Shown here piece after piece: positions 1-64,000 of a stretch of 64,000 nucleotides of DNA. The position numbers and the translations under genes are program-made. Below the pieces are notes generated by a model, which was not told the origin of the DNA, did no database searches, and worked only from the letters and a program-made list of their open reading frames with translations. The DNA lies in contig CAZUFC010000001.1 of the NCBI GenBank assembly GCA_964619725.1, positions 64,001 to 128,000 of the forward strand, in the 5' to 3' direction. Every line of letters starts with the position of its first letter. Position 1 is the first letter of the stretch. The stretch is from an uncultured bacterium (lineage in GTDB: Bacteria; CSSED10-310; CAZUFC01).

Positions 1-1179
1 TACATCATAAGCGGCAAATTTATAGCGCCGTCCGTAGCGACGGGGGCTTTTTTGATGAGGACCGATTCCTGGGGCGAGGTGACGTGGTTTCGGGTTTATC
101 CGGGGATACGCCGGTTGAATTCGGTTGTGGAGACGATGAGCGGTGGCAAGCCTGACGGTTTTGGAGCAGCGGGATATACCTATTATGATGCCGGCGAAAG
201 GACCGGGGTCATTTTGCGAACGGACGCGGACGGATATGTGGAGTGGACCCGTTACTCCATGGGCATGAAGCATGGATTACCCGGAGCGGCGGATTACAAT
301 CAGATCGTGCGTTATGGCGAGGGCCTGCTGGCTGCTGCCGGATATGCGAATTACGATCCGGTTCACCATGATGCGGATGTGCTTTTAACGGTAATAAAAT
401 ATGACGGCAATCCGGTTCTTCACAGGACGTATGGAATGTATTTTTCTGATGCAGGGGATCTGCTTTGGGAACAGGGGACATCGCTGGTAGAACTGAATGA
501 CGGATCGGGCGATCTGGCGGTTGTCGGCAATTACGCAGCAGGGGACATTGAAGCGACCCGTGATCCATATTTTGAAAACATCTTCGCCTTCCGCGTCACG
601 CCGGAGGGGGATGTTGTATGGTCCAGGCGTTACGGACCTTTTGAAAGGGACTCCTTTGCGAACAGGGTAATCACCGACGGCGGCAAATACCTCTACATAA
701 CGGGAAGGACCTATACGGCCAGCCTGGGATATCCCACCGTCTCCAGTGCAGAGGTCCTTCTGCTGAAAATCGATATTGCGGGAAACAGCATGTATCATGA
801 TCTTTTGGGCGATTCTGGAGACGAAGAGGGAGTATCTGTGGTTCGTAACGACTCTGGTCATTTGACCATAGTCGGAAACACGACGAGTTTTCATCCCGTC
901 GACAGGCAGATATATCTTATGGAAAGATACGAGAATCCTTTGCGAAATTGCAGGGACTTACGAGAAAAGAACAGGGATCAGAAAATAGACCTACCTGCCG
1001 TAAAAGCGCTGATGAGAGGAATGGAGGAAAAATCTGCAACATTCGTCGTGAGAGCTGATAAATCAAAGGTCCGCGACAGAATTCTTTGCAGGAAAACTTT
1101 CATTGGCTCACTGCAGGAACAAGAAAAAGAGCTTCAATATCATTTCAAACTTTCCGACAATAACATTTCTGAGGAATAA
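1..1179 (+). CDS. Secreted beta-propeller-like protein, 5' end outside the window; paralogue of 1486..2973
   Basis: Frame is open from base 1 (YIISGKFIAPSVATGAFLMRTD...) and aligns by eye with YIICGKFIAESLVTGSFLMKTN of the next gene; repeated motifs such as W(S/T)RxYG and 'VLLLKID'. Confidence 0.75.
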   Translation, partial: YIISGKFIAPSVATGAFLMRTDSWGEVTWFRVYPGIRRLNSVVETMSGGKPDGFGAAGYTYYDAGERTGVILRTDADGYVEWTRYSMGMKHGLPGAADYNQIVRYGEGLLAAAGYANYDPVHHDADVLLTVIKYDGNPVLHRTYGMYFSDAGDLLWEQGTSLVELNDGSGDLAVVGNYAAGDIEATRDPYFENIFAFRVTPEGDVVWSRRYGPFERDSFANRVITDGGKYLYITGRTYTASLGYPTVSSAEVLLLKIDIAGNSMYHDLLGDSGDEEGVSVVRNDSGHLTIVGNTTSFHPVDRQIYLMERYENPLRNCRDLREKNRDQKIDLPAVKALMRGMEEKSATFVVRADKSKVRDRILCRKTFIGSLQEQEKELQYHFKLSDNNISEE

Positions 1180-1195
1180 AATGATCCGGAAGTTA

Positions 1196-1227
1196 CACGG
1201 CGATCGAGCTCATCATCGGTCGCCGTG
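1196..1227 (+). terminator. Hairpin downstream of the first propeller gene, possible terminator
   Basis: cacggcgatcga / tcggtcgccgtg inverted repeat 17 nt after the stop; weak U tract. Confidence 0.4.
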
Positions 1228-1485
1228 ACGTTCATTTTCGGTCCTCACGCTATTACTGCAGCCTGTTTGATTTCCTGTTTCATCGGAAGCAAAGCGAACG
1301 GACGAAAGAATCAGTCAGGCATACTTAGCGGATAATGTTTTTTATCTGGATATTGGAAGAGCTGATCATAAATTGACGAAGGGCCCGATGCAGGAGAGAT
1401 TTTCGGAAGCATCGGGCTTAAAAATAGAGAATATCGCCGGAGAGTTTTTTCCCGGCGCTAAGTTCCCGGAAAAAAGGAGAAAAAA

Positions 1486-2973
1486 ATGAAACGGTTAAAT
1501 TTTTCAATAAAGATGACAGCAGCGGTCTTGTTTTTTATGACGGCGTTCATATCGGCGAGTGAAGCGCAATTCATTTACAATCATCAGAGGGTTTACGATC
1601 CTCTGGCCAACTCAAACGTAACGGCAATGGCTAAAACGACGGACGGAGGATACGTGATCGTCGGGACTTATCTTCCGGCCTGGAGCGGGGTAGGCCGTGC
1701 AATAATGATGAAACTTGACGGGGGATTCTCAACGGCATGGAGCAGGACTTTCGACGTACCAGGGGCGCCTTATCCTGCGATGATCTCTCCCCGAGACGTT
1801 TACCAGACGCTGGACCGCGGGTATATAATTTGCGGTAAATTCATTGCAGAGTCGCTTGTAACGGGTTCTTTTCTGATGAAAACGAACTATGTAGGCGACG
1901 TGCAATGGTTTCAGGTTTACCCGGAAATACAGCAGTTGAACTCAGTCGTTCAAACCACAATGTCGGGACAGGCTGACGGTTATGCCGCGGGCGGATTCAC
2001 GCGATACGACAATAATGAAACGGTGGGCGTGATTTTAAGAACGGACGTTAACGGCGGCGTCACGTGGAAACGATATGCGAGGGGATTGAAGTATTCGGTT
2101 CCCGGAGCTGCGGCCTACAATCAGATCATCCGGTATGACGAGGAGTATCTGGCGCTGACGGGATATGCGAATTACGACCTGGCGTATCAGGATATGGACG
2201 TTCTTTTAACGGTGATCAGTCATGACGGCGTGCCGGTTCTTCATCAGACCTACGGAATGTATCTTTCCGATAAAAACAACGGAATACGGGAAAAAGGCGT
2301 ATCGCTTGTCCGGCTTGAAGACGGAACAAAGGACCTGGTGATAACAGGCAATTATACTTCTGCAGTGATAGGAGTCTGTACGGACCCCAACTTTGAAAAC
2401 ATATTCGCCTTCAGAGTAAACAGCGGCGGTCAGGTGTTATGGGCCAGGCATTACGGGCCGCGACACACAAAGATGTTCGCGAATAGAATCGAACTCGGAC
2501 GCAAAGACGACCTCTACATAACCGGATGGACCCGTTCCAACAGCCTGGGCGCTCCTTCCAACATATCGTCGGAAGTATTGCTGTTGAAAATCAATGATTC
2601 AGGAACCGGCATATATCGTGAGATGTTCGGCGACGACGGTCAGGAAGGCGGAGTTTCGCTTGTTCGGAACAACCATGGTCATATGGTCATAGCGGGGAAT
2701 ACGACGAGTTTCAACTCGGCGAACAATGAAATTTACCTGATTGAAAGGTATGATCACCGTTGGAGAACATGTAAGGATTCACGCGAAAAACAAAGGACCG
2801 TCAAAATTCTAATGCCTGCTTTGGAAGCTGACCTCATCGAGGTCGGCGAGGAAGCGATACCTTATGAAGTTGAATCGATCGTGATCAGAATCGATGAAAG
2901 GGTCCTCTGTGAAAAACGTAAACTTCCCTGGTATTTCCAGCAGATATCCATAGCAGACCCATTCAAACCTTAA
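1486..2973 (+). CDS. Secreted beta-propeller-like protein with signal peptide
   Basis: aggag RBS; signal peptide ending ASEA; 'KTTDGGYVIVG' and 'QTLDRGYIICG' propeller-blade repeats. Confidence 0.75.
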   Translation: MKRLNFSIKMTAAVLFFMTAFISASEAQFIYNHQRVYDPLANSNVTAMAKTTDGGYVIVGTYLPAWSGVGRAIMMKLDGGFSTAWSRTFDVPGAPYPAMISPRDVYQTLDRGYIICGKFIAESLVTGSFLMKTNYVGDVQWFQVYPEIQQLNSVVQTTMSGQADGYAAGGFTRYDNNETVGVILRTDVNGGVTWKRYARGLKYSVPGAAAYNQIIRYDEEYLALTGYANYDLAYQDMDVLLTVISHDGVPVLHQTYGMYLSDKNNGIREKGVSLVRLEDGTKDLVITGNYTSAVIGVCTDPNFENIFAFRVNSGGQVLWARHYGPRHTKMFANRIELGRKDDLYITGWTRSNSLGAPSNISSEVLLLKINDSGTGIYREMFGDDGQEGGVSLVRNNHGHMVIAGNTTSFNSANNEIYLIERYDHRWRTCKDSREKQRTVKILMPALEADLIEVGEEAIPYEVESIVIRIDERVLCEKRKLPWYFQQISIADPFKP

Positions 2974-2992
2974 AAAAAAATCAAACCGGCAG

Positions 2993-3042
2993 TTTCCTGG
3001 TCTTCGGCAGCATTCTCAACTCTTCTGCCGGAGACCAGGAAA
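2993..3042 (+). terminator. Long hairpin after the propeller pair
   Basis: tttcctggtcttcggcag / ctgccggagaccaggaaa 18-bp inverted repeat starting 20 nt after the stop. Confidence 0.55.
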
Positions 3043-3274
3043 GCGAAAGAGAGGGGCATGAAAATTTTGCCTCCCATTCGTTCAGACCCTGAAATACCTA
3101 TGCATGACAGGGGCTGACAAAAGGATTACAGGACGCCGTGACCTTTCCGGGCATACATCTTTTCACTTTTATTCTTGAAGCTTCGCGGACAGACCAGGCG
3201 GAAGCCCGGAGTCATCGGACCGCTATGACCTGCACAATGACGCAATCTGATCGCAGGAGAGCTCTGATCCTCAT

Positions 3275-3412
3275 TAGTTTTTATCCATAAACGGCGAATT
3301 TTTCCCAATATTGCGTCAGTCTTCGGATTTGCTCAGGCAACGTATAAGCAACACCCCTGCCTCGCAAATCCTTACCATCCTTGTCTTAATAAAAATTCGC
3401 TCGTTTATGGAT
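3275..3412. repeat. Inverted-repeat-bounded non-coding element (family A); partial homologue at 38864..38942
   Basis: atccataaacggcgaattttt (3283-3303) pairs with aaaaattcgctcgtttatggat (3391-3412) with a 1-nt bulge; core 3326-3354 matches 38914-38942 at 26/29. Confidence 0.65.
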
Positions 3413-3561
3413 CAAAAACCGCAGTGACTGTCCAGCATTAAATTTTGAATCGACAATCGAGTTTATGGACAGTCACTCATTAGTTTTTGTCCAAAAACCG
3501 CAGTGACTGTCCGGCATTAAATTTTGAATCGACAATCGAGTTTGTGGACAGTCACTCATTA
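3413..3561. repeat. Two tandem ~70-bp palindromic units, period 79 bp (REP/BIME-like)
   Basis: 3413-3482 and 3492-3561 are near-identical; each has agtgactgtcc...ggacagtcact 11-bp arms. Confidence 0.85.
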
Positions 3562-3714
3562 TAATTCTTTAATCCAAGCTTCTATAATTTTTTGCATTTT
3601 GAACGGAATGTTGATAAGAAAGAAAAGGAGCCGCCGACTGGGTTAGGCTTGAAGTTGACGCAGTAAGGATATATTTTTCTTGATTGAAATCTGACAAAAA
3701 ATGAAGAGGTCATT

Positions 3715-6700
3715 ATGACGATTAAAAAGCTGAAAAAGCACTTTTTATGCCTGATAATCTGCCTGACGGCGATATCCCTGAACATCATGGCGGGACATGT
3801 TTCAGCGGGGGATGAGCGAGATGCCCGATGGACGATGATCATGATGCTGGCGGGCGAATATGCGGACATGGAGGAGACGCTGGAGCTGGAGGGAGCAGGA
3901 GATGATGTGGATGTAGTCGTTCTGCACGATCCTTATGGAGTGGGGAACTCGCACGCATACTATCTTCCTGTGGGTCCCGGTCCGGCGGTGGACATTCCTC
4001 TGGATGAAATTTTTTATCCTGATCCCGGCGATGAGATCAGCATCAGAAACAAATGGGTCGTAGATGACTTTTTAAATTACGTTCAGACTAATTTCCCGTC
4101 TCAGCATTATCTTTTGTCCATCAGAAGCGGGATGGATTTTTATTCTTTCCTGGAAGACATCGATTATCCGGCGAATGATTTCAATATGTATGAGGAGCCG
4201 GCATGCGGTGAAAAGGATGATCGTTATACGGGGATAACCATCGTGGATTTCGCCTGGGTGATGGACCGATTCGTTCAGAGGAACGGAGGCGAAAAACTGG
4301 ACGTTTTGAATCTGGGATTATGTCTCAGTTCAGTAGCAGACTGGGTTTACGAAATGGTCGATTATGCGGATTATTTTTCCGGTTCCGAAACGTATACGAA
4401 TCCTCCGGTGGCCGCATACTGGCGGAATTATCGCTGGCTTTATGAAATGAAGAATAATCCGGCAATCACGCCCGAAGAGCTGGTTATAAGGATAGCGGAA
4501 ATATTTGCGAGTCATGCGTATTACGGTTATAAAACGGATGAACCTTTTCAAGTTTCCTCAATAGACCTGTCGCTGATGCCGGATGTAGCTACGAAGTTCA
4601 GTCTGGTCATTGACCGGCTGCTGGAATTGTTTCCTTCACAGGCCGACGAATTTGTGGAAGCCGTATCCATATCTGAACGCTTCGGTCAATACCGGCGTTG
4701 CGATATGACTCACCTGCTGGAGAATACTCTTCGTTATATTTCCGATACTCAACTGGAAATGAAAATAAACGATGCCGTAAATTCAATCGATGCCGCGGTA
4801 ATAGCCAACGAATACGAACATTTTCGGAATTGCTGCGGCTTAATGGTACCCCTATTGACTTTTTCCGACTGGCACGGAAGCGCCGGAGACCTTTATCTGG
4901 AACGTTGCGGAAGCTTTGCGGAAGAAGTGGGCATGGAAAACCTCATGGATGCTCTGCCGCCGCCCGAACCGCCCGTGGAAGGACTGATAATCACTGAGGT
5001 AGACCCTCATCCCAACGATGAAGCGGGAACGGAAGGCGACGTTATGGAAATTTACAATTACGAGGATGAATCAGTGGACCTGAGAGGGCTCATCATTGAC
5101 GATCTTGACGGACCGAGGCGTTATTCTTTCATCGACGAACACGACGTCAATCATAACCAGGCGATATTGGCTCCCGGCGAATTCGCAGTCGTCAGATTCA
5201 GACGAACCGAAGCCAATCCCTACGTCGCTCCTGCTGATGCGGAAGTTACAGTTACCGGGTACGGGCTGGAAATTACTTCCTATACCGTTCATGAATACAG
5301 GGAATTTTCAGATCACGACGACCAGGCGGTCCTCATCGACGGCGACGTCATCCTGGACGCTGTAGCCTGGTGCAACAGGGACGGCGAGTCCAACGGCATC
5401 GAAGCCGTCAATCTTGAGCGCCTGGTCGAATACGACGGATGGGACGCTCCTGAAGACGTGGCCGAGCATTACTTCAGAGAAAACTATGCTGAAGGCAATC
5501 AATACGAAAAAAATACCGTTAACTTCAGCTTCATCGCCGGGGGAGAATCCGGCTCACTCCAAAGAAAATACGACGGCTCATTCTTCAGTCAGGGCCTTCA
5601 GGGCATCGATTCGCCCGATCATTTCACCGTTCTGAACGATACTACTTTCGGCGATTTCACTCCCGTCGATGCCGAATTCCAACCCCAGGCCTGCCCCCAC
5701 CTGATGATTACAGAGCTCGCCCCCAACATCTCCATTACGGAAAACGCCGGCGATCTGATAGAAATCTATAACGCCGGACTCCAGCAGGCGGATATCTATT
5801 ACGTTATTCTCAGCGATATAGACCCGGGCGAAAATGAAGAAGACCTGCCCGGTTCCGAAATAGAAATCGTCGGAGACGACATAGGACCCGGCATCGTCAT
5901 GCTGAATCCAGGCGAAATGATCGTCGTCGAACTTATCTCTGACTCCGTTCAAACTCAACCCGATCCCGTCGTCACTGACTACGGCTTCTACGTGAAAACG
6001 CCGGCCGGACAGCAGTTCGACGCCAGAGGAGACCAAACCGTCCTCGTCAACCGCAACGGAGGCGATCTCATCGATTCATTCGCCTATATCAATACCGATC
6101 TCGCAGAATTCGACAACGATGCCGCCAAAAGAGACTACCTCTTCGATTTCGACGCCCTGACACTAAGCGAAGGAGGATTCGGTTTCGTCCTGGATAATAC
6201 CGACGCCTGGGCCGGCGACGATGATATGTCCGGCATGCCGCTCACCGATGCCTTCGATTACAGAATCAACCAGGCCGTCACCTTCCCCTTCGCAGAAAAT
6301 GAAGGCGGCTCCATCCAGAGAAACATCTCTGGATACCAGTTCCAGGAAGGTCTTCCCGACTCTAAAAATATCTTCTTTACCTCAAACGTTACTTCATTCG
6401 GCGTCCTTCCCTCATGGACCCAAACTCCATCTCCTACCGGCACGCTCCCTACCTATACCCCCACAAGAACACCGACGCCTACCTTCTCCTTCTCCGCCAC
6501 TCCTACAAATACTCCGACTTTTACACCTACCATGGAACATTCCTTCACGCCGCCTCCTTCGCCCACTCAACCCCATACAGGTATCGAATGCGCCATTCTC
6601 ACTAATCAGGAAATCTATGAAGCCGACGACCTCTTCCTCCTCGATGCCGAATACTTCAACCACCACAACTATTCCGTTACCGCCGCCGAAATGATCGTCC

Positions 6701-6924
6701 TCGACGTCTACCAGGAATACTGGTTCTGGCCCGACTGGACCCAAAACTTCAATTTCCGCTCCGTTAATATGCCCCCCAATCATTACGAAACTGAAAATAT
6801 ACTCAGCTTCGTCTGGCCTCCCAATGCCGGACAGGCCGACGACCTGAAATTCTGGATCGCCTTCATGGATACAGACTTCATTGAACTGCACTGCTTCCAC
6901 AATACAGCCTTCGGTTTCCGTTGA
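3715..6924 (+). CDS. Secreted clostripain (C11)-like domain, two lamin-tail-like domains, Pro/Thr linker and C-terminal beta domain
   Basis: Signal peptide; 'WTMIMMLAGE', 'FPSQHYLLSI', 'KLDVLNLGLCLSS...YEMVDYADYFSGSE' resemble C11 motifs; 'GLIITEV' and 'HLMITEL' resemble LTD starts; TPT-rich tract. Confidence 0.65.
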   Translation: MTIKKLKKHFLCLIICLTAISLNIMAGHVSAGDERDARWTMIMMLAGEYADMEETLELEGAGDDVDVVVLHDPYGVGNSHAYYLPVGPGPAVDIPLDEIFYPDPGDEISIRNKWVVDDFLNYVQTNFPSQHYLLSIRSGMDFYSFLEDIDYPANDFNMYEEPACGEKDDRYTGITIVDFAWVMDRFVQRNGGEKLDVLNLGLCLSSVADWVYEMVDYADYFSGSETYTNPPVAAYWRNYRWLYEMKNNPAITPEELVIRIAEIFASHAYYGYKTDEPFQVSSIDLSLMPDVATKFSLVIDRLLELFPSQADEFVEAVSISERFGQYRRCDMTHLLENTLRYISDTQLEMKINDAVNSIDAAVIANEYEHFRNCCGLMVPLLTFSDWHGSAGDLYLERCGSFAEEVGMENLMDALPPPEPPVEGLIITEVDPHPNDEAGTEGDVMEIYNYEDESVDLRGLIIDDLDGPRRYSFIDEHDVNHNQAILAPGEFAVVRFRRTEANPYVAPADAEVTVTGYGLEITSYTVHEYREFSDHDDQAVLIDGDVILDAVAWCNRDGESNGIEAVNLERLVEYDGWDAPEDVAEHYFRENYAEGNQYEKNTVNFSFIAGGESGSLQRKYDGSFFSQGLQGIDSPDHFTVLNDTTFGDFTPVDAEFQPQACPHLMITELAPNISITENAGDLIEIYNAGLQQADIYYVILSDIDPGENEEDLPGSEIEIVGDDIGPGIVMLNPGEMIVVELISDSVQTQPDPVVTDYGFYVKTPAGQQFDARGDQTVLVNRNGGDLIDSFAYINTDLAEFDNDAAKRDYLFDFDALTLSEGGFGFVLDNTDAWAGDDDMSGMPLTDAFDYRINQAVTFPFAENEGGSIQRNISGYQFQEGLPDSKNIFFTSNVTSFGVLPSWTQTPSPTGTLPTYTPTRTPTPTFSFSATPTNTPTFTPTMEHSFTPPPSPTQPHTGIECAILTNQEIYEADDLFLLDAEYFNHHNYSVTAAEMIVLDVYQEYWFWPDWTQNFNFRSVNMPPNHYETENILSFVWPPNAGQADDLKFWIAFMDTDFIELHCFHNTAFGFR

Positions 6925-7246
6925 TCACGATTTCCTCTAAACTTAATTCCGCAGCCGCACATAACGCGCACGCCCCTGTAAAATTTCCCTGCAATATTTT
7001 TTTATTTTTTACCCTTTAAAACCGATTAAAAAAAATTATGAGTTTTCATCGGGCGGGAATCATTTTTTTTCGGAAAATTGCGGTTATGGAAACATAACAA
7101 AGTCAATTCGTTAGCGCCGGGTGAGGAAAATTTCCCAGTATTGCCATTATGCCTGAATGGCTGTAACGCACTATATTCAAACCCCTTCCGATTCCCCCTT
7201 TCTTGCAAAATTTTTCTGAATTTTTTACTCCCTGTCGCTTTTTTAC

Positions 7247-7274
7247 TTGACATAGGTGAGAATATCCTTAAAAT
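7247..7274 (+). promoter_or_regulatory. Putative sigma70-type promoter
   Basis: TTGACA-N16-TAAAAT about 115 nt upstream of 7388. Confidence 0.45.
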
Positions 7275-7387
7275 GACTATGAGATAAAGCTTTTAGAGTT
7301 TTGAGGCGATTTTGAGAAGCGGATCGCATATAAATTAGCGTTCGAAAAGGCTTTAAAAATTTCAGTTAAAAGATGTAACGCGGGAGC

Positions 7388-8677
7388 GTGATGAGAAGCG
7401 AGGGAATCAGACATTGGTGGGAAGAGTTCCGCAGGGGCAGGGTGGAGGCGCGTCGAAAATTGCGTGACGAATTGGGTCGTCGTTTGTATATGATTGTGAG
7501 TCGCTGGAGTGTGGACAGCATAGCTTTATCGACGGTGGAAGAGACGTTGAGCATGATAAATGAGCGTTTGCCTGATTATTTGAGTTTGGAGCAGATGGTA
7601 GACGATGCTTATGCGACGGCGGAGGCGAGTTTTGGGCGTCATGCGGAGCGAAGGATGCGGAGCAGCGTGGAGTCGGGGCGCGAGGGGAGCGGCGTCGGCG
7701 CAGGATTCAGTTTTGAGGATCATCGTCGAGAGACTGCGGATACTGAGATTGCTGAGGATATATTTCGCAGGGGTATGAAGTCGGCGGACCCTTGGACGAG
7801 GCGACTGGCTATGCTGGTATATTCCGGAAGATCGCCGGATGAAGTTCGCCGGATGATGATACTGGGCGAGGACGAGGAAGAGAGTATATTTGCGGGTTTA
7901 GAAAGGATCCGTAGCGCGTTTTTGAGGAATATGGGTGAGGAATCGTGTTTGCGTGAATGCATTGATGCGGAGCAGGGATACATGGTGGGATATTATGAAG
8001 CGGGATTGGCGAGCAAGCGTCTTAGGAGCGAGATAGAGCGTCATTTATTGTTATGTGATTCCTGTTTTCACAGTTTCAGGATACTGGGACCCATCATGTC
8101 GTTCATCCGTGGAGCGGACCGGGAATGGCTTTTCGGCGGATTTAATTTAGCGAAGCCAGTGTATGCGAGGCCTGCGCGCAAGCAGAGGAAGTATAAGAGA
8201 ATGAGCAGGCGTCGGATCATGAAGGAGTTTTTCGGAAAGTTCCAGGTCAAGGCGGCGCTGTTATTAAGCGGGAGCATCTGCATTTTAATCGGCGTCATTT
8301 GGATTTTTAATAAAGTAACGCCCACGGGATTGTCATATCGTGAACCTGTAAATCAATCGAGGGTGCAAACCGAAAAGCAGGCGGACAAGTCCATTCTGCT
8401 GATCAGTCCTCTGGGCAAAATAGAAGATTCAGCGTTGAAATTCGATTGGAAGATGTTGACTGAGACAGAAGAGGGGGAATTGATATACTCGGTTCAACTG
8501 GCTGATGCCGGGATGAATTTCATGTGGAAAAAATCTGTGGACGGTTCAAGCATTACCTTGCCTTCAGAAAATTTAAAATTAAAAAGGAAAACTAGGTATT
8601 TTTGGAAGGTTACGGCCCAAAACGAACAAGGTCAATGTTTTGAATCGGAAATGGGCGCATTTGAGATATTAAAATAA
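7388..8677 (+). CDS. Probable ECF sigma-like / zinc anti-sigma (zf-HC2) / TM / Ig-FN3-like fusion protein
   Basis: HxxxCxxC ('ERHLLLCDSC'); TM 'AALLLSGSICILIGVIWIF'; C-terminal 'LISP...FDW...YSVQL...YFWKVTA'; N-terminal region with sigma region 4-like 'LAMLVYSGRSPDEVRRMM'. Confidence 0.55.
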   Translation: MMRSEGIRHWWEEFRRGRVEARRKLRDELGRRLYMIVSRWSVDSIALSTVEETLSMINERLPDYLSLEQMVDDAYATAEASFGRHAERRMRSSVESGREGSGVGAGFSFEDHRRETADTEIAEDIFRRGMKSADPWTRRLAMLVYSGRSPDEVRRMMILGEDEEESIFAGLERIRSAFLRNMGEESCLRECIDAEQGYMVGYYEAGLASKRLRSEIERHLLLCDSCFHSFRILGPIMSFIRGADREWLFGGFNLAKPVYARPARKQRKYKRMSRRRIMKEFFGKFQVKAALLLSGSICILIGVIWIFNKVTPTGLSYREPVNQSRVQTEKQADKSILLISPLGKIEDSALKFDWKMLTETEEGELIYSVQLADAGMNFMWKKSVDGSSITLPSENLKLKRKTRYFWKVTAQNEQGQCFESEMGAFEILK

Positions 8678-8922
8678 TGAAGACGAGCGACAAGAAGAAG
8701 CCGGTGGTGTGCATGATATGCGGTAAAGTGACGAACCCGCCGGCAAGCATATGTCCTTCCTGTTCCGAGAAGCTGAAGTCAGAGGCCCGTTCCCGGTCCA
8801 AGACATTCAGCAAGCAGGCTGAGGATCAGTTAAAACGATACGGGGCCAAAGGCCGGCACAAAAAATCCGTGAGAAAAAAAACGCCTCTGGAGCAAAAAAA
8901 AGAGGATAAAAAGAGGGAATAG
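8677..8922 (+). CDS. Small basic Zn-ribbon protein
   Basis: CMIC...CPSC; start overlaps the upstream stop (taatg), suggesting translational coupling. Confidence 0.6.
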   Translation: MKTSDKKKPVVCMICGKVTNPPASICPSCSEKLKSEARSRSKTFSKQAEDQLKRYGAKGRHKKSVRKKTPLEQKKEDKKRE

Positions 8923-8927
8923 CCGGA

Positions 8928-9236
8928 TCAGGTTTTGAGTTTCTCGGAGAGTTTACTGAGTTGCGGCTTCAGTTTTTGATAAAGATGTTTCATCAGCATT
9001 TCGCGGGCGAAAACCAGGCGGTTGTTTTCGTATTTAGCTCCACTCATCCGGCGGTCCCAATCTTCTTGCAATGTCTTGAGTTTTTCCTGAAGTTCAGGCG
9101 GAGAGTTCTCGATCAATTTTTCTATCTCTTTTTTTCTTTCCAGCTCGAACAGAAGCCGGTTATTTTTGAGCAGGCGGGAAAATCTTTTATGTTTTTCAAG
9201 AGCTTTTTTTTCGATTTTATCATCGTTCGAGTTCAT
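8928..9236 (-). CDS. Small helical protein, DUF3135-like
   Basis: 'FELERKKEIEKLIENSPPELQEKLKTLQ' resembles DUF3135; ATG at 9236 chosen (ORF is open to 9272). Confidence 0.5.
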   Translation of the reverse strand: MNSNDDKIEKKALEKHKRFSRLLKNNRLLFELERKKEIEKLIENSPPELQEKLKTLQEDWDRRMSGAKYENNRLVFAREMLMKHLYQKLKPQLSKLSEKLKT

Positions 9237-9431
9237 TTTACCGTTTCGGGATAAGGGTCCGACGCCGGTCATTGCCCAAAAGCGTCGGGATCAAAGACCG
9301 TTCTGTTTTCTTTATGCCTTAATTTCACATCAAAAAGCAAATGGGGCTGAATTCGGCATTAATCAGCGGCTTTCCGCGAAGTAATTTTCAACTCGTAACG
9401 CAGCGTGCCGGGACGGACAGGCGCTGTTTCA

Positions 9432-12218
9432 TCAGAACGCGTGACCGATGGCGAAATGGAGAGCGAAAGAATCTTCCTGGTTTCGTCTGTCAAGATTAAA
9501 GCCGATATCGCCTCGAAGCGGGCCCAGTGGTGTTTGGATGCGTATGCCGAGACCAGCCGAAGGTCTCAGATAGGGAGGTTCCGGATTATGGAAGTAATTA
9601 TTTCCGGCATCGACGAAGATACCGCCGTGCAATATACGCCAGACGGGGAAGCGCAGTTCCAGGTTTGTCAGGAGGAATGATACGCCGCCCAAGGGGTCGT
9701 TTTTTTCGCTCTTGGGTCCCAACTCTTTATATCCGAAACCTCTGTTCGTTGAAGCTCCGCCCAGGAAAAAACGTTCTCCAATAGGCAAAGCGATGTCTCC
9801 GCCGGTCACCCAGATTTTGCCTCCTCTGAAAGCTGCCGCAACGGTAAAGAAATCATTGAACGTATGAAACCAGCGATTATCCGTTTCCCACCGGTAAAAA
9901 TTCAATTGCGCCCCCAGAACATCGTGCGAAATTTTTAACCTTGAAGATAAATAAAGTCCCTTAGTCGTAACGAAGGGATCATCGCGCGTATCCCAGGCGG
10001 CATCCGGGGTAATTGAAGCAACGCTTCCCGAATCGAAATCCAGTTCGTCGGCCGTTGCGGGGTCCACGTCGAAAGCCGTTTCCCGTTCATAAAGATACGT
10101 TAGTGAAGTGTGAAGGTTCTTTTTAAACTTCCTGGATATCCCGGCTCCTGCCCCGAATACGGACAAATTGAATCCTTCGTTTGTTCTGTCGTCGGAATAG
10201 TAAAGTCTCACAAAATTATGGAGCCGCATACCAAAGAAAAAAGGTTGCGACAGCTTGCCCGATATATTGCTGCGAAGCCTTCCGGCCAATCCATGCACAG
10301 ACAGGTCAACCGCACGGCCGAACAAATTCCGATCTCCAGCCTGACCCGTCAACTCAAAACCCTGATCCGTGTTTATGTCGAAACCGCCCTGAAAATAACC
10401 CGTCTTGCTCTCCAGCACCTCAATAATCACATCTTTTTTAACAGGATTCTCTTCCGTTTGATCAACCGTTTTTATACTTACCCAATCAAATATATCGAAA
10501 TCATATAATTGCTGCTGGAGTTCCGCCACAGGTTCATAATGAAACGCTCCTCCTTCTTCGATACTTTCAGCGTCATAAATCAGGCTGGAACGCGTTTTAA
10601 AATTGTCCTGAACGATAGTCGTCCCCAGGACATAACGATTGCCTTCAGCGATATCGAATTTTATATTCGCTCTGGTCGGCTCAGGCTGCGTCAACGAAAC
10701 CTTTAATTTGACATCCGTGTAACCTCTTTCCCAGTAAGCTTTCTGCAGCTTTCCCACAGACTCTTTTATCGCGCTCTTTATATAAAGATCGCCTTCACCT
10801 AAACCGCTTATCCGAACCAGTTCTTCTCGGGAAAAAACTACCGCTCCGACATAATCTATAATTCCTAAAATCCTCTGTGGACCCTCATTTATCGTAAATA
10901 CCACTCCAGTTTTCGTTTTATCCTCGAATTCATTTTCGGCTTCCACACTCGCCGTCGGATATCCTTTACCCGCGTAGTATCCTTCAAGAGTCTGCACGGC
11001 CTCCCCCAATGCCTCTTGCGAAGGTCTCGACTTGAAAATTCCAAAAAATTTGGGCGGATGCAACGTCGCCGCATGCTTTAACTCCTCCGCCGTTAAATTG
11101 TCATTGCCTTTAAATTTCAATGATTCCACATAATATCGAAAACCTTTATCAACGACGATTTCTACTGTGATTTCTTCTTCCGTTTCCTCACGCTCCACGT
11201 GAGCTTTAACTTCTAAATATCCCTTCTCCTGTAAGACCTCGCGCGTTCGACGCAACAATCTCTCTTCTTCACGCTCATCCAGCTCGATGTTCCTGTCTCT
11301 CCAAGGCTTTATGATATTCCGTTCCGTAAAAAATCCCACATTGCGTATTTTTATTTTTATTTTTCTGCCGATATCCAGATTGACCTTCACTGCATCAGGT
11401 TCCTTCTCATCCTCACCCAATTTCGCATAACTTAATACAGCATTCTGATATCCTGACTTTCTTATACGTCGCTCATACTTCCTCAGCAAGTCTTTAAGAG
11501 TCTCCTCGTTGAATCCCCTTTGCAACGCCCTCCGCCGGAATAATTTCAACGATAGTGATAACCGCAGATGATTCCACCAGCCCGGCGCTCCTTCATATTT
11601 ATAGTTAAATTTTTCCAGGGACGGCAGAGGCTTTTCCTTGATGATAAATGTAACGGAGGACGCTCCGTCTTCTCCGGTTTTTTCTATCTCATAAGAAAGC
11701 TCCGGTTCCGGAAATCCTTCATTCACATAAAATTCTTTGATTTTTACAACGGCTTGCTCTGCCGTTTTGTCAGATACCCCCTTATATTTTTTCAGATCAA
11801 TTGCGGCTTCCAAACGTCCCTTGTCTATCGCTGCGGCGCCCCTGAATCTCAGCTCCTTGACGTAAGCTTGAGGCGTCAGTTCAAACATAAGGATATTCTT
11901 GCCGTCTTTTACGTTCCAATTCACTTCCACTTTGGAAACGCGTCCCGTTCGCAAAATATTACTTGTGGTTTTCTCTATCCCTTCTTCATCCACGGGACCA
12001 GGAAAATCGAATTCTCGCAGCGCCGTCATTTCGCCTCTTTTCAGAAAACCCCTGGGAACGACTTTTATTTTATCGACGGTTTGCGGCGTCTCAGCGGCTT
12101 GCAGGCATGCGCATGAAAAATTAAAAATAAAGGGGAAACCGGCAGAAAAACCGTTAATGAGGATCAAGATCAACAATATGGGAACAGAATTTCTTTTCAT
12201 TTTTTCAATGGAATTCAA
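9432..12218 (-). CDS. tamA: Omp85 family outer-membrane protein (BamA/TamA-like) with multiple POTRA domains
   Basis: Repeated POTRA motifs (Y..KGY...V, I.EG.R); barrel 'ERFFLGGASTNRGF', 'PLGPLRGDIG'; terminal Phe; overlaps the tamB-like gene. Confidence 0.8.
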   Translation of the reverse strand: MNSIEKMKRNSVPILLILILINGFSAGFPFIFNFSCACLQAAETPQTVDKIKVVPRGFLKRGEMTALREFDFPGPVDEEGIEKTTSNILRTGRVSKVEVNWNVKDGKNILMFELTPQAYVKELRFRGAAAIDKGRLEAAIDLKKYKGVSDKTAEQAVVKIKEFYVNEGFPEPELSYEIEKTGEDGASSVTFIIKEKPLPSLEKFNYKYEGAPGWWNHLRLSLSLKLFRRRALQRGFNEETLKDLLRKYERRIRKSGYQNAVLSYAKLGEDEKEPDAVKVNLDIGRKIKIKIRNVGFFTERNIIKPWRDRNIELDEREEERLLRRTREVLQEKGYLEVKAHVEREETEEEITVEIVVDKGFRYYVESLKFKGNDNLTAEELKHAATLHPPKFFGIFKSRPSQEALGEAVQTLEGYYAGKGYPTASVEAENEFEDKTKTGVVFTINEGPQRILGIIDYVGAVVFSREELVRISGLGEGDLYIKSAIKESVGKLQKAYWERGYTDVKLKVSLTQPEPTRANIKFDIAEGNRYVLGTTIVQDNFKTRSSLIYDAESIEEGGAFHYEPVAELQQQLYDFDIFDWVSIKTVDQTEENPVKKDVIIEVLESKTGYFQGGFDINTDQGFELTGQAGDRNLFGRAVDLSVHGLAGRLRSNISGKLSQPFFFGMRLHNFVRLYYSDDRTNEGFNLSVFGAGAGISRKFKKNLHTSLTYLYERETAFDVDPATADELDFDSGSVASITPDAAWDTRDDPFVTTKGLYLSSRLKISHDVLGAQLNFYRWETDNRWFHTFNDFFTVAAAFRGGKIWVTGGDIALPIGERFFLGGASTNRGFGYKELGPKSEKNDPLGGVSFLLTNLELRFPVWRILHGGIFVDAGNNYFHNPEPPYLRPSAGLGIRIQTPLGPLRGDIGFNLDRRNQEDSFALHFAIGHAF

Positions 12219-15200
12219 CGTTAAACCTAATTCCTGCGGATATGGAACCGTCGGGATTTTGCCTGGCTTTCAACTCGGTAACAGGCGTCAGTTCTAATTC
12301 TACTTCAACTGCATCGCCTTCTCCGCTTTCAGTATTTTTGTAGTAAACGATCTTAAAATCGTCGCCGATCCTTTTTCCCGCTGAAAAGAGGAATTTTTCT
12401 CCTTCTGAAGTAGTGGGAAAGGGTATGATTTCCAGATCGGTCTGTTCGCTCAGATAGTCGGCCCAGGCAGCGGCAGCTCCGCCCACGGCGTACTCCGTCG
12501 CCATTTCTGTCAGAGTCATATCCTGATTGCCGCTCGGAGGCGGAGCGCCGACCAGTATTTTCATTATTTCTGACTGTGATTTTCCGCTTGAAGAGCTCAA
12601 CTGCAAATTAGGCTGCGAAGCCTTGCCGGTTATTTTAAGCGTAATTTCTTCACCTTCCTTAAAAGTGGCAGCGGTAATATTCAAATCCGGGTCCATTTGA
12701 TATGGTTCTGTAAATTGAATCAGTCCCTGAACGATCTCGAATTCAGCCCGAAGCAGGTCTAAAAACCCCCGTTTCAAGGTAACTCTGCCCAGGATGCCGG
12801 GGACGTCCGCACTGCCGACTAATTGCAGTTTCGCCCCCATTTCAAGCTCAATATTGGGATTCTCAATTCGAATATTCTCCGGCGCCTGAATGCCAATGTC
12901 CAGATTAACGGTCAGCTCAGGCTCCTCCCCGAATTCCCCGGTTTCCTCGGTAACGATGCTCTTGCTCGTCAAAGCTCTTAAAATGCCTAAAAAATCAATC
13001 TCAGGCGTGTACAAAGCCTCGGCTATGTTGACCTCGCCCGATAACTTCAATTCCGGAAAAGCGCCTTTCATAAAGAGATCAGTATCAAAAAGGGCCCGTA
13101 ATTCATGGGAATAAACCAGATCGATATCGCGTACCCGCAAAGAGAGGTCCAAATTTTCAGGAGTAAAATTCTTCAAGCCGGCATCGCCTTGAACTTCAAA
13201 ATATCCCTTGGCGAAATTGCCCTTGAATTCCGTTATGCTTGCCTTCTCATCTGAAAAAGTCAGTTCGGAACGTATATCCTCGACCGGAGCGGGAAGTGAA
13301 GGGCCGTCTAAAGCGGCCTGTTTAAGGGTAATTTTTCCGTCGAACCGGGGATCGTTCAATGCGCCCGAAAGATTCGCTCTGACGTCAAGCTCGCCTTCCA
13401 GCCGGTCAAGCATATCGATCATAGGCAGCAATGAGTGAAGATCACCGTCAACGCGGACTGATAAACCGGATTTACTCTGTGGTATTGCATCCGGGGCTGC
13501 AGCTCCCGATGCGAATTCGCCGTTTTCTGCAAAGAGGTCTATGTTTCCGGAAATATTAATGCCGGCGACGCCGTCAAACTGAAAAGAAATCACATTCAAA
13601 CGATTCTCGTGAAGATTCAATTTAACCGTTTCCTTTGTTTTTAATTCCATATCGTAAGCGCTCACCGTTAATTCATCAAACTCTGCAGCGGCATCCCAGA
13701 CGCCAATGTTCGCCAGAGGACCTTCCAGGCTGATTTTACCGTTAATGGCGCCGTTCAGAGACGAGAGAGAGGCTGAAGCTGCGGCGAGAGGGCCGACCTC
13801 CAGTTCGTTAAAATCTATCTCCGCATCTATTCCTGGAGCTTCATCCAAAAGAATCCTTGACGGTTTGATGTTGATCTGAGTACCGAGGAGATTTCCTTGC
13901 AGATTGATCTCAGATTCCGTCATGGAAATTTGCACAGCGCTGTCAGGAAATGATTGATCTTTAAGCTGCAATCCCGCAACGGAGAGATTTGAATTGATAG
14001 CTGATTCTTTCTGTCCCGGGGTAAAAAGCGCTTTTAATTTGTCCAATCTTATCATGTCGTAATGAAAGTCGCTGATCGTCAAGCTCCCCTCAATCACCGG
14101 GAGCGTCAACGAACCGTTTGCGGTAAGATCGGCTTCTGCCGTTCCCTGGAGCGTTTCAATTCCTGCTGTTTTTTTCCAGGACGCCAAATCCGGTTCCGAT
14201 AATGTGAATCGCAGATTCGTGAATGTTTGTTCCTCCAGGTTCAAGGCCCCCTCAACCGTCAAGCGGCTTTGCGTCTCCGTCTCCAGGCTCAATGAATCGA
14301 TCTGGAGTCGATTATCGATCATTTGCAGCTTCAGGGGTTCCGTATTATGCAAGGATACGCCTGCAGCCTGGAGTTTGAGCCGACTGAAATCGGCCTTGAT
14401 CTCCGGACTTTTACCCGACCCGGGTATTTCAGCAGATACCTCGCCGGATATGGAACCCTTCAAGTCCGAAAAACGTTCCGGCATAAACGGTCCGATGACA
14501 TCGGGCCGGAAATTGCTCATTTGCGCCCTGATCCGTACAGGACCCTCTGAAGGCATATCCGCCGTCGCTTTGATCTGTTCATCAGCGGAACTGATTTTTA
14601 CCGTGATCCCTTTTTCACTCCATCGTCCTTCCCCTTCAAAATCCGGAAAATTATTGTCGCGATACTCTAAATTTGAAATGGATGCCTTAAACGTCTTGGG
14701 ATACTTCTCAACAGGCAAGATGTCATCGACAATCGCTGCAGCTTCGCAGGCCAAATCCATACCCTGGAATTCCGTAACCGACAATACCAGCTTATGAGCC
14801 GAGAGATCGAAATCCGCTGCTGCAGTTTCTATTTCCGTCCCGCTGATTTTTAAACCCCGGATATGCAGACTTCCGCTGCCCGCCGGATTATCCAGGCTTC
14901 CCGTCCCCTCAGCCTCCAGCTTCAAAGCTCCCCCGCCGTCAACGTTGAACAACCGAAGATATTTCCCTGTCTCCGATACATCCAGATCAACGTTGAACTG
15001 ATAACTTCGCTTCAATATATCGTACCGTCCTGCTAAATCGACATCAAAACCATCGTCGCTTATGTTCAGTTTTTTTACTGCGATACTGCCGGAATCGGCA
15101 GCGAGAATAACCTCCGCCTCAGGCGAAAAAACAACCTCCGAAGGAATCGAATCCGCTTCAGGCGATAAAGTAAGAGAAACCTCAGCCTTTGTGTTTTTCA

Positions 15201-16458
15201 AATTGAGTTCCGAAGCGTTGACCTGGATGCTGCCGTTCAGTTCCCCCTTTATTTTCGTTCGCGCTTTATTCACTGCGGGAATCCGGCCCGTCTGCAAATT
15301 CTTTAACATTACTGAGGCTCTTAGATTCTCCAAAGTCGGATACACGCGCCCTTCTCCCTCCAGATGCACGCTGCCCTGAAAAACGTCGGCATCTATCACC
15401 GCAGCCTCGATTATACCTCCCTTGGATGTCGCCGTCACATTCAGCGCGTCAATCCTGTTTCCGAAAATATCGCTGTCTCGCGCCGAAAGCGTAATGTCCG
15501 CATCTGGAAAAGAACCAAGCTCTCCTGTCGCTTCCGCATTGAGATCGATGTTTCCTGTCGGCCTCTCTTCCATATTTATGAAACGGGTTATTGCTTCGAG
15601 TTTTCCCTTCACTTCCAGCGTCAATGCGTATTTTAAACCGGAAAGGATATCCTGTGCCGTCAAGGTAACCTTTGAATCCAGTTCCGGCATTTCTATTGTC
15701 ATATCGACATCAGCGCTGCCGTCACCGGGCAATTTCCATTTCATATTCAATGGATTCCGTATCTCTTCCGTTTTATTCGCAGACAATTTTAAATACCCTA
15801 TCTTAAACAACCCTTCCGAACGCAACTCCGCCAGGTCAAGTTCCGTTTTCAAAGAGATTTCATCTCCTGTGACAGAGAATCCGTCTTCTTTCTCACTTTT
15901 GAATCCCACTCTAACATTCGTTATTTCCAGCTCCTTTATCCGTACATCAGGCATTTGCAGCTCAGTCTCATCCGTTCCGGCGCTCTCCTCCTCCAGAATC
16001 TCTCCCTCCGCTCTCTCCTCCTCCTTCAACTCAACCGGCAATACGATCCTTCCTTTTTTATCTTCATAAAGATGCGCGTTCACTTCATTAACGGATATTT
16101 CATCAAACGCCGGAATGCCCCGCAACAGTTCAGTCATGGATACATTGACGAACACTTCCCCCACCTCAATATAAGATTCGCTCCCTGAACTTATCCTCAA
16201 CCCTTTTAACCGTATCTTTCCCGCCGGCAGGTTCCAGGAGAGTCCTTCAAGCTCCAGCGAACCTTCGATAAACTCCGAAGCCTTTTCCGTCAGCAGATTT
16301 GCCGTCATATTCCTGACGGGAGGGATATGTATAAGCAGCGCCGTCGAAAAAATCAAAAGTAATATCGCGATAAGCAGGTAAATCATCAGGCGTAAAAACC
16401 GCCTGAATCCTTTTGATTTACTTGCATCCGAACTTTCTTTTTTTTCAACGCGGCTCAT
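12205..16458 (-). CDS. tamB: Translocation/assembly module TamB (AsmA-like, C-terminal DUF490)
   Basis: N-terminal TM anchor, long beta-taco repeats, 'DPDLNITA...ITGKASQPNLQLSS' C-terminal motif; adjacent to the Omp85 gene. Confidence 0.8.
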   Translation of the reverse strand: MSRVEKKESSDASKSKGFRRFLRLMIYLLIAILLLIFSTALLIHIPPVRNMTANLLTEKASEFIEGSLELEGLSWNLPAGKIRLKGLRISSGSESYIEVGEVFVNVSMTELLRGIPAFDEISVNEVNAHLYEDKKGRIVLPVELKEEERAEGEILEEESAGTDETELQMPDVRIKELEITNVRVGFKSEKEDGFSVTGDEISLKTELDLAELRSEGLFKIGYLKLSANKTEEIRNPLNMKWKLPGDGSADVDMTIEMPELDSKVTLTAQDILSGLKYALTLEVKGKLEAITRFINMEERPTGNIDLNAEATGELGSFPDADITLSARDSDIFGNRIDALNVTATSKGGIIEAAVIDADVFQGSVHLEGEGRVYPTLENLRASVMLKNLQTGRIPAVNKARTKIKGELNGSIQVNASELNLKNTKAEVSLTLSPEADSIPSEVVFSPEAEVILAADSGSIAVKKLNISDDGFDVDLAGRYDILKRSYQFNVDLDVSETGKYLRLFNVDGGGALKLEAEGTGSLDNPAGSGSLHIRGLKISGTEIETAAADFDLSAHKLVLSVTEFQGMDLACEAAAIVDDILPVEKYPKTFKASISNLEYRDNNFPDFEGEGRWSEKGITVKISSADEQIKATADMPSEGPVRIRAQMSNFRPDVIGPFMPERFSDLKGSISGEVSAEIPGSGKSPEIKADFSRLKLQAAGVSLHNTEPLKLQMIDNRLQIDSLSLETETQSRLTVEGALNLEEQTFTNLRFTLSEPDLASWKKTAGIETLQGTAEADLTANGSLTLPVIEGSLTISDFHYDMIRLDKLKALFTPGQKESAINSNLSVAGLQLKDQSFPDSAVQISMTESEINLQGNLLGTQINIKPSRILLDEAPGIDAEIDFNELEVGPLAAASASLSSLNGAINGKISLEGPLANIGVWDAAAEFDELTVSAYDMELKTKETVKLNLHENRLNVISFQFDGVAGINISGNIDLFAENGEFASGAAAPDAIPQSKSGLSVRVDGDLHSLLPMIDMLDRLEGELDVRANLSGALNDPRFDGKITLKQAALDGPSLPAPVEDIRSELTFSDEKASITEFKGNFAKGYFEVQGDAGLKNFTPENLDLSLRVRDIDLVYSHELRALFDTDLFMKGAFPELKLSGEVNIAEALYTPEIDFLGILRALTSKSIVTEETGEFGEEPELTVNLDIGIQAPENIRIENPNIELEMGAKLQLVGSADVPGILGRVTLKRGFLDLLRAEFEIVQGLIQFTEPYQMDPDLNITAATFKEGEEITLKITGKASQPNLQLSSSSGKSQSEIMKILVGAPPPSGNQDMTLTEMATEYAVGGAAAAWADYLSEQTDLEIIPFPTTSEGEKFLFSAGKRIGDDFKIVYYKNTESGEGDAVEVELELTPVTELKARQNPDGSISAGIRFNVEFH

Positions 16459-16966
16459 TATTCCAACACTTGCTTCCTGCGAGTTACTGTTTTGCTTGAT
16501 ACCTCTTAATATTCGGCGCCCGGCTGATCCTGCCGGCTTTCGTTTTTAAAACGAAACCATTACCCCTGCCGCCGTCAGACATCATACCATCTCTCGAATT
16601 ATTTCAAAATACCGACTTCCCTTAAAGACATCGAGAGAAACTCTCATAGGTCAGGATGAGAAAATAAGTTTTCGGTCTATGTTCGGACTGCCGGACTCGC
16701 TGCAAAAGCTGCAAAACAGCTTCAAATTTGCATTTTTTCGTAGTTATCATTATAATGAATATAACTTGTGAGGAGGTTGGTCCTCGAATGATTAGCACAT
16801 TTTTTGCCGCAAAGAGAATTTTACAGCCAGGAAGTTATGAAAGCCACAAACGGAAGCGGGCCCGTGATCTAATCGTTCATCATCGGCTGTCAGCGTCAAA
16901 CGTATTGACATCCAAAGGGCTCTTACAGTCAAGAGTAAGATTTAATCAATTCAAGAAGGAGGTAAC

Positions 16967-18661
16967 ATGGAGAGTAAAATTACTGTATTCCTTGCGCTGG
17001 TCTTTTTCAGCGCAGGCATAACGTATGCGGCTATCCCTCAGCAGATTAATTATCAGGGACATCTGACGGATAGCCTGGGCGAGCCTGTTGACGGAGTTTA
17101 TACTTTTGATTTTGCTATTTACGATCAGGCATCGGGCGGAAATTTAATGTGGTCTGAAACTCAAAATAATGTATCCGTCAACGCAGGCGTTTTTCATGTC
17201 ATGTTGGGAGACGTAATGCCCATCACGGGATTCGATTTTGACGGCACTTACTGGCTTGAAGTCGAAGTGGACGGCGAAGTTTTTACGCCGCGACAGATGT
17301 TGACGAGCGTTGGTCAGGCATATCGGGCGCAGAATGCCGAGGATGTGATGGGACAGGATATCAATCCGAACAGCGTTACAATTTCCGGCTACGGCCTGGT
17401 CATTAATTCTTCAGGGGAATGGGTCGGAGAAGCCTCAGGATTAGCCGGTCCCACGGGGCCGAGCGGCCCCACCGGACCGCAAGGTCTTAACGGCTCACCG
17501 GGACCGACAGGCCCCACCGGACCGCCCGGACCGCAAGGCGTGACAGGAGCGACCGGGCCGACAGGACCTATGGGACCGGGAGGGTCTCGCGGGCCTTCCG
17601 GACCGTCAGGACCGCAGGGTTTGACCGGATCACAGGGACCGACCGGACCGGCAGGATCACGTGGGCCGTCAGGTCCTACAGGCTCCACAGGTTCCCGCGG
17701 ACCGTCAGGTCCTCAAGGCTCCACCGGCTCCCGCGGACCGTCAGGCCCCGGCATGGAATGCGGATTCAGTTTGTATTGTTCTACTTCTTACGGCCTGCAT
17801 TGTTCAAATTCAGACGGAGACGCTTATCGAGGCTACTCATCCGACAATTCCATCATCTATGCGGGATTCTATGGGGCTTCCTACAACAGCGCCAGCGGCG
17901 TTTATGTGACCGCAGCGAACGGTTACGGCGTAAGAGGCCGGTCGGCAGGCAACTACGGCTTGTACGGATTGAGTTCAGGTGATGCGGCTATTTACGGCTC
18001 ATCATCCAGCGGCGCCGGGACTTACGCCAGGTCCTATTCCTGGCGAGGCGTCATGGGTATAGGAAGTTCCGTTTGCGGCATATGGGGCAGCAACGGCAAC
18101 AGCAGTTATTACAGCTCTGAATTCTACAATCCCAGCTCCTCAAACGGCGCCATTTACGCCAACGGATACGGCTCAGCGGACAACTGGTACACACATAAAA
18201 AATTGGGTAAGGAAATCCTGACGTTGGGTAACGTGACCACGCTCAACAATCGCGACCTGATCGATTGGGGAACCGTTGAATTGACCAAAGGCCAGGCGAT
18301 CGTTCAATTAAAACCGGAAATTACTCAAATGCTGAACGGAAAAACCAGTTACATCGTCATCGCTACTCCCGGTAAGGACTGCAACGGAGTCGCCGTGGCC
18401 GATAAAACCGACGATTCCTTTGAAATTGTTGAAATAGGAGACGGAGAAGGTTCCGGAGTATGCGATTACCTCATCATCATGAATGACGAATCGGTCGTAC
18501 GAAATGAAACCCAAACCACAGGAAGCTCTGTAGTCTCCAGACCCGGAATTTCAGAAGAAGAATATCTCAGAGAATTGCAAATCAAAGAACAAGAGGAAAG
18601 AGAAGCCGAAGAACTCAAAAGAATGCAGATTTCCCGGGAATTGAATCAGGACAGCTTTTAA
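16967..18661 (+). CDS. Secreted collagen-like fibre/adhesin protein
   Basis: aggaggt RBS; signal peptide; '[13 protein letters not shown]' N-domain; 35 consecutive Gly-X-Y triplets; G/S/Y-rich beta-helix-like region; C-terminal coiled coil. Confidence 0.8.
17438..17752 (+). repeat. Collagen Gly-X-Y tract (35 triplets)
   Basis: GLA GPT GPS ... GPS GPG counted in the translation. Confidence 0.9.
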
Positions 18662-18766
18662 CAGATTGTTTCTGTTCAATTGTTAATAATGTTACCCGGA
18701 CGCGATCTGGAAAGTTCGCGTCCGGGTAAAGTTTTGTGTGTTCAATATCTCAACGCATTGTAAACA

Positions 18767-21220
18767 ATGACCGGCTGGAGAGCAGCCAGGAAACGTCGGC
18801 CTATGCAATATGAAAAGGCAAAAGATAAAATCCCGGCCGGGCAATATGCCGTCGGACTTTTTTTCCTTCTGATCGTCATCATTATAATCTGTTTCTACCA
18901 GGTCAACGACATGGATTACTGGCTCCATCTCGCCAACGGCCGTTACATCCTTGAACATCACGATATCCCCCTCAAAGATATATTCTCCTATACCGCTTAC
19001 GGACACGAATGGGTCAATCATGCCTGGCTGAGCGGCGTCGTTTTTTATCTCGTATATGAGCTCGGAGGACCCTGCCTTCAAGTCGTTTTTCGCATCATTC
19101 TGATGATGCTTACTTTCTATTTCCTGTTCACGGCTTTGTCTCGGCTGAAAGTTCATCCTGTCATATCCTTCACATTTCTGGGGATTGGACTCTCAGTCAT
19201 GCGTTTTCATATCCTGGACCGTCCCCAACTGTTTTCATATTTATTTTCAGCCCTGTTTCTTTTCATAATAACGAACCACATTCTTTTCCGGTCTAAATTG
19301 ATACTGCTGATTCCCCTCCAGGCGCTGTGGGCGAACATGCATTCCGCCTGTCTTCTGGGCCTGATTATTTTTGCATTTTTCTTCGCCGGGCAGGTCATTC
19401 AAAACTTTATCCGTAAACAAATCAAATACCCCTCGTCTTATTATGAAAAAATAACGCTGCTTTTCTTCGCCCTGTTCCTGGCAACCCTGGTCAATCCCAA
19501 CACGTACAAATTATTCCTGTATCCTTTCAACATGTTTGAAATTCAAACCGTGTCCAACATATCTGAATGGAAAAACACTTTTAATGAAAGCGGTTTCGGC
19601 TTATTCTGGGGATTTGCCGTCGTTTATCTGTTCATGCTGGCCGCATCGCTCTTCCGCATTCACCCCTTTTATACTCTTATCAGCCTTTTTTCATTCTTTT
19701 CAGCCGTCAAATATGTCCGCAATGTTGAACTTTTCGGGCTGTTCGGTTCTTTTTTCACGGCCTGTTCAGTTCAAATGCTGCTCGACGTTTATTCAACAAA
19801 ACTGTCCTCCTTCCTTCGAAAGGCGAACAAGTATGCGCTTTCGGCCATATGCATAATAATTCTTTTTCTCCTTATCGATCTTAACTTTTTCAGTCCTTTC
19901 AGGCAGCACGCCATTCTTTTCAAACCGGGATGCGGGACTAATCATCAACTCTTTCCGGAAGAAATCATGCGATTCATGAAAAAAAATGAAATTGAAGGGA
20001 GAATATACAGCGACAGTAATCTCAGTTCTTACCTGACTTTTCACTGGTTTCCCGGCAAGCGGATATTCACCGACGGCAGGGCTGAAGTTTTTTATGAATT
20101 GCACAAGCGTATACAGAATCGTCCCTTTGGGGATGCCATGGACCGGTACGAAGTGGATTGCGTTATGCTTGATTTTCGTACGAGAATACAGCCTGTCGTG
20201 ATGGAATTGAATTACCGTCAGGACGAATGGGCGCTGGTTTTGTATAACGACCGGACAGCTCTCTATCTGCGTCGGATTCCACGCTATGCGGACATTATCG
20301 TCCGTTATGAATATAAAATTCTTTATCCGACCATAAACATCCGTCAGATAGAACCGGAACGCCGTACCCAGGCTATCGATGAACTGGAAAATCCGCTCCA
20401 CAATACGGAAAAGTCCTATTACAAACTTTTTCAACTGGGCTGTCTCTATTTACTGGAAAACTCATTAGACAAAGCTGAAAGATCATTATTGCAATCCATA
20501 GCGATTTATGATGAAGACTCTCTTGCTTTTTCAACTCTCGCTAACGTTTACTTTCATAAAGGAGAGACGACCAGGGCTCTGCGGTATGCGAAACGTTCCT
20601 TTAAAGCGCTGGCTCAAAACGAAGACAGCTACCTTCAACTGGCATTCATTAACCGCCGGTTAAACAATTATGATCGGGCGATAGAGATGTTCCGGGAGTT
20701 CCTGGAATTTCAGCCGGACAACATTAATGTCATGGATATGCTGATAGGGACGTTATATGAAGCCGGGCGGGAAGAAGAGGCAAAAATGGAAATCAGTCAG
20801 AAGGAAGTGACGGTCCTGATGCAATCAGAGGAGCATCTGAAAATAGCGAGAGAATTCAGGAATACTGATATTGTGAGGTCCATAGGGGCTTATGAGATGG
20901 TTCATCGGCTTTCTCCGGACAATGACGCCGCGACCTTGGAATATGCTGATGCGCTTCTGGACCTGGGCCTGGACGACCGGGCGTCTCAATTGCTGACGGA
21001 AGTAAAGGAACAAGGAGCTGTGGAAGAGCATCCATTTTATTATTTCGTGGAAGGACGCCTTCATTTTCAGGCTGATGAGCCGTCAAAAGCGGCGGCTTCA
21101 TTGAAGCAATATATGAACTTGACGGAAACTCAACCGAACGACCCATATCGAAAAACAGCCGGAATGATGCTGGACAGGTTATTGTCTGAAGAACAAAGAA
21201 GGCAGCTCAATACCCCGTAA
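18767..21220 (+). CDS. Polytopic membrane protein (GT-C glycosyltransferase-like) with C-terminal TPR repeats
   Basis: Many TM segments; 'DYWLHLANGRYI...DIFSYT...WVNHAWL', 'LWANMHS', 'FTDGRAE'; TPR-like helices in the last ~280 aa. Confidence 0.6.
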   Translation: MTGWRAARKRRPMQYEKAKDKIPAGQYAVGLFFLLIVIIIICFYQVNDMDYWLHLANGRYILEHHDIPLKDIFSYTAYGHEWVNHAWLSGVVFYLVYELGGPCLQVVFRIILMMLTFYFLFTALSRLKVHPVISFTFLGIGLSVMRFHILDRPQLFSYLFSALFLFIITNHILFRSKLILLIPLQALWANMHSACLLGLIIFAFFFAGQVIQNFIRKQIKYPSSYYEKITLLFFALFLATLVNPNTYKLFLYPFNMFEIQTVSNISEWKNTFNESGFGLFWGFAVVYLFMLAASLFRIHPFYTLISLFSFFSAVKYVRNVELFGLFGSFFTACSVQMLLDVYSTKLSSFLRKANKYALSAICIIILFLLIDLNFFSPFRQHAILFKPGCGTNHQLFPEEIMRFMKKNEIEGRIYSDSNLSSYLTFHWFPGKRIFTDGRAEVFYELHKRIQNRPFGDAMDRYEVDCVMLDFRTRIQPVVMELNYRQDEWALVLYNDRTALYLRRIPRYADIIVRYEYKILYPTINIRQIEPERRTQAIDELENPLHNTEKSYYKLFQLGCLYLLENSLDKAERSLLQSIAIYDEDSLAFSTLANVYFHKGETTRALRYAKRSFKALAQNEDSYLQLAFINRRLNNYDRAIEMFREFLEFQPDNINVMDMLIGTLYEAGREEEAKMEISQKEVTVLMQSEEHLKIAREFRNTDIVRSIGAYEMVHRLSPDNDAATLEYADALLDLGLDDRASQLLTEVKEQGAVEEHPFYYFVEGRLHFQADEPSKAAASLKQYMNLTETQPNDPYRKTAGMMLDRLLSEEQRRQLNTP

Positions 21221-23402
21221 AGTGATCCGAGGACGAGTTTTTCTTTTTGAATGGATGGAGGGGTTCCAGGCTGGAAATATTATCTTCACAGGTTGCGGAG
21301 GTCGATGTTCCTGACCCGTGGCATGGGCCGCATGCGAAGACGTTGTGATAAGGTCTGTAGTATTCGAGATAAGTTCCCCAGGCGCTTCCCGAAGCATCAT
21401 AGCTGCTTGCGGGAGGCGGATCGGGGTCATCATGACACAAGGAACCTCCGCACATGTCCCCTGTATTGTTTCTGAACACGGCGCCTACGCTGTTCATTTT
21501 GTTTGCGTACTGTGAAGTTACCCAGGGGTATCCTCCGGCGGCAGTATCCTCAATGACGTAACTGAATCCGTAACCGTTTCTTTCTACCAGAACGCCGTCC
21601 CTGATCATCGCCTCATTCGTCGAGCCGTGCGTTCCGGAAGCGCCGTGAACATTATGACAGGAGGTGCATGTCGTCATGGTGTCTCTGCCGTTCTGCCCTC
21701 CGGGACCCGATGTATTAACGTCCCAATCCGAGTCTGCAAACGGTCCCACATAGTTCAATATGTGCGCCACGTGTTCGTTCGTCGATTCCCCGCTGCCCCA
21801 GGCATAGGAATAATTGCGGGGCGGATTCGGCGGCGTGGCTTTGAAATTCGTTTTAAGTCCGTTTCCGGGAATATTATCGAAAACATTGTCCGAAAGGTGG
21901 CATTCAAAGCATAATCTGAAGGCTGTTTCTTTCATCAACTGAGCATCATAACCGAATGTTATGTAGTAATTGGAAGGTATCATCAGCGGCGCTTCGCCCG
22001 AAATTTCCCGCAGCCTGTAACCGTCGGCGTATGCCCTGCCGGATTCAGCAGGAGCGTAATAGTTGGAATTAAATGAATATGTATCGGGTTCTCCGTCGAT
22101 GTGAGTCTTATTTACGTCATGGCAATCAACGCATGTAATGAAGCCGTGCCGGCCCCCATGCCCGCTTACGAAGTATCCCCAGGTTGAATTGTCGCCTGCC
22201 GCAGGCGGCGCGCTTACTCCCTGTATCGTGGAATTTCCCGTGTCATGACATCCCTGGCAACTGACCTGCGACCCGCTAGACCAATTCGTTTTTCCCTCCG
22301 TCACTCCGTCAAACGGTCCGTCAGGACTGTGACAATCATCGCAAACCATTGTTTCTTCCAGCGTTTCCGCCGCACCCGGCTCGCCGAATAACGGGTAATT
22401 ATCGATATCGTGGCAGGCCCCGCAGGTCAACGGAGGATTAGGCCCCCTGCTGTTGAGGACAGTGTGTACCGCATGAGCTCCGGAATGTCCGTGACAATCC
22501 GCACAATCATCGCCGTCGCCGCCGTGTAAAAAATTCGCCCTGTGACTGTGGCAACGGATGCAATCCTCACCGCTGTAATGCTCGCCCGATTCTCCTCCAG
22601 CCGTCCAGTAATGAGTCAAACTGTGACATACCTGGCATACCCCGTCAGGCGTCGAATCGTCTCCGGAACTCAAACCGTCGTTATGAGCAAACTGTCCCGG
22701 ATTAAATAATTTTACATCTCTTGCTCCGCCGTATCCCGTCACTGTCGATTTCAACATCTGTCCGTAAATCAGTCCGAATCCGTCTTCCCAATTCAGATCA
22801 TTTAAATAGGATGGTATCTCATCCACGTTTCCCTGAACCGTAATGTAATCTGAACCAGCTTCCAGAACTTCAAAAGTGACGTCAGGATCGTCCGTGTCCG
22901 CCACGAAAATAAGTCCCCGTCCCGGACCGTTCTTCTCGCTCCAATCGCCCGGATCGCTCCAATCCGGGTCGTGCACGGTATAATTCTGAATGGAAAAAGT
23001 AGTCGTGTAATTTCCCGGATGCCCCGTGAATCCGTAATAAACGCCTGTGACCAAATATAAGTCGGACACGCCCCAGGAAAGTTGGTCCTGCGAATGAGCA
23101 TCATGACAATCAACGCAATCACGCGACCAACCGCCAAAATTATCGCTCTCATGCCGGCTTACTTCCGGCGCGGTCACATCATCATGACAACTGAAACAAT
23201 CTACATCCTCACGACTGTATTTCCCCTCTTCTCTGCCCTGACCCTTATGCCCATGACAATCCACGCATCCGATCCCGCTGGTCTGATTATGGGGCGCATC
23301 GATGCTTAAAACGGAGTTCGTCACGGTCAACGCCGCCGACAAACTCAATAAAATTAAATATAACCGACTTCCTGATCCTCGTTTCACATGAAAAAAATTC
23401 AA
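21207..23402 (-). CDS. Secreted multiheme c-type cytochrome (13 CxxCH plus one CX4CH)
   Basis: CVDCH x3, CFSCH, CQVCH, CIRCH, CADCH, CGACH, CDDCH, CQGCH, CFECH, CTSCH, CGPCH and CGGSLCH; N-terminal hydrophobic signal. Confidence 0.88.
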   Translation of the reverse strand: MNFFHVKRGSGSRLYLILLSLSAALTVTNSVLSIDAPHNQTSGIGCVDCHGHKGQGREEGKYSREDVDCFSCHDDVTAPEVSRHESDNFGGWSRDCVDCHDAHSQDQLSWGVSDLYLVTGVYYGFTGHPGNYTTTFSIQNYTVHDPDWSDPGDWSEKNGPGRGLIFVADTDDPDVTFEVLEAGSDYITVQGNVDEIPSYLNDLNWEDGFGLIYGQMLKSTVTGYGGARDVKLFNPGQFAHNDGLSSGDDSTPDGVCQVCHSLTHYWTAGGESGEHYSGEDCIRCHSHRANFLHGGDGDDCADCHGHSGAHAVHTVLNSRGPNPPLTCGACHDIDNYPLFGEPGAAETLEETMVCDDCHSPDGPFDGVTEGKTNWSSGSQVSCQGCHDTGNSTIQGVSAPPAAGDNSTWGYFVSGHGGRHGFITCVDCHDVNKTHIDGEPDTYSFNSNYYAPAESGRAYADGYRLREISGEAPLMIPSNYYITFGYDAQLMKETAFRLCFECHLSDNVFDNIPGNGLKTNFKATPPNPPRNYSYAWGSGESTNEHVAHILNYVGPFADSDWDVNTSGPGGQNGRDTMTTCTSCHNVHGASGTHGSTNEAMIRDGVLVERNGYGFSYVIEDTAAGGYPWVTSQYANKMNSVGAVFRNNTGDMCGGSLCHDDPDPPPASSYDASGSAWGTYLEYYRPYHNVFACGPCHGSGTSTSATCEDNISSLEPLHPFKKKNSSSDHFTGY

Positions 23403-23504
23403 AATCCCCGCCCTGCCTGTTATGCCTGAACTGTTGCCGTTTCACTCTAACATTCTGGTCGCAATTTCTCCTTCAAAATTCTCAGAATGAACTTACTATA
23501 ACCA

Positions 23505-23532
23505 GTTATAAGAGAATAATCCAGGAAGTCAA
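23505..23532 (-). promoter_or_regulatory. Putative sigma70-type promoter for the cytochrome gene
   Basis: Minus strand TTGACT-N16-TATAAC about 100 nt upstream of 23402. Confidence 0.4.
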
Positions 23533-23731
23533 TTTTCAAGAGAGTTTCTTTCTGATCAAAAATGCGTCTTCCGAGGCTGCCTTTCTGAAGACTATCCGAT
23601 GATTTTTAATGGAGCTTCAAGAACAGATGTGACGACTGTGACTTATAAGAAGAACAAGCCCCCGATCCTCAAATGCTGAAATTTCGACTCCCTCTCGTTT
23701 CAGTATAATCTTTCTGATTTATCCCCGCGAA

Positions 23732-24706
23732 CTACAGGTATTCGCTGAGCGAAGATTCGATCACTCCTTTCAACAACCTTATTTTATAGGCGTTTTCGCT
23801 GAGCGGCGAAGCGTTTTTTACTGCTGCGTCGGCGGCTTTTTTGATAAGGCTTTCGCTCAATTTTTCACCTGTTATTGTTTGTTCGATTTCTTTCGATACC
23901 CAGGGAACGGGAGCCACTCCGCTCAAGACGGCTTTCGCATTTTTAACATTTTTATCGTCATCGAGCGTTATGGACAGCGCTATGCCGGACAGAGCGAAAT
24001 CCCAGGAACGTCTGGCCCTGATTTTTTTGTAGGAACTTTTTCGGCCTTTTTCCGGTGAAGGCAGCACAATCTCGGTAACCATTTCATCAGCATCCAGGAT
24101 GGTTTCTTTTTGAACGTCAACTTCCGGCGAAACGAAAAATTCATCTATGGGTACGCTTCTTTTTCCGTTTTTCCCGGCGATTTTAACGACTGCATCAAGA
24201 GCGACCAGCGCGGTGCAGGGATCGGAAGGATGAACGATATAGCACATGTTTCCGCCCAGTATGCAGTGATAGGCATTCTTACCGTTGATTGCGAAACAGG
24301 TGTCGCCTCCTTTTCTCAAACAATGGAATTCACCGCGGTAATACCAGCATCGGGGTTTCTGGCAGATATTGCCGCCTATGGTTCCCTGATTGCGCAGTTG
24401 AGGCGAAGCCGCCGCTGCAGCAGCCTGGGCCAGGGCCGTATAATGTTCCAGGATAAGAGGATTTTCAGCGATTTCCGTCAGAGTGACCAGAGCGCCCAGT
24501 CTCAGGCCTTTATCGTTCGTTCTGCTGATGCCTTTCAGAGAATCGATATTGCTTATGCTCAACAGGCGTTCTGCCTGAAATACGTCATCTCGAAGACAAC
24601 CCAGCAAGTCAGTTCCCCCGGCATGAATATGCATATCTTTTGAGGATAACAGATTTATCGCATCTTTAACCGATTCGGCTCTTGCGTATTTGAAAGCGGG
24701 AAACAT
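23732..24706 (-). CDS. paoB: Xanthine dehydrogenase family FAD subunit with 4Fe-4S insert (PaoB/YagS-like)
   Basis: 'AGGTDLL', 'ASPQLRNQGTIGGNICQKPRCWYYR', Cys-rich insert, 'HPSD'. Confidence 0.85.
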   Translation of the reverse strand: MFPAFKYARAESVKDAINLLSSKDMHIHAGGTDLLGCLRDDVFQAERLLSISNIDSLKGISRTNDKGLRLGALVTLTEIAENPLILEHYTALAQAAAAAASPQLRNQGTIGGNICQKPRCWYYRGEFHCLRKGGDTCFAINGKNAYHCILGGNMCYIVHPSDPCTALVALDAVVKIAGKNGKRSVPIDEFFVSPEVDVQKETILDADEMVTEIVLPSPEKGRKSSYKKIRARRSWDFALSGIALSITLDDDKNVKNAKAVLSGVAPVPWVSKEIEQTITGEKLSESLIKKAADAAVKNASPLSENAYKIRLLKGVIESSLSEYL

Positions 24707-24708
24707 GA

Positions 24709-27036
24709 TTAACCCTCCTTCCTTTGAGTATCCAGAAGCCGGTTCAGAGATACGGGATTAGCAGGCGTTCCGGTTATTTTTATTCCGACAGCATGGTATA
24801 TCGCATTGGCTATAGCGGCTGCAGTGGGAATAGTGACCGGTTCTCCCAATCCTTTCGCACCCGTGGTATTAGCTTTATCATCCGGTTTTTCGATGGGGAC
24901 CGAAATCATATCGGCCGGAACGTCCAGGGCCGTCGGCAATTTATAATCATGCCAGTTTTTCGTCACCAGCTTCCCGGTCTGCCCTGTATCAATAACTCTC
25001 TCTTCCGTCATGCCCAATCCTATCCCCATAGTAATGCCGCCGTATACCTGACTGTCGAAAGTCAACCTGTTCATGACCCTTCCGCTTTCATGCGCCCCCA
25101 CGAACCGCAAAACTTCTATCTCGCCGGTCTTCATGTTGACGGCGACTTCGCAGAACTGAGCCGCAAAGGGATTGATGGTTACTCCGCTCGGATTCGGACA
25201 GCGGTAACCGGTTCCAATCAGAACGCCCCGCTTTTTCAAACCGGAGATGTCCGTAATTTTTATGCTGTTGGATTCGTCGTTCCGGGATACGATGACGTCT
25301 CCTTCGAATCGAAGGTTTTCAACATCCTCTTCCAGGTCTTCCGCTGCGAACTTCAGCAATTGTCTTTTGACCGCTATTGCTGCAGCTCTTACCGCCGGCG
25401 CTTCAGTGGGAACCGTTTTGCTTCCGCCGCTGGGCGTCGCAAACTGTGTCGTCCCCGTATCCGCATGCTCAATCTGTATCATCTCCGGTCTTACTCCCAG
25501 CTCCTCCGCTGCTGTCATCGCCATAACGGTTTTCGTGCCCGTCCCTATGTCGCTCGCCCCCATGTTCAAATTAACGCTTCCATCAGAAAATAACTTTATA
25601 ACTATGGTTGACGGCGGTCCTCCGTCTCCGACGATCCACAAGCAGGCGCCCATTCCTGCGCCTTTACGGATAATCTCGTTTTTCCCGTTCCATTCTTCCG
25701 CTTCCTGCCTCGATTTCCGCCACTCGAATGCCGCTGCCCCCTGGGTTATGCATTCCCGCAGCCCGTCAGACGTGTAAGGAGGATTGCCCATTCTGGCTTG
25801 ACTATACTCCGGTATATTCTTGAGTCTTATCTCAACCGGGTCCGCGCCTATGGCCTCTGCCAGCGCATCCATCATCTGTTCCAACGCCCAGGCTCCCTGA
25901 GGATGTCCGGGCGCCCGAAAAGGTCTTGCAGGTCCGGCATTAATGAAAACATCCGTCGCCTCTGTCCTGACGTTCGGGCACTTATACAGGTCCCTCACCA
26001 GCCAGTCCACCAGCGACGTCCCGCCCGCGGGATAAACCCCGCCCGTACCTGTGCATGAAAATTCCAGAGCCGTCAGAGTCCCATCATTTTTTACCCCGGC
26101 TTTTAATTTCATATTGCTCGGCGGACGATTTCCCGTCACAAGATAAGTCTCTTCACGGGATAAAAACAGTTTCACCGGACAAGCCGTACGGGAAGACAAA
26201 AGAGAAGCTATAATCGTGTATTTGCCGGCCTGCAGCTTACTGCCGAATCCGCCGCCCATGTAATTGCCGATTACTCTCACGCGGGACATCGGCAATCCCA
26301 AAACCTGAGACAACTTTGACTGAACCGCATATACACCCTGCGTCGATTCCCATACCGTCAACCGGGAACCGTCCCAGGACGCCACGCACCCATGACGCTC
26401 CAATGGCGTATGCAACTCGCACTCCGTCCTGTATTCCTCTTCCAGGACCACATCCGCTTCGCCGAAACCCTTCTTAATATCCCCCCGTTCATATATTACC
26501 GGCTCGCTTACCAGGTTGCCCTCCTTATGCACCAACGGACTCTGCTTTTCCAGGGCCTTCCTTTCGTCACTCACAAAAGGCAACTCTTCATATTCCACTT
26601 TTATCTTCCTTAGAGCATCTGCAGCCTGATAAGGCGTCTCGGCCGCTACCGCCGCCACAGCTTCTCCTTCAAAACGACAGTGTGGATTAAATATTTTCGA
26701 TTCCGCAGAACCGTAAGTCCACTTTAAATTCGCGCCCTTCGTCTTGCCGCTGATTACGGCATGCACGCCCGGAAGCTTCTCAGCCTCTTTTACATCAACC
26801 TTCTTTACCCTGGCATGAGGATACGGACACCGTAATATCGCTCCGTAAAGCATCCGGGGCAACAATACATCCGACGGATACATCGCTGTTCCGGTTACTC
26901 GCTCATACGCATCAACACGGGGATCAGAACGTCCCACCACGTTGGTCCTGCCCCAGGCTTTCGGCTCCTCTCCGCTTTCAGGCGTTTCGGGTATAGGAAC
27001 ATCATCTTTATAATACAATCCTTCGTCTTTGTTCAT
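24709..27036 (-). CDS. paoC: Xanthine dehydrogenase family molybdopterin-binding subunit (PaoC/YagR-like)
   Basis: 'GGGFGSK', 'FRAPG', 'DIGTG', 'GGITMGIG', 'GAKGLGE'. Confidence 0.88.
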   Translation of the reverse strand: MNKDEGLYYKDDVPIPETPESGEEPKAWGRTNVVGRSDPRVDAYERVTGTAMYPSDVLLPRMLYGAILRCPYPHARVKKVDVKEAEKLPGVHAVISGKTKGANLKWTYGSAESKIFNPHCRFEGEAVAAVAAETPYQAADALRKIKVEYEELPFVSDERKALEKQSPLVHKEGNLVSEPVIYERGDIKKGFGEADVVLEEEYRTECELHTPLERHGCVASWDGSRLTVWESTQGVYAVQSKLSQVLGLPMSRVRVIGNYMGGGFGSKLQAGKYTIIASLLSSRTACPVKLFLSREETYLVTGNRPPSNMKLKAGVKNDGTLTALEFSCTGTGGVYPAGGTSLVDWLVRDLYKCPNVRTEATDVFINAGPARPFRAPGHPQGAWALEQMMDALAEAIGADPVEIRLKNIPEYSQARMGNPPYTSDGLRECITQGAAAFEWRKSRQEAEEWNGKNEIIRKGAGMGACLWIVGDGGPPSTIVIKLFSDGSVNLNMGASDIGTGTKTVMAMTAAEELGVRPEMIQIEHADTGTTQFATPSGGSKTVPTEAPAVRAAAIAVKRQLLKFAAEDLEEDVENLRFEGDVIVSRNDESNSIKITDISGLKKRGVLIGTGYRCPNPSGVTINPFAAQFCEVAVNMKTGEIEVLRFVGAHESGRVMNRLTFDSQVYGGITMGIGLGMTEERVIDTGQTGKLVTKNWHDYKLPTALDVPADMISVPIEKPDDKANTTGAKGLGEPVTIPTAAAIANAIYHAVGIKITGTPANPVSLNRLLDTQRKEG

Positions 27037-27668
27037 TATTTACCTCCCCCTTTACGCCTGAACTCCGCCGCCCGACTCACGGCCTCGAAAATATTCTTGT
27101 AAGCCCCGCAACGACACAGATTGCCGCTGTCGCCTGTCATTATCTCCTCCATCGTCGGATCGGAATTCTTCCTCAACAGTCCCTCCGCCGCCATTACATG
27201 TCCGGGAGTGCAATATCCGCATTGAAACGCATCCGACTCCATAAATGCCTTCTGCACCGGTCCGGGATTCTCGCCATCCATTAACCCTTCAATCGTGGTG
27301 ATCTCCTTGCCCTCAGCCTCCAACGCCAACGTCATGCATGAATAACGCGGCTTGTCGTCGATTAATACCGTGCATGCCCCGCATTCGCCCCGCTCACATC
27401 CCGGCTTCGGCCCCGTTAATCCCAGCTTCTCCCGCAATACAAACAGCAACGTCCATCGCGGCTCGACCAAAAGTCGATACTCCTCACCGTTTACACGTAA
27501 TCTCACCGGCACATTCTCCTCTTCCGCCGGACCCTCCTTCGTCTTTCCCTGCGCTCTGACCCGTATGAACGTCGCTGCCGCCGCTCCCGCTCCCACTGTC
27601 TTTATGAAATTACGCCGCGACATCCCTCCTTTTACCTTACCTTCACTCCTGCTCTCCTTTTCCTCCAT
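27036..27668 (-). CDS. paoA: Two-[2Fe-2S] subunit with Tat signal (PaoA/YagT-like)
   Basis: 'SRRNFIK' twin-Arg motif; 'GCERGECGACTV', 'QCGYCTPG', 'NLCRCG'. Confidence 0.88.
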   Translation of the reverse strand: MEEKESRSEGKVKGGMSRRNFIKTVGAGAAAATFIRVRAQGKTKEGPAEEENVPVRLRVNGEEYRLLVEPRWTLLFVLREKLGLTGPKPGCERGECGACTVLIDDKPRYSCMTLALEAEGKEITTIEGLMDGENPGPVQKAFMESDAFQCGYCTPGHVMAAEGLLRKNSDPTMEEIMTGDSGNLCRCGAYKNIFEAVSRAAEFRRKGGGK

Positions 27669-28168
27669 GGATTATTCTCCTCTCGTTTAAATTGTCAGCC
27701 TCTAATAGATATAAACCCATTCTCTGTTCGACACAGGCGCCGAACTTTTGCCAATCCCGTTAATCATTGTAATTATCAAAAATGTATGACCAAGTCAAAA
27801 CTCCGTCCGAAAAAGACGGCAGTTTCAGTTGTGTTCTCCTGATTGATTTATGTGGTCGCTAAGGTTATATTCTGCGTGGATGACTGAGCGTACAAGTTCC
27901 GCCGAAGCCGAACTCAAAGTCAATGTTTGATTGATTGTTGTGTTTACGTAAAGCATTTCGCAATTTCTTATGACGCCGACTGAATAATAATTTTCATACC
28001 CTAATAATTGACTTCGCATCACGATTCAGTTAATTACTTGTGCTGACGGACGTTTTCTGTCTTGATTGAGGTTGAACGCTTCCCTTATAGATATGACCGG
28101 TTTCCGGCCGTCTAATCTGGAAAATTTATTACTGCTGACAAAAATATGAAAATGAATCTCAGGGGCAA

Positions 28169-29005
28169 ATGAGAATAACGGAAATAAATACGGAGAGAGG
28201 GCTGGCGCCCAGCGGCATAGAAATCGCCGATTATGTGGTCAATCCTTACCGGGGTTGCGAATTCGGCTGCCTTTACTGTTATGTCAGAAAAAATAAAATC
28301 GCGCAAAGAGCCAAAGAAAACTGGGGCGAATTCGTCGACGTTAAAGTAAACATTCCTGAACTCATTCAAAAAGACATCAGGTCCAAAAAACCTTCCAGAA
28401 TCCTCGTCGGCTCCATCACAGACCCTTACCAGCCTCTAGAACTGAAATATCAGCTCACCCGCCGCTCGCTCCTCGCCGCCGTCGAACATCAAATCCCCGT
28501 AACGTTACTCACCCGCTCCAGCCACATCCTGCGCGATCTGGATATACTGAAAAAAATACCCGGCATGAGCGTTTATTTCACGATCAACTGGCCTGAAGTC
28601 CGAAAACTCCGGATATTCGAACCCAGGTCCTTTACCTTCACAGAACGCCTGAAAACAATCGAAATCCTTTCTCAAAACGGCATCGGCGCCGTCCCCAACG
28701 TCAGTCCCCTTTTCCCGGGACTCTTCAACCTCCAAACCTATTTCAAAAGTCTCGCTCCCCTCGTCGATGCTCTCAGCTTTGAAAGCTTGAATCTGAAAGT
28801 CATGACGGGAAATGAAATAGATAAGCTGTCGGCAAAGCATTTTCCTGCCGAACGACGGCTTTTTCAACGGGTCTATTCATGCAGGCGATCTTTTGATGAA
28901 TACTGGAATTCCGTCAAACGGCAGATCATCGCTATGAACGAAAGCTATGGATTGAATATTGAATTCCGGTTCCACAGCTTCGATTCCTATTTCGGTCGAG
29001 ACTGA
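28169..29005 (+). CDS. Radical SAM protein, SplB/Rv2578c-like
   Basis: 'NPYRGCEFGCLYCY' CxxxCxxC; 'TDPYQPLE'. Confidence 0.85.
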   Translation: MRITEINTERGLAPSGIEIADYVVNPYRGCEFGCLYCYVRKNKIAQRAKENWGEFVDVKVNIPELIQKDIRSKKPSRILVGSITDPYQPLELKYQLTRRSLLAAVEHQIPVTLLTRSSHILRDLDILKKIPGMSVYFTINWPEVRKLRIFEPRSFTFTERLKTIEILSQNGIGAVPNVSPLFPGLFNLQTYFKSLAPLVDALSFESLNLKVMTGNEIDKLSAKHFPAERRLFQRVYSCRRSFDEYWNSVKRQIIAMNESYGLNIEFRFHSFDSYFGRD

Positions 29006-29070
29006 AACGGTTCATCCGGGCGGAAATTTTTTGATGATGATGATCATGATCATGATGATGACACGGGACT

Positions 29071-30318
29071 TCAGGTCAATTCTTTCCAATTTCTGCCCGT
29101 TACTTTCAATGTTGTTTTGAAATGAAGTTTGGCGATATGCGACAATCCCTCTATGCCCCATCTTTTATATATTGCAGTTGCGGTTTCCACTGTCTTGGCG
29201 GAAGCCCCGCGGGGAATATTAATACCAGAGCGGTCCGACGCGTTTTTCAGGTATTTCAGGAAAGCATTTCTCGCCAGTATAGACGCCGCAGCCACGCCGG
29301 TATACCTCTCTCCCCCGGCAAACTGGTTCAGTTTAATTTCCGCAGCGGCATCCCCCAGCCTTTGTTTTAAATAAGCCTGGCGAGTAAACCTGTCTGTGAT
29401 TATCATCTTCGGTCGCAGGCCGTGTTGAAGGATGTTTTTTACGGCACGGGCGTGAGTCCAGGCGAGAAGATGATTCAATTTTTTTCCTTCGCTGAAAAAT
29501 TGAGAATAAAGCGTATTATAACGAGCGGGCGGAAGTTCGACGATTGAACAGGAGTTTTCTCCGCAAACCTGTTTTATTTGCCCGGCCAGTTCGAATATTT
29601 TTTTGTCCGATAATGTTTTGCTGTCCTTCACGCCCAGAGTCTGCAGAATTTCTTCCTTGTTGCTGTCAACCATCACCGCGGCCGAAACCAACGGGCCGAA
29701 ATAATCTCCCTTGCCGGCTTCATCCGTGCCGATATAGGGATAAAGCATGGGTTCTTCAGAGAATATTCTGATCTGTTCATCTTCGGAGACCCTTGATTGA
29801 ACGGCATTCAAATCGGCAGAAGCGGCGGCGGCCCCCTTTCCTTCCATGCAGAACAAACCGGAGCGGTATTGTTTGATCTCATAACTTTCTTTGTTTGATT
29901 TTACTTTGTATACATACTCATATTTTTTCCCGGGCGAGAAGGCCGGCTGACCGTATTTTTCCTGAAAATAGTTCCTGACCTTTGCGCGGCTTTCTTCTGA
30001 TAAACGGGTACAAAGATTCTCCAGAGGCTTCGGATCGAAATCGTTTTTTATTTTGTTCAATTCACCGGTCAGCTCATCAGGAAGACGCTTACCGTCAAGA
30101 ACGTAAAATTTCCCCGTTCGATAAGCATTAAGGCACAGAGAAAACGCGCTTTCAGAGCTGAGATGAAATTGAATGCCGTAGTCAATTTTTCGTGACGTTA
30201 AAGCAAAGCCCCGCTTTCCGGCAAACCGGTTCAGGACCGCTTCAAAACGCTCCAGGGGATCGCCCGGACCAGCGGCTTTGGAATTCTCGCCGGCGCTATG
30301 ATCCGAAATGACGGTCAT
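29071..30318 (-). CDS. rnhC: Ribonuclease HIII with extended N-terminus
   Basis: 'YIGTDEAGKGDYFGPLV', 'DSKTL', 'VAAASILAR', 'AKLHFKT'. Confidence 0.9.
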   Translation of the reverse strand: MTVISDHSAGENSKAAGPGDPLERFEAVLNRFAGKRGFALTSRKIDYGIQFHLSSESAFSLCLNAYRTGKFYVLDGKRLPDELTGELNKIKNDFDPKPLENLCTRLSEESRAKVRNYFQEKYGQPAFSPGKKYEYVYKVKSNKESYEIKQYRSGLFCMEGKGAAAASADLNAVQSRVSEDEQIRIFSEEPMLYPYIGTDEAGKGDYFGPLVSAAVMVDSNKEEILQTLGVKDSKTLSDKKIFELAGQIKQVCGENSCSIVELPPARYNTLYSQFFSEGKKLNHLLAWTHARAVKNILQHGLRPKMIITDRFTRQAYLKQRLGDAAAEIKLNQFAGGERYTGVAAASILARNAFLKYLKNASDRSGINIPRGASAKTVETATAIYKRWGIEGLSHIAKLHFKTTLKVTGRNWKELT

Positions 30319-30338
30319 GCGGAATACCCTTTCAACCT

Positions 30339-31043
30339 TTATTCATTTTCCCAATATTTATAAATCTTCCGGTGTTTTCCTATTTTTGTCTTCGGCTCTT
30401 TGCCTGATTTCAAATCTTTTCTGTCGGAAAGTTTTACCGCTTTGGCCTTCAATTTCACCTTATCGTCTTCAAGAACTACACGGAAATTCACAGCATTAGA
30501 TTTGTGCCGCTCGCTCATACTCTCCATCTTCTTCCGAATGACTCCGCGGAATTCTTCAAATTTAAGAGGTTGCGTCGATGATTTAAGTTTCTTCATGTTC
30601 CTCATGTAGGAAATGTATAATAACCGCATATCGCCCTTCTGTTTGAAAGGGTCCTTTATGAGTTTATTAACGTCTTTACTCACCTGGTGCGATCTGTGTT
30701 TATCCGCCGGGTCCCCTATCACGCCTTCGGGCGTAGTCTCAATGTGCGCTCTCGTCCCTATGTTGATCCCCTCTTCCATGGTTCTGATGCGTCTTCCCCA
30801 GTATTCCCTCAGGGTATTGTATTTCGCTATAAAATTGTAATAGCGAAAGCGATCTACGCCTCTCAGCAGCTTATCCGAACCGGCATACTTCCGTATCACT
30901 TTTCTTATCTGAATTTCCGTTACATTCGGCGGAGATTTGCGGGCTCCTACAAAATACTGATTAAACTCAGCCCTCAATTGTTTCAGCTTGGTCTCCAACC
31001 ACTTGAAATCATTTTCAAGCTGCTGTCGCTCTTGTTCGTCCAT
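30339..31043 (-). CDS. Conserved hypothetical protein, MXAN_5187 C-terminal-domain-like
   Basis: 'LRAEFNQYFVGARKSPP', 'YNTLREYWGR', 'FRVVLEDDKVKLKAK' resemble that family (from memory). Confidence 0.55.
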   Translation of the reverse strand: MDEQERQQLENDFKWLETKLKQLRAEFNQYFVGARKSPPNVTEIQIRKVIRKYAGSDKLLRGVDRFRYYNFIAKYNTLREYWGRRIRTMEEGINIGTRAHIETTPEGVIGDPADKHRSHQVSKDVNKLIKDPFKQKGDMRLLYISYMRNMKKLKSSTQPLKFEEFRGVIRKKMESMSERHKSNAVNFRVVLEDDKVKLKAKAVKLSDRKDLKSGKEPKTKIGKHRKIYKYWENE

Positions 31044-31049
31044 AAAATA

Positions 31050-31439
31050 TCAATCCCTCGCATATTGAAAAAAAGACAAAAGGGGATACCATAACTCACG
31101 ACCGAAAGGATACTCGCATCCGTTAAACAAAAGCTTCCAGGGAGTCTCCCCGGCCATTTTATCGGTCAGCCGGAACAAATGATCCGCCTGATGCGTTTCA
31201 AACAGAACGTAATGAACATTTTCTTTTTTCTTATACGCTATGTCGCCGGGCAGTTCTGAAAAAAAATCGCCGCAGGATGTTCTGATACCCTCGTCAGCTT
31301 CCGGAATCGCCAGAGTAATCACATAATGTTCACGAGCTTCTTCGCGAAAAATTTCCTTTTTCAGGTCTGAAGCATCTCCGCATAACGGGCACGGGCGTTC
31401 ACCGCCGGGAAATCCGCAACGGAAACATTTGATATTCAT
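31050..31439 (-). CDS. Hypothetical protein with N-terminal Zn ribbon
   Basis: CFRC...CPLC; ggagg RBS upstream; 6-nt gap to the next gene. Confidence 0.6.
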   Translation of the reverse strand: MNIKCFRCGFPGGERPCPLCGDASDLKKEIFREEAREHYVITLAIPEADEGIRTSCGDFFSELPGDIAYKKKENVHYVLFETHQADHLFRLTDKMAGETPWKLLFNGCEYPFGRELWYPLLSFFQYARD

Positions 31440-31731
31440 CCTTGTTGAACCTCCCCGAAACTCATCCCTTAAACGACATTAATAAAGAGACAAACAGACT
31501 GTCAAGCCCCACATCCGCCGCCCGTTTTGAGCGCCGAAAGTGTCGATAATACCGAAAATAAAGAATCATGCTGTGAATTGGGATGAAGCGAGCCATTCAT
31601 CAATACGGTATTTTTATTTCATTGTATAATAAGGAAGCTGAAGCTTTAACGGCGAACTCTGCAGGGTCATGGTCTCGATCTGCTTATCTCGTTCAACGGT
31701 ACTCAGGGGGAAGTGAGTTTGCCGGCATAAG

Positions 31732-33579
31732 TTAATCGGCAGTGAGCGCACTTTTAATCTTTATTCTGGTCAAGCAAGCGGATATATGGCGCTTAATAGG
31801 TTCAGAGCGATCATAAAGCTCAAAAATGACCTTATATATCCCTTCAGGCATCCGATAAGGCGCTCTCACGACATAACTTTCTACTCCGCCTTTTCCTATT
31901 CCAGCGAATGCGGGATCAAAACGGCGACGAAGAAATATTCTGTCATTTTTCGATAAAAGTATCGCAGGCGTCTTTTCCTCAATTGCATCGACTGAACCGG
32001 GAAGCCAGTCAATATGCAATTCGATGAAATCTCCCGGATATGCCTCCAGTTCATTGAGACTCCACCTGCCGATAAATTCCATTAACTCTTCCGGTATATC
32101 CCTGCGCCAGACCAGATTCTCATGTTCAACCTTATCGTATGTATGAAAGGGATCGAAAACATAAAACTCACCCAATGCCTGAATGCCTGCCTGCCGGATT
32201 AATCCGCTGTTTCTGCGCGTGAGGACGAGCGGGGCGGAAAAATTGCGTCGTAAAGGCATGCTTATATTTTCCAGCTCTTCTTTTTTCATAAATCGCAATT
32301 CTGTCCTGAAATACTCGGATGAACGCAGGACTCTCTTGCAGTAGAAAAAAGGCATCCCTTCAGCCCAGTCTGTCCATATTTCTTTATCCTGGTTAATACT
32401 GCGAAGAGCATGCAGAGCATTTTTTTCCGGAGCGTAATAGTTACGGTAGTCGGTAAGAAATTCCGGCGGTCCCGACATCATAAAAAAACCGGTTACGGAT
32501 GACAGGACGACGGCTGCAGCGGCCACGGTCACGGCATTTCTGAAACCGAATATTTTGAATTTTTCGCCGAAACTTAACATCCCCTGGGGGATAAATAAAA
32601 CAAATCCGATAACCCCCGGAATAATGTATTCATGTATGTCCTCTATCCCGTAAAACAGAGTCACTGTAATGCTCCAGGCGATCATCCACAGCAGTATCCA
32701 ACGTCCCGGCATCTTTTTACGGAACGCAGACCACATCCCTGTCGCTGCCGTAACCACGGCGAAAAAGGGCAGACTGATGCACGTATGAGCCGCCCAGTAA
32801 ATAATTCTTTCCAGGTCTAATGCAATAAATTCGCGGCTGAATCCCGATCCGGATACGTACCGAAGAAAATCTTCTATACTCTGAAGGTTCCATTGCCCCG
32901 GATCGGCCATACGGCGCGACAATAATATGTCGGAAAAACGTATAGAACAGCCTGAAATAAAAAAAAGCAAATTTAATCCTGAAAAAGTGACTTTTCTTCG
33001 CCCCGCTTTGTTCCAGATTCCGTGAAAAAGAATCGGAACTAAAAATAATGATAAGTAGTGCGTCTGCAAAGCCAGTCCCGTTAAAAGCGAAGCCGCCGGA
33101 AGAAACTTTCCGGCATTATGGGCGGACCCCGAATATGAATTCAACAATAAGTATATGACTATCGTGAATAAGGCCGAATTGACCGCATAGGCTTCCGGCC
33201 TAATCGCCTGGTTGAAAAAAGTAAATGATAAAAACAGGCTCAGCGTCGCTCCAGTCGCCGCCAGGACAGACAACCTCCTGTATAAAAGACCTGTTATCGC
33301 CAGAACGACCGTTACGCATAACCCCGCGCTTACAGCCGACAGCAACGCGCTCCTGTATCCCGGCGCACCGAACGGCAAAAAATCGCATAGCTTCAAAAGA
33401 TGATTATAAACCGGCGAACCGGGAGGATGGAAAGGAAACATCTGCCGGCACGCCGCCGCGCTTTCCCCGCCATCGCCTTTCATTACGCCGGAAGGTATTC
33501 TTCCTAAAAAACTTCCGAACGTAACCAGGAAAATAAAACCGAAAAAAAATGGTGAATAATGCCGCCTGGTTATCCGCAC
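31732..33579 (-). CDS. DUF2723/TMEM260-like GT-C membrane glycosyltransferase
   Basis: 'GDGGE...HPPGSPVY' and 'QAIRPEAY' match the DUF2723 GDSGE/HPPGYP/EVY pattern; multiple TMs. Confidence 0.75.
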   Translation of the reverse strand: MRITRRHYSPFFFGFIFLVTFGSFLGRIPSGVMKGDGGESAAACRQMFPFHPPGSPVYNHLLKLCDFLPFGAPGYRSALLSAVSAGLCVTVVLAITGLLYRRLSVLAATGATLSLFLSFTFFNQAIRPEAYAVNSALFTIVIYLLLNSYSGSAHNAGKFLPAASLLTGLALQTHYLSLFLVPILFHGIWNKAGRRKVTFSGLNLLFFISGCSIRFSDILLSRRMADPGQWNLQSIEDFLRYVSGSGFSREFIALDLERIIYWAAHTCISLPFFAVVTAATGMWSAFRKKMPGRWILLWMIAWSITVTLFYGIEDIHEYIIPGVIGFVLFIPQGMLSFGEKFKIFGFRNAVTVAAAAVVLSSVTGFFMMSGPPEFLTDYRNYYAPEKNALHALRSINQDKEIWTDWAEGMPFFYCKRVLRSSEYFRTELRFMKKEELENISMPLRRNFSAPLVLTRRNSGLIRQAGIQALGEFYVFDPFHTYDKVEHENLVWRRDIPEELMEFIGRWSLNELEAYPGDFIELHIDWLPGSVDAIEEKTPAILLSKNDRIFLRRRFDPAFAGIGKGGVESYVVRAPYRMPEGIYKVIFELYDRSEPIKRHISACLTRIKIKSALTAD

Positions 33580-34160
33580 GTCAGCATACGTTCTTCCGTT
33601 GACAAATTATCATAAATTCGCCTTATCCAAATGAAATGCTGCTTCTCCTCTTCCCCCAGATCGAATATTATTTTCTTCGCCTTCTTCGTCTTGACCCTCT
33701 TCATCACATCCATTAAATACTTGAAATTGTCATACTCGATCCTCATCGCATATTTTAAAACAGCTCCCATCGAACAACTCTCCAGCAGTTTTCTGAAATC
33801 CTCCGCCTTGAACAATTCAAAATGCGGCAACTCCTCAACATCCGGAGGTTCAAAGTCAAATTTATACACCGGTTTCTTCTCTCCCGCATACTCAATCTCT
33901 TCCTCAGAGTAAGCATATTTATCACCCTGGGCGGTCACTTCAGCATAAACTTTTTCTTTTTCTATGTTGGCTAATTCAGCCTGCAGCGTATCCGCGTGAC
34001 GCATCTCCTCAACAGCCAACTTCTCAAATAGAGTCACGATTGATTTTCTGCTGACGAATTTAGCCGCATCAGAGAAAAACTTCTGTCCGCGTTTCTCCTC
34101 TTTAATCAAAGTCCTCATTAACTTCAACAAAACCTCTTTATCCTCCCTCCGCAACGTCAT
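33570..34160 (-). CDS. Ferritin-like / rubrerythrin-family di-iron protein
   Basis: 'LAVEEMRH' and 'LGEEEKQH' ExxH motifs; gaggag RBS before ATG 34160. Confidence 0.75.
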   Translation of the reverse strand: MTLRREDKEVLLKLMRTLIKEEKRGQKFFSDAAKFVSRKSIVTLFEKLAVEEMRHADTLQAELANIEKEKVYAEVTAQGDKYAYSEEEIEYAGEKKPVYKFDFEPPDVEELPHFELFKAEDFRKLLESCSMGAVLKYAMRIEYDNFKYLMDVMKRVKTKKAKKIIFDLGEEEKQHFIWIRRIYDNLSTEERMLTCG

Positions 34161-34292
34161 ATTTTCTTCTCCTCTCACTATTGATTCAAATAGTGTTCAG
34201 TAATCGCCGTTTATAATATAAATGTCTGGGCAGAGAGATTCAAGTTTCAATCCTGACGATACCGGCTCTTGAAATATGCAACAGTAATTATC

Positions 34293-34384
34293 GGGACTGA
34301 TCAAATCGGGGTTGAACTTTTATAGAATATTTGACTGATGCTGCGAAAATTGTTACCTCGACACACGGTTATTTGATCAGTGTC
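34293..34384. mobile_element. Short MITE-like element (family B)
   Basis: Begins gggactgatcaaa, ends tttgatcagtgtc; overlaps the stop codon of 34369..36828. Confidence 0.55.
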
Positions 34385-36828
34385 TGTTTATCGCCTGCTT
34401 CCTGGCGGAAAAACATCATCATGGACAACGCCAGGATGAGAACCGTCAAGCCTGTTGCTCCAGCTGCGGGAACATCTGCCGGATCGGGGGTAGGAGAAGG
34501 GAAAACCGACAGAAAATAATGAAAGCCCATATCGACTGTACCCTGGTCTGAGACATTATCTGTTCTTGTGGTGCACTGATTAAGATAAATTCTGCGATAG
34601 TCGCTGCCGAAGCTGATATTTTCAGCCTGCGTGCTGCCTGCGTCGAGACAGGGACTGTCAAGTGGCTGTCCCGCGGCCGTCTGGCTTAAACAGCAAGCGC
34701 CGTAAGGGCCTGAAATAAAGAGAGGATCAGAACTTATGTTTCCTGTTCCGGGATAACCCTCCTCGACATCGCAGTATGAAACCTCGGCATCCGATTCATA
34801 AATGAAAAAGTCCTGGCCTGAATTGTTCCATATAATGCTGTTGGCGCAGTGCACATAACTGTCTCCATAGCAAAATACGCCGTTGATGCTGCTGCCGGTT
34901 ACAGTGCAGTTCATGACGGTTAAACTTGCAAAGAAACTCGCCGCTAATCCGTTATCCTGGTTATTCCGTATAAGACAATTCGTCACCGCAGGATTACCTC
35001 CGTACATGCTGCATAATGCCCCGCCGTGATACCCCGTTTCGTTGACGCATGACTCTATTATGCAGTTATCGATCTGAGGCGAGCTTCCGTCGCACAGGAT
35101 ACCGCAACCGAAGCCGCTGATGTAACCGTTTCTTATGGTGAATCCTTCCAGGATGGATTGGGATGTTTCTTCATTTTCGAAAAGGAATCCTCTGGTCTGG
35201 TACTGACAATCGACTACACATGCTTGAGGTCCGTTTTCCGATATGACGGCGACGCCTTTGCCGAGGAAGCTGACGTTTGTGTTGCCGGCGCCGGCGTATG
35301 TACCGTCGGCTACGAGGATGACGGCTCCCGAAATGGATGCAGCTATAGCTTCCTGGATCGTATCATAATCCTGCGGAACCCTTATTATGCCGGGGTCAGT
35401 CGTTGGAGTCGACGTAGGAACGGGCGTCATCGTCAAGGTCGGGCCGGGCGTCGGCGTCATAAAAGACGAGGGTTTATCGTGATATCCCATATCAGCAATT
35501 CCGGCGTCCGGCGTTTCGTCCGTTCGCGTCGTAAGTTGATCCAGGCATACATACCCCTCTGAAATATTAAAACATATCGTTCCTGCCGCCGCGCTGCCTG
35601 CATCCAGACATGGGCTATCCTCAAGCTGGCCGGCTGACGTCTGGCTCAAATAATAAGCTCCGTCAGGACCTTCTGTAAAAAGCGGGTCCCCGTCGATCAT
35701 GCCCGCACCCCACTGAAGCTGACATCCCAGCTCAATATAAACTCCGGACTGACCTCCCTGAACGTCGCTGTAACTTATATCCAATACCGACGGTTCGGAA
35801 TCGTAACCCAAATATAATTCAGAACCCTGACTCGCCGTATCTCCCCATAATATCCCGTTCACTATGCTCGGCGATGCCTCGAAACAATAAATACAACCGC
35901 CCCGTATCGCCGTGTTCCCGGAAAAAGTGCAATTTCTGACGGAACCCTGCGAGTCGTAAAATGATATCGCACCGCCGCCGAAATGATCCGTCGGTACATT
36001 CGCGGCATTTTCTATGAAAAGAGAGTTGTTGATGACCGGTGAAGAATCGGATGCATCGATCCCGCCGCCTCCCCTCTCAGCAGAATTCTCAAAAAATAAA
36101 CTGTTGTTTATTAATGAGTCCGAACCGGACCAGCACTCGATCGCTCCGCCATAACACCCCGTATTTCCGTGAAATATGCAATCAAAAATAAGGGCGCTCG
36201 AACCAGATAAATATATTCCTCCACCCAGCATGACCGCAGAATTCCAGTTGAAGGAACATCTCTTGATGATCGGCGATGACCCGTAACTGCATATCCCGCC
36301 GCCGTTCTGGGCCCGGTTGGTTATAAAAATGCAATTGATTATCGAAGGGGAGGCAGAATTCGTGCACATCAAACCCCCGCCGGCGCTGTACGTCGGGGAC
36401 GAAGAACCCGTATTGTTCGTGAACGCACAATTCCTTATAGTCGGTGACGTCCCTTCGCATAATATCCCGCCCCCGTATTCCGTCGAACCCGACGGCAATC
36501 CGTTGCGTATTTTGAAACCGCTCACCTCCGAATCTCCAGCCTCGCCGCCAACGAAAATGAATCCCCTCCCGCTGTGCTCGCAGTCAATAACGCAATTCTG
36601 ATAACCGTTCTCTGAAATCACCGAGATGCCCTTGCCTCCAAAATCTAAATTTCGGTTGCCGGACCCGGAAAATGTTCCGTCCGCTACCAATACCGTGTCG
36701 CCCTCATTCGCTGCATTAATCCCCGCCTGGATCGTAAGCGCCTCCGAAGGTACATGAATCACCGCACCATAAGCCGGTCCGCTAAAAAAGAATGTCACTG
36801 ACCAAATTACCTGTATTCTGAGCTTCAT
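34369..36828 (-). CDS. Secreted tandem right-handed beta-helix (Pmp/pectin-lyase-like) protein with IPTL-CTERM-like anchor
   Basis: Two modules starting 'I(H/R)VP..(A/Y)(L/D)TIQ..I'; GG(G/A)I and FxxN repeats; PT linker; C-terminal VPAAGATG plus TM. Confidence 0.8.
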   Translation of the reverse strand: MKLRIQVIWSVTFFFSGPAYGAVIHVPSEALTIQAGINAANEGDTVLVADGTFSGSGNRNLDFGGKGISVISENGYQNCVIDCEHSGRGFIFVGGEAGDSEVSGFKIRNGLPSGSTEYGGGILCEGTSPTIRNCAFTNNTGSSSPTYSAGGGLMCTNSASPSIINCIFITNRAQNGGGICSYGSSPIIKRCSFNWNSAVMLGGGIYLSGSSALIFDCIFHGNTGCYGGAIECWSGSDSLINNSLFFENSAERGGGGIDASDSSPVINNSLFIENAANVPTDHFGGGAISFYDSQGSVRNCTFSGNTAIRGGCIYCFEASPSIVNGILWGDTASQGSELYLGYDSEPSVLDISYSDVQGGQSGVYIELGCQLQWGAGMIDGDPLFTEGPDGAYYLSQTSAGQLEDSPCLDAGSAAAGTICFNISEGYVCLDQLTTRTDETPDAGIADMGYHDKPSSFMTPTPGPTLTMTPVPTSTPTTDPGIIRVPQDYDTIQEAIAASISGAVILVADGTYAGAGNTNVSFLGKGVAVISENGPQACVVDCQYQTRGFLFENEETSQSILEGFTIRNGYISGFGCGILCDGSSPQIDNCIIESCVNETGYHGGALCSMYGGNPAVTNCLIRNNQDNGLAASFFASLTVMNCTVTGSSINGVFCYGDSYVHCANSIIWNNSGQDFFIYESDAEVSYCDVEEGYPGTGNISSDPLFISGPYGACCLSQTAAGQPLDSPCLDAGSTQAENISFGSDYRRIYLNQCTTRTDNVSDQGTVDMGFHYFLSVFPSPTPDPADVPAAGATGLTVLILALSMMMFFRQEAGDKQTLIK

Positions 36829-37127
36829 CAGCCATCTCCTCCCTCATTCATCATAATCGAAAAACCGTCGCTACACAAAACCGTCCAACATAAGGCAATA
36901 TCGATACCGACTTATTCAAATCAGGGCATTTCAGGAGTAACCTGCTGTTTTTATTACTCTTTATAATTGATGCAACGTTCCTGATGAACTTTTTCACACT
37001 ATTCAAAACAAACCTGATGCGCATATTTTTGTGTACGAGGGTGGACTTTGGGCCCTCACGGAAACACTCCCGCGCGATAACGACATTAAACACGTCACCA
37101 TTCGTTGCCGGTGAGCGAAAATTCCCC

Positions 37128-37310
37128 TAACCCGCATTTCTCATACAAAACCTGTTACGAGCGTCCATATCCCCGCACCTTCAAGCGCTGCTCCCTGCGG
37201 CCTTGCTCAACGTAGCGCTGCTATGTTTCCGCAGTCCTTCAGTCCGCCATGCTTGAATCTGCGGGAATCTGAACGCTCTCACTACGATTTTGTATGAGAA
37301 ATCCGGGCTA
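37128..37310. repeat. 183-bp long-palindrome element bounded by TA (family C)
   Basis: taacccgcatttctcatacaaaa vs reverse complement of ttttgtatgagaaatccgggcta match at 21/23; inner arms gagcgtcc...ttcaagc / gcttgaa...gaacgctc. Confidence 0.75.
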
Positions 37311-37504
37311 AATGGACGTCAAGTTTAAACTCGATCACGACAACGAACAGCTCATTAACGTTTTTTGCTTTAAAAACAATGACCTGCTCCGCTTATCCCC
37401 TAGCCGAGGCCAGGAGGGGAGAAGCGGCACGGGCGCCGGGGGGTTGACGCGGCCGGAAAAAACGATTATTTTGCAGAATAAGTGCATTATTGCCGGAGGT
37501 GATT

Positions 37505-38731
37505 ATGAAATACTACAAAAGGGCAATTGAAGATGCGGTCATTAAAGCCGACCGTCAGTTTCCTGTTCTCTTGATTACCGGTCCGAGGCAAGTGGGTAAA
37601 ACAACGCTCGCGCATCATCTACAAAAAAGGGGGCAGAATTATGTAACTCTGGATGATCCCATTCTGCGTAATCTTGCGTTTGAAGACCCGGCTTTATTCC
37701 TGCAAAGATACAGTCCCCCAGTAATAATAGATGAGATACAATATGCGCCGAACCTGCTGCCTTATATAAAAATGAAAGTCGACGAAGAACAGAAGCCCGG
37801 AATGTTCTGGCTTACGGGATCGCAACAGTTTGTAATGATGGAAGGAATAACGGAAAGTCTGGCCGGCCGTGCGGCAATTCTGACGCTACTGGGATTTTCA
37901 AGCCGGGAAGCGGATGAGAGATCGATACGATTAAAACCCTTTTTACCGAAGCTGGAGCTCATAGAGGAGCGCGGGGCGACAGGTTCTGAAACTTCGACAG
38001 GAGAAATATTTAAAAAAATATGGATGGGCATGATGCCGGCGCTGGCGACAGGGCGGATCACGGATCATGAATTGTTTTACAGTTCATATGTTCAGACTTA
38101 CCTGGAGCGTGACGTCAGGTCATTGTCTCAAATCGGCAATGAGCATGCATTCATCCGTTTTTTGCAGTCATGCGCGGCCAGAACCGCTCAAATGCTGAAT
38201 TTACAAGATTTAGCCAGGGATATCGACATTAGCATCAACACAGTGAAATCCTGGATTTCCATATTACGAGCGAGTCATCAGATCGCCTTGCTTCAGCCTT
38301 ACCACAGCAACATCACGAAACGATTGATTAAAACACCCAAGCTTTATTTTCTTGATACAGGACTATGTTCATATCTGACGGGCTGGAATTCTTTTGAAAC
38401 GCTGGAAAAAGGAGCGATGAGAGGCGCCATATTTGAGACATTCGTATATTGTGAACTGGTAAAAAGTTGGCATAACATGCTGAAAACGCCGCCGTTGACT
38501 TATTACAGGGACAGGGACGGCAGAGAAATCGATTTTCTGTTTGAAGAAAACGGTCGTTTTTATCCTGTTGAAGCGAAACTAAGCGCATCTCCAGACAGAA
38601 AATGGACCCGGCATTTCAAGGCGCTTGAAAAATTCGACAAACCGGTAGGCGAAGGCGGCGTGGTATGTCTGTATGCTCAGCCGGTACCCCTGAAAGAAAA
38701 CATCCAATGCATCCCCGCGGGTATTCTTTAG
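37505..38731 (+). CDS. AAA_14 ATPase with DUF4143 domain
   Basis: 'GPRQVGKT', 'IIDEIQY', 'LTGSQ', 'PKLYFLDTG', 'EIDF...VEAK'; ggaggt RBS before ATG 37505. Confidence 0.9.
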   Translation: MKYYKRAIEDAVIKADRQFPVLLITGPRQVGKTTLAHHLQKRGQNYVTLDDPILRNLAFEDPALFLQRYSPPVIIDEIQYAPNLLPYIKMKVDEEQKPGMFWLTGSQQFVMMEGITESLAGRAAILTLLGFSSREADERSIRLKPFLPKLELIEERGATGSETSTGEIFKKIWMGMMPALATGRITDHELFYSSYVQTYLERDVRSLSQIGNEHAFIRFLQSCAARTAQMLNLQDLARDIDISINTVKSWISILRASHQIALLQPYHSNITKRLIKTPKLYFLDTGLCSYLTGWNSFETLEKGAMRGAIFETFVYCELVKSWHNMLKTPPLTYYRDRDGREIDFLFEENGRFYPVEAKLSASPDRKWTRHFKALEKFDKPVGEGGVVCLYAQPVPLKENIQCIPAGIL

Positions 38732-38732
38732 C

Positions 38733-38857
38733 GAGACTGATCAAATGGTAGTTATACTTTTTGAGGAGTTCTCCTTTTTTATCCGTGATGATCCGTGATA
38801 TCCATGGTTGTTGCAGGCTGCAATATTGTATTCAAAATCCCGGTCATTTGATCATCG
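38733..38857. mobile_element. Degenerate MITE-like element (family B)
   Basis: gagactgatcaaat...atttgatca ends; internal atccgtga tandem. Confidence 0.45.
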
Positions 38858-39118
38858 CCTTCTTAGTCTCTGTCCACAAGCGTCGATTTTCCCGAATTTT
38901 ACTTCAGTTTGCTGATTTGCTCAGTCAACGTATAAGCGATACGTCGACTTCGGCGAACAGATTGACACGACGGGTAAGAATCAATTAATGTTTTCCAAAA
39001 GCCGGCGGGCAATGAAGTTTCAGATAGACGACTCGAATGCAGGCCTGAATCGGATAAAGAAGACTAAATAACCGTCGCTGTTAAAAAATGAGTCTCATAT
39101 TTCAGGAAGGAAGAGACT

Positions 39119-39322
39119 ATGACCAGGGAACAGGAAGAGATACCTGACGTTTCAATGACAAACACAAAGAAAGAGATGCCGGCGGCCTATAAGGAGTTGG
39201 TGGAAGAAATCGGGACGGTGGAAAAGGAGCTGGAGCAGCGGGAAAAAACTGAGCTGCTAAGCCAATCCGGCTCCCTCATCCGGTCCAGTATACCGGGAAG
39301 GCGATGCTCTTATGAGCGGTGA
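39119..39322 (+). CDS. Small hypothetical protein
   Basis: Purine-rich RBS; acidic coiled-coil-like; overlaps the start of the lipid kinase gene. Confidence 0.4.
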   Translation: MTREQEEIPDVSMTNTKKEMPAAYKELVEEIGTVEKELEQREKTELLSQSGSLIRSSIPGRRCSYER

Positions 39323-40220
39323 TCCGCCCAAAAAAAATAAGCAACCGTCAAAAGCGCTCGTAATAATCAACAGAAAAAGCAAGAACGGGAAAAAAATAGA
39401 TGCCGGTATCATTCGCTCACACTTTAAAAATAACAATATCGAGCCTCACATCGAGGATAGCGAAGAGCCTTCTCAGATACCCGGCATGATCGAGCAAAAA
39501 GCGTCGGGATTCAACATTATTGTTCTAGCGGGAGGCGACGGAACGCTTAACAGGGCATCAAGAGCTCTGGTAAAGGCCGGATTGCCGCTGGGGCTCATTC
39601 CATCGGGAACGGCCAACGACCTGGCTCGAACCCTGGGTATCCCTTCTGATGTCGAAAAAGCGTGTGAAATAATAGTGAACCGGAAAGTTCATACGATTGA
39701 TGTGGGTTCAGTGAATGATAAACTGTTTTTTAACATTGCCCATGTCGGACTCGGAACCAAAATTCTGGAAATCGCCGCTGAAAAGAAAAAAAAGTGGGGA
39801 ATTTTAAGCTACTTCTATTTTCTTTCCAAAGCGTTTGGAAAAACAAAGAAGTTCAGGTTAAAAGCTCTGTATGACGATAACGAGGAAGAACTCGATTCAA
39901 TCCAATTCTCAGTGGCCAACGGCAGATACTTCGCCCGTATTTTCCCCATCGATCAGTCTGCAAAAATAGACGATAATAAACTCCAGGCCGTCAATATTGC
40001 TCCCCACAGCTTAAAGGAACTTATTTTCAAATCTCCTTACTACTTCCTGGCCGACTACCAGAATCTGGAAAAACTGCACCGCATAGAAACGAAAAAGATA
40101 GAAATAACGACCGATAAACAACTTTCAATTGCAGCAGACGGAGAAATTATCGCCGAAACACCTGCAGAATTCAGAGTTCTGCCCAGAATAATCACTATTT
40201 TCATACCGGAAGATTATTAG
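39312..40220 (+). CDS. YegS/BmrU diacylglycerol-kinase family lipid kinase
   Basis: 'AGGDGT', 'PSGTANDLAR', 'ADGE'. Confidence 0.88.
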   Translation: MSGDPPKKNKQPSKALVIINRKSKNGKKIDAGIIRSHFKNNNIEPHIEDSEEPSQIPGMIEQKASGFNIIVLAGGDGTLNRASRALVKAGLPLGLIPSGTANDLARTLGIPSDVEKACEIIVNRKVHTIDVGSVNDKLFFNIAHVGLGTKILEIAAEKKKKWGILSYFYFLSKAFGKTKKFRLKALYDDNEEELDSIQFSVANGRYFARIFPIDQSAKIDDNKLQAVNIAPHSLKELIFKSPYYFLADYQNLEKLHRIETKKIEITTDKQLSIAADGEIIAETPAEFRVLPRIITIFIPEDY

Positions 40221-40240
40221 AATCAATAATTTAAACAGAG

Positions 40241-40693
40241 GTGAATAAAATTATGAGAGATGAAAAAACCGTTGCATTGGATAACGTTGTAATAAACTGC
40301 CGAATTGCAGCGGATCAGTATGATACTGCCGTATCGATCCTGGAGAATAAATATTTTGTCGAAAAGTTTAAAGAATTGTCGAAGGCAAGAAAACTAGTTG
40401 CCGGGAAAGTGGAGGAGCAAATCAGGGAGATGGGTTTCCTGCCTATGGATACCGACCCTGACCGCCAGGCGCTCAGAGAACTGATAACATGGGTAAAATC
40501 TCTGACTGCCTCAGACGAACGGCTTGCTTTGCTTGAAAAATTCGAAAGCATTGAAAAAGACATACAGAAGTCGATAGAAGAGGCTTACCAAAAAGATATT
40601 CCCAAAGAATCCAGGAAGACGCTCGACGAACTGAACCGGGAAATTGAAGAAACCAGAAATTGGATGAAAAAAACAAAAGAGGGCCTGGACTGA
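40241..40693 (+). CDS. DUF2383-like ferritin-fold protein
   Basis: Four-helix pattern with 'LSKARK...VEEQIREMG..P'. Confidence 0.5.
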   Translation: MNKIMRDEKTVALDNVVINCRIAADQYDTAVSILENKYFVEKFKELSKARKLVAGKVEEQIREMGFLPMDTDPDRQALRELITWVKSLTASDERLALLEKFESIEKDIQKSIEEAYQKDIPKESRKTLDELNREIEETRNWMKKTKEGLD

Positions 40694-40759
40694 ACAAAGA
40701 GCGTAAAAAGCCGGACAAAACCAAAAGCAGATTCAATGCGACCGCCGAACAATTCCTTT

Positions 40760-42847
40760 TCAAGCCGCTTTATCAATATTTTCGAGAATGTTTTTTAATC
40801 TCAAGAGCAGGATGTCTTCTCTTACGGGTTTTTTAATATAATCCACGGCTCCCATATTGAGACCTTTGTATTCATCTTCCGGGTCTATTCTCGCTGTCAG
40901 AAAGGCTACAGGAGTTTTTATCGCTTTCTGGTTCATTATTTCCAGGAGTTTGAAGCCGTTCATATTGGGCATATTGACGTCCGCCAGGACCAGGTCGAAT
41001 TGTTTCCGGCATAAATGCAGGAGCGCATCCAGACCGTCAGTCGCTTCTACTGTCCTGTAATTATGCTTATTGAGGACGTGACGGATCAGTTTTTGTGAAT
41101 CAAGGTCATCTTCAGCGACAAGTATTACCGGTTTCCGGTCGGAAGATTGTTTGCTTTGTGCACTTGTTTGTTCTTCACTGACGAAATTATTAATAGTGCC
41201 GGGTCGGTTTTCTTCAGCTAAAATTTTGTTATATACCTCTTCCGGCGAAAAGATAAAATCTTTTATTTTAAGCAAGGCATGATGATACAAAAGGAAATCG
41301 CCTCTTTTTCCCAAAGCGTTTCTGATTCGGGAAGGCGAAGTTCCATTTTTTATCATATCTTTTAATTCATCGTCGAATTCGATTATTTCACAGATGCCTT
41401 CCATTCCATAATAGCCGGTATTGTTGCATTTAGGGCATCCTGCGGGATAGGCGGCCTTATCGGGGATGTTTTTATAATAGGCTGAGAGCATTTTTTTATC
41501 CCGATCCTGCAGAGGACGGATTCGTTTGCAATGAGGGCACAATTTTTTCAGTATTCTTTGCGCTGCAGTCACCAGCATATTATCGGCAATGGAATTGAGG
41601 GGCACGCCCATCTTTTCCAGGCGGAACAGCGCCGTAGTGGAATTGGAAGTATTCAGCGCCGTAAGAACGAGTCGGCCTGAAGAAGCATAGTGAAACGCGC
41701 TTTGGGCGGTGAAAGCATCTTTAACTTCTCCGATGAAGAGGATATCCGGTTGTTGTTTAACGGCCGAGTCGAGGAGGAATTCAACCGTATTTCCCGCAGC
41801 ATTGTCGACTTCCATCTGGTTGGCGAAGGGAACATAGTATTCGATGGGGTCTTCGACTGTAATCAGGCTTCGGGATATGCAATCTATTTGCGATAAAAGG
41901 CTGTAAAGGAGGGCGCTTTTGCCGCTGTCGGCAGGACCGGCCACCAGGATCAGGCCGCTTTCCGCTCTGCGATCTCCGTCATCCGTAATTTTCAGCAACA
42001 ACTTTTTTTGTTCCTCGGTCATCCCCAGCTCATCCAGTGTACGGGTTTTACCGTGCGCATCCAGCAACCGTATGAAAAGGTTTTCGCCGTTGGGAGTTGA
42101 TGAGGCAGACAATTTAATCTTGTAGTTTTTATTGTTTATCGCAGAGGTATAGGTCCCTTCCTGCGGTCTGCCGCCTTCCCCTGTGTCCATACCGCTCTGC
42201 GTCTTGAATCGGTTTATAATGCGGGTCGCCATGTCGTTCTCCAACCTTCGGTAAATTTGCATATCGCCGTCGATCCTCAGACTGACCAGGGTTTCCGATT
42301 CCTTGCGTTGGACATGGATCGCATCGGCTCTTCTTTTGACTGCGTCGGATAAAAATTCATCAGCGAGCCTACCGACCGTTTCAATTTTATCCCGGAAATC
42401 GCTTTTCCAATCTTTTTGACCGGTAAGGAGTTTTTTCAAACCTCCGCTTTTATTTTCCGCTTTTTCATTCAACAGGCGAACTTCGGATTCATTATCATCC
42501 TTGTCGGCTTCGGAGGTATTGCAGTATATGACATGTAAATTGTCCATGTAACGGTCAAAAGCTTCGATCCATTTTTGTACGAGATGAGATGTTCTGTTTT
42601 TTGCGGCCCATTCCAGTCTTTCGCCGATCCTTGCTATCTGAAAAAAGCCGTATCCGCCCGCCGAACCTTTAATCTTGTGTCCTATCAGACGAATGCTTTC
42701 AAAGTCGTTCTGTTTCAGCGAGTCCTTAAGGAAATCGATCTCTTTTTTTTTGTTTTCCAGGAAACCGGGGATGAGTTCGCGAAGTTCCCGGTCGATTTTC
42801 ACTACGCAATTTGCAATATGCGGTTCATTATTACTGTTGACGGACAT
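40760..42847 (-). CDS. Hpt - GspE/PilB-type ATPase - receiver (REC) fusion protein
   Basis: Hpt 'IGHKIKGSAGGYG'; 'LRIDG', Walker A 'GPADSGKS', 'ITVEDPIEY', 'PDILFIGE', CPHC/CPKC; REC 'EDD...DVNMP...LTA...KP'. Confidence 0.85.
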   Translation of the reverse strand: MSVNSNNEPHIANCVVKIDRELRELIPGFLENKKKEIDFLKDSLKQNDFESIRLIGHKIKGSAGGYGFFQIARIGERLEWAAKNRTSHLVQKWIEAFDRYMDNLHVIYCNTSEADKDDNESEVRLLNEKAENKSGGLKKLLTGQKDWKSDFRDKIETVGRLADEFLSDAVKRRADAIHVQRKESETLVSLRIDGDMQIYRRLENDMATRIINRFKTQSGMDTGEGGRPQEGTYTSAINNKNYKIKLSASSTPNGENLFIRLLDAHGKTRTLDELGMTEEQKKLLLKITDDGDRRAESGLILVAGPADSGKSALLYSLLSQIDCISRSLITVEDPIEYYVPFANQMEVDNAAGNTVEFLLDSAVKQQPDILFIGEVKDAFTAQSAFHYASSGRLVLTALNTSNSTTALFRLEKMGVPLNSIADNMLVTAAQRILKKLCPHCKRIRPLQDRDKKMLSAYYKNIPDKAAYPAGCPKCNNTGYYGMEGICEIIEFDDELKDMIKNGTSPSRIRNALGKRGDFLLYHHALLKIKDFIFSPEEVYNKILAEENRPGTINNFVSEEQTSAQSKQSSDRKPVILVAEDDLDSQKLIRHVLNKHNYRTVEATDGLDALLHLCRKQFDLVLADVNMPNMNGFKLLEIMNQKAIKTPVAFLTARIDPEDEYKGLNMGAVDYIKKPVREDILLLRLKNILENIDKAA

Positions 42848-42916
42848 TTATATCTCCTTTTTTAAGATCGAAAAGCCATATACCTTTTTCACAATTCCAT
42901 TTTACTTGTTTCATGT

Positions 42917-44998
42917 CTATCCTGCTTTTTCGAGCTCCTCATCATTGTGCAGCGATTGATAATTAAGAATAGTATTCAATAAAACGCTTTTTTTAATGGG
43001 TTTGGTCACATGAGCATCGCAGCCTGCCTCAGCGCATTTGCCGGCATCTTCAGCGAACGCGTAGGCGGTCAAAGCGACTATGGGCGTCGCAGCCAGTCCC
43101 CGGTCTTTTTCCAGGCATCTGATTTCCCTGGTGGCATCATAGCCGTTCATGACCGGCATCTCTATGTCCATTAAGATTATATCATAATCGTTCCGATTGA
43201 ATTTTTCTACAGCTTCTTTGCCGTTTTCGGCCATATCCAGGTGAAAATTCGTCTTTTTAAGATACATTTCTATCAGTCGCCTGTTGTCTATTGAATCTTC
43301 CACGAGAAGTATGTTCAATGGTGGAATACGGGTATCAGTTCTATACTCACAGGTTTTCTTTGGAGGTGAACTTTTTTGATCCCCCATCTTCATTTCGGAA
43401 GAATGGTTTAAAGCTTTGAACAGGGCGGAGATGCCGACGGGTTTTTGCAGGAGGTTTGGCCTTTTATCTTTGCCGGAGAGTTCGAGGTTCAGCGCGTTTG
43501 TATTATTAAGCATCAGCGGAAGGGTCACGATAACAGCCGAATCATGCGGACACAGGCGTCTTATTTCCCTGTATTGATCACCGCCGCAGTCTTCCAGAAG
43601 CAGTTCCGCTGCGCATATTATGACTTGGAAGGGCTGATTGAACATGCGTCCCCTTTCAATTTCATCCAGGGCGTCATAAATATTATGAGCCGGGACCACC
43701 TTCGCCTCCATGCGACTCAGCATATCTTTCAGATGACCAAGGCTTTTTTCGTCCTGATCAGCAACCAGGATTCGTTTGCCTTTCATGTCCAAAGGTAAAT
43801 AATCCTGGTCCGTCTTATCGGGTCGAACGATCTTCATGGGCGCAGTGAATTGAAAACGACTGCCGGCGCCGGGAGCGCTTTCGACCCAGATTCTGCCGCC
43901 CATCAATTCCACCAGGCTTTTCGTGATCGCCAATCCCAGGCCCGTTCCCCCGAACCTCCGCGTTATCGACTCATCCGCCTGGGTAAAGGATTCGAATATG
44001 CCCTGTTGCTCCTCTTCAGGAATGCCTATCCCCGTATCTTCAACGCAAATTTTTATTTCCGTTTTATCGCCGTGGGATTCACAAAGCTCCGTCGTCTCAT
44101 CTGCTTTTTCCAGATAAACCCTGACCTCGCCGGCTTCCGTGAATTTGACGGCATTACCGATGAGATTGATAAGAATCTGCTTAAGCCGGTCGGGATCGCC
44201 AAAAACCTTTACCGGCCATAATTCGGGATCAGTTCTTATAAAAAAGCCGATATTTTTACGGGCAGCCTCCTGCGCCATAGTTACGCATGTTTGCTCAACC
44301 AGTTCAACCAGGTTGAATTTGCAAGCGCTCAGCTTCAATTCCCCTGCTTCCACTTTAGACAGATCGAGTATCTCATTGATGAGATTCAAAAGATGGCATC
44401 CTGAATTCTGAAGCATGGAGAGGTATTCCCGCTGTCTGTCGTTCAAATTCGTTTCCTCCAACTGGTCGACCATGCCGAGTATTATATTAAGGGGAGTCCG
44501 TATTTCATGACTCATACGGGCCAGGAACTGCGATTTAGCCCTGTTGGAGGTTTCTGCGGCTTCTTTGGCTTCCTTCAGCTCGCCGGTAAAAGATTCCAGA
44601 TGTTTCAACAGCTCAGCCCGTTGGATGGCGTACCGGATGGAACGTTCAAGCACGGATGCATCTATTTTGTCCTTCACCAGGTAATCGCATGCGCCGGCTT
44701 TCATTGAACGTATATCCGTTTCATGGTCGCTCATTCCCGTAAGCATTATCATGGGCGTTTTACAGCCGTTCCGGACTGCCTGTTTTATCAATTCCAGACC
44801 GGTACGACTGCCGAGCGAATAATCGATCAGGCAAACGTCATAAGGACCTGCAAGCAGTCTGCTCAGGCCTTCCGTAAAATTCGGAGCCCAATCCAGGGAA
44901 TAATTCGATTGTTTAATGTCGGAGATGACGTCGCATGTTATTATATAATCGTCTTCATCATCTTCTATCAGCAGTATTCTGATCGTTTCATCGGTCAT
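42917..44998 (-). CDS. Hybrid histidine kinase (REC-HisKA-HATPase-degenerate REC-REC), no Hpt
   Basis: 'FLARMSHEIRTPL', 'NLIGNAVKFT', 'DTGIG', 'GGTGLGL'; terminal REC 'MDIEMP'. Confidence 0.92.
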   Translation of the reverse strand: MTDETIRILLIEDDEDDYIITCDVISDIKQSNYSLDWAPNFTEGLSRLLAGPYDVCLIDYSLGSRTGLELIKQAVRNGCKTPMIMLTGMSDHETDIRSMKAGACDYLVKDKIDASVLERSIRYAIQRAELLKHLESFTGELKEAKEAAETSNRAKSQFLARMSHEIRTPLNIILGMVDQLEETNLNDRQREYLSMLQNSGCHLLNLINEILDLSKVEAGELKLSACKFNLVELVEQTCVTMAQEAARKNIGFFIRTDPELWPVKVFGDPDRLKQILINLIGNAVKFTEAGEVRVYLEKADETTELCESHGDKTEIKICVEDTGIGIPEEEQQGIFESFTQADESITRRFGGTGLGLAITKSLVELMGGRIWVESAPGAGSRFQFTAPMKIVRPDKTDQDYLPLDMKGKRILVADQDEKSLGHLKDMLSRMEAKVVPAHNIYDALDEIERGRMFNQPFQVIICAAELLLEDCGGDQYREIRRLCPHDSAVIVTLPLMLNNTNALNLELSGKDKRPNLLQKPVGISALFKALNHSSEMKMGDQKSSPPKKTCEYRTDTRIPPLNILLVEDSIDNRRLIEMYLKKTNFHLDMAENGKEAVEKFNRNDYDIILMDIEMPVMNGYDATREIRCLEKDRGLAATPIVALTAYAFAEDAGKCAEAGCDAHVTKPIKKSVLLNTILNYQSLHNDEELEKAG

Positions 44999-45467
44999 GC
45001 CGGCATTCCTTTTCCTCTTTCACAGGCAACAGCACTATTTCAAACCAGTATTTTCCGAAAGCGCCTATCAGTTCCACCAGTTCTTTGAAACTGACCGGTT
45101 TATTAATGAAGGAATTGACGCCCAGGTTATAGGACCTGATAATGTCCTCGTCCGATCTGGATGACGTGAATATGATGACGGGAATACTGCACAACTGCCG
45201 GTCGGTTTTAATTTCCTGCAACGCTTCGAAGCCGTCTTTCTTGGGCATATTGACGTCCAGTATAATCAAATCAGGTCTCGGCAATTGTCCGAATCCGGAA
45301 AACCGGCCTGTTCCATTCAGATAATCCATCAGCTCCTGTCCGTTATAAACGAATCTCAGGTCATAGGCCATGTGATTCTCTTCAAACGCCTCTTCGACCA
45401 TAAGCCGGTCGTCCGGATCGTCGTCCGCCATAAGTATGATCAACGATTTCGATTTGTCATTCATCAA
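44988..45467 (-). CDS. Single-domain response regulator, Rcp1-like
   Basis: 'ADDDPDD', 'PDLIILDVNMPKKDG', 'SYNLGVNSFINKPV'. Confidence 0.9.
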   Translation of the reverse strand: MMNDKSKSLIILMADDDPDDRLMVEEAFEENHMAYDLRFVYNGQELMDYLNGTGRFSGFGQLPRPDLIILDVNMPKKDGFEALQEIKTDRQLCSIPVIIFTSSRSDEDIIRSYNLGVNSFINKPVSFKELVELIGAFGKYWFEIVLLPVKEEKECRHDR

Positions 45468-47076
45468 CTCGCTTCCTCTTTATCTGTTTCACCGGTAAAG
45501 TAATCTCAAACAAAGCCCCCTGGCCGGGCTCGCTTTTTGCCGTTATGCCCCCGCCGTGGTATTTCACTATCTTTTTACAAAGCGCCAACCCTATCCCGCT
45601 CCCGTTATATTCGCTCCTCCCGTGCAACCGCTGAAAAATCGTGAATATCCGCTCGGCATATTGTGCATCGAATCCGATGCCGTTGTCCTCCACGGTTATA
45701 ATGCAGAATTCGCCGAACCCCGGCGCTGAGCAACCGGGAGGCTCCTGTTCGGATATGCGTCCGGTTATTTTTACATACGGGCTTATGCCGGGTTTCTGAA
45801 ACTTGAGTGCATTCCCCGTTAAATTCTGCAGAAGGACTTTCATTTGCGTACGGTTCGCCTCTATGACGGGCAATCCCGAATATTCTATCCGGGCGCCGGA
45901 TTCTTTTATCTTGACTTCAAGATCAGAGATGACTTCCTCCACCACGTTTCGAAGATCGACTTCATTGAAATCAGGGGCTCTTCTCGTTACACGGGAAAAC
46001 TGCAGCAGATCATTGATCAGGCTCTGCAGCCGGCTCGCCGCATTACGCATTCTCTTTAAATAATCCAAACCTTTTTCATCCAGCGAACCAGCATATTTCT
46101 GACCCAGCCGCTCGCCGAAAACCTGTATCTTACGCAACGGTTCCTGGAGATCGTGTGACGCAGCGTAAGCGAATTGTTCCAGTTCAGCGTTGGACCGCAC
46201 AAGAGATTCATTCAATCGCTTGAGTTCCTCTTCCGCGGCTTTACGGTCTGAAATATCCATCAGGTTCGTCACTATGCCGATAAGTTCGCCGTCCTGCCCC
46301 TCAAGCCTGGACGCAGTCAGAATAAAAGGTATTGATTTTTCTCCCCGAGCCTGGAGAGTCACCTCAAATTCCACCGTTTTCTTGCCGTTCTGTATCTGAC
46401 GCAAGGGACATTCATCCGTCTCACAGAGTCGGTTTTCTATTATTTCCCGGCACCGGCGGTCGCCCGGATGACCGCGGCGTATTCCCAAAAGCTCCACCAC
46501 CTTATCGTTCAGACGGAGGACTCGAAAATCCCTGTTGATCACAAGCATCCCATGCGAGGTCGTGTTGAGTATCTGGTCCAGTTGGGTATAAGCCATCGCC
46601 AAAGCTTTTTCGGCTCTTCTCCGGGATGATATGTCTTCATACGTTCCCAGTATGCCGATAACCCGACCTTTGTCGTCCACCATAGGGACTCTGTTCACCT
46701 GGTACCATCTCTTCTCACCGTTTTCCAGAAGACGCGGCTCAATTAAATTAATCTCCGCCTCATTGTCCTCCATGACGCGGTTCTCACACGCATGAAAATA
46801 TTCCGCCTGACGTTCAGACCAGGGAAGGTCTTCATCCCTCTTGCCGACGATCTCTTCTGCATTATGAAACCCCAGCTCGCGTGCAAAATTCATATTACAG
46901 CCCAGATACCTCCCTGTCCTGTCTTTCCAGAAAACGCTCTGAACAATGTTTTCAATAACAAGATTCAACAACTGGTGCGGCGATTGAATTTTTGCCAATG
47001 CCGCTTTATAGGCGCCGGATTTTCCGGCTTTGGTTTCATACTCGCTGTGGTCTTTGTTTGGTACGCTGACTTTCAT
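45457..47076 (-). CDS. Cytoplasmic PAS-PAS histidine kinase (Cph1-like kinase module)
   Basis: PAS 'VFWKDRTGRYLGCN'; 'LEQFAYAASHDLQEPLRKI'; 'FQRLH...GSGIGLA'; no TM seen. Confidence 0.92.
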   Translation of the reverse strand: MKVSVPNKDHSEYETKAGKSGAYKAALAKIQSPHQLLNLVIENIVQSVFWKDRTGRYLGCNMNFARELGFHNAEEIVGKRDEDLPWSERQAEYFHACENRVMEDNEAEINLIEPRLLENGEKRWYQVNRVPMVDDKGRVIGILGTYEDISSRRRAEKALAMAYTQLDQILNTTSHGMLVINRDFRVLRLNDKVVELLGIRRGHPGDRRCREIIENRLCETDECPLRQIQNGKKTVEFEVTLQARGEKSIPFILTASRLEGQDGELIGIVTNLMDISDRKAAEEELKRLNESLVRSNAELEQFAYAASHDLQEPLRKIQVFGERLGQKYAGSLDEKGLDYLKRMRNAASRLQSLINDLLQFSRVTRRAPDFNEVDLRNVVEEVISDLEVKIKESGARIEYSGLPVIEANRTQMKVLLQNLTGNALKFQKPGISPYVKITGRISEQEPPGCSAPGFGEFCIITVEDNGIGFDAQYAERIFTIFQRLHGRSEYNGSGIGLALCKKIVKYHGGGITAKSEPGQGALFEITLPVKQIKRKRVDE

Positions 47077-47509
47077 TTTTCCGTGTCTTCAAGAAAAAAA
47101 TAATCGGAATAAAGGCAATCCAGCCCGCCATGCCGGGCAAAAACGGATTAGTAAGGATCAGCCGCTTTACCGAAAATAGATTCAATCCGGCAGACTTCTA
47201 TGGATTGACTGATAAAAAAAAGAAATTATATTTTGCGAATGCAGATTGGAATAGCTTCTCCCCCCAGGTTCCCACTCCTGTCAAAGATTAAGTATAAGAA
47301 AAACATCAGACATGTCAATTTTTTGGCGGCCGATGACTGCAGAGCAACAATTTCTGCGCTGCCGGCATTGCTTGCCGGCGTATGTCCAGCTTTAAATTTT
47401 GAATTGAGGTTCGAGTTTGTAGACGGACGCTTGCTAATGAAGCCGTGCATTACCTGGCGAAATCCAAAACCGGCGGGCCGGAATCTGCGCTTATATAGAT
47501 TAAAATTTT

Positions 47510-47665
47510 GGGACTGATCAAACCGGGGTGACGCTTCTTGCAAAACTTTCGGCGGTTTGTTTCATTAATCGGGGTCGGTATCGTGGTCGGTATCGCAATC
47601 TCAACAAAACGAATGGATATTCTGTAGGATTGTAACCTCAAAGGATGCATTTTTGATCAATGCCC
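47510..47665. mobile_element. MITE-like element (family B), full-length copy
   Basis: gggactgatcaaa ... tttgatcaatgccc terminal inverted repeats; reverse-complement homologue at ~52140-52283. Confidence 0.75.
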
Positions 47666-47869
47666 AATAAATTGTCCGGCGTACTCAATAACCCTTGCGG
47701 TTTCCAAAATTTTCTTCCGAATTGTCACTGCAATAAATTCACTAATGACTTGGATGCTAACCACAATATCATGAGACAATAACAAATCTTCAGCAATTTC
47801 TCTCTTACTGCGATCATCCGCCACTGAGTATACCAGTATATTTGTATCGATGAAAATACTATCGTTCAT
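47657..47869 (-). pseudogene. vapC: Truncated PIN/VapC toxin
   Basis: 'IFIDTNILVY' and 'SIQVISEF' PIN motifs but only 70 aa; stop codon lies inside the MITE terminal repeat. Confidence 0.75.
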
Positions 47870-48104
47870 GAAGTTCTTCCCGGTTGAATCGGTAATGCTC
47901 CGGCAGCTTACCGTCTGCTTCCTGAAAGATTTTTGTTAGAATCTGCTGTTTTTGCTTTCGGGATTGCTCGTATTTCCCCAAATATTTGAAGACTAAAAAT
48001 TCATAGAATGTAGCCAATTCGCGTTGAGCAGCCTCAGGCAGCTTCCCGACGTCAATGTTCTGATTCAATGTTTTCAAATACCGGGTGAGGTTGTTCTTAA
48101 TCAT
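47859..48104 (-). CDS. Putative antitoxin (DUF2281-like)
   Basis: ggagg RBS before ATG 48104; 'LPEAAQRELATFYEFL', ends 'FNREELHER'; overlaps the PIN start. Confidence 0.65.
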   Translation of the reverse strand: MIKNNLTRYLKTLNQNIDVGKLPEAAQRELATFYEFLVFKYLGKYEQSRKQKQQILTKIFQEADGKLPEHYRFNREELHER

Positions 48105-48503
48105 TATTCCTCCGCCCTCTTGATTTAAACTTTCAAGGCATTTGTCCGCTATCAAAAAATCTCGCAAATAAGACATCAACCATCAAGAGTTTTCCTCCCA
48201 CTTGCCTTGTCCCCCTTTACCCATAATACTATAGAACTTTCAAAAGTAAAAATCAACGTCTGCAACAGAAAACGAACCGCCTTTTGAATAAGAAAAGCGC
48301 TGCCTTCAGTCTAACACATCATCGGGCGCGTGATCGATTGTTTTTCCCCCATACTCTATACAAACAGAAAACAGTGAAACACTATGCCGCATTGCATCTC
48401 GACCAGGTTCCCGCCCTGCTGAGCACAAACACGACGTACGATGGGACAGGAACGCTGCCGGCGCAGTGAGAAGATCATGAACTGATAACGTATTAATGAT
48501 ATT

Positions 48504-51500
48504 TTAATGTTTTTCCCTTTGGACCAGGACAAATATCGAAGTCAGAAGAATAAATAGGATCGTTTTGCCGAGGGGACCGGCGGCCGGAATGGGAGCCGGA
48601 GTCGGCGAAGCTGTGGGTGTGGGCGACCAGTTGGGTTGTATGGTTATTTCAAAGCATGCAATGGAGTCGCTGTAGAATCCGTCGATTGAGTTGTATCCGA
48701 TGTCGCCCATGGCGACCCAGGCCGGGGCTCCGTGACCTGTGAGTCCGCCGTCCAGGTCCATGATGTCGGTCACATGTCCGGCTACGTTGAAGAAGGAGAT
48801 GGTGACTACGAGGTCGTTTATGATGGTGGTTCGGGAATCGGAGTTGAGCAGGCAGTTGCAGGGTTGGAAATATGTCATGTCCTGTTTGCCGGGATGGCAG
48901 GGAATGTAATGTCCTCCTGCATCGGCGGCGGCGCCCTGGAAGGGAACGTCGTCCAGTGATGCAACGGTCGGATTATCGCCGGAAGTAAAGGAATCGCCAG
49001 TGGAGTCGTCGCTTATGAAGGCCGCGAGCAGGCCTGTTGATGATATTTCCATTGCGGAAGGACACAAGACGGTGAACCTGTTGGAGCCCATCTTCAGAGG
49101 ATGGTTGAGCCTGTTTTTGGTTAGACCGGACATGTAAATGTATTCGCCGTGGTCGCCGGCATTGTAGGGGACGTTTGATGCTTCCGGTCTGTTTATTACA
49201 TTGATGGACGGATCGAGTTCAGCGACGTCTATGCCGGCGATGGAACCCTGATTCTGGAATGCCGGAGCGCCCAGTCCCGCATCGAGGATATGGTTCAATC
49301 GAATCTGGGCTCCCTGGTAACTGAAGTTCGTACCGAAATCGTAGTAACCTTCGATGACGGCCAGGTCCATCTGTCCGCCGTCCCATCCCGTCGAGGGTAC
49401 AGGATCGAGAAAGATGCTGTCCTGGTAAAAGCGTTCTTCTCCGGCTTCCAGGCCGGGAATATGTTGAACGATGAAGATATCATTGAGGAAAAGGGAACTG
49501 GGCGGTGAAGTCGGCGTAGGAACGGGAGTAAATGTCGATCCTGCAGTGGGCGTTTCAGTGGGGGTTATAGTAGGCGTGGGAGACGACGTAGGCGTTAATG
49601 TGGGACCGTATGTAGGAGTATAAATATATTCGACGAGGAGCTCGAGGTAGACGACGCAATCAGGCATGGAGTCGTCGATGGAGTTGTAACCGATATCCTC
49701 ATCAACGATCCAGCCTGGAGCGCCGTGACCGCTGAGTCCGTGCGGCAGTCCCATGCCTGAACCGACATCGCCGGCGACGTTGAAATAGGTTACGGTTATG
49801 CGATAATTGCCTGATTCCATGAATCTGCTGTCGTCGGCGAATTGATGCGTGCAGGATTGAAAATAGGGCGCATCCGTTTGTCCGGGATGCGGAGGGATGT
49901 ATTGTCCTTGAGCGTCCGACGTCGAACCTTGAGACGTCGAATCATCCAGGCAGGCTACTGATGGCGGGTCGTTCTGCTGGAATGTTTCTCCTGACGGATC
50001 GTGACTGATGAAGGCTGCGATTATGCCCCGGTTGCTGAATTCCATGGCATCAGGGGATATGATGGTAAAACGGTTGTATCCGACGGATAATTCGCGGTTT
50101 AGTTTACTTTTGTTCATGCCGGAACCTTGAATAAAGTCCTGATGGCTGTCTGCATCGTAAGGACAGTTGTCGACGGACGGACGATTGAGTATGGTAATTC
50201 CCGCGTCCAGTTCTTTTACTCCCGCCGTGTCGATGGAACCTCTGTCGATGAAATCCGGCGCTCCCAGCCCGTAATCCTGCACGTCTGCAGGGTCGATCTG
50301 TCCGCCCTGATCCGTATAGCCGGTATTGAAATCGTAATATCCCTCGATGACTGCCAGGTCTATCAAACCGCCGTCCCAGCCGGAAGTGGGGATTAAACTG
50401 TCGATGATAGTGTCCTGGTAATACCGGTTATCTCCGTACCCCGCATTTTTGTATTGCGCCAGGTATATATCGTTCAGGTATATCTTTGAAGGATCAAATG
50501 TCGGCGCCGGCGTCGGGGTCAAGGCTGATGTCGGAGTCGGCGTCGGCGTGGCCGTCGGCGGCCCTGAATCATGCCAGGTGACGAAAGGATTGCCCATCAG
50601 TATCTTATCGTCGACCGAGCGGAAAAAATAATGATCGTCGCCCCAAATAATGTCGGAATTGCGCATCTGGTAATATCCCTTGGCCAGATAATTATCCGGA
50701 GTCGCAGCCAGGCCTTGAATAAGCAATTCGTGGAATCCGGCGAAGAGTCCCGTGGACTGCGAGGAAGCAGAACCGTAAAAGGTTACGCACGCAGTGTTGT
50801 CCGCGAAAACCAGATTGTTGCCTATGCCCCGTTCGTAAGCCGGATTCGGTCCCGTGGTTCCCCGGAAATTGCCGTTGTTGCATCCGCTTGACGTTATGAA
50901 ATTGGGGCAGCGGTCCTGCTGTATCAGGGATACGTTTTCATAATTAAAGGAGTTTCCGCCTCCGTGATAATATACGGCATCAGCTCCGCCGTGACAGAAA
51001 AGATGACAATATTTGAAAATGGTTTGATTCCACAAGTAAAACAGTTCGTCCACTTTAATATCATCGATGCTTCCATAGGGATGCTCATATGGCGTAAAGT
51101 CAAGACTTGCATTAAATCCTTCCCAGTCGCTCCCGTTCCAGTACCTCTCCTTGGTCAAATCCTGAGGATATATCCAGTAGGGAACGCCGGCGTATCCCCA
51201 CATCAGGTCCTGGTCCGACGAATAAACACCGAAGTGCATTATCTGTTCCGCAGTGCGGCCGCCCGATTCCAACAGCAGGTTTATCCATTCCGAATTGAAT
51301 CCCAGGTTGGTCATGTTGCTTCCGATATAAAGCATGGCGTCCTCTCCTTCTATCTGACCGGAATAGTAATCATCGAGTTTTTCCAGATATCCGTTCAGGT
51401 AGAAGCCGTGATCGCTCACATCCTCTGCAGGCGGTATCCACCAGGCCGTCCAGATTTCCGTCGCATTAGTCCACGGATCGGTGATGACCTGCTCAAAATG

Positions 51501-51905
51501 TCCGTCCGCCGGCGACTGGTCGATCCATTCCGCTTCAAAATCTTCATAATAGAACGGAGCAGGGTTTATGTCGCCGTTTCCGTGACGGTAGGTCGCATAA
51601 GGAATGGTCCCGGCCAGGATGGCTCCGCCTATGTCGTTCCCGCTGTAATAATATTCGTCATGGAGCATTTGTCGGACGTCCGACGGAGTATAAGAATTAT
51701 AAAAATCATCGGCGATTATCTGAACGTCCACATTGAAACGGTCATCGACATGACCGACGTAAACGTCAAGATTATCAGCGATTTGATCATATACATCCGG
51801 CTCATTGTTGTTGACGAGAAACAGAACCGTTTCCGCATGCGCCGGACCGTTGAAAATAATAAACGAAACGATGCCGAAGATTAGTATTCGACAAAATTGC
51901 TGCAT
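48504..51905 (-). CDS. Secreted C25/gingipain-like domain plus two tandem ~290-aa unknown domains and IPTL-CTERM-like anchor
   Basis: ggag RBS, ATG 51905 and signal peptide; 'GAILAGTIP', 'FCHG', 'SGCNNG', 'ILMGNP'; internal duplication; C-terminal IPAAGPLG plus TM plus basic tail. Confidence 0.65.
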   Translation of the reverse strand: MQQFCRILIFGIVSFIIFNGPAHAETVLFLVNNNEPDVYDQIADNLDVYVGHVDDRFNVDVQIIADDFYNSYTPSDVRQMLHDEYYYSGNDIGGAILAGTIPYATYRHGNGDINPAPFYYEDFEAEWIDQSPADGHFEQVITDPWTNATEIWTAWWIPPAEDVSDHGFYLNGYLEKLDDYYSGQIEGEDAMLYIGSNMTNLGFNSEWINLLLESGGRTAEQIMHFGVYSSDQDLMWGYAGVPYWIYPQDLTKERYWNGSDWEGFNASLDFTPYEHPYGSIDDIKVDELFYLWNQTIFKYCHLFCHGGADAVYYHGGGNSFNYENVSLIQQDRCPNFITSSGCNNGNFRGTTGPNPAYERGIGNNLVFADNTACVTFYGSASSQSTGLFAGFHELLIQGLAATPDNYLAKGYYQMRNSDIIWGDDHYFFRSVDDKILMGNPFVTWHDSGPPTATPTPTPTSALTPTPAPTFDPSKIYLNDIYLAQYKNAGYGDNRYYQDTIIDSLIPTSGWDGGLIDLAVIEGYYDFNTGYTDQGGQIDPADVQDYGLGAPDFIDRGSIDTAGVKELDAGITILNRPSVDNCPYDADSHQDFIQGSGMNKSKLNRELSVGYNRFTIISPDAMEFSNRGIIAAFISHDPSGETFQQNDPPSVACLDDSTSQGSTSDAQGQYIPPHPGQTDAPYFQSCTHQFADDSRFMESGNYRITVTYFNVAGDVGSGMGLPHGLSGHGAPGWIVDEDIGYNSIDDSMPDCVVYLELLVEYIYTPTYGPTLTPTSSPTPTITPTETPTAGSTFTPVPTPTSPPSSLFLNDIFIVQHIPGLEAGEERFYQDSIFLDPVPSTGWDGGQMDLAVIEGYYDFGTNFSYQGAQIRLNHILDAGLGAPAFQNQGSIAGIDVAELDPSINVINRPEASNVPYNAGDHGEYIYMSGLTKNRLNHPLKMGSNRFTVLCPSAMEISSTGLLAAFISDDSTGDSFTSGDNPTVASLDDVPFQGAAADAGGHYIPCHPGKQDMTYFQPCNCLLNSDSRTTIINDLVVTISFFNVAGHVTDIMDLDGGLTGHGAPAWVAMGDIGYNSIDGFYSDSIACFEITIQPNWSPTPTASPTPAPIPAAGPLGKTILFILLTSIFVLVQREKH

Positions 51906-52034
51906 GATGTCTCTCCATACAAAATGCTTACTGAATTTAAAAAAAAAAGAGAACAAAGAGCCCGGCCGATTTAAGGCAACCGATCGCATGCAAGCAGACA
52001 TAATGAGAACGGCTGAATCGGCGCACCTGTAAAA

Positions 52035-52063
52035 ATTATGTGGAATAAATGGACAAAAGTCAA
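52035..52063 (-). promoter_or_regulatory. Putative sigma70-type promoter
   Basis: Minus strand TTGACT-N17-CATAAT. Confidence 0.45.
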
Positions 52064-52139
52064 AAAATCGTGTCTGATCTAATGCGACTTACAGTTCATG
52101 AAAATCGGTCCTTCTCTTAACCGGGATAATCAGTGTTAT

Positions 52140-52283
52140 CCGTATTGATCAAAAATGCATCTTTTGAGGTTTCAATTCGACAGAATCGCCTATCATTTTG
52201 TTTCGATTTCGATCCCGATACCGATTACTGAAACAAACGGTCAAAAGCTATGAAAAAAGCGTAACTCCGGTTTGATCAGTCCC
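52140..52283. mobile_element. MITE-like element (family B), inverted relative to the 47510 copy
   Basis: attgatcaaaaatgcatc...ccggtttgatcagtccc; gtgttatccgtatt directly repeated at 52133-52146 and 52284-52297. Confidence 0.75.
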
Positions 52284-52520
52284 GTGTTATCCGTATTTGA
52301 GGAGTCTTTGCAGGCGTCATCCAAAACACGATTTTTTATGGAATCGACAAAAACCCGGCGTTGCGCTGAAATGCGCATTCAGCAGACGTAATTTGCACAG
52401 AATTTTCCAAGAAAATTGGACAAACAGATTTTTTTTAAATAATCTTTTTTATGGACAAGGAACCTCGTCTGACGACGTATTCGATGCAGTGAGGGTAGGG
52501 TCTTCAGCGACGGATACGTT

Positions 52521-55500
52521 ATGCGGTTCATGGAAAAAAATTCTAAAGGACGAGTAAAGGGTAAAGAATTCGGGAGGATTAAAAAATTGAAAAAAAGTTA
52601 TTTTCCATTTTTGCTATGGACGATTCTGTTATTAATCGGGCCGGCGGCACACGGGTCCTGGATATCATTTGACGGTTATATTTCTTCAAAAGAGCAAATA
52701 AATGAATCGGTTGAGAGCGACTGGGAGCGTGTCGAATTGAAGATGTCCCTTTCCGGCGTTTCAATAGAGGCTATCGAACTGAAGGGGAAACGTTTCACGT
52801 ATCTTGATTTCGATGAACGTACATACAAGGGAGAGATCGGAGCTCCCCGGATACCTGTATTAAGACGATATGTCGAGGTCCCGCGATATTGCAGAGTTGA
52901 ACTTGAAGCAAGCGTAACGGAAGAGTCGGTCATTTCATTGAGCGAAGCGGGATATCCTTATCCTCTGGCGCCGGTTCAGCCGCCTGTTCCGAAGCTGCCG
53001 GGGGCTTATGAATCAATGCCGTTGGCGATGGACGAATCGATTTATGACCGTAACGAATATTTAAGTGAGAAGGGAGTGCGCATACAGGACGACGGAATCA
53101 TGAGGGGCCGTCGCCTGATTGTTCTTGAAATAAATCCGTTATCGTATAATCCGGGTTTGAATTCGATACGAGTCGTGAAAGAGATAGAGATAAGTTTAGT
53201 ATTAAAAGAGGTGGACCGGGAACAATCAATCGCGCACGCAGAGCGTTATCACAGCGTGCCTTTCGATCAATTGCTGTCAGAGCTCACAGTGAATCACGGT
53301 GATTTTTTAACTTATGATTTTCCGCCGGCGGCTCCGATAGGATATTTGATTATCTGCAGTCCCGGTTATCAAACGGCGTTGAATTCTTTTGTCGATTGGA
53401 AGACGCGGTGCGGGTATGAAGTTACGATAGAGGATGCGCCGGCGGGAGCGAGTACGACCACGATCAAGAATATCATATTGAATGCGTACCAGAGTTGGCC
53501 TAATCCTCCTGATTACGTTCTTCTGGCGGGCGATACGAATACCATACCGACATTTTCAGGCGATTCTTCTAATTCAGAGGATGATCTTCAGTATACGGAG
53601 CTGGAAGGGTCGGGATACTGGACGCCTGACGTAATGCTGGGGCGTTTTCCGGTCAGGTCGACGACGGATTTGAACAATGTGGTGGAAAAGGTATTGCAGT
53701 TTGAGCAGATGGGCATGCCGTCGACCGATTATTTCAAGGATTCGGTATGGCTGGCATCATACGATAATTATTCCATGGTTGAAGGCACGCATGAATGGTG
53801 CTGGAACAATCACATCCAACCGATAGACCCTTCGAACAACACTTACCATGCCGTGTATGAGCGCCTTGACGGGGACACTTCAGATTTTGCTTCAAACGTT
53901 AATGCAGGTCGCGGGTTCGTCTGTTATTCAGGACATGGATACGGCAACGGATCAGGAACGTCCAGCATCCATTTCGTAAACTCGAACGTACAGGCGCTGA
54001 CCAATCAGGATAAATACGGCCATGTGATGGTGCTGGCCTGCGGAACGAATCTTTATGAGCAGACGGTCTCTTTCGGCGAATGCTGGGTCTTGGAGGAGGA
54101 CAAAGGATCGGTCTCCTACTGGGGAACGTCCGACAGCTCTTACTGGGATGAGGATGACATTAAGCAGAAAGAAATATACCGGTGTCAGCATCAGGACCTT
54201 CTGCACACGCTCGGCGCCATGTATTTCAAGGGATTAATCGAGGTGTACGATTCGGGAAGCGGTTCTGCCGGTTATTATTTCGATATATATAATCTTATGG
54301 GGGATCCGTCGGCCGATTTCGTCACTCGAATTCCACAGACGCCGGTCGTTACGCATGCCGACTCGGCGCCGCCTCAGGAGCAGTTCTTCCAGGTAACGGT
54401 GACGGTAGGCGGAACCGCACGCGCCGGAGCTCTCGTGGGAATAACCATGAATCAGACTTTACTGGGCGCAGGCTATACTAACTCATCAGGCGTCGCCTCC
54501 GTTCATATAAGTCCATCGGATGCGGGATCGGCTTTGATTACGGTGACGGGACATAACCTGGAGCCTGTTCAGTCGCCGCTGACGATCTCGGCGAGCGGTT
54601 GCGGCCAGTTAGCCCTGGATGCTTCCCTGTATGCTTGCAACGACATCATAACCATAACCGTGTCCGATGCTGATTTAAATCTGAATCCCAATGCTCCGGA
54701 CAGCGCCCAGGCCGATATTTCTTCAAACAGCGAACCTGCGCCAGAAACGGTTATGTTGACGGAGACCGGCAACGACACAGACGTTTTCAGCGGCTCTATT
54801 CAGACTTCGACGACCCAGGGCGGTTCGGGGTACCTGCTGACGTCACACAACGATGTTATTACGGCGCATTACCATGATGAGGACTGCGAAGGCGAGCCGC
54901 TGGACCTGTACGCCGCGGCAGATGCGGATTGCCGGGGTCCGATGATCACAGGACCAGAGGCGAGCAATATCGGGGGAACCGTTGCGACTGTTTTCTGGTC
55001 GACGGATGAGCCGGCTGACGGCGACGTTTACTATGGAACGACGACCCCGCCTTCCCTGCATGCAGGCAATCCTCTGATGATGACGGATCACGAATTCACA
55101 TTATCGGGCCTGACGCCGAATACGACCTACTATTATTACGTAGTCAGCGCCGATGCACTGGGTAACTCGACCACTGCAGACAACGGAGGCGTTTATTATT
55201 CTTTCCAGACTTCGGACAGTCTGTCCATACTGGTTATTGACGACGGCTCATCTTCCGCTGCAACCATCGTTTCACATCTCCAGACGCTGGGGAACATAGT
55301 GCAGATGGAAACAGCGGGAGGCACCAACCCTTCCGGATGGCCGGATTACGACTGTATCGTGTGGAGTTCAGGCGACAACGCCTCGCCGGTCAGTTCTTCC
55401 GGTTATCGATCTTCCCTGGAAAGTTACGTCGGCGCTGGGCATCCCTTGTGGATCGAGGGCGGAGAAACAGGCTATGATGCGATATCCTATCCGGGGTATC

Positions 55501-57092
55501 CGACCTTCGCTTCTGAAGTTCTCCATGCTGACGAATGGGAATCAGACAGCTCTGGCAATATAGCGGTCTACAATACGTCTCACCCACTGGTAACGGTCCC
55601 CAATGTCCTGCCTTCAACCATTTCTTGCGACTACAGCGAATACGGCGATCAGGATGCCGTAAGCGAAACAAGCGATGCGGCGCGGATATGTTCCTGGACC
55701 TCGGAAAGCGGATACGCGTCGATCATAGCTTACGACGTTGACGGAAATCCGGATAACGGCGGACAGATCGTTTTCACGAGTTTCGATCTAATCGAGACAG
55801 CCTCTGCCTCGCAGGAACCTATGATACAAAATATCATTCAATGGCTGACGGCCAGCGGACCTCAACCGACTCCGACCCATACGAAGACCCCCACCAGGAC
55901 CCCGACCAGGACGCCCACAGCGCCGTTGACTTTCACTCCGACCATTACGCCTTCGCCGACTTCTACGGCCACACAATCCACGCCGGCAACGCCGACCGCA
56001 ACTCCCACGCAATCACCCACCAGAACCGTCACCCGCACGCCGACCGATACCGCCACTCCTACCATTACGCCCACTTCGGAAACCTCGGATTGCTCTATAC
56101 TTCTCGTGGACGACGATGACGATGATCCCGACGTTCGGACCTATTTTACCCAGGCACTGGATATCCTGGGTTATGACTATTACATATTTGATACGGGCGG
56201 CGGCTCCGGAAACGGCCCCGCATTGGCAATGATGAATAATTATGATGCTGTAGTCTGGTTTTCCGGTGATAAATACGGTTATGACGACCCGCAAGCCGGT
56301 CCTAACTCCCAGGATGAAAACAGCCTTGCCTCGTACCTTGACGGCGGAGGCCGACTATTCCTCGATTCCCAGGATTATTTGTACGACATGGGAATTACAA
56401 ACTTCGGAGCCGATTACCTGGGCATATCCTGGCATCAAAACGATACGGCTGAGGCATCCTGGCTTTACGGCGTGCCGGGAGACCCGGTGAGCGGCGCCTA
56501 CACAGGCGGGTTAAGTTTAAGCAATCCTCCGGGTTTTTACGAGTACGGCGATGTAATATCTATAGCGACAAGCGCTGATTCGCTCTTTCTGATTGACGGA
56601 CTGAGCGGCGATACGACGTGCGCCAAAAAAGACGGCGGCGTTTGGCGCACCGTGTTTTTCAGCACGAGCTGGCTGCTGATAGCGCAAGATGACGAAACAG
56701 CAGGAAGAAACGTAATGCAATCCATCCTCTCCTGGCTTTGTCCTGACGCATCAACGCCGACCGTGCCGCCATCCCCTTCGCCGTCCAATACGCCGACTTT
56801 CAGCCCGACAAGTACGCCGACGGATCAGCCGACGCAAACCCCGACGATCAGCCCGACAAGAACGCCGACAAATATTCCAAGCCGTACGCCGACCTATTCG
56901 CCTACCGGAATGCCGACGAAAACAGCGACAGCTTCGTTCACGTCTGTCCACTCTGCTACGCCTTCGCCCACATCCACGATTGAGATCGCTCCCGTACCCG
57001 CCATGTCGCCGACCGGCTTACTTTTGACGGTCATTCTGCTCGCCGGCTTCATCGGAGCCGGAGTGAAAAATAGGACGAGAAGAACCCATTAG
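52521..57092 (+). CDS. Gingipain-like C25 cysteine peptidase with propeptide, Ig/FN3 domains, PT linkers and IPTL-CTERM-like anchor
   Basis: Propeptide 'GAPRIPV'; 'YVLLAGD', 'PDVMLGRF', 'YSGHG' (His), 'LACGT' (Cys), 'YNLMGDPS'; C-terminal VPAMSPTG plus TM plus RTRR. Confidence 0.88.
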
Positions 57093-57445
57093 AAAGAAAA
57101 CGGACCCCTTTCAATAGTTCGCTTCGGCATTACAACCAACACTTACCCATGGGTCTGATACGAAAAATTTCTATTAATTCCTTATTTTCTGAATTAAAGA
57201 TTTTAGCTGAAAACCTGGAAACAGTTTTTTGAAATTGTCCTCGAAAGGAGACAGACATCTGACGACAAAATTTATTGCAAAAAGCGATACTAGAACCAAC
57301 GATTACTAGAAAATGCAAAAACTGCCTATCGCTATCGCTCCTTTGACGGCAAGACTCAGAAAATTGAAGACCACTTTAAATCGTTTGGTCTTCTCTATCT
57401 CACGTCTATAGTTTAACTCAATTTTTCCTCAAATTTCTCATAAAA

Positions 57446-57473
57446 ATTATAAGTCTCTAGCATTGTCTGTCAA
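57446..57473 (-). promoter_or_regulatory. Near-consensus sigma70 promoter with no intact downstream gene
   Basis: Minus strand TTGACA-N16-TATAAT. Confidence 0.45.
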
Positions 57474-57565
57474 GAAAAAAAATTCAGCAATTTCTTCTTG
57501 TTTAAAGCAATCACAGTCATAAGAGTAACGCCGCCGACTCAGCTCTAAAAAACAAGGCTCTTGCA

Positions 57566-57604
57566 CCCCCTCTCCATTCATGGAGAGGGGGTCGGGGGGT
57601 GAGG
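57566..57604. repeat. REP-like hairpin downstream of glgP
   Basis: ccccctctcca-ttca-tggagaggggg followed by tcggggggtgagg. Confidence 0.6.
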
Positions 57605-57660
57605 TTTGTCACTCCGCCAAGATTATTTAAAAAAAACCTTCTCTAACTCGCCCGACTCCC

Positions 57661-60219
57661 TCAAGCCCAGATGACGTATCCCGGAATGAACGGCGAGACC
57701 AGGTTGTCGTGTTTGGGGAGGACTCTCACGGTATATCCGTGAAGTCCGCTTCTCTGGCAATCGCTTTCTGTCTGGTAGATATAAGCGCCGTCTATTTCCT
57801 GTTTTTGCGGCGTCATGGGTCTGGCTGCCGCATCTTCTATGTCGCCGGAAGGGTCTATCTGGCCCTGGTATAGTTCTACTGATACGTCTTTGGGTTCGAG
57901 GCTGCCGAGGTAAACTTTGATTTGGACCGTGAATCTGTCGTCTACTTTAACTTCATTAATGGAATCGTTGTGGATGGGTTCAAGACGGATTTCGGACCAG
58001 TGTTTTTTTATGTGTTCTTTCCAGGTCGCCAGTTCTTTAGCGGCTTTCATATTGTCCTGCAAGAGTTTCTGATAGTGTTGAGCTGCCGGGAAATAGTGCA
58101 TTTTGGTGTATTCGCTCAGCATGCGGTGGGTATTGAAGTATCCGCAAAGATTTTGAATGGAAGATTTCATGCGATTAATCCATTGCCTGGGCAGGCGGTC
58201 GGCGTTGCATTTATAAAATGCAGGGACCACTTCTCTTTCCAGCAGATCGTAAAGGGCTTCAGCTTCAACTTTATCCTGGACTTTCTGATCTTTGTAGGTT
58301 TCTCTTCTTCCGATAGCCCATCCGAATTCCGGCTGATAAGCTTCATCCCACCATCCGTCGAGAATGCTGAGGTTCAGAACGCCGTTAGCGGTGGCTTTCA
58401 TGCCGCTGGTTCCGCTGGCCTCTCTCGGGCGAAGGGGAGTATTAAGCCAGACGTCGGCTCCCTGGACCAGATACCGGCCGACGGTCATATCGTAATCTTC
58501 CAGCAGGACGAGTCTTCTGCGGAACTCTTCGCAACGGGCCAGGTCGACTATTTTTTTAATGAGCATCTTGGCGGGATGGTTTTGCGGATGTGCTTTACCG
58601 GCGAATATGATCTGAACGGGACGTTCCGGGTCGTTCAGTATGCCGGCGAGTCTGGTGGGGTCCTGCAGGAGGAGGGTGGCTCTTTTGTATTCTGCGAAGC
58701 GTCTGGCGAATCCGATGGTGAGGGCTTCCGGGTCCAGTATTTCTTCCGCAGTTTTCAGTTCGTTGGGCGATGCGCCTCTTTGAAGCAACTGCTTTTTCAG
58801 GTGTCTCCGGCTGAATGAGACGAGTCGTTCACGTCTCCGTTCATGCGTTCGCCATAATTCTTCCGCTGCGATTTGTTCAACGTGTTTCCATACGGAATGG
58901 TCCGCTGGTTCGTCCCGCCATCGGGGACTGAGGTACCTGTCGTATAATTCTTTCATATCCCGGCTTATCCAGGATTGAAAGTGAATGCCGTTGGTGACGT
59001 GTCCGATAGGAATTTCCTTCTCAGGAACATCCGGCCATAATCCTTTCCACATTTTTCGGGTTACCTCGCCGTGAAGCCTGCTGACTCCGTTGCTGTGAGC
59101 GGCCAGACGCAGAGCCATTATGGTCATGCAAAAAGGTTCGAGGTCGTCCGATGGTCTTTCGCGACCTAGAGACAGAAATTCGTTCCGGCTCAGTCCGACA
59201 GCCTTTATGTATCCCCGGAAATAATTTTCCATAAGCTGCGGGGAAAAGTAGTCCTGCCCGGCCTCGACAGATGTATGAGTGGTAAAGACCAGGCCCGCTC
59301 CTGCGGCTTCCCTGGCTTCAGAAAAAGTCAGGTTTTCTTTTTCCATGAGTTTCCTGATGCGTTCAAGAGCGAGAAATACGGAATGTCCTTCATTCATATG
59401 GTATACCGTGGGTTCAAGACCCAATGCTTCCAGCGCCCTGTAACCGCCTATTCCAAGCACGATCTCCTGTTTGATCCGCATCTCCCGATCGCCGCCGTAA
59501 AGCTGATCCGTTATGTCTCTATCCTCCTGACTGTTCTCCGCTATATTCGTATCAAGCAGAAACAACGGCACCCGGCCTACGTTGACTCGCCATACCTGTA
59601 TGGTCACAGAACGTCCCGGAAGTCTCACTTTTACTTTAATGGGCGTTCCATCATAATTTTTCTGGAGTGAAACGGGAAGGTTAAAAAAATCATTGTTCTC
59701 ATAAGCTTCCTGCTGCCAGCCGGCTTCGTTGAGGTACTGACGAAAGTACCCCTGCTGATAAAGCAAACCGACTCCTACCAGCGGAATACCCAAATCGCTG
59801 GCAGACTTCAGATGGTCCCCGGCCAGAACTCCCAATCCTCCCGCAAAAATGGAAAGACATTCCGTTACGCCGAATTCCGCTGAAAAATAGGCGACAAAAG
59901 GCTTTTTAACATCGGGAAAAAGCTTCTGAAACCAGGAGGGACTGCCGTTTAAATATCCGTCCAACTCATGAAGAACACGGTTCATATGCGCCAGAAAACT
60001 CTCGTCCGTAGCCGCCCTTTTAAGTTTTTCCTGATCAATTGTCCCCAGCATCAACACCGGATTATGCTCCGTCGTCTCCCATAAAAATCCGTCCAGACGC
60101 CTAAAAAGCTCTATAGTCTCATGGTGCCAGGCCCAGCGTAAATTGTAAGCCAGCTTCCTTAACGGCTCCAATTCCGGCGGCAACTTCGGTACGGCCTTGA
60201 ATGTGTAAATCGGCTTCAT
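57661..60219 (-). CDS. glgP: Alpha-glucan (glycogen) phosphorylase
   Basis: 'YFSAEFG', 'GGLGVLAGDHLKSASDLG', 'HMNEGH', PLP-Lys motif 'EASGTSGMK'. Confidence 0.96.
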   Translation of the reverse strand: MKPIYTFKAVPKLPPELEPLRKLAYNLRWAWHHETIELFRRLDGFLWETTEHNPVLMLGTIDQEKLKRAATDESFLAHMNRVLHELDGYLNGSPSWFQKLFPDVKKPFVAYFSAEFGVTECLSIFAGGLGVLAGDHLKSASDLGIPLVGVGLLYQQGYFRQYLNEAGWQQEAYENNDFFNLPVSLQKNYDGTPIKVKVRLPGRSVTIQVWRVNVGRVPLFLLDTNIAENSQEDRDITDQLYGGDREMRIKQEIVLGIGGYRALEALGLEPTVYHMNEGHSVFLALERIRKLMEKENLTFSEAREAAGAGLVFTTHTSVEAGQDYFSPQLMENYFRGYIKAVGLSRNEFLSLGRERPSDDLEPFCMTIMALRLAAHSNGVSRLHGEVTRKMWKGLWPDVPEKEIPIGHVTNGIHFQSWISRDMKELYDRYLSPRWRDEPADHSVWKHVEQIAAEELWRTHERRRERLVSFSRRHLKKQLLQRGASPNELKTAEEILDPEALTIGFARRFAEYKRATLLLQDPTRLAGILNDPERPVQIIFAGKAHPQNHPAKMLIKKIVDLARCEEFRRRLVLLEDYDMTVGRYLVQGADVWLNTPLRPREASGTSGMKATANGVLNLSILDGWWDEAYQPEFGWAIGRRETYKDQKVQDKVEAEALYDLLEREVVPAFYKCNADRLPRQWINRMKSSIQNLCGYFNTHRMLSEYTKMHYFPAAQHYQKLLQDNMKAAKELATWKEHIKKHWSEIRLEPIHNDSINEVKVDDRFTVQIKVYLGSLEPKDVSVELYQGQIDPSGDIEDAAARPMTPQKQEIDGAYIYQTESDCQRSGLHGYTVRVLPKHDNLVSPFIPGYVIWA

Positions 60220-60465
60220 AACAGAATGTCCTCCCTTTTCCTTTCATTTCGAAATGCGCTTATAATACAGTGGCGAACCTTAAAAAGCGTCATTATAATA
60301 ATGGGCATTCGACCCGGCGTACCCGAAGGCGATACGGCGAAATTCGAATGCCTTACCGCTTCAATTATTTCTAATTCAATTCATAACATCGATTGGCTTT
60401 CGTGAGTCGACTAATCCACGACAAACCCCCCATCATTTTTAACTTTTTTTTTTACATTTTGCAAA

Positions 60466-60900
60466 TTAGATTTTCTCCAGAATTTCAACGGCGGAACGGA
60501 CATATTGAGGGCAATTCCTTGCATAGAGGTTTTGTTCCGAGGCCTTGCACCGCCCTTGTGCCGTACTGACGTCAGCTCCGAGTAATTCCCGGCAGAGAAG
60601 AGAACCATGTCGCTCCTTGAATTTTTCGATAAAATATTCCATCGCGTCGTAAGCCTCTTTTTCGACGGCCTGATTCTCCTTTTCCTTCAAACCCGATTTT
60701 AAGCCTATGACCATAAATGCGCCTGTGACGGCGCCGCATGTTTCAGCCTGGCGAGCCATCCCGCTCCCGAAACCTGATGCAATGTGCAGAGCTTTTTCCC
60801 GGGGAAGTTCCGTTTCTTCGGCGAAGACCGACAAGACGGATTGGGAACAGGCGTATCCCTTCATGAACATTTCTTCTGCTTCGTCTTTTTTGTTTTTCAT
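60466..60900 (-). CDS. C_GCAxxG_C_C family putative redox protein
   Basis: 'GYACSQSV', 'TCGAVTG', 'LCRELLG', terminal Cys motif. Confidence 0.88.
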   Translation of the reverse strand: MKNKKDEAEEMFMKGYACSQSVLSVFAEETELPREKALHIASGFGSGMARQAETCGAVTGAFMVIGLKSGLKEKENQAVEKEAYDAMEYFIEKFKERHGSLLCRELLGADVSTAQGRCKASEQNLYARNCPQYVRSAVEILEKI

Positions 60901-61697
60901 CGTTTTCCTTCTGACTTTTTGATTCCAGTGTAAATATGAGCTGCCCCCCAGGTAAGCGGGTATTTTAATACGCCGGCGAAACCTGCTTCTTTCATGTTTT
61001 CAATAAAAAGGTCCGGTTCGGGAAACGATTCTATGGACCTGTTAAGATAGCGGTAAGCGCGATAATTGCCTGTAACGAATCCGCCGATAAGGGGCATGAT
61101 GTATCGACAGTAGAGGAGATAAGGAATTTTCAGCAGCCGTTTTTCGGGAATTGAAAGTTCCAGCACGGTCAGGCGACCGTTATTTTTGAGCGTTCGAAAA
61201 GCCTCTTTGAGAAAACGAAGCCGGTCAGATATATTTCGAATGCCGAATGAGATGATGACCGCGTGGAAAGCATTGTCGGAGAAGGGCATATCGATGGCCG
61301 AAGCCTTTACGAGTTCGATACTGTTTTCTTTTTTTACCCATTGGATTTTTCTTAAGGCGACACGCAGCATCCCGCATGAGACGTCAATTCCGACCGCTGT
61401 TTGGAACCCGGAATTGCCGCTGCAGCATGCCCTCAACTGTTCTGCCGTGCCTGCCGCTGCATCCAGAAGTCTCCCCTTTCCGTATAATTCCAGAGTTTCG
61501 GACGCCAGACGACGCCATATCCCGTCCAATCCCAGGGAAATAATGCGATTCAAAAAATCGTAACTTTCAGCAATATCGTCAAACATTTCTTCTGTATCGT
61601 TCACGAGGAAACCTTTATTTAAGCAACTCGGCTTTTTTCTGTCAGGCGGCATTCGTTCGTCCCTCTCAAATTTCCGGCGGGCTTTAATAATCAGCAA
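60897..61697 (-). CDS. ubiE: UbiE/MenG quinone C-methyltransferase (true start probably downstream of 61697)
   Basis: 'MFDDIAESYDFLNRIISLGLD..WR', 'LDAAAGT', 'ISFGIRN', 'AYRYLNRSIESFP'. Confidence 0.88.
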   Translation of the reverse strand: MLIIKARRKFERDERMPPDRKKPSCLNKGFLVNDTEEMFDDIAESYDFLNRIISLGLDGIWRRLASETLELYGKGRLLDAAAGTAEQLRACCSGNSGFQTAVGIDVSCGMLRVALRKIQWVKKENSIELVKASAIDMPFSDNAFHAVIISFGIRNISDRLRFLKEAFRTLKNNGRLTVLELSIPEKRLLKIPYLLYCRYIMPLIGGFVTGNYRAYRYLNRSIESFPEPDLFIENMKEAGFAGVLKYPLTWGAAHIYTGIKKSEGKR

Positions 61698-62018
61698 AGA
61701 AGCGCCGCCGGCGACACTATATTAATCTTATCCTTATTCTTTCTCTAGTTTCTGTCCATAAACCTGAGCGCCTGTCCGGCGCTGAAATTTTATTCGAGAT
61801 TCGAGTTAATGAACAGGCGCTAATCAGAAGAGATTGGCAAAAATCGCAGCCTTTATTCTATCACTCGGGGATTCGACTTTTATCAAATCCTGTGGTATAT
61901 AGGCTTTTTAGAGGCCTTAGAGCCGGATAGAAACGAGTTGATCGAGTTAAAAGGAAGGGTTGAAGAAATCGAAAAAAAGGTGATTTTCGGCAACAGGCGA
62001 ATAAGGGGCGATGAGAAA

Positions 62019-64000
62019 ATGAGGGAAGATAAAAGAGGACGGACGCTGCAGATTATTTCAATATATTTGATCGTATGGGGATTATGGACATACGTTTCGC
62101 CCGGCGCTGCGGCATACATTGACGGAACATTGGTCGATGAGAGCTGGAATGAATTTTCTACGGGATTCTGCAATCGACGTCTCATTCACAAGAGTTCGGT
62201 AGGCGATATTGATGTATTAATGGTTTATTCAGCGAACCAGAATAATTCGCCGCCGTATAATGCAAAGGTGATACGGACGACGGATTCCGGCGACAACTGG
62301 GAATTGTTGCCGGACCCCGGCATAGTTTTGCAGGGGAACAACAAGGGAATATGCATGGCAGGCGATTCCGAAGATAAAATCCATGTAGTATGGCATGCCT
62401 GGGAGACAGGCGATTCCGGACATTTCTATCATAAGGAATATTCCGCCGGCGCCTGGACATTGGCGACGCGTTTGTCTGAGAATGCGGAAAAAGGCGGACG
62501 AACGATAGTGACGGCGACAGACAGTCAGGACGATTTGCATGTAGCCTGGCAAAACGAATCATTCGGCAAAACATATTACAGAAGGCGCACAGGCGGATCA
62601 TGGCAGCCCATTGTGATTTTAGGCGCGTTGGGACCTCAGACAGCGATAGCCGTCGACTACAACGATGATATTCACATAGTCGGCGGATACAGCACGAACA
62701 ACACATTGCGGTACAGGAAATGCACAGGAGGTTTGTGGGGAGATATAGAAACCATAGATGAGGAAGGAGCCCCGCGCCACGCTTCTCTGGCCGTCGATTC
62801 GAATAATGAGCCTCATATAGCCTGGACCGGCGACGGTTATGAACTGACGTGGAAGATTTTTTACAGCGTAAGGCGAGAGGGAGAGTGGACGGGGCGGCAA
62901 CTTCTTTCACATCCGGCGGTGGATTGTCAGGAATCTTCCATAGGCATCGACGGAAATGATGACGTTTATGTAATATACAACCGAATCCCCGATTCAAAAT
63001 CAGAGAATACGGAATTATGCCTGAAGAAGAAAATCGGCGATGAATGGACTCATCAGGTCAGACTGACGGACAGCGAATACGGTTCTTTCGGCGCCCAGGT
63101 GCGGTGGTCGGCTTTTCCGGAGTCCAACAGGATTTCGGATGCGGAGGACCTCGATTTTGTGTGGACGCAGCGGACAGCGACCGGGCCTGTTAATCCCTTT
63201 CCGGTTATGTTTTATCACGGCGATTTAGTCATACCGACGATCACGCCCACGGTAGAACAATCGCCCACTGCAGCCCCGACGACGACTCCTGCGGCTTCAC
63301 CTTCTCCGCAAACCCCAACGGAAACACCGCCTTCATCCACACCCACTCCTGATCCTTCCCCCACTCAGATCAATCAGGGGCCGTTCATCATGGCCGCCGG
63401 CTATATGGGGACCTATCTGGACGGCTCAGGCGGCGGAACTTTGACTGTGACCGCGTATATCAAAGACCCGGAAAACGATGCCGTGGAGAGATGCGCGGTT
63501 TATTACGGCGGCCAACCCGCCGGCCTGGAGGAAGAATTCGCCCACAACGAAGGAGAAATAATATGGAATTACGGTCCTGTGGAACTGAGCGGCGGATTGA
63601 ATCCGGGTGAATTTTTACTTGAGCTCATAGCCTGGGATGAAAAGGGCGAAATGAGCGGCGTGTGGCCTTATTTCAATTCAGGACTGCCGGAAATTCATAC
63701 TTCTGTTCCCCCCTGGTATGCCGGCGAGTTCTCCGGTCCTAAATCGGGAAACCAGCCTGTCGTCAACCTGGCAGGATACTGGGACAGTTCATGCGATGAA
63801 AACGGCGGAGAATTGACGCTGATCGCCCTGGCATCCGATCCGCAAGGACTTGACGATATTGAAAGGGTCAAACTCTTTTATGAAGGAAATGAACTGGACG
63901 TTGAACTTCTTGATGACGGTCAGAGCGGTGATCTGGCTGCCGGTGACGGAGTTTACGGCTTTCAGGCTTCGATTCCGCCCGATGCCTTGCCGGACGGACA
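62019..64000 (+). CDS. Secreted BNR/Asp-box propeller protein with PT linker and two repeated C-terminal beta domains; runs off the window and is absent from the ORF track
   Basis: Hand translation from ATG 62019: MREDKRGRTLQIISIYLIVWGLWTYVSPGAAA (signal), 'TTDSGDNW', 'DKIHVVW'; in-frame 'IPTITPT', 'GPFIMAAGY', 'PVVNLAGYWD...DDGQSGDLAAGDGVY'. Confidence 0.8.
   Translation, partial: MREDKRGRTLQIISIYLIVWGLWTYVSPGAAAYIDGTLVDESWNEFSTGFCNRRLIHKSSVGDIDVLMVYSANQNNSPPYNAKVIRTTDSGDNWELLPDPGIVLQGNNKGICMAGDSEDKIHVVWHAWETGDSGHFYHKEYSAGAWTLATRLSENAEKGGRTIVTATDSQDDLHVAWQNESFGKTYYRRRTGGSWQPIVILGALGPQTAIAVDYNDDIHIVGGYSTNNTLRYRKCTGGLWGDIETIDEEGAPRHASLAVDSNNEPHIAWTGDGYELTWKIFYSVRREGEWTGRQLLSHPAVDCQESSIGIDGNDDVYVIYNRIPDSKSENTELCLKKKIGDEWTHQVRLTDSEYGSFGAQVRWSAFPESNRISDAEDLDFVWTQRTATGPVNPFPVMFYHGDLVIPTITPTVEQSPTAAPTTTPAASPSPQTPTETPPSSTPTPDPSPTQINQGPFIMAAGYMGTYLDGSGGGTLTVTAYIKDPENDAVERCAVYYGGQPAGLEEEFAHNEGEIIWNYGPVELSGGLNPGEFLLELIAWDEKGEMSGVWPYFNSGLPEIHTSVPPWYAGEFSGPKSGNQPVVNLAGYWDSSCDENGGELTLIALASDPQGLDDIERVKLFYEGNELDVELLDDGQSGDLAAGDGVYGFQASIPPDALPDG

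Follow-up and report, generated by a model that had tools for sequence, protein, structure and literature searches.

A four-gene locus encoding an Hpt–T2SSE–receiver fusion, a variant of a multi-phylum module of hybrid kinases and PilB-like ATPases

Four co-oriented signaling genes

The window, a stretch of 64,000 nucleotides from an uncultured bacterium, contains at positions 40760-47076 four genes that all lie on the minus strand. The ORF coordinates show an operon-like arrangement with two 11-bp overlaps and one 69-bp gap, exactly as an initial annotation of this DNA had described. From upstream to downstream, the genes and the features discussed below are:

47291..47318, minus strand: candidate sigma-70-like promoter, TTGACA-16-TATACT (11/12 match), ca. 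215 nt upstream of P0001
45457..47076, minus strand: P0001, soluble PAS-PAS-HisKA-HATPase_c sensor histidine kinase (539 aa; Pfam, phospho-His H308)
44988..45467, minus strand: P0002, stand-alone Rcp1-like receiver (159 aa; Response_reg; D71/T101/K123)
42917..44998, minus strand: P0003, hybrid kinase without Hpt (693 aa; Pfam and key residues)
40760..42847, minus strand: P0004, Hpt-T2SSE-REC (695 aa; Pfam and key residues)
42524..42832, minus strand: Hpt domain, P0004 residues 6-108 (Pfam Hpt; H57 codon at 42677-42679)
42383..42523, minus strand: charged linker at the fusion junction, P0004 residues 109-155, standing where the parent family has REC-MshEN (alignment)
41234..42382, minus strand: T2SSE (N2 and C-terminal ATPase domain) of PilB/GspE/MshE type, P0004 residues 156-538 (Pfam, 247.9 bits)
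40796..41125, minus strand: C-terminal receiver, P0004 residues 575-684 (Pfam Response_reg, 91.6 bits; D580/D581, D623, T651, K673)

The candidate promoter is the best match among 12 such sites, a total not above the 9.9 expected from shuffled sequences. All four proteins are predicted to be soluble. Pfam detects two PAS domains, HisKA, and HATPase_c in P0001, in agreement with its earlier designation as a PAS-PAS kinase. P0002, which starts at a TTG codon with an ATG one codon inward, matches Response_reg with 76.9 bits; its best solved relatives include RcpA/RcpB and Rcp1 (1i3c, E 5.5e-27), and the label “Rcp1-like” is thus justified. P0003 had been described as a REC-kinase-REC hybrid without Hpt. 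Its Pfam matches (two Response_reg stretches, HisKA, HATPase_c, and no Hpt) agree with this, but the description overlooked an additional pseudo-receiver: the order is REC (D59), HisKA (154-219, H164), HATPase_c (267-389), a receiver-like stretch at ca. 408-530 that lacks the acceptor aspartate, and a last REC (563-677, D611).

The N-terminal domain of P0004 passes the Pfam Hpt model (residues 29-104, 30.4 bits against a cut-off of 24.6), with H57 embedded in IGHKIKGS and the HxxKG motif preserved, while the receiver retains D623 (codon at 40979-40981), T651, and K673; the proposed Hpt-ATPase-REC fusion with intact phosphotransfer residues is therefore real at the level of domains and residues. 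An assembly chimera was considered and rejected, as the junction at 42383-42523 is spanned at 100% identity by contigs from three samples of one study (runs X1, a possible source, X2, and X3).

A multi-phylum module and the origin of the fusion

The closest relatives of P0004 are 40-48% identical over the T2SSE and REC portion only. Thirteen aligned relatives are mostly REC-MshEN-T2SSE-REC proteins of ca. 840-910 aa, and among the matches listed, 119 relatives carry T2SSE and REC, most of them also MshEN, in precomputed Pfam annotations. In uncultured Thermodesulfobacteriota, Gemmatimonadota, Elusimicrobiota, and other hosts, such (REC-)MshEN-T2SSE-REC PilB-like ATPases belong to a module that also comprises a hybrid kinase (kinase, pseudo-REC, REC) and an Hpt protein of ca. 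110 aa. The family ATPase was present in 43 of 78 metagenome loci, which had been sampled by receiver motif and not by Hpt. Where the ATPase gene was flanked by at least 600 nt on either side (n=27), a small same-strand Hpt ORF lay within 1.5 kb in 26 loci and a histidine kinase within 5 kb in 14. All 28 Hpt ORFs beside family ATPases pass the Pfam Hpt cut-off, and the layout with Hpt beside ATPase recurs in named genomes (L025, L027, L030). We found no experimental study of this combination of ATPase, Hpt, and hybrid kinase, whose members are annotated in databases under automatic names.

Comparison with these loci places P0003 and P0004 within the module. Residues 6-108 of P0004 are collinear from end to end with stand-alone module Hpts of 103-135 aa and score 55-98 bits against those of 22 module loci (e.g., 98.4 bits for L137); the top-scoring other Hpt of the same 9.2-Mb genome reaches 21 bits. 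Likewise, module kinases from other phyla resemble the P0003 core (140-686) more closely (405, 382, and 380 bits) than do its own-genome paralogs (314 and 303 bits). Judged by these sequence relationships, a multi-phylum module that is large and catalogued yet unstudied is represented in this genome by P0003 and P0004. The initial annotation had put the locus forward as its best candidate for an undescribed system; it does not stand alone, however, but is a fusion variant derived from a large T2SSE-REC ATPase family already present in databases.

The fusion would have arisen in this lineage by in-frame joining of the Hpt gene to the ATPase gene, along with loss of the ATPase's N-terminal REC and c-di-GMP-binding MshEN. 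Only two other proteins, both from Elusimicrobia (P0124 and P0273), were found to combine an Hpt with an ATPase-REC. Given their different layout and the low similarity between the Hpts of P0124 and P0004 (27 bits), these presumably represent a separate fusion event, independent of that in P0004.

From these relationships we infer the direction of phosphate flow. H308 of P0001 would phosphorylate D71 of P0002 and/or D59 of P0003, the latter serving as input to the hybrid kinase; within P0003, phosphate would pass from H164 to D611 and from there via H57 to D623 of P0004. The earlier suggestion of a relay ending on the ATPase polypeptide itself thereby gains strong comparative support from the Hpt scores, the kinship of P0003, and the near-constant adjacency of Hpt and ATPase genes, although the Hpt could have a partner other than P0004's own receiver. 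Hpt proteins commonly serve several receivers, and two-component genes are abundant in this genome. One might thus envisage the Hpt as the functional part of P0004, shuttling phosphate from P0003 to other regulators, with the ATPase-REC portion a mere sink or localization tag. The state of the Hpt would permit this: besides HxxKG being kept, none of the changes at 7 of its 27 conserved columns has a negative BLOSUM62 score. However, P0004's own receiver is the best conserved part of the protein (1 of 20 family-conserved columns altered), and family-wide, the Hpt gene is linked to that of the ATPase-REC rather than to other regulators. We consider such a shuttle quite unlikely.

Residue losses in the ATPase core and the output of the relay

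The T2SSE core of P0004 retains the Walker A lysine K310, the Asp-box glutamate E336, the catalytic glutamate E374, the arginine finger R260, and both cysteine pairs of the zinc motif (C437/C440 and C471/C474). Other positions have changed. Walker A (41915-41938) carries G307D and T306A, although it still matches GxxxxGK[ST]; the His box (41639-41686) has lost both histidines (H392R and H399N); and R245K removes one of two arginine fingers. Parent-family ATPases retain all motifs, with glycine at the 307-equivalent in 211 of 212 members and arginine at the 245-equivalent in 210 of 210. Among 100 near-invariant T2SSE columns (at least 93% conserved among 212 family members), P0004 is altered in 28, compared to a family median of 1. 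These losses in the core went unremarked in the initial annotation.

Alignment to chain 5zfr_A equates H392R, H399N, and R245K with H413, H420, and R271 of Geobacter PilB; this numbering presumes a 14-residue tag in 5zfr_A, and all five mapped positions show the expected residue types. In the structural account of that enzyme (McCallum et al. 2017, PMC5424180), H420 coordinates AMP-PNP's gamma-phosphate, T411 is placed between H413 and H420, R271 binds the Asp-box glutamate E357 and senses the nucleotide state, and the two arginine fingers are listed among the completely conserved residues. We infer that P0004 probably still binds nucleotide but hydrolyzes it poorly or not at all. Some residual or altered activity may persist, since the Walker lysine, both glutamates, and the second arginine finger remain.

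The case for decay rests on which residues changed rather than on their rate, because the whole protein lies on a long branch and statistics give little weight to the surplus of ATPase-domain changes over those in Hpt and REC (Fisher's test: p=0.04 when compared with REC only, 0.22 with REC and Hpt combined, and 0.055 for changes with negative BLOSUM62 scores). At 1.30, the root-to-tip distance of P0004 ranks 4 of 202 (median 0.82); as a long branch, its position in the tree is uncertain, with a parent-node support of 0.24.

Could P0004 still be a working ATPase of a filament or T2SS machine encoded elsewhere, with the relay switching the motor through the C-terminal receiver? The preserved T2SSE fold and retained residues are compatible with this, as are the intact motifs of the parent family, in which prepilin-type genes follow the ATPase at 11 of the 32 loci whose downstream flank extends for at least 1.5 kb. 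The genome is also rich in pilus and secretion systems, with 27 T2SSE matches and PilC hits on 7 contigs. Set against this are the position of the PilC genes, which lie on those 7 other contigs beside other, canonical ATPases, and the loss of both His-box histidines, the R271-equivalent arginine (in the account of PMC5424180), and the Walker A glycine. Moreover, the window lacks prepilin motifs in all six frames (regex), and a Pfam scan of its 27 large ORFs detected no pilin, PilC, secretin, or other T2SS genes, in line with the earlier remark that none are nearby. The module's pilin-like and zinc-ribbon membrane proteins were likewise not found in the 90.9%-complete genome using single-protein queries. 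A role as pilus or secretion motor is unlikely.

A bleaker possibility is that the P0004 gene is a functionless, decaying remnant of the module, left after loss of its pilin partners. Its long branch, the missing MshEN and N-terminal REC, the eroded catalytic residues, and the absence of partner genes nearby would all fit. Yet the 695-codon frame is uninterrupted, AAAGGAG situated 7 nt ahead of its ATG makes a good ribosome-binding site, every phospho-acceptor and receiver signature residue is kept, the gene still resides within a tight operon-like set, and its junction is identical in all three samples. We regard this as highly improbable.

Our preferred reading, held with slightly more belief than doubt, is that the four genes encode one soluble multistep phosphorelay that may end on a phosphorylation-switched, PilB-derived ring or scaffold with weak or no ATPase activity. 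The initial annotation had left the choice between direct control of a motor and of a motor-derived scaffold; the motor is now doubtful, and a switch or scaffold is favored in view of the missing His box, arginine finger, and Walker A glycine.

Relationship to known systems

Like the module of other phyla, the locus combines a T2SSE core that has a receiver on its C-terminal side, an Hpt of the same subfamily, and a kinase of the same kinase/pseudo-REC/REC type, in the gene order kinase, Hpt, ATPase. It departs from this parent in several respects: the Hpt of P0004 is fused instead of forming a separate protein of ca. 110 aa, the ATPase lacks the N-terminal REC and MshEN, P0003 begins with a REC where module kinases have PAS or GAF sensors, pilin-like and zinc-ribbon neighbors are absent from this locus, and the catalytic residues of P0004 are eroded. 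The Elusimicrobia proteins P0124 (1050 aa) and P0273 (1078 aa) share the presence of Hpt and ATPase-REC on one polypeptide. In contrast to P0004, however, they have the architecture REC-Hpt-REC-MshEN-T2SSE-REC, with a REC before the Hpt and the full REC-MshEN kept, and P0124, the one whose Hpt was compared, has a T2SSE score typical of the family (342.9 vs 247.9 bits, a comparison of scores only).

P0004 shares the N2 and C-terminal ATPase domains with PilB, GspE (EpsE), PilF, and MshE (PDB 1p9r, 4kss, 5zfr, 5tsg, and 5it5; 168-184 bits to solved chains), including the Walker A lysine, Asp-box and catalytic glutamates, and tetracysteine zinc motif. Unlike these enzymes, it has an Hpt ahead of and a REC behind the ATPase in place of N1/MshEN, substitutions of the His-box histidines, the R271-equivalent arginine, and the Walker A glycine, and no adjoining PilC, pilins, or secretin. 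A receiver fused to an MshE-type ATPase is also found in the REC-MshEN-T2SSE architecture, exemplified by Gmet_3473, which Supplementary Table 4 of Wang et al. 2016 (PMC5013675) catalogues without functional study. That table contains neither a C-terminal-REC T2SSE nor an Hpt-T2SSE, and MshEN, on which that paper centers, is moreover absent from P0004.

The proposed relay would follow the same His-Asp-His-Asp logic as ArcB, BarA/GacS, and TorS/TorR; P0003 scores 410.9 bits against the BarA model and 362.4 bits against the TorS model, both well below the respective cut-offs. What sets it apart from these types is an Hpt located off the kinase and a terminal receiver whose fusion partner is a secretion-type ATPase instead of a DNA-binding domain.

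The putative relay operon and its surroundings

Four co-oriented genes encode the predicted relay; the first three overlap successively by 11 bp each, and a 69-bp gap separates P0003 from P0004.

Genes of the relay operon, with Pfam domains and phosphorelay residues
45457-47076, minus strand: P0001, sensor kinase of 539 aa; two PAS domains, HisKA, HATPase_c; phospho-His H308
44988-45467, minus strand: P0002, receiver protein of 159 aa; one receiver domain; D71
42917-44998, minus strand: P0003, hybrid kinase of 693 aa; receiver, HisKA, HATPase_c, receiver; D59, H164, D611
40760-42847, minus strand: P0004, fusion protein of 695 aa; Hpt, T2SSE, receiver; H57, D623, T651, K673

The initial annotation had described the same co-oriented genes, domains and spacing, and this description is correct, since ORF layout, Pfam domains and phospho-sites agree. 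The N-terminus of P0004, which it had taken for an Hpt domain, passes the Pfam Hpt profile (PF01627), scoring 30.4 bits over residues 29-104 (cut-off 24.6), and reached 34.5 bits in a genome-level profile search. H57 lies within IGHKIKGSAGGYG, i.e., an HxxKG[ST] motif, and aligns to the His of 22 stand-alone Hpts from the module described below. The receiver at the other end (PF00072, 91.6 bits, residues 575-684) carries the acidic pocket D580/D581, the acceptor D623, T651 and K673; P0002 and the two real receivers of P0003 have equivalents of these signature residues. No Hpt was found in P0003 by the Pfam scan; a receiver-like stretch at about residues 408-530 lacks the acceptor Asp. Rcp1, RcpA and RcpB are among the best solved relatives of P0002. 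None of the four proteins contains a membrane-like segment and all are predicted to be soluble. A good ribosome-binding site precedes P0004, and a strong promoter-like site about 215 nt upstream of P0001 is a candidate from a class of sites not enriched overall. In an Rfam scan of 39000-49000, the sole match was to a miRNA; it scored far under the gathering threshold and is attributed to chance.

The 27 large ORFs of the 64-kb window have unrelated functions, such as TamA/TamB, multihaem cytochromes, a molybdopterin dehydrogenase and a C25 peptidase. That no pilin or T2SS genes lie nearby, as the initial annotation stated, is borne out: the Pfam scan detected no pilin, PilC or secretin among these ORFs, and no prepilin motif occurs across all six frames of the window. 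A search for pil and gsp genes throughout the source genome (9.17 Mb in 344 contigs, 90.9% complete) gave 27 T2SSE matches; among the full-length ones, P0004 ranks tenth by score. PilC-type platform genes were located on seven other contigs, where they adjoin other, canonical ATPases, and none on the contig of P0004. The genome is unusually rich in ATPases of type IV filaments and secretion systems.

Several neighboring features are recorded as side observations:

16967-18661, plus strand: 564-aa ORF with collagen triple-helix repeats, adjoining TamA/TamB-like genes and a 731-aa multihaem cytochrome
47657-48179, minus strand: 70-aa ORF matching the PIN domain (120 positions) only over its first 54 (31.8 bits); just upstream, a 106-aa ORF weakly matching DUF2281
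48504-52001, minus strand: 1165-aa ORF directly upstream of the operon, with no Pfam match even at E 0.05
52521-57092, plus strand: 1523-aa C25 (gingipain-type) peptidase, 5.4 kb from the operon

Because it covers only the start of the PIN domain, the 70-aa ORF is read as a truncated VapC-like toxin gene; it and the DUF2281-like ORF, situated between the relay operon and the following gene, resemble a broken toxin-antitoxin pair. A second C25 peptidase, ending in a Por secretion tail, is encoded at 10940-13204 of L030, a Fermentibacteraceae locus, immediately after the family ATPase; the recurrence may be coincidence.

A widespread kinase-Hpt-ATPase module

A search of 5.8 billion protein clusters gave 707 matches to P0004. 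The 119 listed are 40-48% identical over residues 155-690 or so and cover about 75-86% of the protein, i.e., the T2SSE and receiver parts alone. Their precomputed Pfam annotations comprise T2SSE and receiver domains and in most cases also MshEN, and the 13 aligned relatives are mostly REC-MshEN-T2SSE-REC proteins of about 840-910 aa. MAG labels of the listed relatives include Desulfobacteraceae, Syntrophales, Smithella and WOR-3, among others. Since ESM Atlas clusters with T2SSE, REC and MshEN reach 3005 members and relatives abound in the cluster database, T2SSE-REC proteins are a large family, named by automatic pipelines only. The REC-MshEN-T2SSE architecture is tabulated by Wang et al. 2016 (PMC5013675), in a list that contains no form with a C-terminal receiver or an Hpt. 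No study of a T2SSE-REC or Hpt-T2SSE protein was found in full-text literature with most subscription journals outside its scope.

Individual loci from other genomes indicated that the family ATPase is accompanied by relay genes. L025 (Gemmatimonadota) encodes a hybrid kinase, the ATPase and then a 110-aa Hpt, L027 a hybrid kinase followed by the ATPase, and L030 a receiver, a PAS-kinase-REC-Hpt protein and then the ATPase; L026 and L029 have no kinase in the stretch examined. For a less biased sample, we scanned metagenome contigs for the family receiver motif MPNLDGFKL, which yielded 78 loci, 43 of them with a family ATPase ORF. In 26 of the 27 ATPase loci flanked on each side by 600 nt or more, a small Hpt ORF lies on the same strand within 1.5 kb of the ATPase, and 14 of these 27 encode a histidine kinase within 5 kb. 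Over all 43 ATPase loci, upstream Hpt ORFs number 26 and downstream ones 5, and every module Hpt ORF scanned (28/28) passes the Pfam cut-off. MshEN is present in 35 of the 43 ATPase ORFs; the other eight are contig-end fragments or a split ORF (L174).

Further genes recur in the module. Directly downstream we repeatedly found prepilin-type proteins with Laminin_G_3 or 3-keto-disaccharide-hydrolase-like domains, with a strict prepilin motif in 11 of 32 module loci that have at least 1.5 kb of downstream flank. Nine module loci encode a membrane protein of 171-183 aa, which has an N-terminal CxxC...CxxC zinc ribbon, one membrane helix and no Pfam family; in L114, L142, L145, L161, L162, L166, L179 and L180, it and a prepilin-type lectin-domain protein directly follow the ATPase. 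Neither the zinc-ribbon protein nor the lectin-type pilin was found in the source genome by single-protein queries, run without a positive control on an assembly that is 90.9% complete. A single PilC query matched none of 84 module loci; the same query had matched the seven contigs of the source genome. In five loci, an ORF of about 300-314 aa lies between the Hpt and an MshEN-bearing ATPase:

L105, 7572-8474: REC-GGDEF diguanylate-cyclase response regulator
L116, 6688-7626: REC-GGDEF diguanylate-cyclase response regulator
L151, 6873-7811: intervening ORF
L173, 6688-7626: intervening ORF
L177, 939-1880: intervening ORF

The position of REC-GGDEF ORFs (the two of five that were scanned) between Hpt and ATPase suggests that the relay also supplies c-di-GMP to the ATPase MshEN domain.

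Origin of the P0004 fusion

Residues 6-108 of P0004 are collinear with the stand-alone module Hpts, with at least 55 bits at 22 loci and 98.4 bits for the best (L137, 109 aa), compared with 21 bits for the best Hpt elsewhere in the source genome. In the same manner, the kinase-pseudoreceiver-receiver core of P0003 matches module kinases of other phyla with 405 (L152), 382 and 380 bits and its best own-genome paralogs with 314 and 303 bits. Since both Hpt and kinase core are closer to module loci than to own-genome paralogs, P0003 and P0004 are, as judged from these similarities, the module. P0001 and P0002 resemble an input added to the module: where module kinases usually carry PAS or GAF sensors, P0003 has its N-terminal receiver, and in a few of the sampled loci, e.g., L148, L157 and L174, the module is likewise preceded by a kinase and a small receiver.

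In an alignment of P0004 with 13 relatives, its linker (residues 109-155) aligned with the stretch just ahead of N2, the domain before the C-terminal ATPase domain, and the REC-MshEN portion is replaced. Alignment and gene order thus indicate that the Hpt gene, usually just upstream of the ATPase gene, was fused to it with loss of REC-MshEN. A simple merger of two genes would have kept REC-MshEN and produced about 960 aa instead of the 695 aa seen. An assembly chimera, a concern raised at the outset, or a frameshift merger is ruled out, as contigs from three samples of one study match across the junction with 100% identity.

The fusion is rare. Hpt is absent from the 119 other relatives listed among the 707 matches, from the ESM Atlas clusters with T2SSE, REC and MshEN, and from all 43 metagenome family ORFs, and a search with residues 1-150 matched P0004 alone. 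Of the 150 top-ranked sequences in a search of 1.84 billion representatives, P0124 alone has an Hpt, and its N-terminus as query added P0273; these were the two Hpt-bearing proteins of this ATPase family found in the searches besides P0004. Both P0124 (1050 aa) and P0273 (1078 aa), from Elusimicrobia MAGs, likewise carry an Hpt on the ATPase, but in the layout REC-Hpt-REC-MshEN-T2SSE-REC, as might result from joining the REC-Hpt end of the hybrid kinase to the ATPase. The phylum of the source organism comprises 14 genomes in the collection, and the 13 others gave no P0004 match at E <= 1e-80; across 40 other genomes (these 13 plus 27 from other phyla), the top match has 34% identity.

An eroded ATPase core and the proposed relay

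P0004 matches T2SSE with 247.9 bits over residues 156-538, spanning profile positions 6-368 of 370 and thus N2 and the C-terminal domain, and solved GspE, PilB and PilF chains align with 168-184 bits. It remains below the NCBIfam equivalog cut-offs for GspE (250.4 vs 630) and PilB (245.7 vs 676), and the Pfam scan gave no MshEN/N1 match (PF05157), the N-terminus being Hpt instead. According to McCallum et al. 2017 (PMC5424180), conservation is complete for the Walker motifs, the catalytic Glu, both arginine fingers and the Asp-box Glu, and H420 of Geobacter PilB coordinates the gamma-phosphate. Alignment to chain 5zfr_A, assuming a 14-residue tag, places K245, R260, E336, R392 and N399 of P0004 at PilB R271, R286, E357, H413 and H420. 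Several of these elements are kept: the second arginine finger (R260), the Asp-box Glu (E336 in EDPIEY), the catalytic Glu (E374 in IGEVKD) and the four zinc cysteines. The Walker A sequence, GPADSGKS vs GPTGSGKT in the family, still fits GxxxxGK[ST] with K310 kept, while T306 is replaced by Ala and G307, a Gly in 211 of 212 family members, by Asp. The first arginine finger, Arg in 210/210 members, is Lys (R245K), and the His box is lost (H392R and H399N; His in 203 and 209 of 212 members, respectively). R376K, R417L, R482M and D176A are further substitutions. The retained residues and the platform genes on other contigs would suit a still-active motor serving machinery encoded elsewhere; with the His box and an arginine finger replaced, we regard this reading as unlikely.

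Of 100 T2SSE columns with conservation of 93% or more, P0004 deviates at 28, compared with a family median of 1 (n=212). Its Hpt has diverged as well, with 7 substitutions in 27 conserved columns, none of negative BLOSUM62 score, and its receiver retains 19 of 20 columns conserved in the 212 family members, with one altered. The excess of changes in the ATPase over the other domains is statistically weak (p=0.04, 0.055 or 0.22, depending on the test), and the argument for ATPase decay therefore rests on which residues changed. A decaying relic would be consistent with this overall drift and with a root-to-tip distance of 1.30 (family median 0.82, rank 4/202); set beside the preserved receiver and phospho-sites, it appears improbable. 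In the family tree P0004 is nested inside, at a position whose exact placement is poorly supported.

ATPase cores of P0174, P0175, P0176 and P0161 are likewise eroded, with 20-35 of about 100 conserved columns altered. P0174, P0176 and P0161 retain receivers and MshEN; P0175 retains its receivers and has no MshEN match. Because no clade below the root unites P0174 with P0004 or with P0175/P0176, the tree suggests that motors decayed in separate events, on long branches that are hard to place, and decay of the motor may be recurrent in this family.

From these sequence features, we consider it probable that P0001-P0004 form a soluble His-Asp-His-Asp relay ending on a PilB-derived ring with little or no ATPase activity. 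A signal sensed by P0001 would lead to phosphorylation of P0002 and/or the N-terminal receiver of P0003. P0003 would autophosphorylate on H164 and pass the phosphate to its own D611, from which it would move to H57 and then D623 of P0004. Phosphorylated D623 would alter the conformation or assembly of the ring. P0004 could also be an Hpt hub with ATPase-REC as a phosphate sink, an account to which we give little credence. Similarly speculative is an extension of the proposed relay in which P0004 would be a catalytically dead, ring-forming pseudo-ATPase bearing Hpt and terminal receiver, whose phosphorylation state would govern other type IV filament or secretion machines encoded in the source genome, e.g., by competing with genuine ATPases for PilC/PilM platforms. 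If true, P0004 would be the first pseudo-motor regulator of the PilB-type machine class, and its rare fusion would be direct evidence on the wiring of the whole unstudied kinase-Hpt-ATPase module.

As a natural 'Rosetta stone' gene fusion, P0004 physically ties the module Hpt to the ATPase-receiver, and this is the strongest sequence-level argument for a presumed Hpt-to-ATPase-REC phosphate flow across the family. That the module persists at this locus despite erosion of the catalytic site and the absence of both c-di-GMP input and pilin partners suggests that the ATPase scaffold may be capable of a signaling role apart from motor work. Since all four proteins are predicted to be soluble, they offer a convenient in vitro entry to the family.

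The initial annotation had proposed an undescribed system. This holds for the combination of a direct Hpt-ATPase fusion lacking MshEN and catalytic-site erosion, which is new, and not for the parent family, which was already catalogued though unstudied. We found no paper on direct phosphorelay control of a secretion-type ATPase via a fused receiver. The usual endpoints of phosphorelays are transcription factors, or small CheY-like proteins acting on motors in trans; the terminal receiver built into a secretion-type ATPase, in P0004 and its parent family, points to direct post-translational control of the machine.
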